The notes: generated from the letters alone by a model not told the origin. 64,000 nt of DNA from Macrostomum lignano (GCA_002269645.1 NIVC01001750.1:101253-165252), one strand, 5' to 3'. Shown: positions 1 to 64,000, counted from the stretch's first letter. Numbers and translations: made by a program.

Positions 1-345
1 TTAAAGGATGGGGAATTTATTAAAAAGTATGGGGAATTTTGAGGATGGGGAATTTCGAGGTTAGGAACTTTTAGGAAGAAAAATTTCAAGAATGGGGAAT
101 TTTTAGGACGGAAAATTTTTAAGAAAGGGGAATTTTTAGGACGAAAAATTTTAAGAATAGGAAATTCTTACAGTGGGCAACTTCCAGAATGGTGAGTGCT
201 AAGGATGATGAATTTCGAAGGTAATTACAAGCGGAATTTCAGTGGGGAGTTTTTTAATTTAAGGATTGCACACTGCAGTTATACTGCAATGCAAGGCTCC
301 TGATGTATAAATGGGAAATGGGAAATGGGAAATTTCTCATATAAA
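1..345. repeat. Degenerate purine-rich tandem repeat (GATGGGGAATTT-like units)
   Basis: Repeated GGGGAATTT / GGAAAATTT motifs at roughly 15-25 bp spacing from the window start; units are diverged. Confidence 0.6.
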
Positions 346-957
346 TCTCCCCCAAATAAAAAAAGTTGCCACGCCAACGAAAGCAGCTTTTAGATTAAAG
401 TTAAATTCTAGACTTTTAAATTTTACTAAGGCACGAGCTACTTTTTTTAAGAAACGACCATCGCACTTATCTAACGGTATTTTTGGGCACCGATTTGAAT
501 CTCATGAATACTTAGATTATTAAAGTACGAACTATAACAGATTAAATAAATAAAAAACAAGCCTTACAGCTATAAGATGATTATATTGTGGCTAAAAAGG
601 CATTTGTTAAAATATTTCACTTACCAGTGGCAGAAAGCGCGCAATTGGATAAACTTATAAGGCTAAATTAGCTCGAGTCAGGAGCCACGCAAGCTCAATT
701 GCCGGTAGCTTATCTTATATAAGCAGTTAAATTACTATGGTACATTTTTGCAAGGTTAAAATTTAGTCGCTTGTAAAGTTTAGACAATAGAAATTGAAGG
801 CATTAAATTTAGTTGGCCATAAAAGTTTTGGTCGTAAATTACATGTGTGCACAATTATAGATTTGTTGGGGTCATTCTGCAATTGATTGGTATTGTAGCG
901 TCTTCGACTGCCCCCCCTCTGGACGGCGTCCCAAGAAGCGTTTTAAGATCTGTAATG

Positions 958-3641
958 CAGAGGTCGGCAAATTCCGGCCCGCCAAGCCTCTCTATCCGGC
1001 TAAATGAGTGCCTGCGGCGCTAAAATGAGTGCCTGCGGCGCTAAAATGAGTGCCTGCGGCGCTAAAATGAGTGCCTGCGGCGCTAAAATGAGTGCCTGCG
1101 GCGCCAAAATGAGTGCCTGCGGCGCTAAAATGAGTGCCTGCGGCGCCAAAATGAGTGCCTGCGGCGCTAAAATGAGTGCCTGCGGCGCCAAAATGAGTGC
1201 CTGCAGCGCTAAAATGAGTGCCTGCAGCGCTAAAATGAGTGCCTGTGGCCCTAAAATGAGTGCCTGCGGCCCTAAAATGAGTGCCTGCGGCCCTAAAATG
1301 AGTGCCTGCGGCCCCAAAACGAGTGTCTGCGGCGCTAAAATGAGTGCCTGTGGCCCTAAAATGAGTGCCTGCGGCCCTAAAATGAGTGCCTGCGGCCCCA
1401 AAACGAGTGCCTGCGGCGCTAAAATGAGTGCCTGCCGCGCTAAAATGAGTGCCTGCAGCGCTAAAATGAGTGCATGCCTGCGGCGCTAAAATGAGTGCCT
1501 GCGGCGCTAAAATGAGTGCCTGTGGCGCTAAAATGAGTGCCTGCGGCGCTAAAATGAGTGCCTGCGGCGCCAAAATGAGTGCCTGCGGCGCTAAAATGAG
1601 TGCCTGCGGCGCTAAAATGATTGCCTGCGGCGCTAAAATGAGTGCCTGCGGCGCTAAAATGAGTGCCTGCGGCGCCAAAATGAGTGCCTGCAGCGCTAAA
1701 ATGAGTGCCTGCAGCGCTAAAATGAGTGCCTGTGGCCCTAAAATGAGTGCCTGCGGCCCTAAAATGAGTGCCTGCGGCCCTAAAATGAGTGCCTGCGGCC
1801 CCAAAACGAGTGTCTGCGGCGCTAAAATGAGTGCCTGTGGCCCTAAAATGAGTGCCTGCGGCCCTAAAATGAGTGCCTGCGGCCCCAAAACGAGTGCCTG
1901 CGGCGCTAAAATGAGTGCCTGCCGCGCTAAAATGAGTGCCTGCAGCGCTAAAATGAGTGCATGCCTGCGGCGCTAAAATGAGTGCCTGCGGCGCTAAAAT
2001 GAGTGCCTGTGGCGCTAAAATGAGTGCCTGCGGCGCTAAAATGAGTGCCTGCGGCGCCAAAATGAGTGCCTGCAGCGCTAAAATGAGTGCCTGCGGCGCT
2101 AAAATGATTGCCTGCGGCGCTAAAATGAGTGCCTGCGGCGCTAAAATGAGTGCCTGCGGCGCCAAAATGAGTGCCTGCAGCGCTAAAATGAGTGCCTGCA
2201 GCGCTAAAATGAGTGCATGCCTGCGGCGCTAAAATGAGTGCCTGCGGCGCTAAAATGAGTGCCTGTGGCGCTAAAATGAGTGCCTGCCGCGCTAAAATGA
2301 GTGCCTGCCGCGCTAAAATGAGTGCCTGCGGCGCTAAAATGATTGCCTGCGGCGCTAAAATGAGTGCCTGCGGCGCTAAAATGAGTGCCTGCGGCGCCAA
2401 AATGAGTGCCTGCAGCGCTAAAATGAGTGCATGCCTGCGGCGCTAAAATGAGTGCCTGCGGCGCTAAAATGAGTGCCTGTGGCGCTAAAATGAGTGCCTG
2501 CCGCGCTAAAATGAGTGCCCGCGGCGCTAAAATGAGTGCCTGCAGCGCTAAAATGAGTGCCTGCGGCGCTAAAATGAGTGCCTGCAGCGCTAAAATGAGT
2601 GCCTGCGGCGCTAAAATGAGTGCCTGCGGCGCTAAAATGAGTGCCTGCGGCGCCAAAATGAGTGCCTGCAGCGCTAAAATGAGTGCCTGCAGCGCTAAAA
2701 TGAGTGCATGCCTGCGGCGCTAAAATGAGTGCCTGCGGCGCTAAAATGAGTGCCTGTGCCGCTAAAATGAGTGCCTGCCGCGCTAAAATGAGTGCCTGCC
2801 GCGCTAAAATGAGTGCCTGCGGCGCTAAAATGATTGCCTGCGGCGCTAAAATGAGTGCCTGCGGCGCTAAAATGAGTGCCTGCGGCGCCAAAATGAGTGC
2901 CTGCAGCGCTAAAATGAGTGCCTGCAGCGCTAAAATGAGTGCATGCCTGCGGCGCTAAAATGAGTGCCTGCGGCGCTAAAATGAGTGCCTGTGGCGCTAA
3001 AATGAGTGCCTGCAGCGCTAAAATGAGTGCCTGCGGCGCTAAAATGAGTGCCTGCAGCGCTAAAATGAGTGCCTGCGGCGCTAAAATGAGTGCCTGCGGC
3101 GCTAAAATGAGTGCCTGTGGCGCTAAAATGAGTGCCTGCCGCGCTAAAATGAGTGCCCGCGGCGCTAAAATGAGTGCCTGCAGCGCTAAAATGAGTGCAT
3201 GCCTGCGGCGCTAAAATGAGTGCCTGCAGCGCTAAAATGAGTGCCTGCAGCGCTAAAATGAGTGCATGCCTGCGGCGCTAAAATGAGTGCCTGCGGCGCT
3301 AAAATGAGTGCCTGCGGCGCTAAAATGAGTGCCTGCGGCGCTAAAATGAGTGCCTGCGGCGCTAAAATGAGTGCCTGCGGCCCTAAAATGAGTGCCTGCA
3401 GCGCTAAAATGAGTGCCTGCGGCGCTAAAATGAATGCCTGCGGCGCTAAAATGAGTGCCTGTGGCGCTAAAATGAGTGCCTGTGGCGCTAAAACGAGTGC
3501 CTGCCGCGCTAAAATGAGTGCCTGCCGCGCTAAAATGTGCCTGTGGCGCTAAAATGAGCGCTGACAACACGACTCATAATGTACATGTTGAATTCTTGAC
3601 TTTGCCCCCCTCCCATCATAAAATTCATGGCGACGCCCCTG
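958..3641 (+). mobile_element. Non-autonomous DNA-transposon/MITE-like carrier of the 21-bp array (copy 1; left end uncertain)
   Basis: The right flank TGTACATGTTGAATTCTTG...CCCCCC...ATAAAAT.CATGGCGACGCCCCTG (ends 3641) recurs after the same array at 46335, 47540 and 48745. The left flank CAGAGGTCGGCAAATTCCGGCCCGC (958) resembles hAT/Charlie-type termini but does not match the left end of copy 2. No TSD seen. Confidence 0.5.
998..3560 (+). repeat. 21-bp minisatellite (GCTAAAATGAGTGCCTGCGGC)n with higher-order variant blocks
   Basis: Directly visible tandem array of ~120 units; explains the MSACGAK, ALILAPQ and GTHFSAA ORFs; punctuated by a 25-bp variant unit carrying a GCAT insertion. Confidence 0.98.
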
Positions 3642-5749
3642 CTTTTGAATGAAAATAACGAAGACAAAAAAGCATGAAAGTTTTAGATTTGTTTTACTCA
3701 ATTCTCGAGGCAATCGGATTCTCAGTGTTAATTTACTGAACAAAGGAAAAGCGAAGAAAGAAGAAGATTGATGCGATTGTGTGCTGGTTAAACTTTATAA
3801 TAATAGCAATAGTAATAATAAATCTATACGCGTAACTCTTGTGAAAGTCGGGCAGTTTTACAGAATACGAACACAAGTACAGATATTAAATAAATGAGTA
3901 TGCATGCTCAGATCCCAGACAGTGGGAGCTCAGAGACTTGCGAATCAGCAAGTGATGATGAATTAATTCTCCAAGACGCGCATTCGAAATCAGACAGACG
4001 TCTTTGCAACCGCAGGAAAGGAAAAAGTTTATAGTCAGATCAGAGGGCCGAGTTTTTCATGCGCAGATTTAAGTCTCTATAGAATCTACAGAATGGCTAC
4101 CGGCACACTCTACTAACAAGTAATATATAGATGAATATAGTAATAATTACAAATAAAAGACAGTTTCGCACAGCATAGCAAAAGGCAGAATGAATGAACG
4201 AACTTAAAATGATTTCTGAGCACGGAGTAGCACAGGATAAAATATAATTCCGCTTCAATTAACAAGGTATATATAATAGGTATGATTTAAAAAAACACGC
4301 ACAAAAATGAATTCATGCGCTACTACTGCCCAAATAATCTGTTACCTTTGTTTTTAAACGACTGGTACCGATGAATAGGTTATTATTATATATAAAAAGA
4401 AGGCGTGTTCTCTTAGTGCAGCAAATTCTGAACATTCATGTATAGATATAAATGTAATGCAAATATTAGATAATCCAAGTCTGACACCGCCAAGACAAAA
4501 CAATGGCTTGAATTTTTTAGTTTCAATCAGCAATAAACAATTTTGCGAGAAGGAATTTACTAAAAAAAATTCACTACTGGCTAAGGGCCGACCAAGCAAA
4601 CAAGAAAATCAAGGATCATTTCTTTTATTTGTCAAATCTTAAAATCAACAGAGCAAAAAGAGGAAATTATAAGCAAGCAATGTGTAATGCCTGTGCATAT
4701 AAGTGACAATGAAAGCATTAAGCATAATTCATTTATCATAAATAATTTCAAAAAAAGGGAATTACGAATTGAAAAAATAACAAGCACAAAAATCATACAT
4801 ATAGAACTAAAATTGCACGCTTAAACTGGCTGAGCTGACAGTACAGGGAGAGCACACGCTAAATGAATTATCGTTTATTAACGTATGTAATCATTGATTC
4901 TATTAATAAATCGGCCACTTTATTTACTACCACGGCGACATACTACTTTCAGCGACTCGACATTTATAATTCTTTTTTGTTGCAAAAATAAAACTTGATT
5001 TAACAATTTTTTCCTTTGAAGCGTTAGCATACTACTTTCAGCGACCGGAGTCATATAAATAAGCCAAACCCGCTATAACAAAAATTATATCAAATAATAG
5101 TTGTATTCCTCTGTTGAAAGCAAATCAACAACAACACAAGATGCAGATTGTGATACTAATACTAATAATTAATTAATAATCATTTAAATTAATAAGCAAA
5201 TCCCGATGAAAACAGTGTCTAGGCCAAGAAGCGTTTCAGAGTTGTTTCAGGTAACGCAGGTAGAATAGGAAAGGAGTGACTCTAGCAGATTTTAAAACGA
5301 CGAGATGTCTCTGCGTCGCTTTCTGAACTAATTGCAGTTCGCAGTTATAAATAAAAAACTCTATTTAGCCTACTTGACTCAGTAGAAAGTTATGCGCCAA
5401 TAAAAACGACTCTAGGAAAACTTTTTATCGCGAGTCTCTTTAAGATTCTGCAACTCACGTGACCTGCAAAGCTGTTTGGCACAGGGAGGTCAAATCCTAA
5501 CATAGAGAAATAAAATAATTTTATCAGATTATAACTGATAGTGTAGGCAGCTACAGTCAGTTACATTATTAACAAAGCGGTGAAATTGACCCAGTGTATA
5601 AAACAGAAGCACAGCCTCAGTTCTACATCACGCTGCTATGCCCATCCATGCCGCTATAATCAAAATATGAAATCAGTCGGAGATAAACGCAAAAAAAACC
5701 AAGGCGTTCAACCCAGACCGATGCTCAAAGAAATTGAAGCCAACTAATG

Positions 5750-8700
5750 TCAGGAATATTTCACCATCTTTTGCAAGGTCTGCAGAAATTCCTGATACGA
5801 CTGGCTAGCGCCGCCCTCAGACCGGTCCTCGACTAGATAGCGCGTGAACCTGCCGCGCTGGCGCCCGTCCTCGCGCAGCAGGGTGAGCGGCGCCCCGAAC
5901 GGCCGGTCGCTTTGAAGGCATTCGACAAAACCGCGAACCCGCTCGGACAGGGGATTGTCCAGCTCTGGGAGGCCGAGCTGGCCGTCACGAATCTTTAAAG
6001 AGAAGGGTGGTCGTGTTCTTTTAAGATGGGATAATGGGGATCTTTCAAGATGGGAGAATGGGGCTCTTTCAAGATGGGACAATGGGGCTCTTTCAAGATG
6101 GGACAATGGGGATCTTTCAAGATGGGATAATGGGGATCTTTCAAGATGGGAGAATGGGGCTCTTTCAAGATGGGACAATGGGGATCTTTCAAGATGGGAG
6201 AATGGGGCTCTTTCAAGAATGGGGCTCTTTCAAGATGGGATAATGGGGATCTTTCAAGATGGGAGAATGGGGCTCTTTCAAGATGGGATAATGGGGCTCT
6301 TTCAAGATGGGAGAATGGGGATCTTTCAAGATGGGAGAATGGGAATCTTTCAAGATGGGAGAATGGGGCTCTTTCAAGATGGGAGAATGGGGGTTTTTAT
6401 TAAGAGAGAATTGAAATATTTATTGAGAGGTAATGGGATCTTTATTGAGAACAGGGGCCTTTATTACAAGAGAATGGGGATCTCTATGGAGATAGGGGAT
6501 CTCTATTGAGATAGGGGATCTCTATTAAGAATGGGGATCTCTATTGAGATAGGGGATCTCTATTAAGAATGGGGATCTCTATTGAGATAGAGGATCTCTA
6601 TAAAGACTGAGGAATAAAAAAAGAATGGGGATCTCTATAAAGAACGGGATCGCTATAATGAATGGAGATCGCGATTGATAATGTGAGTCCATCAAGAGAG
6701 AATGGGGATCTCTATTGAGAATTGGGATCTTTATCAAAAGAAAATGGGGATCTCTATTGAGAATTGGGATCTTTATCAAAAGAGAATGGGGATCTCTATT
6801 GAGAATGGGGATCTCTATTGAGAATTGGGATCTTTATCAAAAGAGAATGGGGATCTCTATTGAGAATTGGGATCTTTATCAAAAGAGAATGGGGATCTCT
6901 ATTGAGAATGGGGATCTCTATTGAGAATGGGGATCTCTATTGAGAATTGGGATCTTTATCAAAAGAGAATGGGGATCTCTATTGAGAATGGGGATCTCTA
7001 TTGAGAATTGGGATCTTTATCAAAAGAGAATGGGGATCTCTATTGAGAATTGGGATCTTTATCAAAAGAGAATGGGGATCTCTATTGAGAATGGGGATCT
7101 CTATTGAGAATTGGGATCTTTATCAAGAGAGAATGGGGATCTCTATTGAGAATGGGGATATCTATTGAGAATTGGGATCTTTATCAAAAGAGAATGGGGA
7201 TCTCTATTGAGAATTGGGATCTTTATCAAAAGAGAATGGGGATCTCTATTGAGAATTGGGATCTTTATCAAAAGAGAATGGGGATCTCTATTGAGAATGG
7301 GGATCTCTATTGAGAATTGGGATCTTTATCAAAAGAGAATGGGGATCTGAATTAGAACAGAAATGGGAACATTTTGAGAAGGGAGAATTAGAATATTTTA
7401 CTGCAGAATTTACCTGCTGAAAGGAGTCCACAGCGAACAGCTGTTGATAGACAGCCTGAGGCATGCCGGAGAACACAAACAGCAGCAACTCCCTGCCGGC
7501 ATCAAGCAGATACAATCCGCCGCGTTCAAGAAACTGAGCGCTCAAATGCAGCCTAGGCGGCTCGTCAATTTCGTCGTCAGATACTGATTGATTGTTTTGC
7601 TTCTGATCCTCCTGCTGCTGCTGCTGCTGCTGCTGCGGCGGCGGCGGCGGCCAAGCCGAAGGATGCAAAGCGTACAGATCCGGATAGGCCCGCATCAGCA
7701 GGAAGCGCAGCGGTGTCAGCTTCATAGCGGCCAGAGCGCCCGCCCGTTCGTCTAATCTGGTGCTGACGCCGAGCCGGAAGGCGGTGCACTTCATCAGGGC
7801 CAGCACCAGAGCCGGCAGCAGGCGCAGATGATAGGGCACGCACAGACTGCCAATTCTCTGGCCAGATGATAGGGCGCAATTGCCGTAGGCTGTGATCAGA
7901 TCGACTACGGCGTTAACTAGAGCCTCTCTGGCGTCTGTCAGACTGCTGCCGATCGTCCGGTCTGTGGCCATCAGGGCTAGCAGGCCAGCAACCTGGCGGG
8001 CCGGTGGGTGATTGACAGCTGGATTAGCCACGTGAGTCGAGTTGGTGAAGGCGTTTTGGGTTTGCTGTGGAGGTTGTTTCTTATAAGGCTGGCATTCATG
8101 TGTGACGGCCAGTCACTGTCAGTGACATCTAATGTGACCGCCAGTGACATCTAATGTGACTGTCAGTGACATCTAATGTGACTGTCAGTGACATCTAATG
8201 TGACCGTCCGTGACATCTAATTTGACTGTCAGCGACATCTAATGTGACTGTCAGCGACATCTAATGTGACCGCCAGTGACATCTAATGTGACTGTCAGTG
8301 ACATCTAATGTGACCGTCCGTGACATCTAATTTGACCGTCAGTGACATCTAATGTGACCGTCAGTGACCCCTAATGTGACCGCCAGTGACATCTAATGTG
8401 ACCGTCAGTGACATCTAATTTGACCGTCAGTGACATCTAATTTGACCGTCAGTGACATCTAATGTGACTGTCAGTGACATCTAAGCTAATGTGACCGTCC
8501 GTGACATCTAATTTGACTGTCAGCGACATCTAATGTGACTGTCAGTGACATCTAATGTGACCGTCCGTGACATCTAATTTGACTGTCAGCGACATCTAAT
8601 GTGACTGTCAGTGACATCTAATGTGACCGTCCGTGACATCTAATTTGACTGTCAGCGACATCTAATGTGACTGTCAGCGACATCTAATGTGACCGCCAGT

Positions 8701-11700
8701 GACATCTAATGTGACTGTCAGTGACATCTAATGTGACCGTCCGTGACATCTAATTTGACTGTCAGCGACATCTAATGTGACTGTCAGTGACATCTAATGT
8801 GACCGTCCGTGACATCTAATTTGACTGTCAGCGACATCTAATGTGACTGTCAGCGACATCTAATGTGACCGCCAGTGACATCTAATGTGACTGTCAGTGA
8901 CATCTAATGTGACCGTCCGTGACATCTAATTTGACTGTCAGCGACATCTAATGTGACTGTCAGCGACATCTAATGTGACCGCCAGTGACATCTAATGTGA
9001 CTGTCAGTGACATCTAATGTGACCGTCCGTGACATCTAATTTGACCGTCAGTGACATCTAATTTGACCGTCAGTGACATCTAATGTGACTGTCAGTGACA
9101 TCTAATGTGACCGTCCGTGACATCTAATTTGACCGTCAGTGACATCTAATGTGACCGTCAGTGACAGTCTATTGCAACAGTGTATTATTAGCGTGACACC
9201 GTCAGGACAAGAGTTGAAGTGAGGATTCGCTTCGGCAGTAACTATTGTCGGACTGAACATATGAATATGCTACAAAAAGTCTAAAAATTCTAACCGCTCT
9301 CTGATCGGCGCCACGAAACACGTCCTCCAACCGGCTGGTGACCGGCACAGCCAGGGTGTGCACTCGAATTCGACGCTCGCCTTTAGCCGACGTGTACAGC
9401 AGAGCGGCTTGGCACACGGCCAATTGTACATCGGCCAGACTATCCTCCAGTGCTAGCTGAATGCCAAAGCCTGCGTCAGGATTGACAGTCGGCAGCGACA
9501 GCAGGTCGGTGGATCGGACAAAACAGGAGCCGTGGAAAGCCGATATGCTGATGCCTTTGGTGCACCGCAGTCGCATCACGGCTTCGAAACCGATCTTCCT
9601 AGTAACGTAGCGATTGAAATCCGTGGACAGCCTGGCTCGCTCCTCGTCCGGCCGTTCGGCCATGTCCGGATAGTGAAAGAAATCGCCGGACGAGAACAGA
9701 CTGGCCGGCAGTAAGGATGGCAGATCTACAGGCTGAGGCGCCAGGCAGAACAGATCGATGCCAAGTTGAACTCCGCAGCAGTCCAACGCCAGGCGTTTAT
9801 AAAAATCTGTGCCAGGCTGTAGAATTCCCGAGCTCGGCTTGCCGGCTCGAGTTGACGGGTCGTCGCGATTTTGTAGAGCGCCCGGGCCCAGGCTGGGCAG
9901 GCTGGCTACGAATGCGGTGACGCGGCCGCCGTATGACTGCGGATTGGAGATGATATGGGTGCCAGGGAGGCTTTGGTGGAGAATATATATATAGTATAGT
10001 GCTGCATTGAGAGGATCAATCACTTTGAGGAAACGGCGGCCCTCTAAAACGCGTATTTCAGAGGTGTCACGGGTCTTCATCAGAAGCACTGGAAGGGTCA
10101 GAGGCCCCTCGTCAGAAGCATTGGGAGGGGTCAGAGGCCCCTCGTCAGAAGCATTGGAGGGGTCAGAGGCCCCTCATCAGAAGCATTGGGAGGGGTCAGA
10201 GGCCCCTCATCAGAAGCATTGGGAGGGGTCAGAGGCCCCTCGTCAGAAGCACTGGGAGGGGTCAGAGGCCCCTCGTCAGAAACATTGGGAGGGGTCAGAG
10301 GCCCCTCGTCAGAAACATTGGGAGGGGTCAGAGGCCCCTCGTCAGAAGCATTGAGAGGGGTCAGAGGCCCCTCGTCAGAAGCATTGGGAGGGGTCAGAGG
10401 CCCCTCGTCAGAAACATTGGGAGGGGTCAGAGGCCCCTCGTCAGAAACATTGGGAGGGGTCAGAGGTCCCTCGTCAGAAACATTGGGAGGGGTCAGAGGT
10501 CCCTCGTCAGAAACATTGGGAGGGGTCAGAGGCCCCTCGTCAGAAACATTGGGAGGGGTCAGAGGCCCCTCGTCAGAAACATTGTGAGGGGTCAGAGGCC
10601 CCTCGTCAGAAACATTGGGAGGGGTCAGAGGCCCCTCGTCAGAAACATTGGGAGGGGTCAGAGGTCCCTCGTCAGAAACATTGGGAGGGGTCAGAGGCCC
10701 CTCGTCAGAAACATTGGGAGGGGTCAGAGGCCCCTCGTCAGAAACATTGGGAGGGGTCAGAGGCCCCTCGTCAGAAACATTGTGAGGGGTCAGAGGCCCC
10801 TCGTCAGAAACATTGGGAGGGGTCAGAGGTCCCTCGTCAGAAACATTGGGAGGGGTCAGAGGTCCCTCGTCAGAAACATTGGGAGGGGTCAGAGGTCCCT
10901 CGTCAGAAACATTGTGAGGGGTCAGAGGCCCCTCGTCAGAAACATTGGGAGGGGTCAGAGGTCCCTCGTCAGAAACATTGGGAGGGGTCAGAGGTCCCTC
11001 GTCAGAAACATTGGGAGGGGTCAGAGGCCCCTCGTCAGAAACATTGGGAGGGGTCAGAGGCCCCTCGTCAGAAACATTGGGAGGGGTCAGAGGTCCCTCG
11101 TCAGAAACATTGGGAGGGGTCAGAGGTCCCTCGTCAGAAACATTGTGAGGGGTCAGAGGCCCCTCGTCAGAAACATTGGGAGGGGTCAGAGGTCCCTCGT
11201 CAGAAACATTGTGAGGGGTCAGAGGCCCCTCGTCAGAAACATTGTGAGGGGTCAGAGGCCCCTCGTCAGAAACATTGGGAGGGGTCAGAGGTCCCTCGTC
11301 AGAAACATTGTGAGGGGTCAGAGGCCCCTCGTCAGAAACATTGTGAGGGGTCAGAGGCCCCTCGTCAGAAACATTGTGAGGGGTCAGAGGCCCTTCGTCA
11401 GAAGCGCGTCAGCGTCATGCTGAAAGCTAAAAAGTGGTCAATGTCTGTCGAAACATTTGAGGTGGGGGGTCAATGGCCCACCGAAACCCTTACTTAGGAG
11501 GGGTCAAAAGGCCCACCGAAAAGGTCACTCAGGAGGGGTCAATGACCCTAGGGGCACATTCTAGACACAATTGCTCACCTGCGCTAGTTTATAAGCCATC
11601 TGCAGTGCTGTGCCCAGACAAGACCCCGGCGCCTCCGGGAACTCCTGAATCGGCAGAGTCTCCAACAGTTCGGCGATGGCGTCACGACACTCCGACACGG

Positions 11701-13799
11701 TCACGAGCAGACCGTCGTGCAAAGGCGGTGCCGCCTCGTCAAGATCCGGCAGTACAAGCATCCTCGGCCTTGGCCCGTCCAGCTGGTACAGATGCAGGAA
11801 CCCGTTGAATGTCATGATGGCCAGCTGAGTGCGGGCGTCACCGGGCAGACGGTCAAGTGAGCGTAGCAACACCTGGCAGACGGTGGACAAGTAGGCGGCG
11901 CCGAGAGACACGTCGAAAAGCATCACGTAGGTAGCCGGAGGCGGCGGCCGGACAGTGTACTCTTGAGGCGCGATAAACTCTACAGTGGCCGAGCGGACCT
12001 CCGGACGGCGAGACGGCTCGCCGTACACCTGCAGGTATGAGCATATGAATAAGGCGATAAGGCCTATCTTTGATTAGACAATTCTTTAACCCTTCATGAC
12101 CAACTCTATGACACTAGATGACCAATTCTATGACACTCGATGACCAACTCTATGACACTTGATAACCCACTCTATCACACTCGATGACCAACTCTATGAC
12201 ACTGGATGACCAAATCTATGACACTCGATGACCCACTCTGACACTCGATGACCAACTCTATGACACTCGATGACCAACTCTATGATAATCAATGACCAAC
12301 TCTATGACACTCGATGACCAACTCTATGACACTCGATGGACAACTCTATGACACTCGATGACCAACTCTATGACACTCGATGACCAACTCTATGACACTC
12401 GATGATCCACTCTTTGACACTCGATGACCAACTCTATGACACTCGATGACCAACTTGATGACACACGATGATCAATTCTATGATTATTGATGATATCACC
12501 AATGAATGATACTCCATGACCCGCCCATGATCTTAAGTCATCCATATACTCAAACCACTCTAAAAGTACAATTAAAAAGGCAATAAAACAGGCCAATCTC
12601 ACCTTGCTAACGGGATCGTATTGGAATTCGTCGGGCAAATCGTTGGTCCTATAGCACACGTTGCAGCGCCATCTTCGCTGATCGATAAGCTGCACAAACG
12701 GATTAATATAAGTCCGGCAGGACCTGCAGCGCACAATGACGCTAGCCTGTATCACTGGCAGATTACGCAAATCTTTAAACGGATGCAATAGCAAGCCTAA
12801 CGGCAAGCGAGCCTTCTGCAACAGAGAAGATGTGCTAGGAATGACGTTTAAAGTGCAGCACATCACCTCCGGATCGCAGTTAGCGTCTCCCGGATAGTGT
12901 TTAACAGACGGTTTCAATACTTCAATGCCTTCAGTAGGCGACAGCAGCTGCCTGTCTTGCAGCAGGTTGACGTGACGCTGAGTGGAGCCGTCCTGCGACG
13001 AGCGCAACGAACCGTCAAGTCGAGCCGTTGGAGGAATGCCCGACGGCGGCATCGGTGCCGGCGGCTGCGGAGGACCCGGAGGGCGAAGAGTCGGCGGGGC
13101 CTGCGGTTGGGGAGGCATCGGCGGCCGCTGCTGCTGCGGCTGCGACTGCGGCTGGTAGGGACCCGGCGGAGGCGGCATCGGCGGTCGAGGCTGCTGTTGA
13201 GGCGGCATCGGCGGTCGAGGCGGACCATAAGGTGCACCGCTTGGCGGCGAAGGAGCCGAAGGTGGCGGCGGTGGCATTGGCGGTCGAAGGGGCTGAGTCT
13301 GGTGCTGAGCTGGCTGAGAAGGCGGCGGCCATACAGCTGGCTGAGACTGATAATGACTGCCTGCACCGTTGGAACCGTTAGGCATTCCCGGGTGGATTTG
13401 CTGTTGCTGCTGCTGCTGCTGGGGCGGCATTGGCGGAGCAATCGTACCGCCCGGCCCGCCGCCTTCCATAGCCTCCATAGCGGCTAATGGCACCGGGGAT
13501 GGCCTATTAGATATGTCCAATCTGTGCAGGCTGATCTCGGAATTGTTACTAGACATCAGATTTGGCGCTTTAACCTGATGAGAATAGGTGGCTTGACCGC
13601 CAAATGGTAGCGGCAGGCTGCTCCCTTGTTGCTGCTGTTGCTGTTGTGGCGGCAACGGCTTCTGAGGCAACGGCTGCTGGTAGTTCTGCTGCATGCCAGG
13701 TCGCAAAGGCTGCGGCTGCGGAGGCTGCGGCGGTTGCGGAGGCTGCGGCGGCCGCTGCTGTCGGTAGCCAGGATACTGTTGTTGCATAGCTTCACGCAT
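5750..13799 (-). CDS. SEC24: Protein transport protein Sec24A/B-like (COPII cargo adaptor), 5 exons, ~1036 aa
   Basis: Minus-strand exons 13799-12603, 12028-11579, 9936-9295, 7992-7414, 5992-5750; all introns GT-AG and phase 0, total 1037 codons. Pro/Gln-rich N-terminus; zinc finger CRSCRTYINPF...WRCNVCYRTN; trunk (RSATVEFIAPQEY, GGRVTAF, LALDCCGVQLGIDLF); beta-sandwich (RKIGFEAVMRLRCTKG, RRIRVHTL); helical and gelsolin-like C-terminus (LYLLDAG, SYQEFLQTLQ). Start could be the ATG at 13799 or 13787. Confidence 0.95.
6022..6390. repeat. 24-bp minisatellite (CTTTCAAGATGGGAGAATGGGGCT)n in Sec24 intron 4
   Basis: Visible tandem units; explains the RWENGALS and SHLERAPL ORFs. Confidence 0.93.
6430..7350. 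repeat. 19-bp/42-bp composite minisatellite (GATCTCTATTGAGAATGGG; ...GATCTTTATCAAAAGAGAATGGG) in Sec24 intron 4
   Basis: Visible tandem units; the 14-aa periodicity of the WDLYQKRMGISIEN ORFs equals 42 bp. Confidence 0.92.
8105..9165. repeat. 22-bp minisatellite (GTGACATCTAATGTGACTGTCA)n in Sec24 intron 3
   Basis: Roughly 45-50 visible tandem units with a few recurring variants. Confidence 0.96.
10085..11400. repeat. 33-bp minisatellite (GTCAGAGGCCCCTCGTCAGAAACATTGGGAGGG)n in Sec24 intron 2
   Basis: ~40 visible units; degenerate copies continue to ~11550; explains the GGVRGPSSETL ORFs. Confidence 0.97.
12095..12460. repeat. 22-bp minisatellite (GATGACCAACTCTATGACACTC)n in Sec24 intron 1
   Basis: ~15 visible tandem units. 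Confidence 0.93.
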
Positions 13800-14299
13800 A
13801 AAAGGAAGTTTATATTTATTATTATTCTCTAAGAGTAAGAGCCTAAACGAGACATCGAATCTACATATGTACCAATTGGCTATAAATTGCAGCTGTGTCT
13901 CAACGTGCAGTGCAGTATAAGTCACGACGAATTAGCATATTTTAATTGCATGCCAGGTCGTTATTAGCAAGAAATTAGCTACCAACTAGAACTAGAAACT
14001 ATAAACCAATTAAGGAATTAAGTCTAAAGTGAATCGAATCTAATCTAATATGATTTAGTTTAGATTTTTATAATATAATGAGTTCTAATTTTACTAATTG
14101 AAAATAAAGATGCATATTCATTCAATGTAACCCTCAGAGGCATTGATATTTTATTTTGATATGGAAGTGAAGATAAGGAGTAAAGTATCTTGGTGTAATG
14201 GTTCATTTTCTACCAATTTCATCTTTTGCTGTCAACATTGAATGTATTAACCCCTTAGAGATTACTCCAACAACAGCCAAACATATGGCATCTACCATC

Positions 14300-15400
14300 T
14301 GCCAGACTATTTTGCAGTGCAGACTTGAGAAGATCAAGTGCCTTGCTATCATGCCAGACAGCTGCAGCACAATGCAGGGTGCATTGTTTTCCTAATTTGG
14401 TCAATCATGGAGCTTGCCGAATCATATTGCAAGTGCTGCAAAAAATACCTATGGAGCCTCTGACCAAGGAGAAATTGCAAAATGCTTAGTCAGGGAGCTA
14501 AATAGCCATTTCAAGTCATACTATTCTCAAGCAAACTTGTTTTGACCCCCATGCTAAGAGCTTTACTCAGACCAAGAAGTTTGTATTTTCTGAGCTATGG
14601 ATATCTACTAGCTCCAGTTGCTACTTATCATAGAGTGAATGTTTCATTCTTAAAGGTTTTGTAATTTTTGTTTTAATATAAAAAAAACAAACAAATCTTG
14701 AATTTTAGGTAATAGTTTAGCAAATATTAGAAAAAACTTTTGTTTACACTTGTAAAATAGTTAAAAGTTATTAATAGTTGTAAAGTACAAAAAGTACATT
14801 AAACGTATGTTTTCAGGGTTTTCTAGGTTTTTTCATGTTTTTTTCTAAGTTTTTCTAGGTCATGGATACTCTGATTCTATCCTAAAGAAAAGACAATGGT
14901 ATTTTAGCTCTTTAATAAGATTTTTCAGAAGATAAAAAAGGGATAGAGCTTCTTTGTAAGCAGCAAGAGTACATTTGAAAGTTAAAAAAGAGGCAAAGCA
15001 TATCATTCTAGAGGTTATCAAGAAGAAAGCTATAGAACTGGTTATTATCTGCCTTGGGTTTTTCGTGTCATAGGCATGCCATGACATGTTGAAATTAAAA
15101 ATGGCATAATGATTTTGATGCTATTATGCCAAAATGGCATAACAAATTTTTGCCATTATGACATTGCCAAATTGCCAATGCTGAAACTCAAGTTCCAAAT
15201 TTCAGTTTTGCTTTTAAATTTGTTTAAATACCTTGTTTGTTGTGACAGCTTGGCAGTCAGATGATTGGCCTTATCTATCACTTTTGGCAAAAATCTTATT
15301 TGCCTTTAGTGCCAAAAATGCAATAGCAAAGAAAGGATTTTTGTTGCTAACTCACCTCAAGATGCCAATTCACAACAGGCTATATTGGAACAATAGATAT
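14300..15400 (+). pseudogene. Decayed hAT-like transposase fragments
   Basis: Broken-frame translations: AIMPDSCSTMQG (resembles the ..DSCxxMxG segment), PNHIASAAKN...LVRELNSHFKSY (resembles CHxxHNxxK...diy.yF..S), and WPYLSLLAKILFAFSAKNAIAKKGF...KMPIHNRL (resembles the hAT C-terminal dimerisation motif P.Ls.lA..iL..paSnA..ERgFS....R.RL). Stops and frameshifts throughout. Similarity recognised from memory, not from a search. Confidence 0.55.
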
Positions 15401-15826
15401 GCTAATGAGACTCCACCTTAATGTTGATTCATATCTAACATTTGACTATGCTAGAGCCTTTGAATGCTGGCAGAACTCTACATACCAAAAGTGCTACTTG
15501 GTATCAAATCCAAGTTTGTTATGTTCCATTGCTATTGCAAATGCTGCTACATGTATGGCTACTAATGAGCTTGCCAAAGCAACCTTTGATGAGCTATAGA
15601 TTTCAATATTTTATTATAATACACTCAAAAAAATTTCTAAAACTAAAGGACAACTGATTTCCATATGATGTGAAATATTAATCAATCAAGTATCAATTTA
15701 CTATTGCCTTAAGTACCAGCATCTGATCTGCAGTACTATATCTTTAGTTGCCTAAGTTGAAGTCCAAAATAATCATAAATAAGTATATATATACGATTGT
15801 ACCTTAATAATCATGCTTAGATGAAA

Positions 15827-15965
15827 CCTAGGGATTCACCCAGCTGTTTCTATTGGCAACACACACATGTAAGTTGCTATTGGACGGAATAATAGTGACT
15901 GCTCCCAGCCAATAGCAACTTACATGTGTGTGTTGCCATTAGAAATGGTCGGGTGATTCCCAAGG
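15827..15965. mobile_element. Small palindromic MITE-like hairpin (~57-bp arms)
   Basis: Left arm CCTAGGGATTCACCCAGCTGTTTCTATTGGCAACACACACATGTAAGTTGCTATTGG is nearly the reverse complement of right arm CCAATAGCAACTTACATGTGTGTGTTGCCATTAGAAATGGTCGGGTGATTCCCAAGG. Confidence 0.7.
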
Positions 15966-17339
15966 TTGCGCATATATGTTAATAATTAATAATTATATTA
16001 GTTCTCTTAGTCTAACTCCTACTAACAAAAAAAGATCTAAAGACAATATGTTTGAAAAAATGAAAAGCTACATTTGTTTAGTTTGCCTTTTTATTTCTAT
16101 AAAATATAAAACATTACTAAGTAGTACAAATTTTTGTGTAGTCACTGTAGTCATATCCTTGGGCTCAAGTCCTCATATCATGTTGTATATTATATATACC
16201 TGTTAGTTGCCAAACTGGCAAGCTATAATCACTTCACTCCCATCTAAATCTGAAAGGAAACACTAATATGGGCTCACAAAGTGCTATTTTACATTTTATG
16301 CCAATGGCATGTTGAAATTGAATATGACATAACAATTGTGATGCCAAATGGCATTCAACAATTTTGACAAAAAACCCAGCATCTTCCAATTGACTAAAGG
16401 TATTAGGAAAAATTTACAACAATAAAATGCTATCTACTATAGCTAGGGATACTAATTAAAAAGAAATTTGTTATGATATACCTATTATGTATATCTAATA
16501 ACTTATAACATAAACATATTATATTGAAAATTGAGACAGCATTGGCAGTTGAGGCATGCCATAGAGTGCATTACTTTGTGGCAAAAGAGCCAAATGTGGC
16601 AGCAGCGATGGTCAAAAAGGCATCAATGACTAAGTCTAGTGCTAAGCTAGCTAAGAATGCAATATATAGTTGCGAGAAACAAAAACATTGTGTCTAAGCT
16701 TGCTATTAGAATTATTTTAATAATTTTTATTGTAATTTCTTTTTTTAATTCATATCTTACTTAGGCTTATTTTATCAATTAGCAAGGTCAACTATATATA
16801 TTATATGCAAGATATGCAAAGTGCCTTGTAATTGATAATTGCAATTAATTGAAGTTTAATATCAACTAGGATATCCCAACCTAAAAATTTTCACCTAGTA
16901 ATCAAAAGTTATAGTCTAGTTTAGAGATTAACAATAAACTTTTTAGTTCATCATATGGAAGAGGATGTTTTTGTAATAGATCTTGATGGACAAATAAGTA
17001 GCTTGTACTAAGGTCTCTAGTGAGATTTTGAAAGTTCAAAATTTATTCTTTTTGAGATATACATCTGATAGGGGACAACAACAGCATTACAAAATAGTTT
17101 TACTTATTAATTTTGGTTGAGTAATTAAAAATTTATAGCATTTATGTCCAAAAAATTGATTTTTAGATAATGAAGCTAGATAGACAACTCATTTTTAGTA
17201 TATAGGACTAGCAATCTTCGCCCCCTGATGGGGGACATCTGGAAAGAATCCTTGTTCTTTACAAATAACAAATAGACAGCAAAATAAAGCCTTTATAAAA
17301 AAACAATAGACATCCTATATACTAAAAATTCCCTCTAAA

Positions 17340-18190
17340 AACAAAACATCCCAAGACAGCAAGCATCCCCAGACAGCATTCAAGCATTGATCCCCAAATA
17401 GCAAGCATCCCCCAGACTGTAAGTATCCCCCAAATAGCAAGCATCCCCAAGACTGCAAGTATCCCCCAAAAAGCAAGCATCCTCCCAATAGCAAGCAATG
17501 CCAGATAGCAAGCATCCCCTAGACCACAAGCAATCCCAGATAGCAAGCATCCCCTAGACCACAAGCAATCCCAGATAGCAAGCATCCCCTAGATAGCAAG
17601 CATCCCCCAAATAGCAAGCATCCTCCCAATAGCAAACAACCCTAGATAGCAAGCATCCCGCAGACCTCAAGCAACCCCAGATAGTAAGCATCTCCCAGAT
17701 AGCAAGCAACCCCAGATAGCAAGCATCCCCCAGACTGCAAGCAACCCCAGAAAGCAAGCATCCCCCAGATAGCAAGCAACCCCAGATAGCAAGCATCCCC
17801 CCGATAGCAAGCAACCCCAGATAGCAAGCATCTCCCAGACTGCAAACAACCCCAGAAAGCAAGCATCCCCCAGATAGCAAGCATCCCCCAGATAGCAAGC
17901 ATCCCCCAGATAGCAAGCATCCCCCAGACCGCAAGCAACCCCAGATAGCAAGATAGCAAGCATAACCTGGATACAAAAAGACCTTATAAATATCTAGCAA
18001 CCCCCTCTAGGATATTAAGTACCCTCCACCCCCCAAGAGCAAGTATCTCCCAATAGCAAGTTACCCCAGTAGCAAGCATCCTTCTGATAGCAAGCATCCC
18101 CCCAATAGCAAGCATCCCTTAGATCGCAAGTATCCCTCAGATAGCAAGCATCCCTCAGATAGCAAGTATCCATCCTTAAATAGCAACCAT
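17340..18190. repeat. Degenerate ~19-bp minisatellite (GATAGCAAGCATCCCCCCA-like)
   Basis: Recurring AGCAAGCA(T/A)CCCC units with many substitutions. Confidence 0.88.
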
Positions 18191-18365
18191 CCACCAGAGA
18201 ACAAGTAGCTAATGCAACAATTTCCTTAGCTTTATAGTGGTTCTATTTTGTTTGGCATGACACTTCTTTTATGTATGAAATGGTGGCTCTTTAATGTTTG
18301 ACATTGTGCATTTTTTGTGTTTAGCATTTTGTGTTTTTAAGGTTTTTGAATAAAAAAATCTTTTT

Positions 18366-18429
18366 GCACTACTAAGATTCGAACCCAGGTTGCTGCATTA
18401 GCAGTCCAGTCTGTTCGCATCTATGCTAT
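18366..18429 (-). pseudogene. tRNA-derived fragment (decayed SINE head or tRNA pseudogene)
   Basis: Reverse complement contains an A-box-like TAGCATAGATG and a B-box GGTTCGAATC; no complete cloverleaf. Confidence 0.4.
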
Positions 18430-19039
18430 CTCTTGTCAATTGGAGAACTTGAATTGTGGCCTTTATAATTAAATTCTTATAGCAAATCGGTTAGAGTAAA
18501 AAGTTATGACATAATCAATTTCTCAGTCAGCCAGTATCAGTCTCAATTAATGTTAGCAATATTGGTTACGCAATTTCAATCAAGTTTTGTGTGCATTTCT
18601 TTGGCACTGTTTTCAACTGGTTGTGATGTAATCCTTATCACAATTGGAATTCAGTCAGTCAGTTTTTTCTCTAGTATTCTTACAATGCATTTCAGGTTGA
18701 AAGAGCTGCTTGACCTTTGTGAAAAAGCATGTTTTTCAAATATTTAATCCCTTTAACATTAAGCAATTTCTTAGCCATGATGCATGTACCGTCACGGAAA
18801 AATTTCTGATTGAACAGTGCAAGTTTGAAGAAAATCGATTGAGCCACTTTTGCTAAAATCGATCACACACACATATACCGACAGACCATTTTTAGTATAT
18901 GGAATGGATTCAAGCAAGCAAGCAAGCATACAAACCTTAGAGATTTAGTATATTTAGATTGGATATGATATTAGCCAAGTGCTATAGGACCATCTCCAAG
19001 AAGCAAAAGACTATTAGCAAGCTGTAAGGCACAATAAAT

Positions 19040-19817
19040 GGGGATAATGACCTTTGCCTGCCAGACATTTGCCAGCCAACATTTGCTATCCAATATTTGC
19101 TAGCAAGACATTTGCCAACTGATGTTTGCCAGCCAGACATTTGCAGGCAATAATTAGTTAAAGAATCATGCTCTCTCTAGGCTTACATGTACTTGCATTT
19201 AAAAACTGCAAATATAGAACCAATCTAACCCCACCTTGCTTCCTACTATACTGCTCTTAAATATACAGATTACTAACAAAAGTGTGGCATAGTGATGTTT
19301 GCTAGCCAACATAACATTAGTCAGTGAAAAATTTGATACTAAAATTTAATAGTATGGCAAAAACTATTTTTAGTCCAACTTTTTGATGGTTATTCATAGG
19401 TATAAAAGTTTGGCCACTAAGATAGAAAGTTGCTAGTTTGGATAGTTTTGGTTACATCAGTTGCTTTGGCACCTATTACTACGATTAGTAGCAACTTTCT
19501 TATAAAATCTACCCAAAATATCAAGAAGACAAGGAGCTTTCTAGTGAGAGTAGTTTGTTAGTAATAGTAACTTGTACATATATATTTAGTAGCAATATAG
19601 TATGAAGTAAGGTGCAGTTAGATTGGTGCTATATCTGCAGTTTTCAAATGCAAGTAAATATAAGCTTATAGTGTCAATAGAGGCCAGAGGGCATAATTTT
19701 AATTATTTACTGCCTACAAATGTTGGCTGGCAAATGTGGCTAACAAACATTGGCTGGCAAATGTCCCACTGGCAAACTTTGGCTAGCAAATATCTGACAG
19801 GCAAATGTTGTAGACCC
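19040..19817. mobile_element. Old MITE with ~200-bp imperfect terminal inverted repeats containing ACATTTGCCAGCC subrepeats
   Basis: 19050-19255 (CATTTGCCAGCC repeats, then TTGCATTTAAAAACTGCAAATATAGAACCAATCTAACCCCACCTTGCTTCCTACTATACTGCT) is mirrored at 19590-19815. Confidence 0.7.
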
Positions 19818-22800
19818 TAAAAATGAGCTTTGTAGGTGGGTGCGAAAGTTGACTCAGCAGCAGCAAGGAAATAAGACTATCAGGTAAGCCATTCTTAAAC
19901 TATAGTTTAAGGTTTATGACTTGCATAGTAGCCTGAAGCTCATATATGCCCAACCTTAAAATTTCACCCATCTGGTGCAACTTTGTTTTGTCCAGATTTG
20001 TGACTTAGTTCCTCCTAATTGCGCCTTGTTCCTCTTGATTACAACTTAATTTTCACTTTCTATGACTTTTCTTGCCTTTTTCTCTTTTTTTTCTTTTCTT
20101 TCTCTTTTTTCTTTCTTTTCTCTTTTGTTCTTCTTCTTTTCTTTTCCTTTTCTCTTCCTTTCCTTTTTTTTATTTTCATTTTTCATTTTTTGTGTTTTCG
20201 ATTTTGGGACTTACTTTGGCTGGCAGCCCTTTTACCCATCTAGTTTAGATGGGTCAAACAAGTGTTGGGCATGTATGTTCATTGAAGCTGGCTTCATAGT
20301 TGCTGCAAGATGAAGCTACTTTGTTTTACATTGAAACAATGGAGAGCTTGGCCTATAATTTACTAACAAGGTCATTAAAATGTCTACAAAGCTTGTTTTA
20401 GAATGCCAAATACCAGTGGAATGCTTTGGAGGCTCTATTAGATGCATTCTTCAAGACCTAGTTGGCCTGGATAAACTTGCCTTGCCTGCAATTGCTATCA
20501 ACCTTGCTGATTAGCAGTTTGTACTACAGCATTAGCAACTGCCTAGCCAAATCATGCACTATAGAGCACTTTGCAAATGCCACAAATTATAGCCAGCTAA
20601 TTATACTTATGACCAACATAACTAGCAAATTGACCTGGCACTATTAAATACTAGGTAAACCCTCATTAGCACTGTTAGAAATTTCTTTTTAATAGACCAA
20701 AGATAAGACAGGCTAGGTTCAGACTTAGCTTGGCTTTAGTAGGCAATAGCTACCCTTTTCAAAAAATTTAGATAACTATTTATAATGGGGAACTTATTTG
20801 CAAATAAAAAACAGCTTAGTTATATATACAAAAGGTTATTATATATGCTAGCCTACATAACCATTAGGTCTATTTGCCAAGTTATTAGTGATTTTGTCTG
20901 CTAGGCCTATTTGATTTGCTACCTTTTTTCTACTAGGCCTTAGGCCTAGTAATCTTTTAAGAGTTTTTTGCCTTACTGAAACAAAAGGCAATCTTTTATT
21001 TTATTGCGTTTAATTATTTTTCACTTTTCTTTCTCATTTCAGCCAACTTACTGATGGCTGGAAGGCCCTTTGCGCCCACTACGATTGTGCCCAAGGCCAA
21101 TCTAAGGCTAGCAGCCGAGCTATGCGACATTGACGTCACACTACGCGAGCTTGTGCTGCTGATGTCTAACAGCCAGTAAACTATTTGCTGGCTGGCCACC
21201 TACGGGCTACTGTGAAATTCTCGGGCATGTGAACGATGCCCTGAGGCTCCAGCCATGCGGCTACAGAGGCAGGATGGAGCCCAATTTGTTGATGGCTATG
21301 CCTAGGCATGTCCGACCTGCAGGATGCAGAAAAGCACTTAAAGACACTTACCTTTTATTCTCTTACTATCTTTATGTTCTGAAATTTAAAAAGAACCATT
21401 AAAAAATTAAACACAGTAAAGTAAAAGATTGCCAAACAAAATGCTTTCTATAGGCCTATCTATAGTCATGTCTTAGCTTTTTTTCTATAGACTATCTATA
21501 TATCTAGTAAACTTTCTATAACTTCCTTCCTTGCTATAATGTGCTATTATAGCATTAGACATTTAGACCTTTTGCTATTGGCTATTACCTACTAGGCCTA
21601 TAGCAACAGAATGCAACCATGACATAATGTTTTATAGAATAGCCTATATCTATAATATTCAATAGGGTCAATGCATATCAATTTGATTCATTTTATTGTT
21701 CTTTTTTCTCTTCCTTCTTCTTTCTTCTCTTTCCTTTTCTCTTTTTTCTTTTTTTACAATTCTCATTTCTAGGCCTACCATCTTTTCTTTCACCATTTTC
21801 TTTTTTCTTTTTTCCTACATTGTCCCAGCTAGCATTACTGTATAGGCCTATGTAATGTAGATGTACAGAGTAGTGTAGTTATGACATGCAGGTAGGCTTC
21901 CTTAAGCCTAACCTAAGGCTAAGCCCTAGGCCCTACTAGCCCTAAACTAAAGTGTATCTATTTTTAATTAAATAGGCCTAATCGTTTATAATTAATTATA
22001 CTGAGAGTAAATCGTACAAACTTTGCATTTTTTCTTTTAAAGTTAGTTGCTAGTTAAAAACGATTAATTTAGCAATGAGTGATATCATACCTCACAAATG
22101 CAAATCACTAATTCTAAGTAGCTATAACTCAAATGTGATGACGATTGTCTGCTGAATCAAAATTGTCGACCCGCTAGATCCTGACATTTGCAGAATTATA
22201 ACAAACAATATATACAATTAGGTATAGAAAGCATTTTCGTACAGTTTTTTAAGATTAAAAACAAATATCTGTAATAAATATTATTTTTTAATTACTACTG
22301 CATTTATTGTGACAGTAAGCAAAAGTTGGAGTCGATTTGGTTTGGAAATTCTAGTCGATTTTATCCATTATTAACTGCTATTGCGACTATTGCTTGATCT
22401 TCTTATTTCATTTTAATTACGTTTTTTGAATTGGTGGGTGCGAAAAACGTTTTATTGTACTTCATGTAGTCTCAGTTAGAACTACAGTAATGAATCAAAC
22501 CTGGATTAAGATCCAGTCCATTTCTATGGCCAATTCAACAAAAACAGCTTGACACGTAGGGAATTTGATTGGATCCTGATCATGCATCCAGTAAAAATGG
22601 TAATCCAGTTTTAGTGAAATGTTTTATGAATTAATCCATTCGCTTAAAGGATTGTTAATCGTTCTAAAAAATACTGCATTTCTATTATGTTAATGATCAT
22701 GATGTATCATTTAACAAAGTATATTATTACAAAAGAGCTCTGCTCAATCATTCAGGAATTTTGCTCATTTTCATGAATTCAATAAATAATTTAAATACTG

Positions 22801-23112
22801 TTTTAATTTAAGCGATCAATATATTTTATTTAAGGCCTTAATGATGACACAACGGGCTATAGAGAAAATAGAGAAAGTAAACATTGCTTGCAGCTATCGA
22901 CAGGCTGGAAAAATCTAGAAGCAACTGTACTGTCAGGATAACTAAACGATTAGCTGCTTGCAGTCTTATAATATTTTTATAATGTGATTTTTGAGCCTTT
23001 AATAGCTAACAAATAATATGCTTTAAAGACAATCAATTTCTTTTCCTCATTAAATATATAGAATTATTTTTACACCTTCAGCACCTGAATCAGCACCTCA
23101 CGTCACCTGGTG

Positions 23113-26100
23113 ATGTCAGAAAAATCTTTCTCTAACAACGAAGTCGATGTCGAGGATGAAACGCCACGCTCTAGTCGGCAACGCCGTTCTGGACTGTCTC
23201 GCCTCGCCGAAAAACGCGGCCTCATCGCTTCGCCAACGGCATCAAATGCCAGTCTTCGCAGCGTCGGCGGGACATCCGGCTGTGGCGGCGACGAAGCGTT
23301 GAAATCGCCCGGCACCAACCCGGGTGCGAGTTTGCCGCCTCCAGCGCCGAAGGCTGGTGGCAGCAGGTTGCTCAGTCGTCGCAAAGAGCAGCAGCTCGCA
23401 GTCGAGGATGAAGGCGGCACCACCGGCGGCGTTGTTCGACTGGGCAGCAGCATGAAGCGCAGCATTAGTTCGCAGGTTTGTGCGTTTGTTAAAATCTTTA
23501 AGTGCAGTTTCAGCTTGTAGCCACCCTGAATATCAAGCATATTAGCCAAGCAAACTCCAAGTTTAGAATAGCCTCTAATGATTTCAACGGTTCTACGACA
23601 ATTTACTGGCACAATTTCACCGCCGACAATTTCACCGAAAAATATTTTTTATTTTTTGACTGTAATTTTCATTTATATTCGTTGAAATTTGTATACATTA
23701 ACTACCAGCTACTGCTAGTTCATCACATTTTGTTCTAAGCCCTAAGCCAAAGCAGCAAAAAAGATCCGATGCTCAGAAAGGGCTAAAAATTATACTTCGT
23801 TTTCAGCATTGAAATTTTACAGTCTATTTGTACTTTTTACAGTCTGTATACTATACATGTATACTTTACAGTCTGTTCCCAAAAATCCCGGTCAAATTGC
23901 GGCGGTGAAAATTTGCAACAAGCTGAATGCTATTTACTCGTAATTTATTGCATCATCTATAATTCGTACTACGCTCGTACATTTGAAGAATCAACATTTT
24001 ATAGTTTTTTTTCGGATCTAAAAACTTCGATTCATTGTTAAATTTGAGTAATCTGTAAACATGGAGTCGGCAGAGTCTGCAACTTCTGTGGGCCAGAAAG
24101 GCTCAGCACTGCATGCAGTATTAAATGAAGGTTAAGAGATGTTGGTATTTTACTTGATCTTGAATTTTTAACTGATGCTGACGATTTCACACGCAACCAG
24201 GATCTAGCATCGACTAGCGAATCACAAGCCGACATGCTGATGTCGACCGCAGTCACAAGCGCCGCCGCTGACGACAATAGCCTCGGCTTGGACCGGCTGA
24301 ACGACTGGGACAACTCGGGTTCGAGTCGCCTGGGCCGGCTGCAGCAGCGCCGATTTCAATCGTCAACATCGCTGGCCAACGTGCCGACAGACACGCGCGG
24401 CTCCATGAGCTCGCTGGCCTCCAATGCGTCGTCAACTATGCGTAAAATTCCCGTTAGCGACGTTCGCAACCGGACCTTCCTGCACGGCAGTCTGAGCGCC
24501 AACGGCCTGCTGGGTGCTGATCAACTGGATGCATTAATTGCCGATAGACGAGTCGATATCATGGCTGTCACCTGGAATATGGCCGGTCTGGACTCGAAAG
24601 TGAGTGTCAGATTGAGTTAAGCAGATCAATTAAAATCTGCTAATTACTTGGCACAGTAATCAGTATTTTAGTATAGGTGGACTAGCACACTGAGCCCTCC
24701 TTGAGGGTGGACTGAATGACCTCTTTACACTGCCTAAAAAGGAGCCATCAAATCACATCACACTGATGCACGAAGTGACCGAAAATATGTACAAGGTGTG
24801 CGAAGTAGGTTTGACTTATTTGATTGCTGCAATGTACGACGAGCCTTTAAAGTATCACAATTGGCACAGTTAATCTGCAGTATGATTAACTAAGATTGTA
24901 AAAAAATCGTCCTTGAATGAAAACAGACAGTAGGCAGGGACAACTGAAGCGACGTATATAAGTACATCAAGTAGGCATTAGAACGCACAAAGATGGGCAA
25001 TATGATAGATATAGTAAAGCGGATCCTAAGAGAGACTCAAGATAGATACTGAGGAACTCTACGACACTGAAGGACAGACTTCAATTCTTCGAAAAAAATT
25101 GCCACAGTCATATCCTCGGTCGCTGGAGTCGCTGCTATTCCCGCCTGATCAAGAGCACGTGCCAGACGTATACGCTCTCTGCTTTCAAGAGGTGACGCCA
25201 GATATGTGAGTACATTGAGATGAATTTCAATGTCATGGTTTGTTCAGTTCACGGCTTTATGAGTTTCTGAATTTTTAATGTAGCTTACCTTTAAATTTTA
25301 CTCAACAGCAAGGAGCTTCTGCTACGTTGTCAGGCAACGATTGGCCCGAATCACGTGCTGTTCGAATTCTGCCGTAACAAAGCGTTATTGTTAGCTATCT
25401 TCCTGCGACGCGATTTGATCTGGTTTGTCTCTGGTGAGTTAGGAACATTCAGCATAGTGAATGTCTACCTATTTTGTATCCTGACTGGGATTTATCCTGT
25501 GCCTTTCGAAGCAGCGTAGCTGTTGCAATGCAATTTCACGAAATTGTCCGGTTTTCAGTTCCCGACACCAGCTTCCTATCGACCAGAGTTGCCATGGCTA
25601 CGAAAGGCTGCGCGGCGATATGCTTCACCCTGTTTGGAACTTCAATGCTGTTTATTAGTTCGCATTTTAAGCGTAAGATTTTGTATTTTTGCCTATTTGT
25701 CTATTTGCTCATTGTGCGAATTCGAACTCGGCACTTACTAATCTATGCTCACATGTATCTTGTGCACCTTTATTCCACAGATGATGACGCAAATTTTGAG
25801 AAGCGAATTCACGACTACCAGAAGATCATAACTCGGTTAGATTTGCCAAAATTTACTAAGCCCGTTCGTAAAAGTGAGTCGGTTTCTAATCCAGTAACCT
25901 GTTAAATCCCTTGTGACGTGTGCATGTACTTAGCAGTTTTACACCTGTTTTGTCTCGTTCACAACTCATGTGAGCTGCATTATCGATGCAGTTTAGTAGG
26001 TCTTTTGTCAACATCAATGATGGAGGAACTAAATGGTGCATGTGACTCTGATTTTTAATCTTTGAGCATTCTTGTGCTCTACTAGCAGTAGGAATAAGAG

Positions 26101-27259
26101 GATGTTGTGTGTTTTAATAGTAGAAAAAGGTAAAACCCAACAATTTTAGGCGCGTTCACTTGTCATTCTACAGAGATCCGCCTCCTAAAGTTGTATCTTC
26201 TACCGTTATAATAAAGTGCAGATTATTAACCCGTACAGAAAACGCGCTTCAATCCAGGCAATGACGTCACAGAACGCTTCGATTACGTCATCTGGTCGGG
26301 CGATTTAAACTTCCGCGTACGCACCGGCTACGGCGATCGGCAGCGAGTTGATCGCGTCTTGACCGCATCGACGTCCCCGGCCGAGGTGCCGCCCGACGTT
26401 GCGGACGCGCTGACGGCCGGCGACGAGCTGAAGATGGCCCAGGCTGAGGGGAAAATTTTTCAGAACTTTCTCGAAGGCGACATTCGCTTCCCGCCGACGT
26501 ATAAGTTCGATATCAACAGCGATGTGTATGACACATCGAATAAACAGCGCGTGCCGAGCTACACTGTAAGTTGGGAGCTGCCGCTGTTCGTGCTGTACAA
26601 CTGTGTTTAATTCTACTGTAATCTGCTGTAATTTACTGTAAATCACGATGGTAAACCAATTATTCAATGAAGTATATATATGAGAAAAATTTCTCTGGAT
26701 ATTTCTGGCCCTGCAGGACCGAGTTCTCTATCGCTGCAGACGACCCGGGACCGCAACGGTGACCGCCTACAACAGCATCCGAGAGTTGCGCTGCTCAGAC
26801 CATCGACCCGTATATGCGGTCATCAATGCCACCATCAGGCCGGGGGTTGACAGGTTGAAGAACTTACTCAAAATGGCTCTCAGTTCAGAATCACTAGACC
26901 CATCCTTCCAACCGAATATATCTAGTATCTGTAGCTTCATCATTTCAATTAAATACATTCAGATCATCTCAGCTTCATCATTGCAGTATCATCATTCCAG
27001 ATTCCCTAAGTTTTGGGCTTCAACATTCTAACTAACTCACTCCAGAATCTCAGCTTCATCTAATGACAATACATTCGTACTCTCTAGATTACACAACATC
27101 ATCTGGCTCACAATGCCTTGACCCCGCAGTATACCACTGGCTCACGGTCGATTTCGACATGACATCTACGTCGAAGGTACTCGTCGACGAGCTACTCAGC
27201 TGGACCTGTCTGGATTGGACGCCAGAGATAAGGCATCTCAAGTCTGCAGCGTCATGTGA
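23113..27259 (+). CDS. INPP5E: Inositol polyphosphate 5-phosphatase E (INPP5E-like), 9 exons, ~588 aa
   Basis: Exons 23113-23475, 24201-24599, 25108-25205, 25309-25433, 25559-25672, 25781-25873, 26258-26565, 26717-26853, 27130-27259; phases compatible, total 589 codons. 5-phosphatase motifs VTWNM, WSGDLNFR, PPTYKFD...RVPSYTDRVLY, SDHRPV. INPP5E-type segments FLRRDLIWF and RPGVDSIPLAHG, and a C-terminal CAAX box (CSVM-stop). The ATG of the first exon is the least certain part. Confidence 0.93.
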
Positions 27260-28495
27260 CCGCAAAGAAATGACCCTTGACCTGAACTTTTTTTAGTACC
27301 CGGTTCAGACCACAAAATTTATTAAGAGCAAGATATTTGTAACACAGGCCATACGCTATTAAGCTACTTTCAGTTAAGTAGTATAATTGACTTTCCTTCC
27401 CGACAATTCCTAGCTTATCTGGCCTATCAGTGAAAACTCCCAACCCACCCCCTTTTTATTACCCCATCCTGAAGCAGCAATGTACATTATCAGTCGTACA
27501 GTCTTTGATAGCTGCGCGTCTAGTCTATCCAGCCAACAATTTTAGTTTATTGCTCTTCCACATAAGTGCCCCGCAAGGGTTTAAGCTTAGCTGAAGAACT
27601 TATATTGTGTGCGTGTCGCTTAATGTATACGCTCGTAGTTGGTACAGTGCTTACTTAGTTCGTAGCTTGACGTTGAATGGTGGCTGAAAAACGAGCGCGC
27701 GTAGAAAATATTCCCAAGCTATTCCCCAAGTGTACATTTAACTCGCGTACAAATATCATCACGTGACTGCTTTCCCACATCTATCCCACCCAAAAGGTCA
27801 CGTATTCTTTTTTCTGTCGCTAAGATCCATTCCTTATTCCTAATTTCTTTAGTTGCTACTGAATAGATGGGCATTAGTAGTATGGAGAGCAATTCTAGAA
27901 AGTAGTTCTAAAAGTATAGTAGACAGAGTATTTGTGGTCTCTGCGGGGACACACGCGAAAACTTTACCGACTACTATTATTTGTTACCCAAGAAATGCCT
28001 TTTTGTTCTGACAGCAGATTCTGTATAAGGCAGGCCTTAATTATACTTTTTTATTCCAAATTGAGGAAAAGTACACTTCTTCCTTTGATTTTTATGATTG
28101 CATCACTGCCTTTAAGGATATATTGTTTATTTATCTATTAGGTCGTAGCATACTTTGAGTTTTTAGGTCGAACTTTCAATATCGACATTTTTTCTATATG
28201 AACACTCGTTTCTTGTGGTAGTCAAAGCAGAGATACGGTGTGTGTGTGTGTGGGTGTGTGTGTGTTAATGTACTAAATGTACAATATGTATTAGTATAGC
28301 CAAACGCTGCAATATCATATGCCTAATGCCTAATTTCCTTGTACATATAAAATGTGATCAAATCTAATTTATTCGGTATGCTTTAAATATATATTTTGAG
28401 TAGCGATTGCAATAAGCACTGTCCAGTGTTTTCGTTACAAATAATTAATTTTAGCTTAATCAGTAAGTCCTTTGTTCTTTATATATTAGATTGAA

Positions 28496-28587
28496 GGGGT
28501 TATAGCCTATAGTTAGATCGCCAGACTTGAAGGTCGGGGGGTTCGTTTCCGATCCCACTGAAACTATTTGTGTCTTTGAGCAAGACA
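28496..28587 (+). mobile_element. Truncated, diverged SINE (tRNA-like head plus start of core)
   Basis: B-box-like GGTTCGTTTCC followed by GTGTCTTTGAGCAAGACAC, matching the full copy at 29044. Confidence 0.6.
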
Positions 28588-28726
28588 CATCTTGGCTTTG
28601 AGATACAGACTGAAAATAAACAGACTCCGTGTCGAAAACACGATTTTTTGGATAAGACAAAACAATATAAATGTGTTTTAATACAGTAAATAAATTACTT
28701 ATTCTTAGCTGAAAAGCCTTATTTAA

Positions 28727-29021
28727 TGCTGGCGCCCCTTGGTGCTGGCGCCCCTTTGGTGCTGGCGACCCTTGGTGCTGGCACCCCTTGGTGCTGGCGC
28801 CCCTTTGGTGCTGGCGCCCCTTGGTGCTGGCGCCCCTTTGGTGCTGGCGCCCCTTTGGTGCTGGCGCCCCTTGGTGCTGGCGCCCCTTTGGTGCTGACGC
28901 CCCTTGGTGCTGGCGCCCCTTGGTGCTGGCGCCCCTTGGTGCTGGCGCCCCTTGGTGCTGGCGCCCCTTGGTGCTGGCGCCCCTTGGTGCTGGCGCCCCT
29001 TGGTGCTGGCGCCCCTTGGTG
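28727..29021 (+). repeat. 16-bp minisatellite (TTGGTGCTGGCGCCCC)n
   Basis: ~18 visible units with 17-bp variants; the reverse-complement array lies at 49840-50178. Confidence 0.96.
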
Positions 29022-29043
29022 AAAGTCAATTTTATCAGCGAAT

Positions 29044-29355
29044 GGAGTGTTGTAGCCCAGTGGTCAGAGCGTCGGACTCACGACTGAAAAGTCAGGGGTT
29101 CGATTCTCGACCCACTGGAACAATTGGTGTCCTTGAGCAAGACACTTGACTCTGCATTGCTTCAGTTCACCCAGCTGTAAAATGGGTGCCAGCATCAGCT
29201 GGGGTAATTGAGGCTGTGTGTGGCGACCCCCCCCCCCCGGTCCTTGGACTGAACAGCCGTACGCAGCCTTCAGATGCGCCGCGCAAATAGCTGCGGCTGA
29301 GCTGTCAGTGGCACATCTGGCCATTAGGGCAGGTTTAATAAATTAATATTATTAA
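29044..29355 (+). mobile_element. tRNA-derived CORE-type SINE
   Basis: A-box TAGCCCAGTGG (29053), B-box GGTTCGATTC (~29097), core GTGTCCTTGAGCAAGACACTT...CTGTAAAATGGG resembling the MIR/CORE-SINE core (GTGACCTTGGGCAAGTCACTT...CTGTAAAATGGG), AT-rich 3' tail. A second copy lies inverted at 49511-49817. Confidence 0.8.
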
Positions 29356-30757
29356 TAGATTAAAAACCTTAGCAAACAGGTTTGGCGCCTCTGTCTAAAA
29401 AGTCTCTCGGACAAAAGCACAGTCTTTTTGTTTCCATATTGACTTGAAATTTCTCACCAATTTCTGTTCTGGGAATTCCGAGAGTTGTCAGCTTTCGCCG
29501 CGCAGTTTGTTAGCAGCTACCAATCTGTTCAAAATCTGCCCCGACGTCTGACTTTAATCTGCGACTCTATATGAATAAAATAATAAAATTGCAGCGCTAA
29601 ATTCCAGACGATGTGTGTGTGTGTGTGTGTGTGTGTTTGTGCATTAGGCATTTCTTGGGACAAGCGTGTATAAACTGACCCGTGCTATTAGGACCAAAAA
29701 TGTGTTGGGCCAGGCCCAATATGTGCGTCCCGACACTTCTAAAAATCAAGGCTACTAAATTAAAAAAATATTCGTTCGAACCGTCGTTCGATTCCCTTTT
29801 CAGAAACCAAACAACAGAAACCATATTTCTTACGATACATGAGTAATTTAGCGATTAACAATGTCCCAACAGGTTAGGAAAATCATGCAAAACCATTTTT
29901 GGTTCAATAGAACAATTGGGACTTTAATCATACTTTCATGTCTCGTCTTTTTATCATGTAATATTCTAAAAGGTCTACTTAAAGTAAAGCTGAATGCTTA
30001 ATAAGGAGCCTGTCTAAAGCTGAAGAGATCAGATATCATTTGGCAGCGTGGTCGTGGCTACATAAGTTTTCCAGGATGTTTTGCTGTAAGAACTGTTAGT
30101 TTATCTCATATACACTCTAATCTATAAAATTCTACATTCTAATTGTAAAATTTTCAACTCTGAAGTATACTAAAATTGGGACAATGTTCAACACTACTAA
30201 CACTTAGTAACTTTATCGCTCCACTACAGGTGTATTGTTTCTATTGTTCCAACGTACTCTTCTCCCTATTTCACCTATCAGCGATTCGCGAGCATATTAA
30301 TATAGAGCTTAAAATTTTAACAACCACAATTAAAATTCTTGCATTCTTTTTCTTACGGAGAGATTACAGAGCAAAATAAGCCCCTAGGCCTCAATCCCTC
30401 TCTCACAAAACGTTTTGGCCAGGCTAAACAGCTTGGTAAAGAACTTTGTCCCAGCTTCGATCGATAATCGAGCTAACGCGCGTGTGTACATTCTGAAGTG
30501 TGGGGACACGCACAAATAAAACCCAATCAACCTTCTCTCCAGGCCAATTGAGTGTACATTCAGAAGTGTTAGGACAGCCAAGCCACCCCTATTTAGAGCC
30601 CCCACAAACCTCTTTCAAAGGCCAATCGGAAGAACCAAACTAAATCTAGATTGAGACAATTTTGTACAATACATTGACTTCCCGATACTATTCTATTTAC
30701 TATAAGCCATTCTGAATTTGATCTAGTCAAAATACTCGTAGCTACATACTTAAAACA

Positions 30758-33700
30758 ATGCGGCAGAAGGCCGCTAAGAAGCTGAAGGCCCAAAGAAAAG
30801 TAAGAAAGAGGCCACTAGAGGTTAATGGCCATGCCAACCGAAGAGTGGAAGTGAAATTTGATAAAAGGCATCCCGCCTACGGCCAGACCAACGTTGTATA
30901 TCTAAGCGACCTAAAGTTTAAAGGTCAACTATGCCATGGAACACGAGTCGTGATGCAGTGGAAGGGAAAGGAGTGGAGCGGCACGGTGACTAACATGTAA
31001 GTGACATTAAAAAAAACTATATCTTCCTATACTAGTCTTATTGATTTCTAAATAACACAATTACGTGCACACTGTACTTTGCGTAAATTAACACAAATAT
31101 GTAATTTACTGCAGATACATTGATGCAGACCCACTACCGTTTGAAGCCGTTACTAAAGGGCTACCAACTCTAACAGGTATGTATGCCTATGTTAAACATT
31201 CAATTACTTATCCACGAAGAGTATACTCATAAAGACTATCAATCTTACTTCTTACTTATCAATGCCCGAAAAAATAGCAATGATGTTTAGGTGAAAAGAG
31301 ATCCCTTAAATCAATTTTCAATTTTATAGAGGAACAATTAGCAAATCGAAACGTCTCATATAGTGGCCGTGCGTTTGAAAAATACTACATTGGTAAGAAA
31401 AAACATAATACTCTAAATCTTAAATGTACCTCCGTAAAAGCCTTGAAATTCCCTTGAAAGCGAAAACTAAAACTTTGTAGAGATGGAAGAAAAGCAATTT
31501 CGCAGCATCTTCAAGCTTAAAAAACATCGATCCAATGCAGGTACTTTGACTGCAGAAACTGTATTTCACATAGAAAAGCACATATTAACTATATTATTTA
31601 CACATCAAACGTAGAAAAGAAAAGCACAAAAAAACATTTTTAGTGGCAACGGTCGGACAGAAAAACAAACACATTGCACTGGTATATACAAGCAAAGCTC
31701 AAATGTGGAGCAATCATTGGGACAACATTGTGCGGATGTGATGTTTGAGGCATTTATTGGGACGCACTTAATGGGACATGGAGTCTGTTATTTTTAACGC
31801 GGCTCTGGCTGTGACTAGAAAATGGTTCTTGTAGTTGAGCCAGCAAAGCATAGCTCTCTCTAAATAAACAAAACAGAATAGTAGCTTTCTAAGTAGCTCG
31901 AGTTTGAGTTTGGGAATCTGTGAAACTTTGCTCAGCCAATGATTACGTTCATGAAGTGTGTCTACACTACACAACTCCTTTCACACAGCTTCTGAAGTCG
32001 AGAGTTCCGCTGACGCGTCGCGGATTGAGCCCAACTTGAATGCGGTCTCCGCAAGCACAGACGCCACTGGTTCAAGCCTTGTCGCTGAACTAGCTAGTGC
32101 CATTCAGCCTGCTCAACAGCAGCCTCCAGCCGGCTTCAGCCAGACAGTTAGTCAGCTCCCAAGTGGTGCTACAGAAAGTCATTCAAGCGAAAGTGCAAAT
32201 GCTAAGAGGAAACGGCGATCTGCTCAAGGTGAGCACTGCATGAGCATTGCTTTGTCTGCATGAAGGTACATGTACTTTAAGCGGGAGTGTTTGGGAGCCT
32301 TGGCAAATAAGGCAATGGATATTTTGGGCGGGCATCGGCAGGACAGAAAAACACATACACTTGGGCACTTATTGGGACAACATTGTGCGGATGTGATGTT
32401 TGAGGCATTTATTGGGACGCACTTAATGGGACATGGAGTCTGTTATTTTTAACGCGGCTCTGGCTGTGACTAGAAAATGGTTCTTGTAGTTGAGCCAGCA
32501 AAGCATAGCTCTCTCTAAATAAACAAAACAGAATAGTAGCTTTCTAAGTAGCTCGAGTTTGAGTTTGGGAATCTGTGAAACTTTGCTCAGCCAATGATTA
32601 CGTTCATGAAGTGTGTCTACACTACACAACTCCTTTCACACAGCTTCTGAAGTCGAGAGTTCCGCTGACGCGTCGCGGATTGAGCCCAACTTGAATGCGG
32701 TCTCCGCAAGCACAGACGCCACTGGTTCAAGCCTTGTCGCTGAACTAGCTAGTGCCATTCAGCCTGCTCAACAGCAGCCTCCAGCCGGCTTCAGCCAGAC
32801 AGTTAGTCAGCTCCCAAGTGGTGCTACAGAAAGTCATTCAAGCGAAAGTGCAAATGCTAAGAGGAAACGGCGATCTGCTCAAGGTGAGCACTGCATGAGC
32901 ATTGCTTTGTCTGCATGAAGGTACATGTACTTTAAGCGGGAGTGTTTGGGAGCCTTGGCAAATAAGGCAATGGATATTTTGGGCGGGCATCGGCAGGACA
33001 GAAAAACACATACACTTGGGCACTTATTGGGACAACATTGTGCGGATGTGATGTTTGAGGCATTTATTGGGACGCACTTAATGGGACATGGAGTCTGTTA
33101 TTTTTAACGCGGCTCTGGCTGTGACTAGAAAATGGTTCTTGTAGTTGAGCCAGCAAAGCATAGCTCTCTCTAAATAAACAAAACAGAATAGTAGCTTTCT
33201 AAGTAGCTCGAGTTTGAGTTTGGGAATCTGTGAAACTTTGCTCAGCCAATGATTACGTTCATGAAGTGTGTCTACACTACACAACTCCTTTCACACAGCT
33301 TCTGAAGTCGAGAGTTCCGCTGACGCGTCGCGGATTGAGCCCAACTTGAATGCGGTCTCCGCAAGCACAGACGCCACTGGTTCAAGCCTTGTCGCTGAAC
33401 TAGCTAGTGCCATTCCGCCTGCTCAACAGCAGCCTCCAGCCGGCTTCAGCCAGACAGTTAGTCAGCTCCCAAGTGGTGCTACAGAAAGTCATTCAAGCGA
33501 AAGTGCAAATGCTAAGAGGAAACGGCGATCTGCTCAAGGTGAGCACTGCATGAGCATTGCTTTGTCTGCATGAAGGTACATGTACTTTAAGCGGGAGTGT
33601 TTGGGAGCCTTGGCAAATAAGGCAATGGATATTTTGGGCGGGCATCGGCAGGACAGAAAAACACATACACTTGGGCACTTATTGGGACAACATTGTGCGG

Positions 33701-36700
33701 ATGTGATGTTTGAGGCATTTATTGGGACGCACTTAATGGGACATGGAGTCTGTTATTTTTAACGCGGCTCTGGCTGTGACTAGAAAATGGTTCTTGTAGT
33801 TGAGCCAGCAAAGCATAGCTCTCTCTAAATAAACAAAACAGAATAGTAGCTTTCTAAGTAGCTCGAGTTTGAGTTTGGGAATCTGTGAAACTTTGCTCAG
33901 CCAATGATTACGTTCATGAAGTGTGTCTACACTACACAACTCCTTTCACACAGCTTCTGAAGTCGAGAGTTCCGCTGACGCGTCGCGGATTGAGCCCAAC
34001 TTGAATGCGGTCTCCGCAAGCACAGACGCCACTGGTTCAAGCCTTGTCGCTGAACTAGCTAGTGCCATTCCGCCTGCTCAACAGCAGCCTCCAGCCGGCT
34101 TCAGCCAGACAGTTAGTCAGCTCCCAAGTGGTGCTACAGAAAGTCATTCAAGCGAAAGTGCAAATGCTAAGAGGAAACGGCGATCTGCTCAAGGTGAGCA
34201 CTGCATGAGCATTGCTTTGTCTGCATGAAGGTACATGTACTTTAAGCGGGAGTGTTTGGGAGCCTTGGCAAATAAGGCAATGGATATTTTGGGCGGGCAT
34301 CGGCAGGACAGAAAAACACATACACTTGGGCACTTATTGGGACAACATTGTGCGGATGTGATGTTTGAGGCATTTATTGGGACGCACTTAATGGGACATG
34401 GAGTCTGTTATTTTTAACGCGGCTCTGGCTGTGACTAGAAAATGGTTCTTGTAGTTGAGCCAGCAAAGCATAGCTCTCTCTAAATAAACAAAACAGAATA
34501 GTAGCTTTCTAAGTAGCTCGAGTTTGAGTTTGGGAATCTGTGAAACTTTGCTCAGCCAATGATTACGTTCATGAAGTGTGTCTACACTACACAACTCCTT
34601 TCACACAGCTTCTGAAGTCGAGAGTTCCGCTGACGCGTCGCGGATTGAGCCCAACTTGAATGCGGTCTCCGCAAGCACAGACGCCACTGGTTCAAGCCTT
34701 GTCGCTGAACTAGCTAGTGCCATTCCGCCTGCTCAACAGCAGCCTCCAGCCGGCTTCAGCCAGACAGTTAGTCAGCTCCCAAGTGGTGCTACAGAAAGTC
34801 ATTCAAGCGAAAGTGCAAATGCTAAGAGGAAACGGCGATCTGCTCAAGGTGAGCACTGCATGAGCATTGCTTTGTCTGCATGAAGGTACATGTACTTTAA
34901 GCGGGAGTGTTTGGGAGCCTTGGCAAATAAGGCAATGGATATTTTGGGCGGGCATCGGCAGGACAGAAAAACACATACACTTGGGCACTTATTGGGACAA
35001 CATTGTGCGGATGTGATGTTTGAGGCATTTATTGGGACGCACTTAATGGGACATGGAGTCTGTTATTTTTAACGCGGCTCTGGCTGTGACTAGAAAATGG
35101 TTCTTGTAGTTGAGCCAGCAAAGCATAGCTCTCTCTAAATAAACAAAACAGAATAGTAGCTTTCTAAGTAGCTCGAGTTTGAGTTTGGGAATCTGTGAAA
35201 CTTTGCTCAGCCAATGATTACGTTCATGAAGTGTGTCTACACTACACAACTCCTTTGACACAGCTTCTGAAGTCGAGAGTTCCGCTGACGCGTCGCGGAT
35301 TGAGCCCAACTTGAATGCGGTCTCCGCAAGCACAGACGCCACTGGTTCAAGCCTTGTCGCTGAACTAGCTAGTGCCATTCCGCCTGCTCAACAGCAGCCT
35401 CCAGCCGGCTTCAGCCAGACAGTTAGTCAGCTCCCAAGTGGTGCTACAGAAAGTCATTCAAGCGAAAGTGCAAATGCTAAGAGGAAACGGCGATCTGCTC
35501 AAGGTGAGCACTGCATGAGCATTGCTTTGTCTGCATGAAGGTACATGTACTTTAAGCGGGAGTGTTTGGGAGCCTTGGCAAATAAGGCAATGGATATTTT
35601 GGGCGGGCATCGGCAGGACAGAAAAACACATACACTTGGGCACTTATTGGGACAACATTGTGCGGATGTGATGTTTGAGGCATTTATTGGGACGCACTTA
35701 ATGGGACATGGAGTCTGTTATTTTTAACGCGGCTCTGGCTGTGACTAGAAAATGGTTCTTGTAGTTGAGCCAGCAAAGCATAGCTCTCTCTAAATAAACA
35801 AAACAGAATAGTAGCTTTCTAAGTAGCTCGAGTTTGAGTTTGGGAATCTGTGAAACTTTGCTCAGCCAATGATTACGTTCATGAAGTGTGTCTACACTAC
35901 ACAACTCCTTTGACACAGCTTCTGAAGTCGAGAGTTCCGCTGACGCGTCGCGATTGAGCCCAACTTGAATGCGGTCTCCGCAAGCACAGACGCCACTGGT
36001 TCAAGCCTTGTCGCTGAACTAGCTAGTGCCATTCCGCCTGCTCAACAGCAGCCTCCAGCCGGCTTCAGCCAGACAGTTAGTCAGCTCCCAAGTGGTGCTA
36101 CAGAAAGTCATTCAAGCGAAAGTGCAAATGCTAAGAGGAAACGGCGATCTGCTCAAGGTGAGCACTGCATGAGCATTGCTTTGTCTGCATGAAGGTACAT
36201 GTACTTTAAGCGGGAGTGTTTGGGAGCCTTGGCAAATAAGGCAATGGATATTTTGGGCGGGCATCGGCAGGACAGAAAAACACATACACTTGGGCACTTA
36301 TTGGGACAACATTGTGCGGATGTGATGTTTGAGGCATTTATTGGGACGCACTTAATGGGACATGGAGTCTGTTATTTTTAACGCGGCTCTGGCTGTGACT
36401 AGAAAATGGTTCTTGTAGTTGAGCCAGCAAAGCATAGCTCTCTCTAAATAAACAAAACAGAATAGTAGCTTTCTAAGTAGCTCGAGTTTGAGTTTGGGAA
36501 TCTGTGAAACTTTGCTCAGCCAATGATTACGTTCATGAAGTGTGTCTACACTACACAACTCCTTTCACACAGCTTCTGAAGTCGAGAGTTCCGCTGACGC
36601 GTCGCGGATTGAGCCCAACTTGAATGCGGTCTCCGCAAGCACAGACGCCACTGGTTCAAGCCTTGTCGCTGAACTAGCTAGTGCCATTCCGCCTGCTCAA

Positions 36701-39700
36701 CAGCAGCCTCCAGCCGGCTTCAGCCAGACAGTTAGTCAGCTCCCAAGTGGTGCTACAGAAAGTCATTCAAGCGAAAGTGCAAATGCTAAGAGGAAACGGC
36801 GATCTGCTCAAGGTGAGCACTGCATGAGCATTGCTTTGTCTGCATGAAGGTACATGTACTTTAAGCGGGAGTGTTTGGGAGCCTTGGCAAATAAGGCAAT
36901 GGATATTTTGGGCGGGCATCGGCAGGACAGAAAAACACATACACTTGGGCACTTATTGGGACAACATTGTGCGGATGTGATGTTTGAGGCATTTATTGGG
37001 ACGCACTTAATGGGACATGGAGTCTGTTATTTTTAACGCGGCTCTGGCTGTGACTAGAAAATGGTTCTTGTAGTTGAGCCAGCAAAGCATAGCTCTCTCT
37101 AAATAAACAAAACAGAATAGTAGCTTTCTAAGTAGCTCGAGTTTGAGTTTGGGAATCTGTGAAACTTTGCTCAGCCAATGATTACGTTCATGAAGTGTGT
37201 CTACACTACACAACTCCTTTGACACAGCTTCTGAAGTCGAGAGTTCCGCTGACGCGTCGCGGATTGAGCCCAACTTGAATGCGGTCTCCGCAAGCACAGA
37301 CGCCACTGGTTCAAGCCTTGTCGCTGAACTAGCTAGTGCCATTCAGCCTGCTCAACAGCAGCCTCCAGCCGGCTTCAGCCAGACAGTTAATCAGCCCCAA
37401 GGTTGTCGCGAAATCGATCAGTTCCTTTGTGCACCTGTGGCGTATTGTTCTGAAGATGCAAACTTTGCGATTTTAAAACCGGTCTCGAATCCGAAGTCGT
37501 GCTGTGAGCCACATTTTGGGGCTCTGGCTTTTGCTGCTGATGATAGTGATCCATATCATCTGGAAAGCAATACTGGAACCGATTGTTCAGCTGGAGCTGT
37601 AGTGGGTTGCTCAAATTACGAGAATTTGGCCGCCGACAATTCGAATTTTTATCCTCAGATGAATGCCTTGTCTGTGGTTCAAGATTTTTCTGCGCATTCG
37701 ATGCCGTCCCAACTCGTTGATTTTGTAACTGCGAAAGCTGAAGATGGTGATCAAGTGACCTTTTCGGCTAATGTCAATGTTAGTTCCGCGCGGATTGAAG
37801 AAGAAAGTGTCTCAGTTACTCTACCTGTTTCCTTGAAGCCTGAGGATGACGCAGGATGCAGTGTTGTTTTGCAGAAGCTTGTCAGTTCGACGACAAAGCT
37901 TCATTACTGCAAATATTGTGGCAAAATGTTGACGAAAATCTCTCGGCACTACAAAACCGCTCATAAAGCAGAGTCTGACGTTAAGCGCTTGCAGCAGATC
38001 CGCCGTAAGTCCATTCGTAGAAAGGCATTTAAGGCCCTTGAAAGCGAAGGCGATTATATTCACAATAAAATGGTTTTGGCAAAACGAGAAGGTGAATTAA
38101 TAATTGCAAGGAGACAAAAGGACGATGAAAATTCTCCTGGGAGTTTTCTTCCCTGTCATCGATGCTTTCAATTCATAAAGAAGGATCTTCTCTACCGCCA
38201 CAGAAATGCATGCTCCGGTAGCCTATCTGAAATTATTAAGGAAGACGAGAATGACTCCGATGAAGACACTGAGAACTCTTCGCCCTCCGAGTCAGAGAGT
38301 GCAGAAGCGCGCCTAAAAAATCCTACGAACAATCACTACGTGCAGCTGTCTCGAATTCTGCTAAAAAATCCAGAGCCTGCTTCAAAACTTCTGGAACCAG
38401 ATTCGGAACTCTTTAAGACAGTTCTCTCAAGACTCATTTGTGATGATCTGTTTGATACAATCTGCAAAGATGAGCTCTTACTTCGTTTAGGTGATCGTTA
38501 TTTGTCTAAGCAAAAAAAGGTGAACCGGCAGCACGTGTCTAGTAAAATCAGGGATGCAGCTCGTGTTTTTATTCAGCTACAGCAGTTGCATGGTGATTAT
38601 AGCTTAAGACACTTTCTGCAACCACAGTATTTTGATGATTGGATCGAAGTTATCCGAAAGTTATCGAATGAGGCCCCAACATTCGCACTACGCATGGGTC
38701 ATTCAATACCGCATCTGTGCAATATCCTAATCGGTGAAGCGATTAGGACTTCTAATGATGGCCTTAAAAAGTCCGCATCTGACTTTCTTGAGCTGAAAAA
38801 TACTGAGTACCACCATCTCGTTACTGCGAAGAGCCTCAAGACAATAAGTGAAAGAGCAGCACTTGTGCAGGACTGTGTACCGCTGACGGACGACATAGTA
38901 AAACTTTCCACTTTTATGAAGTCGGCGATTGTCGATAAAATCGAAGAGCTCAAGACAGGAACATTGGATTCAAATGTTCCTTTGTTGTACCGTGAACTAG
39001 TCTACCTAATCATGACAAAACTAACTTTTTTCAACCGGCGCCGATCCAGTGAGATTTCTCAAATGGTAATGGCGATGTTAGATGCAGCTTCGGCATCTCA
39101 CACGCAGGATGACCTGCATCAGTATTTGACGCCACTCGAGAAGGAACTCGCCAGCAGGTTAAAGGTCATAAATATATCAGGCAAAAGAGGACGATCTGTG
39201 CCTATCGTTATCGATCGAATTTGTTGGGATGGACTGATGTGCCTAAAAGACTGTCGCGAGGCTGCCGGTGTAAGCCGAAAGAACGTATTTGTGTTTGCGA
39301 TTCCTGGCTATGAACAATCCGTCTACAGATGTCCTGTGGCAATCGACAAAGTAGTGAAAATGAGCTCACTCCAACTGCAACGAGCGGATCTCCTTCGCTC
39401 AAGATTTTTAAGGAAGCATTGTGCGACTGTTTCGCAACTTCTTGACTTAAAAGACAATGAGCTAGATTGGCTAGCTCGCCATCTCGGCCATGATATTACT
39501 GTCCACAGACAGTTCTACAGATTACATCAAAATACTCTCGAGCTAGCAAAGGTTTCGAAGATTTTGGAGTTGATGGAGAGTGGGAACCTGAAGAAATTTA
39601 AAGGAAAGGGTCTGGAAGAAATAACATTAGAAGATTTATCAGAGCCGCCGTTGGATGACCATGATGAGACAGCAGAGTTATCGGCGGTGCCGGACACTTC

Positions 39701-40485
39701 GGCCACAACAGCTGCTTCGACTTCGGCCACAACAGCTGCTTCGACTTCGGCCACAACAGTTGTTTCGACTTCGCCAACTTTCGCTTTGGGAACTGGTTCA
39801 GCCGCTACAACTAAAACAAGCGCAAAGAGACGCACAAAATCTGGTGAGTCAGTATATAGCTTAATTTGATTCATGCAGATACAAATATTTTTTACTGCTC
39901 AAATAGATTGTTTATAAGAGGTTAGATATATTTTTCTGATCGCATTTTATCATATGTTAACGGTATATAATCGCATAGTGTCTAGCGAATCGTATGCGAT
40001 TAACTCAGTCAAAGTACATGCATTTACTGGAGTTGAAGAAAAAAGAAATCGCGTGAACATCGCATAGATACTCGTATAAGTTCATTTTGCCTGGGGCTTT
40101 TACTGTCCAAAAAAAACTTATGCAAATGCAAACATTTCTAAGCAGAGTGCACAATGCACATCTTAAAATTTCCAAATCATTTGGCCCTTTTAATTGTATG
40201 CTAAGTTAATTATAAGAATTAAAACTTTTTGTGGACATGTTTTGCATACTTTCTGTGAACGTAAGCAGCAACCTCTTAGTCTATAAAATATGTGCTACCA
40301 TTACAGCAAAGAAGCTGACCGACAGCCAAAAAAGCGACTTGCGCAAGGCATTTGCCAGCTTTCTAGCCAGCGGGGATCTTCCTGGCAAGCAAGTCATTTT
40401 AGAGCTTCGACCCGAATCTGTTGCTGCTGTTGACTGGCGCCAAATTAAAGACAATTTGCGCGTTGCGCTTTCAAAAAAGAAATAG
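30758..40485 (+). CDS. Spliced tyrosine-recombinase-family protein with two zinc-finger-like motifs (Crypton-like or domesticated element)
   Basis: Exons 30758-30996, 31115-31176, 31330-31392, 31481-31540; eight cassette exons starting 31989, 32644, 33299, 33954, 34609, 35264, 35919 (239 nt), 36573; then 37228-39843 and 40307-40485; phases all compatible. Catalytic-type motifs FFNRRRSSEI (R), GKRGRSVP (K), RFLRKH (HxxR position with His replaced), LGHDITVHRQFY (H, Y). CKYC-x9-H-x4-H and CHRC-x11-H-x3-C motifs. ~1072 aa without cassettes, ~1632 aa with the seven intact cassettes. Confidence 0.8.
31716..37389 (+). repeat. 655-bp tandem repeat, ~8.7 copies, each one 240-nt exon plus a 415-nt intron
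   Basis: Identical ORFs recur at 31958, 32613, 33268, 33923, 34578, 35233, (35888), 36542, 37197; each unit has ...CACAG|CTTCTGAA...GCTCAAG|GTGAGC splice sites. Confidence 0.97.
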
Positions 40486-41164
40486 CTAGTCGAAATTTCT
40501 ATTTTAAGAAAAGCAAATATTTAACTTTAGCTAATTTTAGCTAATTGGCTTACTTTAGCTCACAGATTCTAGAACAGCTAGATGAGCCACTGAAGCACAG
40601 CTATATACAACAGCTGAAATAAATGACTTTGATAACTTTAGAAGCCCAAGCTTGCAGGCGTAAACAACTTGCTGATTGGTCCAGCCATAATGTACATTAG
40701 CCACTGAAATGTACATGGCAGATTTACCCTGGAACTACCGAGAAAGGCAATAAAAATTGGGTGGCGGGGCGGGGGTAGAGGTTCTGTGTGGAATTTGAGG
40801 GTTTAAGCTTGGGGGGTAAAAGCCAATAAATAAACCTTGCCTTAGTTTGTCTTCAAAACTTCATTAAAATGCCTCGGTTAACTTAAACTACTAAACTGAA
40901 AGTACCTTGCAGGCAAATGTGCTGAGTGAATCATCTAGTTTGTTCTAGTATCTGTGGTTTAATTACTAATTAAAGCTTAATGGAAGACAGGCAAAATTTG
41001 TAAAAATCCTTGGATCAAAAACTTTTTGCGGCTGAAATAACTAGTTACTAGATACTAGTTGCATAGCTCGAAGCTACTATTAGGTCGTTGATTCCGCGTG
41101 TCGAGCACAATTCTCTAATTTGTTTTTTTTAATAGCCACCTGGCTTAAAAACTGTGTTGTCATT

Positions 41165-41970
41165 CATTCAAAAATTTTATCACCACCTGCTCTAAACATT
41201 GTGTTTCTACTTATTCAACGATTTTATTCGCCATCTGCTCTAAACATTGTGTTTCTACTTATTCAACGATTTTATTCGCCATCTGCTCTAAACATTGTGT
41301 TTCTACTTATTCAACCATTTTATTCGCCACCTGCTCTAAACATTGTGTTTCTACTTATTCAACCATTTTATTCGCCACCTGCTCTAAACATTGTGTTTCT
41401 ACTTATTCAACCATTTTATTCGCCACCTGCTCTAAACATTGTGTTTCTACTTATTCAACGATTTTATTCGCCACCTGCTCTAAACATTGTGTTTCTACTT
41501 ATTCAACCATTTTATTCGCCACCTGCTCTAAACATTGTGTTTCTACTTATTCAACCATTTTATTCGCCACCTGCTCTAAACATTGTGTTTCTACTTATTC
41601 AAAAATTTTATCGCCACCTGCTCTAAACATTGTGTTTCTACTTATTCAACCATTTTATTCGCCACCTGCTCTAAACATTGTGTTTCTACTTATTCAACCA
41701 TTTTATTCGCCACCTGCTCTAAACATTGTGTTTCTACTTATTCAACCATTTTATTCGCCACCTGCTCTAAACATTGTGTTTCTACTTATTCAACCATTTT
41801 ATTCGCCACCTGCTCTAAACATTGTGTTTCTACTTATTCAACCATTTTATTCGCCACCTGCTCTAAACATTGTGTTTCTACTTATTCAACCATTTTATTC
41901 GCCACCTGCTCTAAACATTGTGTTTCTATTTATTCAACCATTTTATTCGCCACCTGCTCTAAACATTGTT
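41165..41970. repeat. 48-bp minisatellite (CTGCTCTAAACATTGTGTTTCTACTTATTCAACCATTTTATTCGCCAC)n
   Basis: ~17 visible units; 16-aa periodicity in the PPALNIVFLLIQPFYS ORFs. Confidence 0.96.
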
Positions 41971-42234
41971 TTTATTTATTCAAAACTTTTTTATTACAAA
42001 CATTCAAACATAAGTTGCAACTTTTTAAAAAAAATAAATTTGTTTCCCTTCAGTTTTGTTCCGTTTTCCAAAAGCCTCTTTATTTGTGGTGCCTCTTTAT
42101 TTTACTTTATGAATTAAACATTCGCATATAAAATGATGGAAGCGTTCAGAAATTCTTCTATCTGGTTGATACATCCACTGGTTATTTATAGGCCTAGATA
42201 TACTTCTATGGTAAAATTGTTAGGGCAGCCCTTC

Positions 42235-42652
42235 CACACTAGCTATGGTGGGATTGTTGGGACAGCCCTATGCACACTGGCTATGGTGGGATTGTTGGGA
42301 CAGCCCTATGCACACTGGCTATGGTGGGATTGTTGGGACAGCCCTATGCACACTGGCTATGGTGGGATTGTTGGGACAGCCCTATGCACACTGGCTATGG
42401 TGGGATTGTTGGGACAGCTCTATCCACACTAGCTTTGGTGGAATTGTTGGGACAGCCCTATGCACACTGGCTATGGTGGAATTGTTGGGACAGCCCTATG
42501 TACACTGGCTATGCTGGAATTGTTGGGACAGCCCTATGTACACTGGCTATGGTGGAATTGTTGGGACAGCCCTATGTACACTGGCTATGCTGGAATTGTT
42601 GGGACAGCCCTATGTACACTGGCTATGCTGGAATTGTTGGGACAGCCCTATA
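42235..42652. repeat. 38-bp minisatellite (CTATGGTGGGATTGTTGGGACAGCCCTATGCACACTGG)n
   Basis: ~11 visible units. Confidence 0.94.
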
Positions 42653-43439
42653 CTATAGTGTGTGCTGGCTTCTGCTTCTGCTATAGTGTGGTTCATTTCC
42701 GCATCCTTTTACGTAGCATTCTGTGGGTCCGAATAGCTGACATGTACCTTTTGAGTAATTCTAGTGATTGTGTCATAATCAATAAAGTACATTTTTATGA
42801 ACAGTGGAGTTTCGCTACAGAATTGTTTTTTCCCAGTGGCACTAAATGTAGCAAATTTTGTTTATTCAGATCGTAAAATTTTTTTGATATGTGTCAATGT
42901 CGTTTGTTTTCGATAACCTTAAAGTCCCTTGCCATTTACCATCCTGTCTTCTATAATCTATGATCGCTGAAATTATCTGGTGAAATTTGACGCGCTGATA
43001 TTATTGCCTTAAGTGGAATTCAGCAAGACACCAGGGTTTTTTAATTCTGTTTTAGACAAGTATACATGTACAATCTGTTGTGAGTTCAATGCACCTCGAA
43101 AAATGCTTTCCAACTGTTTTCAGTAAGCCAAAAGCATGTTGTCAATAAAAATCGATTTGGTGGGTTGAAAATTGCCTGTGTGGGGACGTGTGTGTGTGTG
43201 ATTTTTCGTGTGTCGAAGCAGTCCCAATATGTGCAAGCTTTTGCACACTTGGCCAATAAGTGCCTCGTGCACGTTTGTGTGTGTGTGTTCGTGCACTTTT
43301 TCCGACAGCAAAATATCGCCGAGAATAAATAAACAATTTTTTCTACCATGCACTGCGCAGTGGCCTCACAAATTGCTGTTGGAGTCACGAGAATGCAAAT
43401 TGACTGGTGAAGTTTGTAGTTTAAAGTACTGACTGCTGT

Positions 43440-43745
43440 AGCTCGCTAGTTCCTTGTAGCCTAGCTATACCTATCTAGCTAACTACCTTATCTATGTAAC
43501 TGCCTTACCTACGTGTCTACCAACCTACTTTATCTACCATCTATACCTAACTACAGTGTATCTGTGATCATCAACCTACAAACCAACAAACCTACATGAA
43601 ACTTGCTAGCCACCTATACCTGTCTGCTTACCTATACCTTCTTGACCAGGAATATAATATATCCTACATATAGGTATACACGTACCTATCCTATATATAC
43701 CCATCTAAATGTGTAAACCTACCTAATACCTAATCAGTCTACTAC
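43440..43745. repeat. Degenerate ACCT/ATCT low-complexity tract
   Basis: Recurrent TACCTA/ACCTAC motifs. Confidence 0.55.
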
Positions 43746-43764
43746 CGGTACGTAACCTTCCTAC

Positions 43765-44560
43765 CAGTGGCGCCCACTAAGAGACAGGGGCGCCCACCAA
43801 GAGACAGAGGCGCCCACCAAGAGACAGGGACGCCAACCGAGAGACAGGGACGCCAACCAAGAGACAGGGGCGCACACCAAGAGACAGAGGCGCCCACCAA
43901 AAGACAGGGACGCCAACCGAGAGACAGCTGGGCGCCAACCAAGAGACAGCTGGGCGCCAACCAAGAGACAGGGGCGCACACCAAGAGACAGAGGCGCCCA
44001 CCAAAAGACAGGGACGCCAACCGAGAGACAGCTGGGCGCCAACCAAGAGACAGCTGGGCGCCAACCAAGAGACAGGGGCGCCCACCAAGAGACAGAGGCG
44101 CCCACCAAGAGACAGGGGCGCCCACCAAGAGACAGAGGCGCCCACCAAGAGACAGGGACGCCAACCGAGAGACAGGGACGCCAACCGAGAGACAGCTGGG
44201 CGCCAACCAAGAGACAGAGGCGCCAACCAAGAGACAGGGGCGCCAACCGAGGGACAGCTGGGCGCCAACCAAGAGACAGCTGGGCGCCAACCAAGAGACA
44301 GGGGCGCCCACCAAGAGACAGAGGCGCCCACCAAGAGACAGGGGCGCCCACCAAGAGACAGAGGCGCCCACCAAGAGACAGGGACGCCAACCGAGAGACA
44401 GGGACGCCAACCGAGAGACAGCTGGGCGCCAACCAAGAGACAGCTGGGCGCCAACCAAGAGACAGGGGCGCCAACCAAGAGACAGGGGCGCCAACAGAGG
44501 GACAGGGGCGCCAACCGAGAGACAGGGGCGCCAACCAAGAGACAGGGGTGTCCACCAAGA
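43765..44560. repeat. 20-21-bp minisatellite (GCGCCAACCAAGAGACAGGG-type variants)
   Basis: ~38 visible units with several recurring variants. Confidence 0.95.
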
Positions 44561-45125
44561 CACCTAATCTTGGCGTTATTCTGGTATGTGTGCATGTACC
44601 TACATGTACAGTACTTTCAAATTGGAAAGTTAAAAAGAACGCTTGTTTAACAAGAAGCGAGACAGGAATTAAAACAAAGAAAGCAAAATTAGGTTTGCAC
44701 CGAAAAAACCCTCCAGAAATTTTCCCATGCGAAATTTATTTATTATTAAAAATTGTAGTTCTATTTACAAAGTTCTGTTTTAGGCTTAAACTGGGTCTGT
44801 GAAATTTATATATTTTAATAATTTTTTTAGTCGAGACTAAATTACGCTAGTAGAAATGCGAAAATTTTATATCGTTTTCTCACATCATTTCGGGTATGCT
44901 AGAGCGCTAAAAGTACAATTTTTTACATTTAACTTCTGTTTTAAACAAACTTCTACGGAGCTACCAGTTGCGTATTTGCCTACAGCCCTCAGTATAATTT
45001 CTGTTTCGTAAAAATCAAATGTCAAATAAAAAAATGTCCACGCACGTCTCTAATTTTTAGACGAAATAAAATTACTAACTACAGACAGGGCAGTCAGTAA
45101 TTCGTTAATGGAATAAAAGTAAAAC

Positions 45126-46335
45126 AAGGCGCGTCGCCACCGGGGATACAGGGGGACATGCCAATGCTGTGTCCCCCGCACCTTGTGAGTCGTTGTATAT
45201 TTTTTCTTTAGGGCGCCAAAATAAAGCGACTTCGGCACCAAAATGAGTACCTGCGGCGCTAAAATGAGTGCCTGCGGCGCTAGAAGGAGTGCCTGCGGCG
45301 CTAAAAAAAGTGCCTGCGGCGCTAAAATGAGTGCCTGCGGCGCTAAAATCAGTGCCTGTGGTGCTAAAATGAGTGCCTGCGGCGCTAAAATGAGTACCTG
45401 TGGCGCCAAAATGAGTGTGTGCGGCGCTAAAAGGAGTGCCTGCGGCGCCAAAATGAGTGCATGCGGCGCTAAAATGAGTGCATGCGGCGTCAAAATGAGT
45501 GCCTGTGGCGCTAAAATGAGTGCCTGCGGCGCTAAAATGAGTGCCTGCGGCGCCAAAATGAGTGCATGCGGCGCCAAAATGAGTACCTGCGGCGCTAAAA
45601 TGAGTACCTGCGGCGCCAAAATGAGTACCTGCGGCGCTAAAATGAGTGCCTGCGGCGCTAAAATGAGTGCCTGCGGCGCTAAAATGAGTGCATGCGGCGC
45701 CAAAATGAGTGCCTGCGGCGCTAAAATGAGTTCCTGCGGCGCTAAAATCAGTGCCTGTGGTGCTAAAATGAGTGCCTGCGGCGCTAAAATGAGTACCTGT
45801 GGCGCCAAAATGAGTGCCTGCGGCGCTAAAAGGAGTGCCTGCGGCGCTAAAATGAGTGCCCGCGGCGCTAAAATCAGTGCCTGTGGTGCTAAAATGAGTG
45901 CCTGCGGCGCTAAAATGAGTACTTGCGGCGCTAAAATGAGTGCCTGCGGCGCTAAAATGAGTTCCTGCGGCGCTAAAATCAGTGCCTGTGGTGCTAAAAT
46001 GAGTGCCTGCGGCGCTAAAATGAGTACCTGTGGCGCCAAAATGAGTGCCTGCGGCGTACCTATGGCGCCAAAATGAGTGCCTGCGGCGCAAAAATGAGTG
46101 CCTGCGGCGCTAAAATGAGTACCTGTGGCGCCAAAATGAGTGCCTGTGGTGCTAAAATGAGTTCCTGTGGTGCTAAAATGAGTACCTGCGGCGCTAAAAG
46201 GAGTGCCTGCGGCGTACCTATGGCGCCAAAATGAGTGCCTGCGGCGCCAAAATTAGTGCCAAAATTTAGTCATGTACATGTTGAATTCTTGGCTGTGTCC
46301 CCCCACCCACCATAAAATCCATGGCGACGCCCCTG
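45126..46335 (+). mobile_element. MITE-like element with imperfect 13-bp TIRs enclosing the 21-bp minisatellite (copy 2)
   Basis: Left end AAGGCGCGTCGCC versus reverse complement of the right end CAGGGGCGTCGCC; subterminal GGGGGACA...TGTCCCCC hairpin; internal array 45235-46260; 3' end shared with copy 1. No convincing TSD. Confidence 0.65.
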
Positions 46336-49182
46336 GTATAAAGTCAGTAATGTTAGACTAAGATGCAAAAATGTTTTGTTTTACTCTAATATATACGTCA
46401 GTGGGAGGCAAAAAAATTTAAATGCATCAACAAATCGAACGGCTAATATGTAATTTCATTTTCTCTCGATAATTTACAACTTAATATCGACACACACTTT
46501 GGAAATAGATCTTTGTAGGAAAGAACTATACGCAGAATTACGAGTATAACAAAAAATAATAAAATCATTAGACTTGGAAACTTCTGTAGCCATTGGAAGT
46601 TTCAGAAAATTGTAAGTGCCCCCTAAGAGGGTCGCCAGAGCTAGTCTATCAGCACTGTAACTTCAGCCATTGCAGAGTAGATTGCGGTGATCTTCCATTT
46701 AGAATTTATTGAAAGTCAGAACGCCAGTTTTTCAAACCGGTTATGGATGATAATTTTCTTCATAATATTCTCTGTGGGGCTAAAATAAAAGCCTGCGGCG
46801 CTAAAATGAGTGTCTGTGGGGCTAAAATGAAAGCCTGCGGCGCTAAAATGAGTGTCTGTGGGGCTAAAATGAAAGCCTGCGGCGCTAAAATGAGTGCATG
46901 CGGCGCCAAAATGAGTGTCTGTGGGGCTAAAATGAAAGCCTGTGGCGCTAAAATGAGTTCCTGCGGCGCTAAAATGAGTGTCTGTGGGGCTAGCATGAAA
47001 GCCTGCGGCGCTAAAATGAGTGTCTGTGGGGCTAAAATGAAAGCCTGCGGCGCTAAAATGAGTGCCCGCGGGGCTAAAATCAGTGCCTGTGGTGCTAAAA
47101 TGAGTGCCTGCGGCGCTAAAATGAGTACTTGCGGCGCTAAAATGAGTGCCTGCGGCGCTAAAATGAGTTCCTGCGGCGCTAAAATCAGTGCCTGTGGTGC
47201 TAAAATGAGTGCCTGCGGCGCTAAAATGAGTACCTGTGGCGCCAAAATGAGTGCCTGCGGCGTACCTATGGCGCCAAAATGAGTGCCTGCGGCGCAAAAA
47301 TGAGTGCCTGCGGCGCTAAAATGAGTACCTGTGGCGCCAAAATGAGTGCCTGTGGTGCTAAAATGAGTTCCTGTGGTGCTAAAATGAGTACCTGCGGCGC
47401 TAAAAGGAGTGCCTGCGGCGTACCTATGGCGCCAAAATGAGTGCCTGCGGCGCCAAAATTAGTGCCAAAATTTAGTCATGTACATGTTGAATTCTTGGCT
47501 GTGTCCCCCACCCACCATAAAATCCATGGCGACGCCCCTGGTATAAAGTCAGTAATGTTAGACTAAGATGCAAAAATGTTTTGTTTTACTCTAATATATA
47601 CGTCAGTGGGAGGCAAAAAAATTTAAATGCATCAACAAATCGAACGGCTAATATGTAATTTCATTTTCTCTCGATAATTTACAACTTAATATCGACACAC
47701 ACTTTGGAAATAGATCTTTGTAGGAAAGAACTATACGCAGAATTACGAGTATAACAAAAAATAATAAAATCATTAGACTTGGAAACTTCTGTAGCCATTG
47801 GAAGTTTCAGAAAATTGTAAGTGCCCCCTAAGAGGGTCGCCAGAGCTAGTCTATCAGCACTGTAACTTCAGCCATTGCAGAGTAGATTGCGGTGATCTTC
47901 CATTTAGAATTTATTGAAAGTCAGAACGCCAGTTTTTCAAACCGGTTATGGATGATAATTTTCTTCATAATATTCTCTGTGGGGCTAAAATAAAAGCCTG
48001 CGGCGCTAAAATGAGTGTCTGTGGGGCTAAAATGAAAGCCTGCGGCGCTAAAATGAGTGTCTGTGGGGCTAAAATGAAAGCCTGCGGCGCTAAAATGAGT
48101 GCATGCGGCGCCAAAATGAGTGTCTGTGGGGCTAAAATGAAAGCCTGTGGCGCTAAAATGAGTTCCTGCGGCGCTAAAATGAGTGTCTGTGGGGCTAGCA
48201 TGAAAGCCTGCGGCGCTAAAATGAGTGTCTGTGGGGCTAAAATGAAAGCCTGCGGCGCTAAAATGAGTGCCCGCGGGGCTAAAATCAGTGCCTGTGGTGC
48301 TAAAATGAGTGCCTGCGGCGCTAAAATGAGTACTTGCGGCGCTAAAATGAGTGCCTGCGGCGCTAAAATGAGTTCCTGCGGCGCTAAAATCAGTGCCTGT
48401 GGTGCTAAAATGAGTGCCTGCGGCGCTAAAATGAGTACCTGTGGCGCCAAAATGAGTGCCTGCGGCGTACCTATGGCGCCAAAATGAGTGCCTGCGGCGC
48501 AAAAATGAGTGCCTGCGGCGCTAAAATGAGTACCTGTGGCGCCAAAATGAGTGCCTGTGGTGCTAAAATGAGTTCCTGTGGTGCTAAAATGAGTACCTGC
48601 GGCGCTAAAAGGAGTGCCTGCGGCGTACCTATGGCGCCAAAATGAGTGCCTGCGGCGCCAAAATTAGTGCCAAAATTTAGTCATGTACATGTTGAATTCT
48701 TGGCTGTGTCCCCCACCCACCATAAAATCCATGGCGACGCCCCTGGTATAAAGTCAGTAATGTTAGACTAAGATGCAAAAATGTTTTGTTTTACTCTAAT
48801 ATATACGTCAGTGGGAGGCAAAAAAATTTAAATGCATCAACAAATCGAACGGCTAATATGTAATTTCATTTTCTCTCGATAATTTACAACTTAATATCGA
48901 CACACACTTTGGAAATAGATCTTTGTAGGAAAGAACTATACGCAGAATTACGAGTATAACAAAAAATAATAAAATCATTAGACTTGGAAACTTCTGTAGC
49001 CATTGGAAGTTTCAGAAAATTGTAAGTGCCCCCTAAGAGGGTCGCCAGAGCTAGTCTATCAGCACTGTAACTTCAGCCATTGCAGAGTAGATTGCGGTGA
49101 TCTTCCATTTAGAATTTATTGAAAGTCAGAACGCCAGTTTTTCAAACCGGTTATGGATGATAATTTTCTTCATAATATTCTC
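45840..49182 (+). repeat. 1205-bp tandem segmental repeat (~2.8 copies): 21-bp array + element 3' end + ~440 bp unique DNA
   Basis: Identical ORFs at 46716/47921 and 46743/47948; the unique stretch GATCTTCCATTTAGAATTT...CATAATATTCTC occurs three times (~46690, ~47895, ~49100). Confidence 0.95.
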
Positions 49183-49510
49183 AATAGAGTTTTCCGGTCT
49201 GCATAAAAGCTATGTTTTTTCACCTACTACTTTGGCATCAGTTCACTGCTCCTTCTTGTCCCAATCTTTCTCTCCTCATGTCCACTCATCGGGTTGCTAT
49301 GCTTAATAGCTGCGCTATTGTCCCGTCGTTATAATAGTACTGCTCTCCATCTCGTCTTTCCTGTCCTATCCTCACCTGCCCCCAGACCTACCTCTCTCCT
49401 TTCCTACGGTCAAGGAGATCTTTATCGAGAATCTGCCCCTGAACAGTCTCCCTCAAAATTATCCTCAGACACAATTTCTGCTGATATTTCATTGGCTGAT
49501 AATACAGTAA

Positions 49511-49817
49511 CAATAATAATATTAATTTATTACACCTGCCCTAATGGCCAGATGTGCAACCGACAGCTCAGCAGCAGCTATTTGCGCTGCGCATCTGAAG
49601 GCTGCGTACGGCTGTTCAGTCCAAGAACCAGGGGTCGCCAAACACATCCTCAATTACCTCAGCTAATGCTGGCACCCATTTTACATCTGGGTGAACTGAA
49701 GCAATGCAGAGTCAAGTGTCTTGCTCAAGGACACAAATTGTTCCAGTGAGTCGAGAATCGAACCCCTGACTTTTCAGTCGTGAGTCCGACGCTCTGACCA
49801 CTGGGCTGCAACACCCC
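49511..49817 (-). mobile_element. tRNA-derived CORE-type SINE (inverted copy)
   Basis: Reverse complement of 29044-29355 with scattered substitutions; same A/B boxes, core and AT-rich tail. Confidence 0.8.
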
Positions 49818-49839
49818 ATTCGCTGATAAAATTGACTTT

Positions 49840-50178
49840 CACCAAGGGGCGCCAGCACCAAGGGGCGCCAGCACCAAGGGGCGCCAGCACCAAGGGGCGC
49901 CAGCACCAAGGGGCGCCAGCACCAAGGGGCGCCAGCACCAAGGGGCGCCAGCACCAAGGGGCGCCAGCACCAAGGGGCGCCAGCACCAAGGGGCGCCAGC
50001 ACCAAGGGGCGCCAGCACCAAGGGGCGCCAGCACCAAGGGGCGCCAGCACCAAGGGGCGCCAGCACCAAGGGGCGCCAGCACCAAGGGGCGCCAGCACCA
50101 AGGGGCGCCAGCACCAAGGGGCGCCAGCACCAAGGGGCGCCAGCACCAAGGGGCGCCAGCACCAAGGGGCGCCAGCAC
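49840..50178 (-). repeat. 16-bp minisatellite (CACCAAGGGGCGCCAG)n, reverse complement of the 28727 array
   Basis: ~21 homogeneous units. Confidence 0.97.
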
Positions 50179-50575
50179 CAGCTTTAGAATGAGACAAATT
50201 TTTTACTAAAACATGCTGCAGAAAGTGACCAGAGAGGACTTGGTTTGTAAGCATTCCAGATTTAGGCTCTAATTAGTACTCCTTGAAGTTGCAGAGAGCC
50301 CGTCTGGATCGGCTCGCTATTGGCTGCAGAGCCAAATGTGAATTATCCAAAAATAGAGTTGCGCATGGCGTGCAGGCGCTCCTGCACTCCCCCCAAAGAA
50401 AATGAGGGAGAGAGAAACGAGAGGTGCAGGGAGCGGAATAGAGTATATCATAGGCCGCTGAATTTCTTCAGCAGCTAAAGCACAACACATTGCTTTAACA
50501 AGGATTCCAAGTTTGGAGAGCAGAACAGAATCGCTACAGTTGCCTTACAGAGACTCTGCCAACGCATCTGATTAA

Positions 50576-53500
50576 ATGCTACCCGAACTTTTGCATCAGC
50601 TGGTTCAACAGACAGTCAGCGGCAGCGAAAGCCTGTTGGCACCGTGGGCCTGGGCTCCAGCATTAGTCCTGCTGATTGTCCTGTTAGTCTATGGCATTTT
50701 CCTGCGCAAACTGGACTACACCCGCTCTCTGGAGGATGTTGGCTACATCACCTTCGACGGACTGTCGCGCAGAGACACCGCCAACCGGATCCGGCGGGCT
50801 CGCAAGGAGGGCCGGGTGCCGCCCGTGTACCCGAACGGCTGGTACCTGGTGATGGAGGGCGACCAGTTGAAACCGGGCGAGGCCAAGTCTGTCCAGATGA
50901 TCGGTGAGTGGCCCTGTGGCTCTGTGCCTGACGTGCTATTTACGAGAGCACTCACTGCTCTATAGTTTTATTAGTAAAATGAGCGAGTAGAACTTTTTCC
51001 AGTTTCCTTCTCTCTTCATCTATTGCTTCGGGTCAGTGGGCTTTGTTTATTCAACACTTAATTAAGTGTTCTAACTGTCTGTCTGATTGTCTCTTAGCTT
51101 GCTTTGCGAAACTTTTTAGACTCCTAATGACTTGAAAGGGTTTGATTGTGGCCCAGCAATTGAGGATCTGGAAGGCTGGCACAGCAACTGAGGATCTGGG
51201 AGGCTGGCCCAGCAACTCAGGATCTGGGAGGCTGGCCCAGCAACTGAGTATCTGGGAGGCTGGCCCAGCAACTGAGGATCTGGGAGACTGGCCAAGCAAT
51301 TGAGGATCTGGAAGGCTGGCACAGCAACTGAGGATCTGGGAGACTGGCCAAGCAACTGAGGATCTGGGAGGCTGGCCCAGAAATTGAGGATCTGGAAGGC
51401 TGGCACAGCAACTGAGTATCTGGGAGGCTGGCCCAGCAATTGAGGATCTGGGAGGCTGGCCCAGCAATTGAGGATCTCGGAGGCTGGCCCAGCAATTGAG
51501 GATCTGGAAGGCTGGCACAGCAACTGAGGATCTGGGAGGCTGGCCCAGCAACTGAGGATCTGGGAAGGCTGGCACAGCAACTGAGGATCTGGGAGGCTGG
51601 CCCAGCAATTGAGGATCTGGAAGGCTGGCACAGCAACTGAGGATCTGGGAGGCTGGCCCAGCAACTGAGGATCTGGGAAGGCTGGCCCAGCAATTGAGGA
51701 TCTGGAAGGCTGGCACAGCAACTGAGGATCTGGGAGGCTGGCCCAGCAACTGAGGATCTAGGAGGCTGGCACAGCAACTGAGGATCTGGGAGGCTGGCCC
51801 AGCAACTGAGGATCTGGGAGGCTGGCCCAGCAACTGAGGATCTGGGAGGCTGGCCCAGCAACTGAGGATCTGGGAGGGTGGTGGCCCAGTTATATTAATA
51901 GTTAACTGTACATCAAAGCGCTAAACACGCACATGCCACCAGTGCTTTCGTCATTTCCTTGCATCCTTTGCTACAAGAGTTGCTAGTTTCCATAAATATC
52001 TTCTGTGTAAACAATGATCAGTAAAATGTTAAATGTGCCTAAAATGTACGCTGCAGAAGAAAAAAGCATTTACCCGAAAACAATTATCTAATAAGTAAAA
52101 TCTTCAGTGCATTGACGTAATTAAAAAGTTGGACTACCAGGGCAGGCGTGCGGACATGCGTATGAACTGGTCAGTAAAATACAGTACAAAAAAAGCTTTG
52201 GTCAGTGCAGTCTGCTGGCTATTTGCGGCTTCAAATATTACCAAATACTCGGTAAACTCGTCTACCTGTCGCCCAACACTACCCCTATTTCGATTTCACT
52301 TGGGGCCTGCTCTGAGGCTTTATAAGTTTGAAAAGGGGGCGATTAGAAAGAGCCAAAAAATTGCAATTTTGCTGCGAAATTTGCACAAGATTTGCTTTAG
52401 CAGAAGCGTTTGCTGTCATGCAATATCAGGTGTTGTGAGACCCAAACACAAGCGGTGCACTGTCTCGGGACCTACCTTTGCACCCCGGCCCTGTATTATC
52501 AATAAAGAAACCAAAAATTACCAAGAAACAGATATGAAAATAAGATTGTTAGAGAAAGAGAGGAAACCTTAGGTTAGTTGTTTTACCAGTTTGAGTAGTA
52601 AAGTCTTCCTTTTTGGCCTTCTTATCAGCTGCCGAGGGTTAATCCACTGCACATATGACTACACTTATATAGATCCGTTTTAATTTCTTTTTATCTGACT
52701 TCTTAGCTTTGCTTGTTTTGGCTTCTTACCCTCGTATTTTAGGTTTTAAGCAAATACCTGATAGCTGGATATATACATGTTTATTCTTCGTCCCTGCATT
52801 TGCTTTATGGGCGTCTATATATTTTTTACAGAGGTCGAAAAGTGCAAAACTGATCTAGTCATGAAAAGAGAGCCCAGGGAATGGGTTGGAGGAAGGGTGG
52901 TTACCTGTAATAATCTGGGGTCGGGGTGCTGTCTATAACAGTCTGTGGGTAAGGGTGGCTACCTATAACAGTCTGGGGGTAGTGGTGGCTGCCTATAACA
53001 GTCTGGGGGTAGGGGTGGCTGCCTATAACAGTCTGGGGGTAGGGGTGGCTGCCTATAACAGTCTGGGGGTAGGGGTGGCTGCCTATAACAGTCTGGGGGT
53101 AGAGGTGGCTGCCTATAATACGAACTAGTCTGGGGGTAGGGGTGGCTGCCTATAACAGTCTGGGGGTAGAGGTGGCTGCCTATAATACGAACTAGTCTGG
53201 GGGTAGGGGTGGCTGCCTATAACAGTCTGGGGGTAAGGGTGGCTGCCTATAACAGTCTGGGGGTAGGGGTGGCTGCCTATAATGCGAACTAGTCTGGGGG
53301 TAGGGGTGGCTGCCTATAATGCGAACTAGTCTGGGGGTAGGGGTGGCTGCCTATAACAGTCTGGGGGTAGAGGTGGCTGCCTATAATACGAACTAGTCTG
53401 GGGGTAGGGGTGGCTGCCTATAACAGTCTGGGGGTAAGGGTGGCTGCCTATAACAGTCTGGGGGTAGGGGTGGCTGCCTATAATGCGAACTAGTCTGGGG

Positions 53501-56500
53501 GTAGGGGTGGCTGCCTATAACAGTCTGAGGGTAGAGGTGGCTGCCTATAATACGAACTAGTCTGGGGGTAGGGGTGGCTGCCTATAACAGTCTGGGGGTA
53601 GAGGTGGCTGCCTATAATACGAACTAGTCTGGGGGTAGGGGTGGCTGCCTATAACAGTCTGGGGGTAGAGGTGGCTGCCTATAATACGAACTAGTCTGGG
53701 GGTAGGGGTGGCTGCCTATAACAGTCTGGGGGTAGAGGTGGCTGCCTATAATACGAACTAGTCTGGGGGTAGGGGTGGCTGCCTATAACAGTCTGGGGGT
53801 AAGGGTGGCTGCCTATAACAGTCTGGAGGTAGGGGTGGCTACCTATAATAGTCTGCAGGTTGGGGTGGCTGCCTATAATAGTCTGGGGTTAGGGTGGCTG
53901 TCTACGCTCATATAATTCCAAACAAGTGTAAGTTAGGCTTACTGTAATATGTACAAGCCAAGTAGACACATGGGTCAACGCCCGATCCCTCCGTAACTGC
54001 GACCCCACAGGCAAAACCCTGGCCGTATTCCGCACGGAGTCGGGCGAAGCGCACATACTCGATGCCTACTGCCCGCACTTTGGCGCCAATATGGGCGCTG
54101 GCGGTCGTGTCGTTGGCGACTGCATCGAGTGCCCGTTTCACGGCTGGCAATTTCGCGGTTCAGACGGTCGCTGCGCTAGGATCCCGGTTCTGGCCGAAGG
54201 TGGAAAGAGTGAGAAAATGTTTAGCTAATCCTTTTGATTGAATGTAGCGCTATAAAATGTAAACCGTCAGATTAGCAAGCAAGGACACGGGTATAAACGA
54301 TGGAATAGATAACTACTTGTCTTAAAACTAACAAATTTTGTTTTTTTCGGCCAACGAAGTTTAAAAGTGCAACCGGAAAATCAAGCACATGTTAAATTTA
54401 GCTGGCTCAGAATTGCCAGCTTTATCAAGGCCGAGCCAATTTCTGCCATAGACAAGTTGGTCGCGAGCTCGTGCGACAGCAGAGACAGAGCCGCACTTTT
54501 AGAGGGCGCAGAAAATTCAGCTCAACCACCGATAGAAAGCGATCGCTCTCGGGCCACCATCGGAAGTGCAGCTCAACCAGCTAGCAAGCAAGTGCCGGGG
54601 CATTCAAACACCAATCGGAGCTACTCCAAGCGATAGAACTCAGCCTAAGCATGCGAGAATGCATCTCAGTACACATTGGTCAGGCTGGGGTACAGCTGGG
54701 CAACGCGTGCTGGGAGCTGTACTGCCTGGAGCATGGCATCCGACCCGACGGGACCAAGCTCGGAGCCGCGCCTCCAGTCGCAGCGCACTCGATGTACAGC
54801 TGCTCCTCCTCCTGCCAGCAGCCGCAGCCGCAGACTTGCTGCTCACACGACAGCTGCCCCAACTCCGAGGAGACGTTCTTCGCCGAGACGCAAAACGGCT
54901 CTAGAGTGCCTCGAGCAATGTTTGTCGACCTCGAGCCAACCGTGATTGATGAGGTGCGCTGCGGCGCCTACCGCCGGTTGTTCCACCCGGACCAGCTGGT
55001 CACCGGGCTGGAAGACGCCGCCAACAATTTCGCCCGCGGCCGTTACACCATCGGCAAGGAGCTGGCGCCGCAGGTTGCTGAAACTGTTGGGCGCCTCATC
55101 GAACGCTGCGATTTTCCGCAGGGTTTCCTGGTGTTCCACTCGTTTGGCGGCGGCACCGGCTCCGGTTTCGGCTCGCTACTGATGGAACACCTGGCCAACG
55201 AGTGCGGCAAGCTGTCCCGCCTGTTGTTCTCAATTTATCCGGCGCCCAGGATTTCCACGGCGGTTGTGGAGCCGTACAATGCCACTCTGTGCATGCGAGG
55301 CATGCGCGACCGGTCCGAGTGCAACTTCATCGCGGACAACGAAGCCCTGTACGACATTTGCCGGCGCGGTCTGGACATCGAGCGTCCAAACTACACCAAT
55401 CTGAACCGCCTGCTTAGCCAGGTTTTGTCGGCAGTGACCGCCTCGCTTCGGTTCGACGGCGCTCTAAACGTTGACCTGGCCGAGTTCCAGACCAACCTCG
55501 TGCCCTACCCGCGGATCCAATACCCGATGGTGAACTACGCTCCAATTCTATCGCCCGAGCGGGCCAATCACGAGCAGCTGAAAGTGTGGGACATGACCAG
55601 CGCCTGCTTCGACCGATCTAACCAGCTGGTGAACTGCGACCTGCAGTCTGGCCGCTACATGGCCTGCTGCCTGCTCTACCGCGGCGACGTGGCGCCCTGC
55701 GAAGTCAACATGGCCATCCAGCGCCTGCGCTCGTCCGAGCGTCGACGCGTCCGATTTGTCGACTGGTGCCCCACCGGTTTCAAGGTCGGCATCAACGGCC
55801 AGGTGCCGACGGTGGTGCCCGGTGGCGACCTGGCCAAGGTGCCCAGAGCTCTGTGCGCCCTTAGCAACACCACGGCAATCTGCGACGCCTGGGACCGGCT
55901 GGCCTACAAATTCGACTTTCTCTATTCGAAGCGCGCCTTCGTGCACTGGTTCGTCGGCGAAGGCATGGAAGAGGCCGAGTTCGCCGAGGCGCGCGAGTTT
56001 CTCAGCTGCCTACGACGCGACTACGAAGAGATCGACGGCACAGTGACCACTCCGACTGCGGGAGGCGCGACAGTCGTTGATGACTCATTGTCGTGGTCGC
56101 AGCAACAACCGCAGGAACAAAAATCTCAACAACAACAACAACAACAGAGTCCTGAAGACCAGCAACATCAGGCAAACGCAGAGTTGGAGAATTCATGACG
56201 ACAGCAAAAAAGTCGCCAGATTGCGTTTTTGTCGGGCCGCCGTTTTGTCACATTTTCCGCGGTCGATTCTCCCTCACCGGGTTGAGGTGCTTCTTTCGCT
56301 CTCGCACTCTCTGCAGCACTTTTCTGTACGTTCGAGACTTTTTGATACGGCGGGACGGCCTCTCTAAATTGGAGGTGGGAGGATGCTTTTATAACTTCCA
56401 GAATTTTCCAATCTCTTAAGCAGCTGCTCAGCTGGATTGTCTTGGCCGATAAACCAATTTTCGAATTTCTTTTTGAAAAAGAACACACAGAGCGTCACGT

Positions 56501-59500
56501 TAGAAAGCTTGAAATGCAATAAAAAAAGAATAAAAAGCTCTGCTTTCTTTGCGGACCTTCTTTTTAGGGTCCCGACTTTTTGTTTTATTGTCAAGTCTCC
56601 AGGTGGAAACAGACGGCTTTAATTGTTTCTTTATTGTCTTTTTTGAAGGTAACCCAACGGTCATTTATAACTGTGGTACTGAAGGGAGTAGGGGCAGTGA
56701 AGGGAGTAGGGGCAGCGAAGGGAGTTGGGGCAGCGAAGGGAGTAGGGGCAGTGAAGGGAGTAGGGGCAGTGAAGGGAGTAGGGGCAGTGAAGGGAGTAGG
56801 GGCAGTGAAGGGAGTAGGGGCAGTGAAGGGAGTAGGGGCAGTGAAGGGAGTAGGGGCAGTGAAGGGAGTAGGGGCAGTGAAGGGAGTAGGGGCAGTGAAG
56901 GGAGTAGGGGCAGTGAAGGGAGTAGGGGCAGTGAAGGGAGTAGGGGCAGTGAAGGGAGTAGGGGCAGTGAAGGGAGTAGGGGCAGTGAAGGGAGTAGGGG
57001 CAGTGAAGGGAGTAGGGGCAGTGAAGGGAGTAGGAGCAGTGAAGGGAGTATGGGATACATATTCGTGAACTTCATGCAAATAGGTTAATATTTTCATCTA
57101 AAAGCCAGCCAAAAAGCCAGAGTGGCTCGTGCAATTTTTCCTCCATCTAAACCGGAAACGAGAAATTTTAGCGTTTGTTAAAATTCGGGGGTTTGCAATA
57201 ATTGCATTGCGGCCTGTGCGTGGGCGGTTCGGGATGACAAACGCTTGCAGTTGTTAGTGGGCTGAGTGGGCGTTGGCGTGCTGGGGTGAATCATGCCCAT
57301 ATTTGCAAATACTGTATGGATTCACATGGACATCTGTCTGTGCGTACCTGGACTGGGGTAAGCACAATAGTTCAGAAATTTCATTTCCAATTGCTAGAAG
57401 TTAAAAATACTCAAAAGTATCGTTAGTTTCGAAAGTAAATTATATTTAATTTAAACACGCCGGAAGGAGCCAAACGAGACAAAGTCAGTTGCGAAAAGCA
57501 GGCAGCGGCCGAGAAAGCGGATCCCAGTGGATCAAGCGAAGCGTTTATTTATTAGTTTAAACGAGTTATTATTTATTGGTTCGTAAAAAGGAAATAAAAA
57601 AATTGAGAAATGGCGGCGGAGCCAAGCCGGGCCGGGTGCAGAGGCTTTAAGCTGGCCGGCGCGGCCAACACCCCCACACCTCAACCCCCCGCCAAAGTAC
57701 AGCGATATGTACAGCGGCACCCTCCGGCGCGTCTAACACCCTTACTCAGAGAGTAACGATTGCATCAATTAGTTATAAGAAACGGGTACATTATAAAGTA
57801 TAAACTGTAAAGTACTAGGAAATTCAAGGAAATTATGTTGTGTGCAGCAAGCCCTATAGTCCATGAGAGATCATGGATGACTTTCTCTGTCCTGCGCTGT
57901 TAAGCTCTAGATAGTCTAGATAGCGTTTGAGCATATCAACCCCAGCAGTGCGTCTGGGGTTCTTCACCCAGAAGGGCAATCTGCATGATTAATTTCATTT
58001 GTTCAGCCCAGTCGGTCTCATTCATCACATTCGCCAGACTGGTCAGCTATGCTCGTGTTGCATTAATTTTTTCTGGTGCACTTTTGTAAAATGAAAAATG
58101 CTCCCAGCATCGGTCCTGCCTTCGGAAAAATGTCCAACAGTCAGACTAATAATAGCGGTGAAGATGGACATATTTTTGGTGATTCTGTCTCTAACTTGGT
58201 GTCCTTATCTCAGATTGGGTGTCTTTATCTCAGATTGGGTGTCCTTATCTCTAACTTGGTGTCCTTATCTCAGATTTGGTGTCCTTACCTCAGATTGGAT
58301 GTCCTTATCTCAGATTGGGTGTCTTTATCTTAGATTTGGTGTCCTTATCTCAGATTGGGTGTCCTTATCTCAGATTTGGTGTCCTTATCTCAGATTGGGT
58401 GTCTTTATCTTAGATTTGGTGTCCTTATCTCAGATTGGGTGTCCTTATCTCAGATCGGGTGTCCTTATTTCAGATTTGGTGTCCTTATTTCAGATTTGGT
58501 GTCCTTATCTCAGATTTGGTGTTCTTATCTCAGATTTGGTATCTTTTGAGTAGTACTTTTGAGCGTTCCATGTACTATTGAAAATAGTGGATTTCATTTA
58601 CATCTTCATGCATTATTGGACCGTGAGCTGATAACAGACACAGCCTTGTTCCATCCGAGCGTTACAAACTTGAATTGGCTACTATTATAGTTAATCTACA
58701 CTCAATATCATTGTAGGAGTTGAATAGTCAGAGAATCCTGTCAATATTGGTTGCCTTTGGCACCCGGGATGCTTCAATTTAGCCAAGAAGCTCAAGAAGC
58801 TATACCTGAATCGTAAAGTATGAGAATAATAGTAATTCATGTAATTCACAACAGCACTTCCTTTATTAGGTACAGACGCTTTATTGTGTGGAACAACAAT
58901 GAAACGAATTAATAGTTAATGGAATTTAATAATAGGTTTCATTATGTACTTAATAAATATTGAATAGAACTTATATCCAGTCATAAAACTTGATAGAGCA
59001 GTGCGTACTTTTTTGAGGAGAGGTCGACTATATACTCCCAAAGTACTCCAAAGTACGTACGTGCATTCAGTTAGTAAATTTACAATAACGTTTACCCTCC
59101 TACCTGTATTAGGTCGTAGTGGCATTGCTTCGCGATTATACATCTCGCTTTCACGGTCCCTAGCCATGCCCATCCCCCTCTACTGTCTCCCCTCTCTCCC
59201 TCTCTCCCCTCACTCACTTTCTCCCCTCACTCACTTTCTCCCCTCACTCACTTTCTCCCCCTTTCTCCTATCTCCCTCTCTCTCCCTGTCTCTCCCTCTC
59301 TCCTATCTCCCCCTCTCTCCTATCTCCCCTCTCTCCTATACCCCCTCTCTCCTATCTCCCCCTCTCTCCTATCTCCCCCTCTCTCCTATCTCCCCCTCTC
59401 TCCTACCCCCCCTCTTCCTATCTCCCCTCTCTCCTATCCCCCCACTCACTTTCTCCCCTCACTCACTTTCTCCCCTCACTCACTTTCTCCCCCTTTCTCC

Positions 59501-62500
59501 TATCTCCCTCTCTCTCCCTGTCTCTCCCTCTCTCCTATCTCCCCCTCTCTCCTATCTCCCCCTCTCTCCTATACCCCTCTCTCCTATCTCCCCCTCTCTC
59601 CTATCTCCCCCTCTCTCCTATCTCCCCCTCTCTCCTACCCCCCTCTCTCCTATCTCCCCCTCTCTCCTATCCCCCTCTCTCCTATCTCCCCCTCTCTCCT
59701 ATCTCCCCTCTCTCCTATCCCCCCTCTCTCCTATCTCCCCCTCTCTCCTATCTCCCCCTCTCTCCTATCCCCCTCTCTCCTATCCCCCCTTTCTCCTATC
59801 CTCCTCTCTCCTATCCCCCCTCTCTCCTATCCCTCTCTCCTATCCCCCTTTCTCCTATCCTCCTCTCTCCTATCCCCCTCTCTCCTATCTCCCTCTCTTC
59901 CTATCTCCCCCTCTCTCCTATCCTCCTCTCTCCTATCCCCCTCTCCTATCTCCCCCTCTCTCCTATCCCCCTCTCTCCTATCTCCCCTCTCTCCTATCTC
60001 CCCCTCTCTCCTATCCCCCCTCTCTCCTATCTCCCCCTCTCTCCTATCTCCCCCTCTCTCCTATCTCCCCCTCTCTCCTATCCCCCTCTCTCCTATCTCC
60101 CCCTCTCTCCTATCTCCCCCTCTCTCCTATCTCCCCCTCTCTCCTATCTCCCCCTCTCTCCTATCTCCCCCTCTCTCCTATCTCCCCCTCTCTCCTATCT
60201 CCCCCTCTCTCCTATCTCCCCCTCTCTCCTATCTCCCCCTCTCTCCTATCTCCCCCTCTCTCCTATCCCCCCTCTCTCCTATCTCCCCTCTCTCCTATCT
60301 CCCCCTCTCTCCTATCCCCCCTCTCTCCTATCTCCCCCTCTCTCCTATCTCCCCTCTCTCCTATCTCCCCCTCTCTCTCTATCCCCTCTCTCCTATCTCC
60401 CCCTCTCTCCTATCTCCCCCTCTCTCCTATCTCCCCTCTCTCCTATCTCCCCCTCTCTCCTATCTCCCCTCTCTCCTATCTCCCCCTCTCTCCTATCTCC
60501 CCCTCTCTCCTATCCCCTCTCTCCTATCTCCCCCTCTCTCCTATCCCCCTATCTCCTTCTTCTTATCTCCCCCTCTCTCCTGCCCCTCTCTCTGTCTCCT
60601 CTCTCCTGCCTCTCTTCTTTCTCTCTCCTTGTCTTTTGTCTCCCCACCCTCTCCTACTTCAGTTCTCCCTCTACAGTGACTGTGAATGGAAGCACCCGTA
60701 ATTAAGAAAAAATGCAAATATTAAAATAGACCCGAAGCACAGTAGAATTCCAGCATAGTAAGTTACGAAAAAATTTTCTGTTTGTCCAAAATAGGGGCAC
60801 CCAGCAACTAAAAGAAGACCAGCTTTTATCTGCTGTCTCTCTCAGGTGGTATCTGCTGTCTCTCTCAGGTGGCATCTGCTGTCTCTCTCAGGTGGTATCT
60901 GCTGTCTCTCTCAGGTGGTATCTGCTGTCTCTCTCAGGTGGTATCTGCTGTCTCTCTCAGGTGGTATCTACTGTAGATGTCACCGATGAATTTTATAAAT
61001 TAATGCACTTTAACACCATTCTCCGTTCTCAGTTCCCGAAATGGCTCGCGTCACCAGTCACATCGTCAAGGAAGTAAACGGCGGCCTCTACTTGTGGTTC
61101 GACGCCGAGGGCAGAGAACCGACCTGGGATCTGCCTGTGATTGAAGAGATTGAAACTGGCGAATGGTCTTTCAAGGGTCGAACTAGGCACTTTGTTAACT
61201 GCCATATCGAGGTAAGAGAACCGCTAGTTTTCTTCTAACGAATGTACATTGTGAATGTACATTAAACAGCCATAGATTCCTTTCTTTGCTCTTATCTCGT
61301 TCCTGATTGGCTGGCTGTTTAGCCTCGTGTAGACCGCTAGGCATCAAATGTACACCTTAAATATCGCCGTGTTCTTTCTTTATCTGTTGAGGCAGAGTGG
61401 CTCCGACGCCAACCCCCAAAGCGCATGATGTATGCACACTGCGACTGCCAGACTATAAAGACTATATTCCTGCTAATAGCAAGGACTGCTCAAGTAGGAC
61501 GGGAAAACTGTTTCTAAGAAAATTTCAGAAGGCAGGTTTTTCCAAAGAAATATATTACGAAGATAGGCTTTCATGCTTTCAGCACAAAAATTGTTATTGC
61601 TGTTGATAGGAAGCCGACCCAGTTTTTATCTTTTTTACATGTTGTGCCTTTCTTTATAGCTCTATAGATATTATAAAATTACAATTATGTTTTATTATGT
61701 TTATGTTTATGTTTATGTTAAATTATGTTTATAATAGGATTCTACGTTAGGATTCTACGTTAATTTTACATGGTTTTACGTAAATCTATTATATCTAAAA
61801 ATCCTAAAATACATGGCACAGCTCGACTCATTAGTTTTATGAATCTGTTTCATCATCTCTATTATACATATTCTTACAGTCAGCTATAAAGAAACCTAAA
61901 ATTTCCAAGAAACGTTTTCCCATAAACCCGAAAAATCACGACACCGAAAGCACTTCCCATCATAAACCCGAAATATCATACACCCGAAATATCACAAACC
62001 CGAAATATCATAAACTCGAAATATCATAAACCCGAAATATCACAAACCCGAAATATCATAAACCCGAAATATCATAAACCCGAAATATCATAAACTCGAA
62101 ATATCATAAACCCGAAATATCACAAACCCGAAATATCATAAACCCGAAAAATCACAACTCCGAAAACCAAAATAGCATTGCCCATCATAAACCCGAAATA
62201 CCATAAACCTTATTTCGGGTTTGTGATATTTCGTGTTTGTGATATTTCGTGTTTGTGATATTTCGGTTTATGATATTTCGAGTTTATGATATTTCGGGTT
62301 TATGATATTTCGGGTTTATGCTATTTCGGGTTTATGATATTTCGGGTCTATGATATTTCGGGTTTGTGATATTTCTGGTTTATGATATTTTGGGTTTATG
62401 ATATTTCGGGTTTATGATATTTCGGGTCTATGATATATCGGGTTTATGCTATTTCGGGTTTGTGATATTTCGGATTTATGATGGAAAGCGCTTTCGGAGT

Positions 62501-62881
62501 TGTGATTTTTCGGGTTTGTGATGCCCTCCCCCTTGAATAGCAGCTGCTTTGCTGCCATTGTAAACTAACTGCTTTTTGGCTGGCTGAGACAAGTATAGAT
62601 ACAATAAGCTGAAACTCAATAACCTACTCACAGGAGATCAACCAGAACGGAGCAGACGTGGGCCACCTGACAACGGTGCACGATCCCAGCTTCTTTGGCG
62701 GCACAGATTTGCGCTACATCTTCCGCTGGTGGAGCAGCTTTCTATGGCAGAAGTTCTCAGCCACCTGGAAGCCGTGCACCGAGCCGGGAGTCGTCACCAG
62801 GCAGTCATGGTGCTGCACGAGAAGACCTACTTGTTTGGAAAGAATGTCAAGTTTGTTGAGATGACGGTCAGAGCCAACCAG
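50576..62881 (+). CDS. nvd: Neverland/DAF-36-like Rieske-type cholesterol 7-desaturase (partial; frameshift in exon 4)
   Basis: Exons 50576-50903, 54011-54208, 61033-61211, 62634-62881. N-terminal hydrophobic helix, PPVYPNGWY, Rieske ligands YCPHFGANM and [20 protein letters not shown], mononuclear-iron motif region [21 protein letters not shown]. Exon 4 is 248 nt where 249 is needed. Further exons lie beyond the window. Confidence 0.88.
51150..51875. repeat. 28-bp minisatellite (GCTGGCCCAGCAACTGAGGATCTGGGAG)n in nvd intron 1
   Basis: ~25 visible units. Confidence 0.95.
52905..53905. repeat. 30/37-bp G-rich minisatellite (GTCTGGGGGTAGGGGTGGCTGCCTATAACA)n in nvd intron 1
   Basis: Visible tandem units alternating with a longer ...TAATACGAACTA variant. 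Confidence 0.95.
54651..56198 (+). CDS. TUBA: Divergent intronless alpha-tubulin, 515 aa, nested in nvd intron 2
   Basis: MRECISVH start, [43 protein letters not shown] nucleotide loop, [20 protein letters not shown] (alpha-type catalytic Glu), [29 protein letters not shown]. Confidence 0.96.
56518..56523 (+). terminator. Putative polyadenylation signal AATAAA of the alpha-tubulin gene
   Basis: AATAAA ~320 bp after the stop codon, followed by a second AATAAA and T-rich sequence. Confidence 0.5.
56680..57052. repeat. 18-bp G-rich minisatellite (GAAGGGAGTAGGGGCAGT)n
   Basis: ~20 nearly perfect units; explains the GSEGSR and FTAPTP ORFs. Confidence 0.97.
58185..58545. repeat. 20-bp minisatellite (GTCCTTATCTCAGATTGGGT)n
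   Basis: ~17 visible units. Confidence 0.94.
59170..60660. repeat. 1.5-kb homopyrimidine-rich satellite (CTCTCTCCTATCTCCCC-type units)
   Basis: Almost G-free plus strand; explains the L/S/P 566-aa ORF. Confidence 0.96.
60828..60970. repeat. 23-bp minisatellite (CTGCTGTCTCTCTCAGGTGGTAT)x6
   Basis: Six visible units just upstream of nvd exon 3. Confidence 0.93.
61920..62525. mobile_element. Foldback/MITE-like palindromic element built from 16-bp subrepeats (GAAATATCATAAACCC)
   Basis: Left arm of direct 16-bp units is mirrored by TTTCGGGTTTATGATA units; the outer non-repetitive ends also match (CCGAAAGCACTTCCCATCATAAA versus TTTATGATGGAAAGCGCTTTCGG). Confidence 0.78.
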
Positions 62882-63019
62882 GTGAGGTCAGGGTGTGGGA
62901 ACTGTTTAGCTTTCTATTATGCTGCTAAATAAATCGATAAACCTATATAAATTGGTTAACTGATTGCTGTTGACTGTTTTTATGTTCCACAGATGATTTG
63001 CAACTAAATATATGGATTT

Positions 63020-63127
63020 ACTGATGAACTGATTGATTGATTTATTGATTGATTGATTAATTGATTGTCTGATTGATTTATTAATTGATTGATTAATTGA
63101 TTGATTAATTGATTGACTGATTGACTA

Positions 63128-63162
<35 letters not shown>

Positions 63163-63205
63163 TGATTGATAGGATTGTTTGATTAATTGATTGACTGATT
63201 GATTA

Positions 63206-63236
<31 letters not shown>

Positions 63237-63713
63237 TCATTGATAGGATTGATTGATTAATTGCTTGACTGATTAATTAACTGATTGATTGATTGATTGG
63301 TTGATTGATTTGATTGATTGATAGGATTGATTGACTAATTAATTGACTGATTAATTAATTGATTGATTGATTGGTTTATTGGTTGGATTGATTGATGATT
63401 GATTGTCTGATTGATTAATTTATTGATTGACTGATTAATTAACTGATTGATTGATTGGTTGGTTGATTGATTGGATTGATTGATAGGATTGATTGACTAA
63501 TTAATTGACTGATTAATTAATTGATTGATTGATTGGTTTATTGGTTGGATTGATTGATGATTGATTGTCTGATTGATTAATTTATTGATTGATTGATTAA
63601 TTGATTGACTGATTGATTGATTGATTGATTGATTGATTAGTTGGTTGATTGATTGATTGATTGACTGATTGACTGGTTGATTGTTGATTGATTGATTGAT
63701 TATTGATTGATTA

Positions 63714-63744
<31 letters not shown>

Positions 63745-63780
63745 TGGTTGATTGATTGACTGATTGATTGATTGATTGAC

Positions 63781-63822
<42 letters not shown>

Positions 63823-63886
63823 GTGATTGATTGACTGATTGATTGATTGAATTGACTGATTAATTGATTGATTAATTGATTTATTA

Positions 63887-63963
<77 letters not shown>

Positions 63964-64000
63964 CTGATTGATTGATTGCCTGATTGATTGATAACTAATT
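63020..64000. repeat. Degenerate (GATT)n microsatellite running to the window end
   Basis: Directly visible. Confidence 0.98.

Follow-up and report, generated by a model that had tools for sequence, protein, structure and literature searches.

The locus described here raises the question of why a near-identical DNA unit that contains a complete exon is repeated in tandem within a recombinase gene. The window, i.e., the whole stretch of 64,000 nucleotides that was analyzed, lies on contig NIVC01001750.1 of Macrostomum lignano (assembly GCA_002269645.1) and is full of minisatellites. The first-pass annotation, made from this sequence, had read the repeats as cassette exons by which copy-number variation together with alternative splicing could tune both the NLS dosage of the recombinase and how long its disordered N-terminal arm is. 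The array and its exons are located as follows:

31710..37392, plus strand: tandem array of eight full 655-bp units and a partial ninth (original) copy, with 26 copies of a 14-nt motif
31645..31709, plus strand: diverged homologue of the last ~35-70 nt of the unit (old intron DNA), with a degenerate motif copy, GCAATCATTGGGAC
31989..32228, plus strand: cassette exon 1, 240 nt, Q variant
32644..32883, plus strand: cassette exon 2, 240 nt, Q variant
33299..33538, plus strand: cassette exon 3, 240 nt, P variant
33954..34193, plus strand: cassette exon 4
34609..34848, plus strand: cassette exon 5
35264..35503, plus strand: cassette exon 6
35919..36157, plus strand: cassette exon 7, 239 nt, with a 1-bp deletion leading to a frameshift and stop codons
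36573..36812, plus strand: cassette exon 8

The nine copies follow each other in register from 31710 with a spacing of 655 bp (654 bp in one case) and 99-100% identity, and the ninth diverges at about 37392-37401; since the units are near-identical across 5.7 kb, the array is not a chance effect. Each unit combines three parts, namely (a) the 3' part of an intron, in which the 14-nt motif (GCAYWTMWTGGGAC) is present three times in direct orientation, (b) ~165 nt from the start of the recombinase exon and (c) ~175 nt of orphan DNA supplying the ...AKRKRRSAQ terminus, a phase-1 GT donor and the 5' end of the intron. Acceptors of the form ...cacag/CTTCTG open the exonic parts at 31989, 32644, 33299, 33954, 34609, 35264, 35919, 36573 and 37228, and CAAG/gtgagc donors close the exons from 32228 to 36812. 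Seven of the eight cassettes are complete exons with splice sites, a length that is a multiple of three and equal phase at both ends, which bears out the proposed 240-nt phase 1-1 exon with AG/GT sites in each unit; cassette 7 is the exception, and with its 239 nt, frameshift and stop codons the claim that any subset splices in frame fails. The same deletion is found in the third-from-last cassette of another copy of the element (L001). The translated cassette comprises 80 aa (S 21%, A 19%, and Q, E and P 7.5% each) and ends in AKRKRRSAQ, in accordance with the proposed Ser/Ala/Gln-rich module with a basic end. Likewise, the ninth copy had been correctly seen to run without interruption into the 2.6-kb recombinase-coding exon, and the diverged motif reported upstream of the array was recovered: 31645-31681 aligns with 32331-32369 at ~33/39 identity, the score being 35 vs. 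a shuffle maximum of 29. When the cassette tail, its donor and the first ~100 nt of the intron (32166-32335) were compared with the exons and intron upstream, the remainder of the main exon, the intron downstream and all further DNA of the element and the window, no local alignment exceeded those of shuffles. Derivation of this segment from the main exon, suggested by a lenient gapped alignment, failed the shuffle test.

Upstream and downstream of the array, the gene is organized as follows:

30758..30996, plus strand: putative exon 1, 239 nt, with ATG and a basic cluster (open frame, GT donor)
31115..31176, plus strand: putative exon 2, 62 nt (AG/GT sites, continuous frame)
31330..31392, plus strand: putative exon 3, 63 nt, phase 1-1
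31481..31540, plus strand: putative exon 4, 60 nt, phase 1-1, with the terminus KKHRSNA
37228..39842, plus strand: main exon with a low-complexity N-terminal region, zinc-finger-like motifs, and core-binding and catalytic tyrosine-recombinase domains
about 37908-37976 and 38154-38220, plus strand: the two zinc-finger-like motifs in the main exon
39042 (R), 39183 (K), 39411 (R), 39489 (H) and 39516 (Y), plus strand: catalytic residues in the main exon
40307..40485, plus strand: last exon with the stop codon, its C-terminal tail being conserved in the relative P0004

A GenBank model joins cassette to cassette, then to the main exon and the last exon; the GenBank annotation of M. lignano is derived from RNA-seq data (PMC5730564). 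The entry PAA46037 and those identical to it hold one full and one partial cassette and are flagged as partial; identical units are beyond counting by short reads, and the number of cassettes that reach the mRNA is one that we infer. For exons 1-4, neither a domain, nor a PDB match, nor a transcript-based model joining them to the cassettes was found, and UniProt A0A1I8HCD9 corresponds to exon 1 and nothing else; judged by the reading frame, these exons would belong to the same mRNA as the cassettes. Outside the array, clusters resembling an NLS are present as well, one in exon 1 (KKLKAQRKVRKRP) and another where the main exon ends.

The proposal that the downstream exon codes for a recombinase was confirmed by a tyrosine-recombinase fold and by conserved catalytic residues. 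R380, K427, R503, H529 and Y538 are invariant or near-invariant among 44 sequences, with distances of 26 residues from R503 to H529 and 9 from H529 to Y538. The corresponding spacings in Cre are 23 and 9, and the spacing of the predicted catalytic residues is Cre-like. Since the family has Thr, and the present protein Arg, in place of the first His of HxxR, the catalytic set is a pentad, as in type IB topoisomerases. The AF2 model of the recombinase reached a pLDDT of 81.6, and a Foldseek comparison with the PDB returned XerH/XerD as the first five and as seven of the first 11 matches, type IB topoisomerases filling the rest of the first 12, with a probability of 0.72-1.0 but an E of only 6e-3 and a TM of 0.37-0.41. 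As modeled, the protein is a tyrosine recombinase with core-binding helical and catalytic domains. Sequence profiles were less revealing: the window protein gave no informative Pfam match, PF00589 (Phage_integrase) included, PF00589 matched five of the 44 relatives (best E 5.2e-7), and a PDB sequence-profile search with the window protein found no recombinase. A homologue search with the whole 890-aa ORF yielded only four matches because the low-complexity repeat swamped it; the recombinase domain, used alone instead, matched 5297 representative clusters at E<=1e-3. The family comprises thousands of sequence clusters and spans cnidarians, echinoderms, molluscs and beetles, and no name for it was found in the databases searched.

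The array and the recombinase gene are part of a mobile element of ~13.7 kb, a context that had been missed in the first reading of the locus, as had the repetition of the element's terminal motif in each unit. The element has the following features:

29612..43288, plus strand: whole mobile element (Crypton-like, coding only for a tyrosine recombinase), with homology to other loci ending at both limits
29612..29636, plus strand: left (TG)n boundary repeat, of a length that varies among copies
29648..29661, plus strand: left terminal 14-nt motif (GCATTTCTTGGGAC)
41127..41983, plus strand: 48-bp tandem array, 17.9 copies, in the 3' non-coding part of the element
42206..42651, plus strand: 38-bp tandem array, 11.8 copies, with the core TTGGGAC in each unit, near the right end
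43221..43234, minus strand: right terminal 14-nt motif (GCACATATTGGGAC on the minus strand), inverted relative to the left copy
43276..43288, plus strand: right (TG)n boundary repeat, the limit of homology among copies

Five other loci of the same assembly match the element at ~99.8%, all starting at 29612 and stopping at 43288 and all with unrelated flanks, and an identical 971-aa protein model is present at six loci of GCA_002269645.1. Because several unrelated insertion sites (at least five) share these sharp ends, a host gene or a domesticated recombinase was ruled out, and the gene is the sole gene of a young multi-copy transposon; the element is apparently very young. No other sizeable ORF was detected in it, the remaining ORFs being repeat-derived. 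A small-RNA gene array (SL or 5S type) inside the 655-bp unit was likewise considered and ruled out, as neither Rfam nor tRNA matches occur in the element. The element was classified as Crypton-like because its protein combines zinc fingers with the tyrosine recombinase of a very large unnamed metazoan family. All copies carry (TG)n of variable length at both termini, and no duplication other than (TG)n was seen in their flanks, which would fit excision as a circle followed by re-integration through recombination within TG microsatellites. For some copies the flanking DNA consists of TG runs too. Literature searches found nothing on Cryptons in Macrostomum or on TG targeting by this family.

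The 14-nt motif is found inverted ~40-55 bp inside both element ends. Exact matches number 28 in the window vs. 0 expected, with 26 in the array and one inside each end; the consensus was drawn from the same sequence in which it was counted, the independent test being only the two termini, which were defined from other loci. Its core TTGGGAC occurs 35 times in the element vs. three times in the remaining 50 kb of the window. From its positions, the motif is presumably a binding site of the recombinase. Its multiplication could be a by-product of intron duplication, since three copies pre-existed in the ancestral intron, the evidence for which is the degenerate copy upstream of the array.

Parallels were found in distant relatives. 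At L010, a 93-bp array codes for N-terminal repeats, and the 9-mer TCCTGTCAA occurs only once more, inverted and 11 nt from (TG)25. At L011, a 95-bp array contains the 11-mer TGTCCTCCTAA three times, and one further copy lies 16 nt away from a terminal (TG)25, against an expectation of 0.004. Both are single loci with unmapped element ends, and together they suggest a pattern in which a motif adjoining (TG)25 is reiterated in a 5' tandem array; how the motif is oriented with respect to the array is not the same in the three species examined. In Littorina (L007), the upstream TG runs fall in a 3.3-kb duplication, so the element end is not readable, and no TG run was present at the Holothuria (L008) and L009 loci. 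Furthermore, N-terminal tandem peptide repeats occur in at least 13 other members of the family and are mutually unrelated; some hold basic clusters, e.g., the unit terminus ERKRKTSV in P0117. As these units of relatives are unrelated and for the most part acidic or rich in Ser, they point to no shared function of the protein.

As had been proposed, the number of cassettes differs among genomic copies: the six element copies of one assembly contain 8, 9, 9, at least 13, at least 16 and at least 10, and models based on the earlier assembly ML2 contain 7 to 17+. These counts could be attributed to a long-read assembler that inflated one or two true copies, a concern fed by the contigs L004 and L006, which begin inside the array, by scattered 1-bp indels that cluster near contig ends and by the PacBio data that both assemblies share (PMC5730564). 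Such an artefact is very improbable in our judgment, as three contigs span complete arrays (8, 9 and 9 cassettes) with unique sequence on both sides, ordered variants occur within the arrays (Q/P, C/G and a deletion common at the same relative position), and the models of the earlier assembly contain long arrays as well. The Q variant is found at the array edges and the P variant in inner units, which is the pattern that unequal exchange yields. Only two substitution sites exist among 65 compared units, indels are equally frequent in the exon and intron parts, and two element copies contain a frameshifted cassette. Because each repeat carries the motif of the element ends, we regard a DNA-level feature of the transposon as more likely than a device for protein length, and we see an even chance that the array is an internal tandem duplication that reiterates terminal-motif sites and in which the exon is an in-frame passenger. 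Under this proposal, the array would multiply the presumed binding sites of the recombinase, would grow and shrink via unequal or site-specific recombination between units, and would persist in autonomous copies owing to the accident that each unit can be spliced as an exon without a shift of frame; the added modules of 80 aa would be a tolerated passenger and not a tuned linker. The cis role is one that the placement of the motif suggests.

A multiple-of-three cassette with symmetric phase and a clean NLS-like cluster is also what selection for a protein-level function would be expected to produce, and the proposal of the first-pass annotation, i.e., an adaptive device in which copy-number variation and alternative splicing tune arm length and NLS number, can draw on an exon of exactly 240 nt, flanked by canonical splice sites, and a KRKRR cluster in each unit, on RNA-derived models that use cassette junctions, on the varying copy number and on the recurrence of N-terminal repeats in the family, some with basic clusters. 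We nevertheless consider it improbable. What stands of the length-tunable arm is that cassettes are spliceable, frame-neutral and variable in number; selection on arm length or NLS dose is not indicated, since no selection signature was seen and a frameshifted cassette is present, and the unrelated units of relatives give no hint of a common protein function. No sign of alternative inclusion was seen, short reads are unable to count identical cassettes, and tuning of NLS dosage is unsupported, as basic clusters already exist outside the array. Somewhat less doubtful, and still unlikely, are units with two jobs, in which the motif would act in cis as a recombinase binding site, the repeats would build an N-terminal arm and the recombinase itself may drive gain and loss of units. 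This reading takes the units to be read through in the family and spliced as cassette exons in the flatworm, and the family to target TG microsatellites; if it were true, array length would co-vary in cis (binding sites) and in trans (arm length). A tentative case can be made for a neutral by-product: in a genome highly prone to forming tandem repeats, duplication of a segment across the intron-exon boundary would have been followed by amplification through unequal crossing-over, with neither cis nor protein function, only spliceable in-frame arrays being seen because such arrays do not kill the element. It is in line with the minisatellites that fill the window, with a genome rich in tandem repeats (simple and tandem repeats make up 15%, PMC5730564), with almost identical and therefore very young units, with the tolerance of a frameshifted cassette in two copies and with motif copies that predate the array. 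However, it leaves unexplained why relatives in other species reiterate a terminus-adjacent motif in 5' arrays and why the motif core fills the 38-bp array near the right end.

The design had been described as unrecognized, yet host genes are known in which whole in-frame exons form arrays of variable copy number, e.g., human LPA kringle IV-2 and the NBPF Olduvai repeats. As in these, the unit consists of an intron and an exon of multiple-of-three length and symmetric phase, alleles or copies vary in their number of units, and the protein would lengthen accordingly; in contrast, the present array belongs to a transposon recombinase, its units are low-complexity and not a folded domain, its intronic part carries the terminal motif, and full inclusion of its units in the mRNA is putative. 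Reiterated binding sites of mobile elements are known from the subterminal repeats of En/Spm and Ac and from the arm sites of phage lambda attP. The element shares with them a short motif common to both ends and reiterated in subterminal or internal arrays, whereas its motif is a candidate site and one of its arrays is a transcribed and spliced part of the recombinase gene itself.

Like the Crypton DNA transposons (Goodwin et al. 2003; Kojima & Jurka 2011, PMC3212892), of which CryptonF-1_cRei is active in Chlamydomonas (PMC9977147), the element codes for a tyrosine recombinase and no reverse transcriptase, has an intron-containing gene and no long terminal repeats, and shows the same short direct repeat at both ends, matching the target, as expected for a product of circle integration. 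It differs in that its boundary repeat is a TG microsatellite and not a 4-6-bp word, its zinc fingers lie upstream of the recombinase domain, its ends carry an inverted subterminal motif of 14 nt where animal Cryptons were reported to lack terminal repeats, and it contains large internal tandem arrays, one overlapping coding exons. Moreover, CryptonA proteins match DUF3504 at E<=8e-12 (PMC3212892), whereas none of the 44 family members matches PF12012/DUF3504 even at E<=5, a separation that reflects this profile and not a direct sequence comparison with Cryptons. Endogenous nimaviruses possess tyrosine recombinases that integrate into simple repeats (PMC10871703); by description, these share the C2H2 zinc-binding, SAM-like N-terminal and catalytic domains and a short-tandem-repeat target in the host, the differences being that they belong to giant viral genomes and target (TAACC)n or rDNA.

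Few active DNA transposons with a tyrosine recombinase have been documented in animals, and the present element is apparently very young, has cleanly mapped ends in TG microsatellites and resides in a flatworm model that is ready for transgenesis. If TG core and terminal motif together were the recombination site, they would constitute a compact, testable eukaryotic site-specific integration system. The arrays of 7 to 17+ units provide a natural series for directly testing effects of reiterated sites or of a repeat-built protein arm on transposition. Additionally, UniProt entries built solely from cassettes bear spurious names and are better treated as transposon fragments.

An identical 971-aa protein model was found at six loci of the assembly, and the similarity of those loci to the window (about 99.8%) starts at 29612 and stops at 43288, with unrelated flanks beyond. 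One flank is common to two of them, L004 and L005, and therefore at least five distinct insertion sites are represented. Both boundaries of the element lie within (TG)n: the sequence is (TG)n-TTTGTGCATTAGGCATTTCTTGGGAC... on the left and ...GTCCCAATATGTGCAAGC...CTCGTGCACGTTTG-(TG)n on the right, the run length varies among copies, and several flanks go on as TG. The element carries one gene, without reverse transcriptase, and Rfam and tRNA searches of it gave no match. A recombinase-only element with the target word as a direct repeat at its ends is the Crypton pattern and is seen in this M. lignano element; the direct repeat of the target word is a prediction of the circle-integration model (PMC3212892; PMC9977147). 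By its architecture, the element is filed as Crypton-like, and it was assigned to none of the described Crypton clades because the test for DUF3504 was negative (0 of 44 aligned family members, even at E ≤ 5). At the right end, the 8-mer TCGTGCAC stands on both sides of the TG run (43263-43296) in the layout ...CC TCGTGCAC GTT (TG)6.5 TCGTGCAC TTTTTCC, its outer copy being absent from the flanks of the other element copies. GTGCAC is palindromic, and GTGCAT directly follows the TG run at the left end. GTGCAC arms could flank a TG crossover region, with a target bearing a matching arm, or the arrangement could be a coincidence.

That the gene encodes a recombinase had been claimed in the first-pass annotation. 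The window protein itself matched neither a Pfam family nor a PDB sequence; a full HMMER scan at E ≤ 1e-3 returned 5297 representative clusters, of which 712 reached E ≤ 1e-30, the named matches being 'uncharacterized' proteins of corals, sea anemones, sea cucumbers, crinoids, gastropods and beetles. In the alignment of 44 sequences, R380 (FNRRRSGE), K427 (GKRGR.VP), R503 (KLRKY.AT), H529 and H534 (LGHD...H) and Y538 are invariant or nearly so, and their order and spacing, compared with Cre numbering, are those of the tyrosine-recombinase catalytic residues. Pfam Phage_integrase is matched by 5 of the 44 members (best E 5.2e-7), the AlphaFold2 model (pLDDT 81.6) has its best PDB matches in XerH, XerD and type IB topoisomerases with a probability of about 1 and a modest E value (6e-3), and the recombinase domain is preceded by two zinc-finger-like motifs. 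Conserved residues, Phage_integrase matches in relatives, predicted fold and zinc-finger-like motifs thus support the claim that the gene encodes a recombinase.

The ORF matches 'hypothetical protein BOX15_Mlig014457g5, partial' of Macrostomum lignano in GenBank at 100%. The gene is laid out as follows:

30758-30996, putative small exon 1, ATG at 30758, AG/GT sites
31115-31176, putative small exon 2, AG/GT sites
31330-31392, putative small exon 3, AG/GT sites
31481-31540, putative small exon 4, AG/GT sites
31710-37392, tandem array with eight cassette exons
37228-39842, main exon
40307-40485, last exon

One open frame leads from the four small exons into a cassette or the main exon, and from the frame only we infer that exon 4 is joined to the cassettes. 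Among database proteins, exons 1-4 are matched by a single one, an ab initio model of 78 aa that covers just exon 1, and a domain search of the peptide of exons 1-4 recognised none. The GenBank annotation of the assembly is RNA-seq-based, using StringTie/TACO, a de novo transcriptome and TBONE (PMC5730564). The RNA-derived model reads ...AKRKRRSAQ|ASEVESS... twice, followed by the main exon and the last exon; the cassette junctions are RNA-supported, and the count per transcript is beyond the reach of short reads because all cassettes are identical. Eight ab initio models in UniProt (A0A1I8J7S7, A0A1I8GMM9, A0A1I8GDZ6, A0A1I8J7T5, A0A1I8HFW1, A0A1I8J6G4, A0A1I8HBC5 and A0A1I8HCD9) consist of cassettes only or almost only, or of exon 1 alone, with A0A1I8J6G4 extending through most of the main exon; their automatic names (SPOC domain-containing, Kazal-like, Ribonuclease E/G, SANT, 50S ribosomal protein L24) are without any sequence support.

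The array of cassette exons described in the first-pass annotation was recovered in nearly every detail. Nine in-register copies, 99-100% identical, follow each other from 31710 at a spacing of 655 bp (one of 654), the similarity of the ninth fading at about 37392-37401, and TRF missed them only because its maximum period was 500. Within each unit, an acceptor (...cacag|CTTCTG) and a donor (CAAG|gtgagc) enclose an exon of 240 nt, with the split codon G|CT and therefore intron phase 1 at both exon sides. The 80-aa product (S 21%, A 19%, Q, E and P 7.5% each) has AKRKRRSAQ at its C-terminus, and the ninth copy opens the 2.6-kb main exon, as claimed. The statement that any subset would splice in frame holds for the other cassettes but not for cassette 7 (35919-36157), which has 239 nt and reaches stop codons. 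A 24-nt x 3.2 repeat (39696-39773), in frame and close to where the main exon ends C-terminally, encodes TSATTAAS three times.

The element (13.7 kb) has 35 copies of the core TTGGGAC, versus three in the other 50 kb. The aligned sites yield the 14-mer GCAYWTMWTGGGAC, with 28 exact matches in the window versus 0 expected, a count for which the consensus was built from the counted sites themselves; the independent part is that both ends, set by other loci, carry it inverted:

29648, + strand, 14-mer near the left end, 12 nt inward from the TG run there
43221, - strand, 14-mer near the right end, about 40 nt inward from the TG run there

The 14-mer is present three times per unit and 26 times in the array, and the core recurs in every unit of a 38-bp array (42206-42651) as well as four times within the leftmost 600 bp of the element. 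Judged from its placement at both ends and in subterminal and internal arrays, the motif looks like a putative protein-binding site. The 38-bp array (x 11.8) is one of two further tandem arrays in the 3' non-coding region of the element, the other being of 48 bp x 17.9 (41127-41983), and between these two the L002 copy and the window show a difference of about 1 kb.

Comparison with other copies of the gene, which had been suggested as a check, revealed complete arrays bounded by unique sequence on both sides with 8 (window), 9 (L001) and 9 (L002) cassettes, and incomplete arrays with a minimum of 13, 16 and 10; the numbers in models of the earlier assembly, ML2, are 7, 8, 8, 9, 13, at least 16 and at least 17. 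Substitutions among 65 units are confined to two sites, position 118 of the exon (A/C, Q/P) and position 649 of the intron (C/G). Units at the edges of an array have the Q form and inner ones the P form, which is the pattern that unequal exchange would make. The exon and intron parts have single-base indels at about equal frequency (7 in 15.6 kb and 10 in 27 kb, respectively). The frameshifted cassette is probably genuine, since L001 shares it with the window and has it at a matching relative position.

Regarding the origin of the unit, the diverged motif reported upstream of the array was confirmed (31645-31681 versus 32331-32369; score 35 versus a shuffle maximum of 29), the upstream intron keeping a diverged copy of the last ~40 nt of the unit. 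The unit is composed as follows:

Part 1, 279 nt, intron 3' end
Part 2, first ~165 nt, beginning of the main exon
Part 3, about 175 nt, orphan piece: last ~75 nt of the cassette (with KRKRR), donor and ~100 nt of intron
Part 4, about 35 nt, match to the old intron

No homologue of the orphan piece was detectable across the whole window. It is positionally equivalent to exon 4 plus donor, both finishing with a basic run and then G|gt in phase 1, and the similarity between the two was not significant. An older duplication that was re-amplified later, as initially proposed, is possible.

Our reading of the array differs from the initial one because of the transposon context, the saturation of the window and genome with tandem repeats, and the multiplication of the element's terminal motif by the units. 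We see about an even chance that the array is a feature at the DNA level: it would reiterate the terminal-motif sites of the element, its size would shift by unequal or site-specific exchange, and autonomous copies would tolerate it, each unit being a frame-neutral exon. Purely neutral duplication is a less likely alternative. That arm length or NLS dose is adaptively tuned, as first suggested, appears improbable: the comparison of the 65 units gave no indication that purifying selection acts on the cassettes, in a test whose power is low because the units are so young. An assembly artefact is very improbable.

The design, which the first-pass annotation did not recognise from described elements, is not unprecedented, as whole-exon coding VNTRs exist in host genes, for example LPA KIV-2. 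However, the latter is an exon VNTR of a host gene, whereas the M. lignano array lies within a transposon recombinase gene and is coupled to the terminal motif, and it is this combination that is new here.

On the N-terminal side of the recombinase domain, tandem peptide repeats occur in at least 13 of the best ~150 representatives; they are mutually unrelated, with units of 21-67 aa in 2-15 copies. Carriers of such repeats before the zinc-finger/recombinase part include the homologous proteins P0117, P0058, P0109, P0122, P0116, P0132, P0140 and P0141, among others, and a few members (P0085, P0105, P0067) have C-terminal tandem peptide repeats. In L010 and L011, loci of distant relatives from other organisms, a (TG)25 run lies 3-6 kb downstream of the gene and the adjacent motif is reiterated in a 5' array:

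L010, 1-1068 and 8900-8968
L011, 1-261 and 9183-9258

The N-terminal repeats of L010 are a 93-bp DNA array within a single-exon ORF, (TG)25 following 5.9 kb downstream, and the 9-mer TCCTGTCAA of this array has one other copy in the locus, inverted and 11 nt from (TG)25 (0.07 expected). The contig of L011 terminates in (TG)25 with the 11-mer TGTCCTCCTAA 16 nt away, which occurs elsewhere in L011 only in a 95-bp array at the opposite contig end (0.004 expected). These parallels hint that TG targeting and reiterated terminal motifs may be family traits, and are suggestive only because they come from two single loci without mapped ends. The Holothuria locus, when examined for a TG run, had (TGTC)12 only, and at the Littorina locus the TG runs upstream fall within a duplication of 3.3 kb.

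Around the element, the 16-bp satellite TGCTGGCGCCCCTTGG occurs in opposite orientations at 28727-29021 and 49840-50180, 0.6 kb to the left and 6.5 kb to the right, and a related GC-rich 20-bp satellite is located at 43765-44560. The 21-bp satellite AAATGAGTGCCTGCGGCGCTA forms long arrays at 1002-3558 and 45233-48671, those on the right having a higher-order repeat of ~1.2 kb (self-matches at an offset of ~1206), and is also present in the L004 and L005 flanks. Additionally, a CT-rich 17-bp satellite (59186-60556) accounts for the strong negative GC skew at 58000-62000, and the window ends in a (TGAT)n run of ~240 copies (63030-63992).
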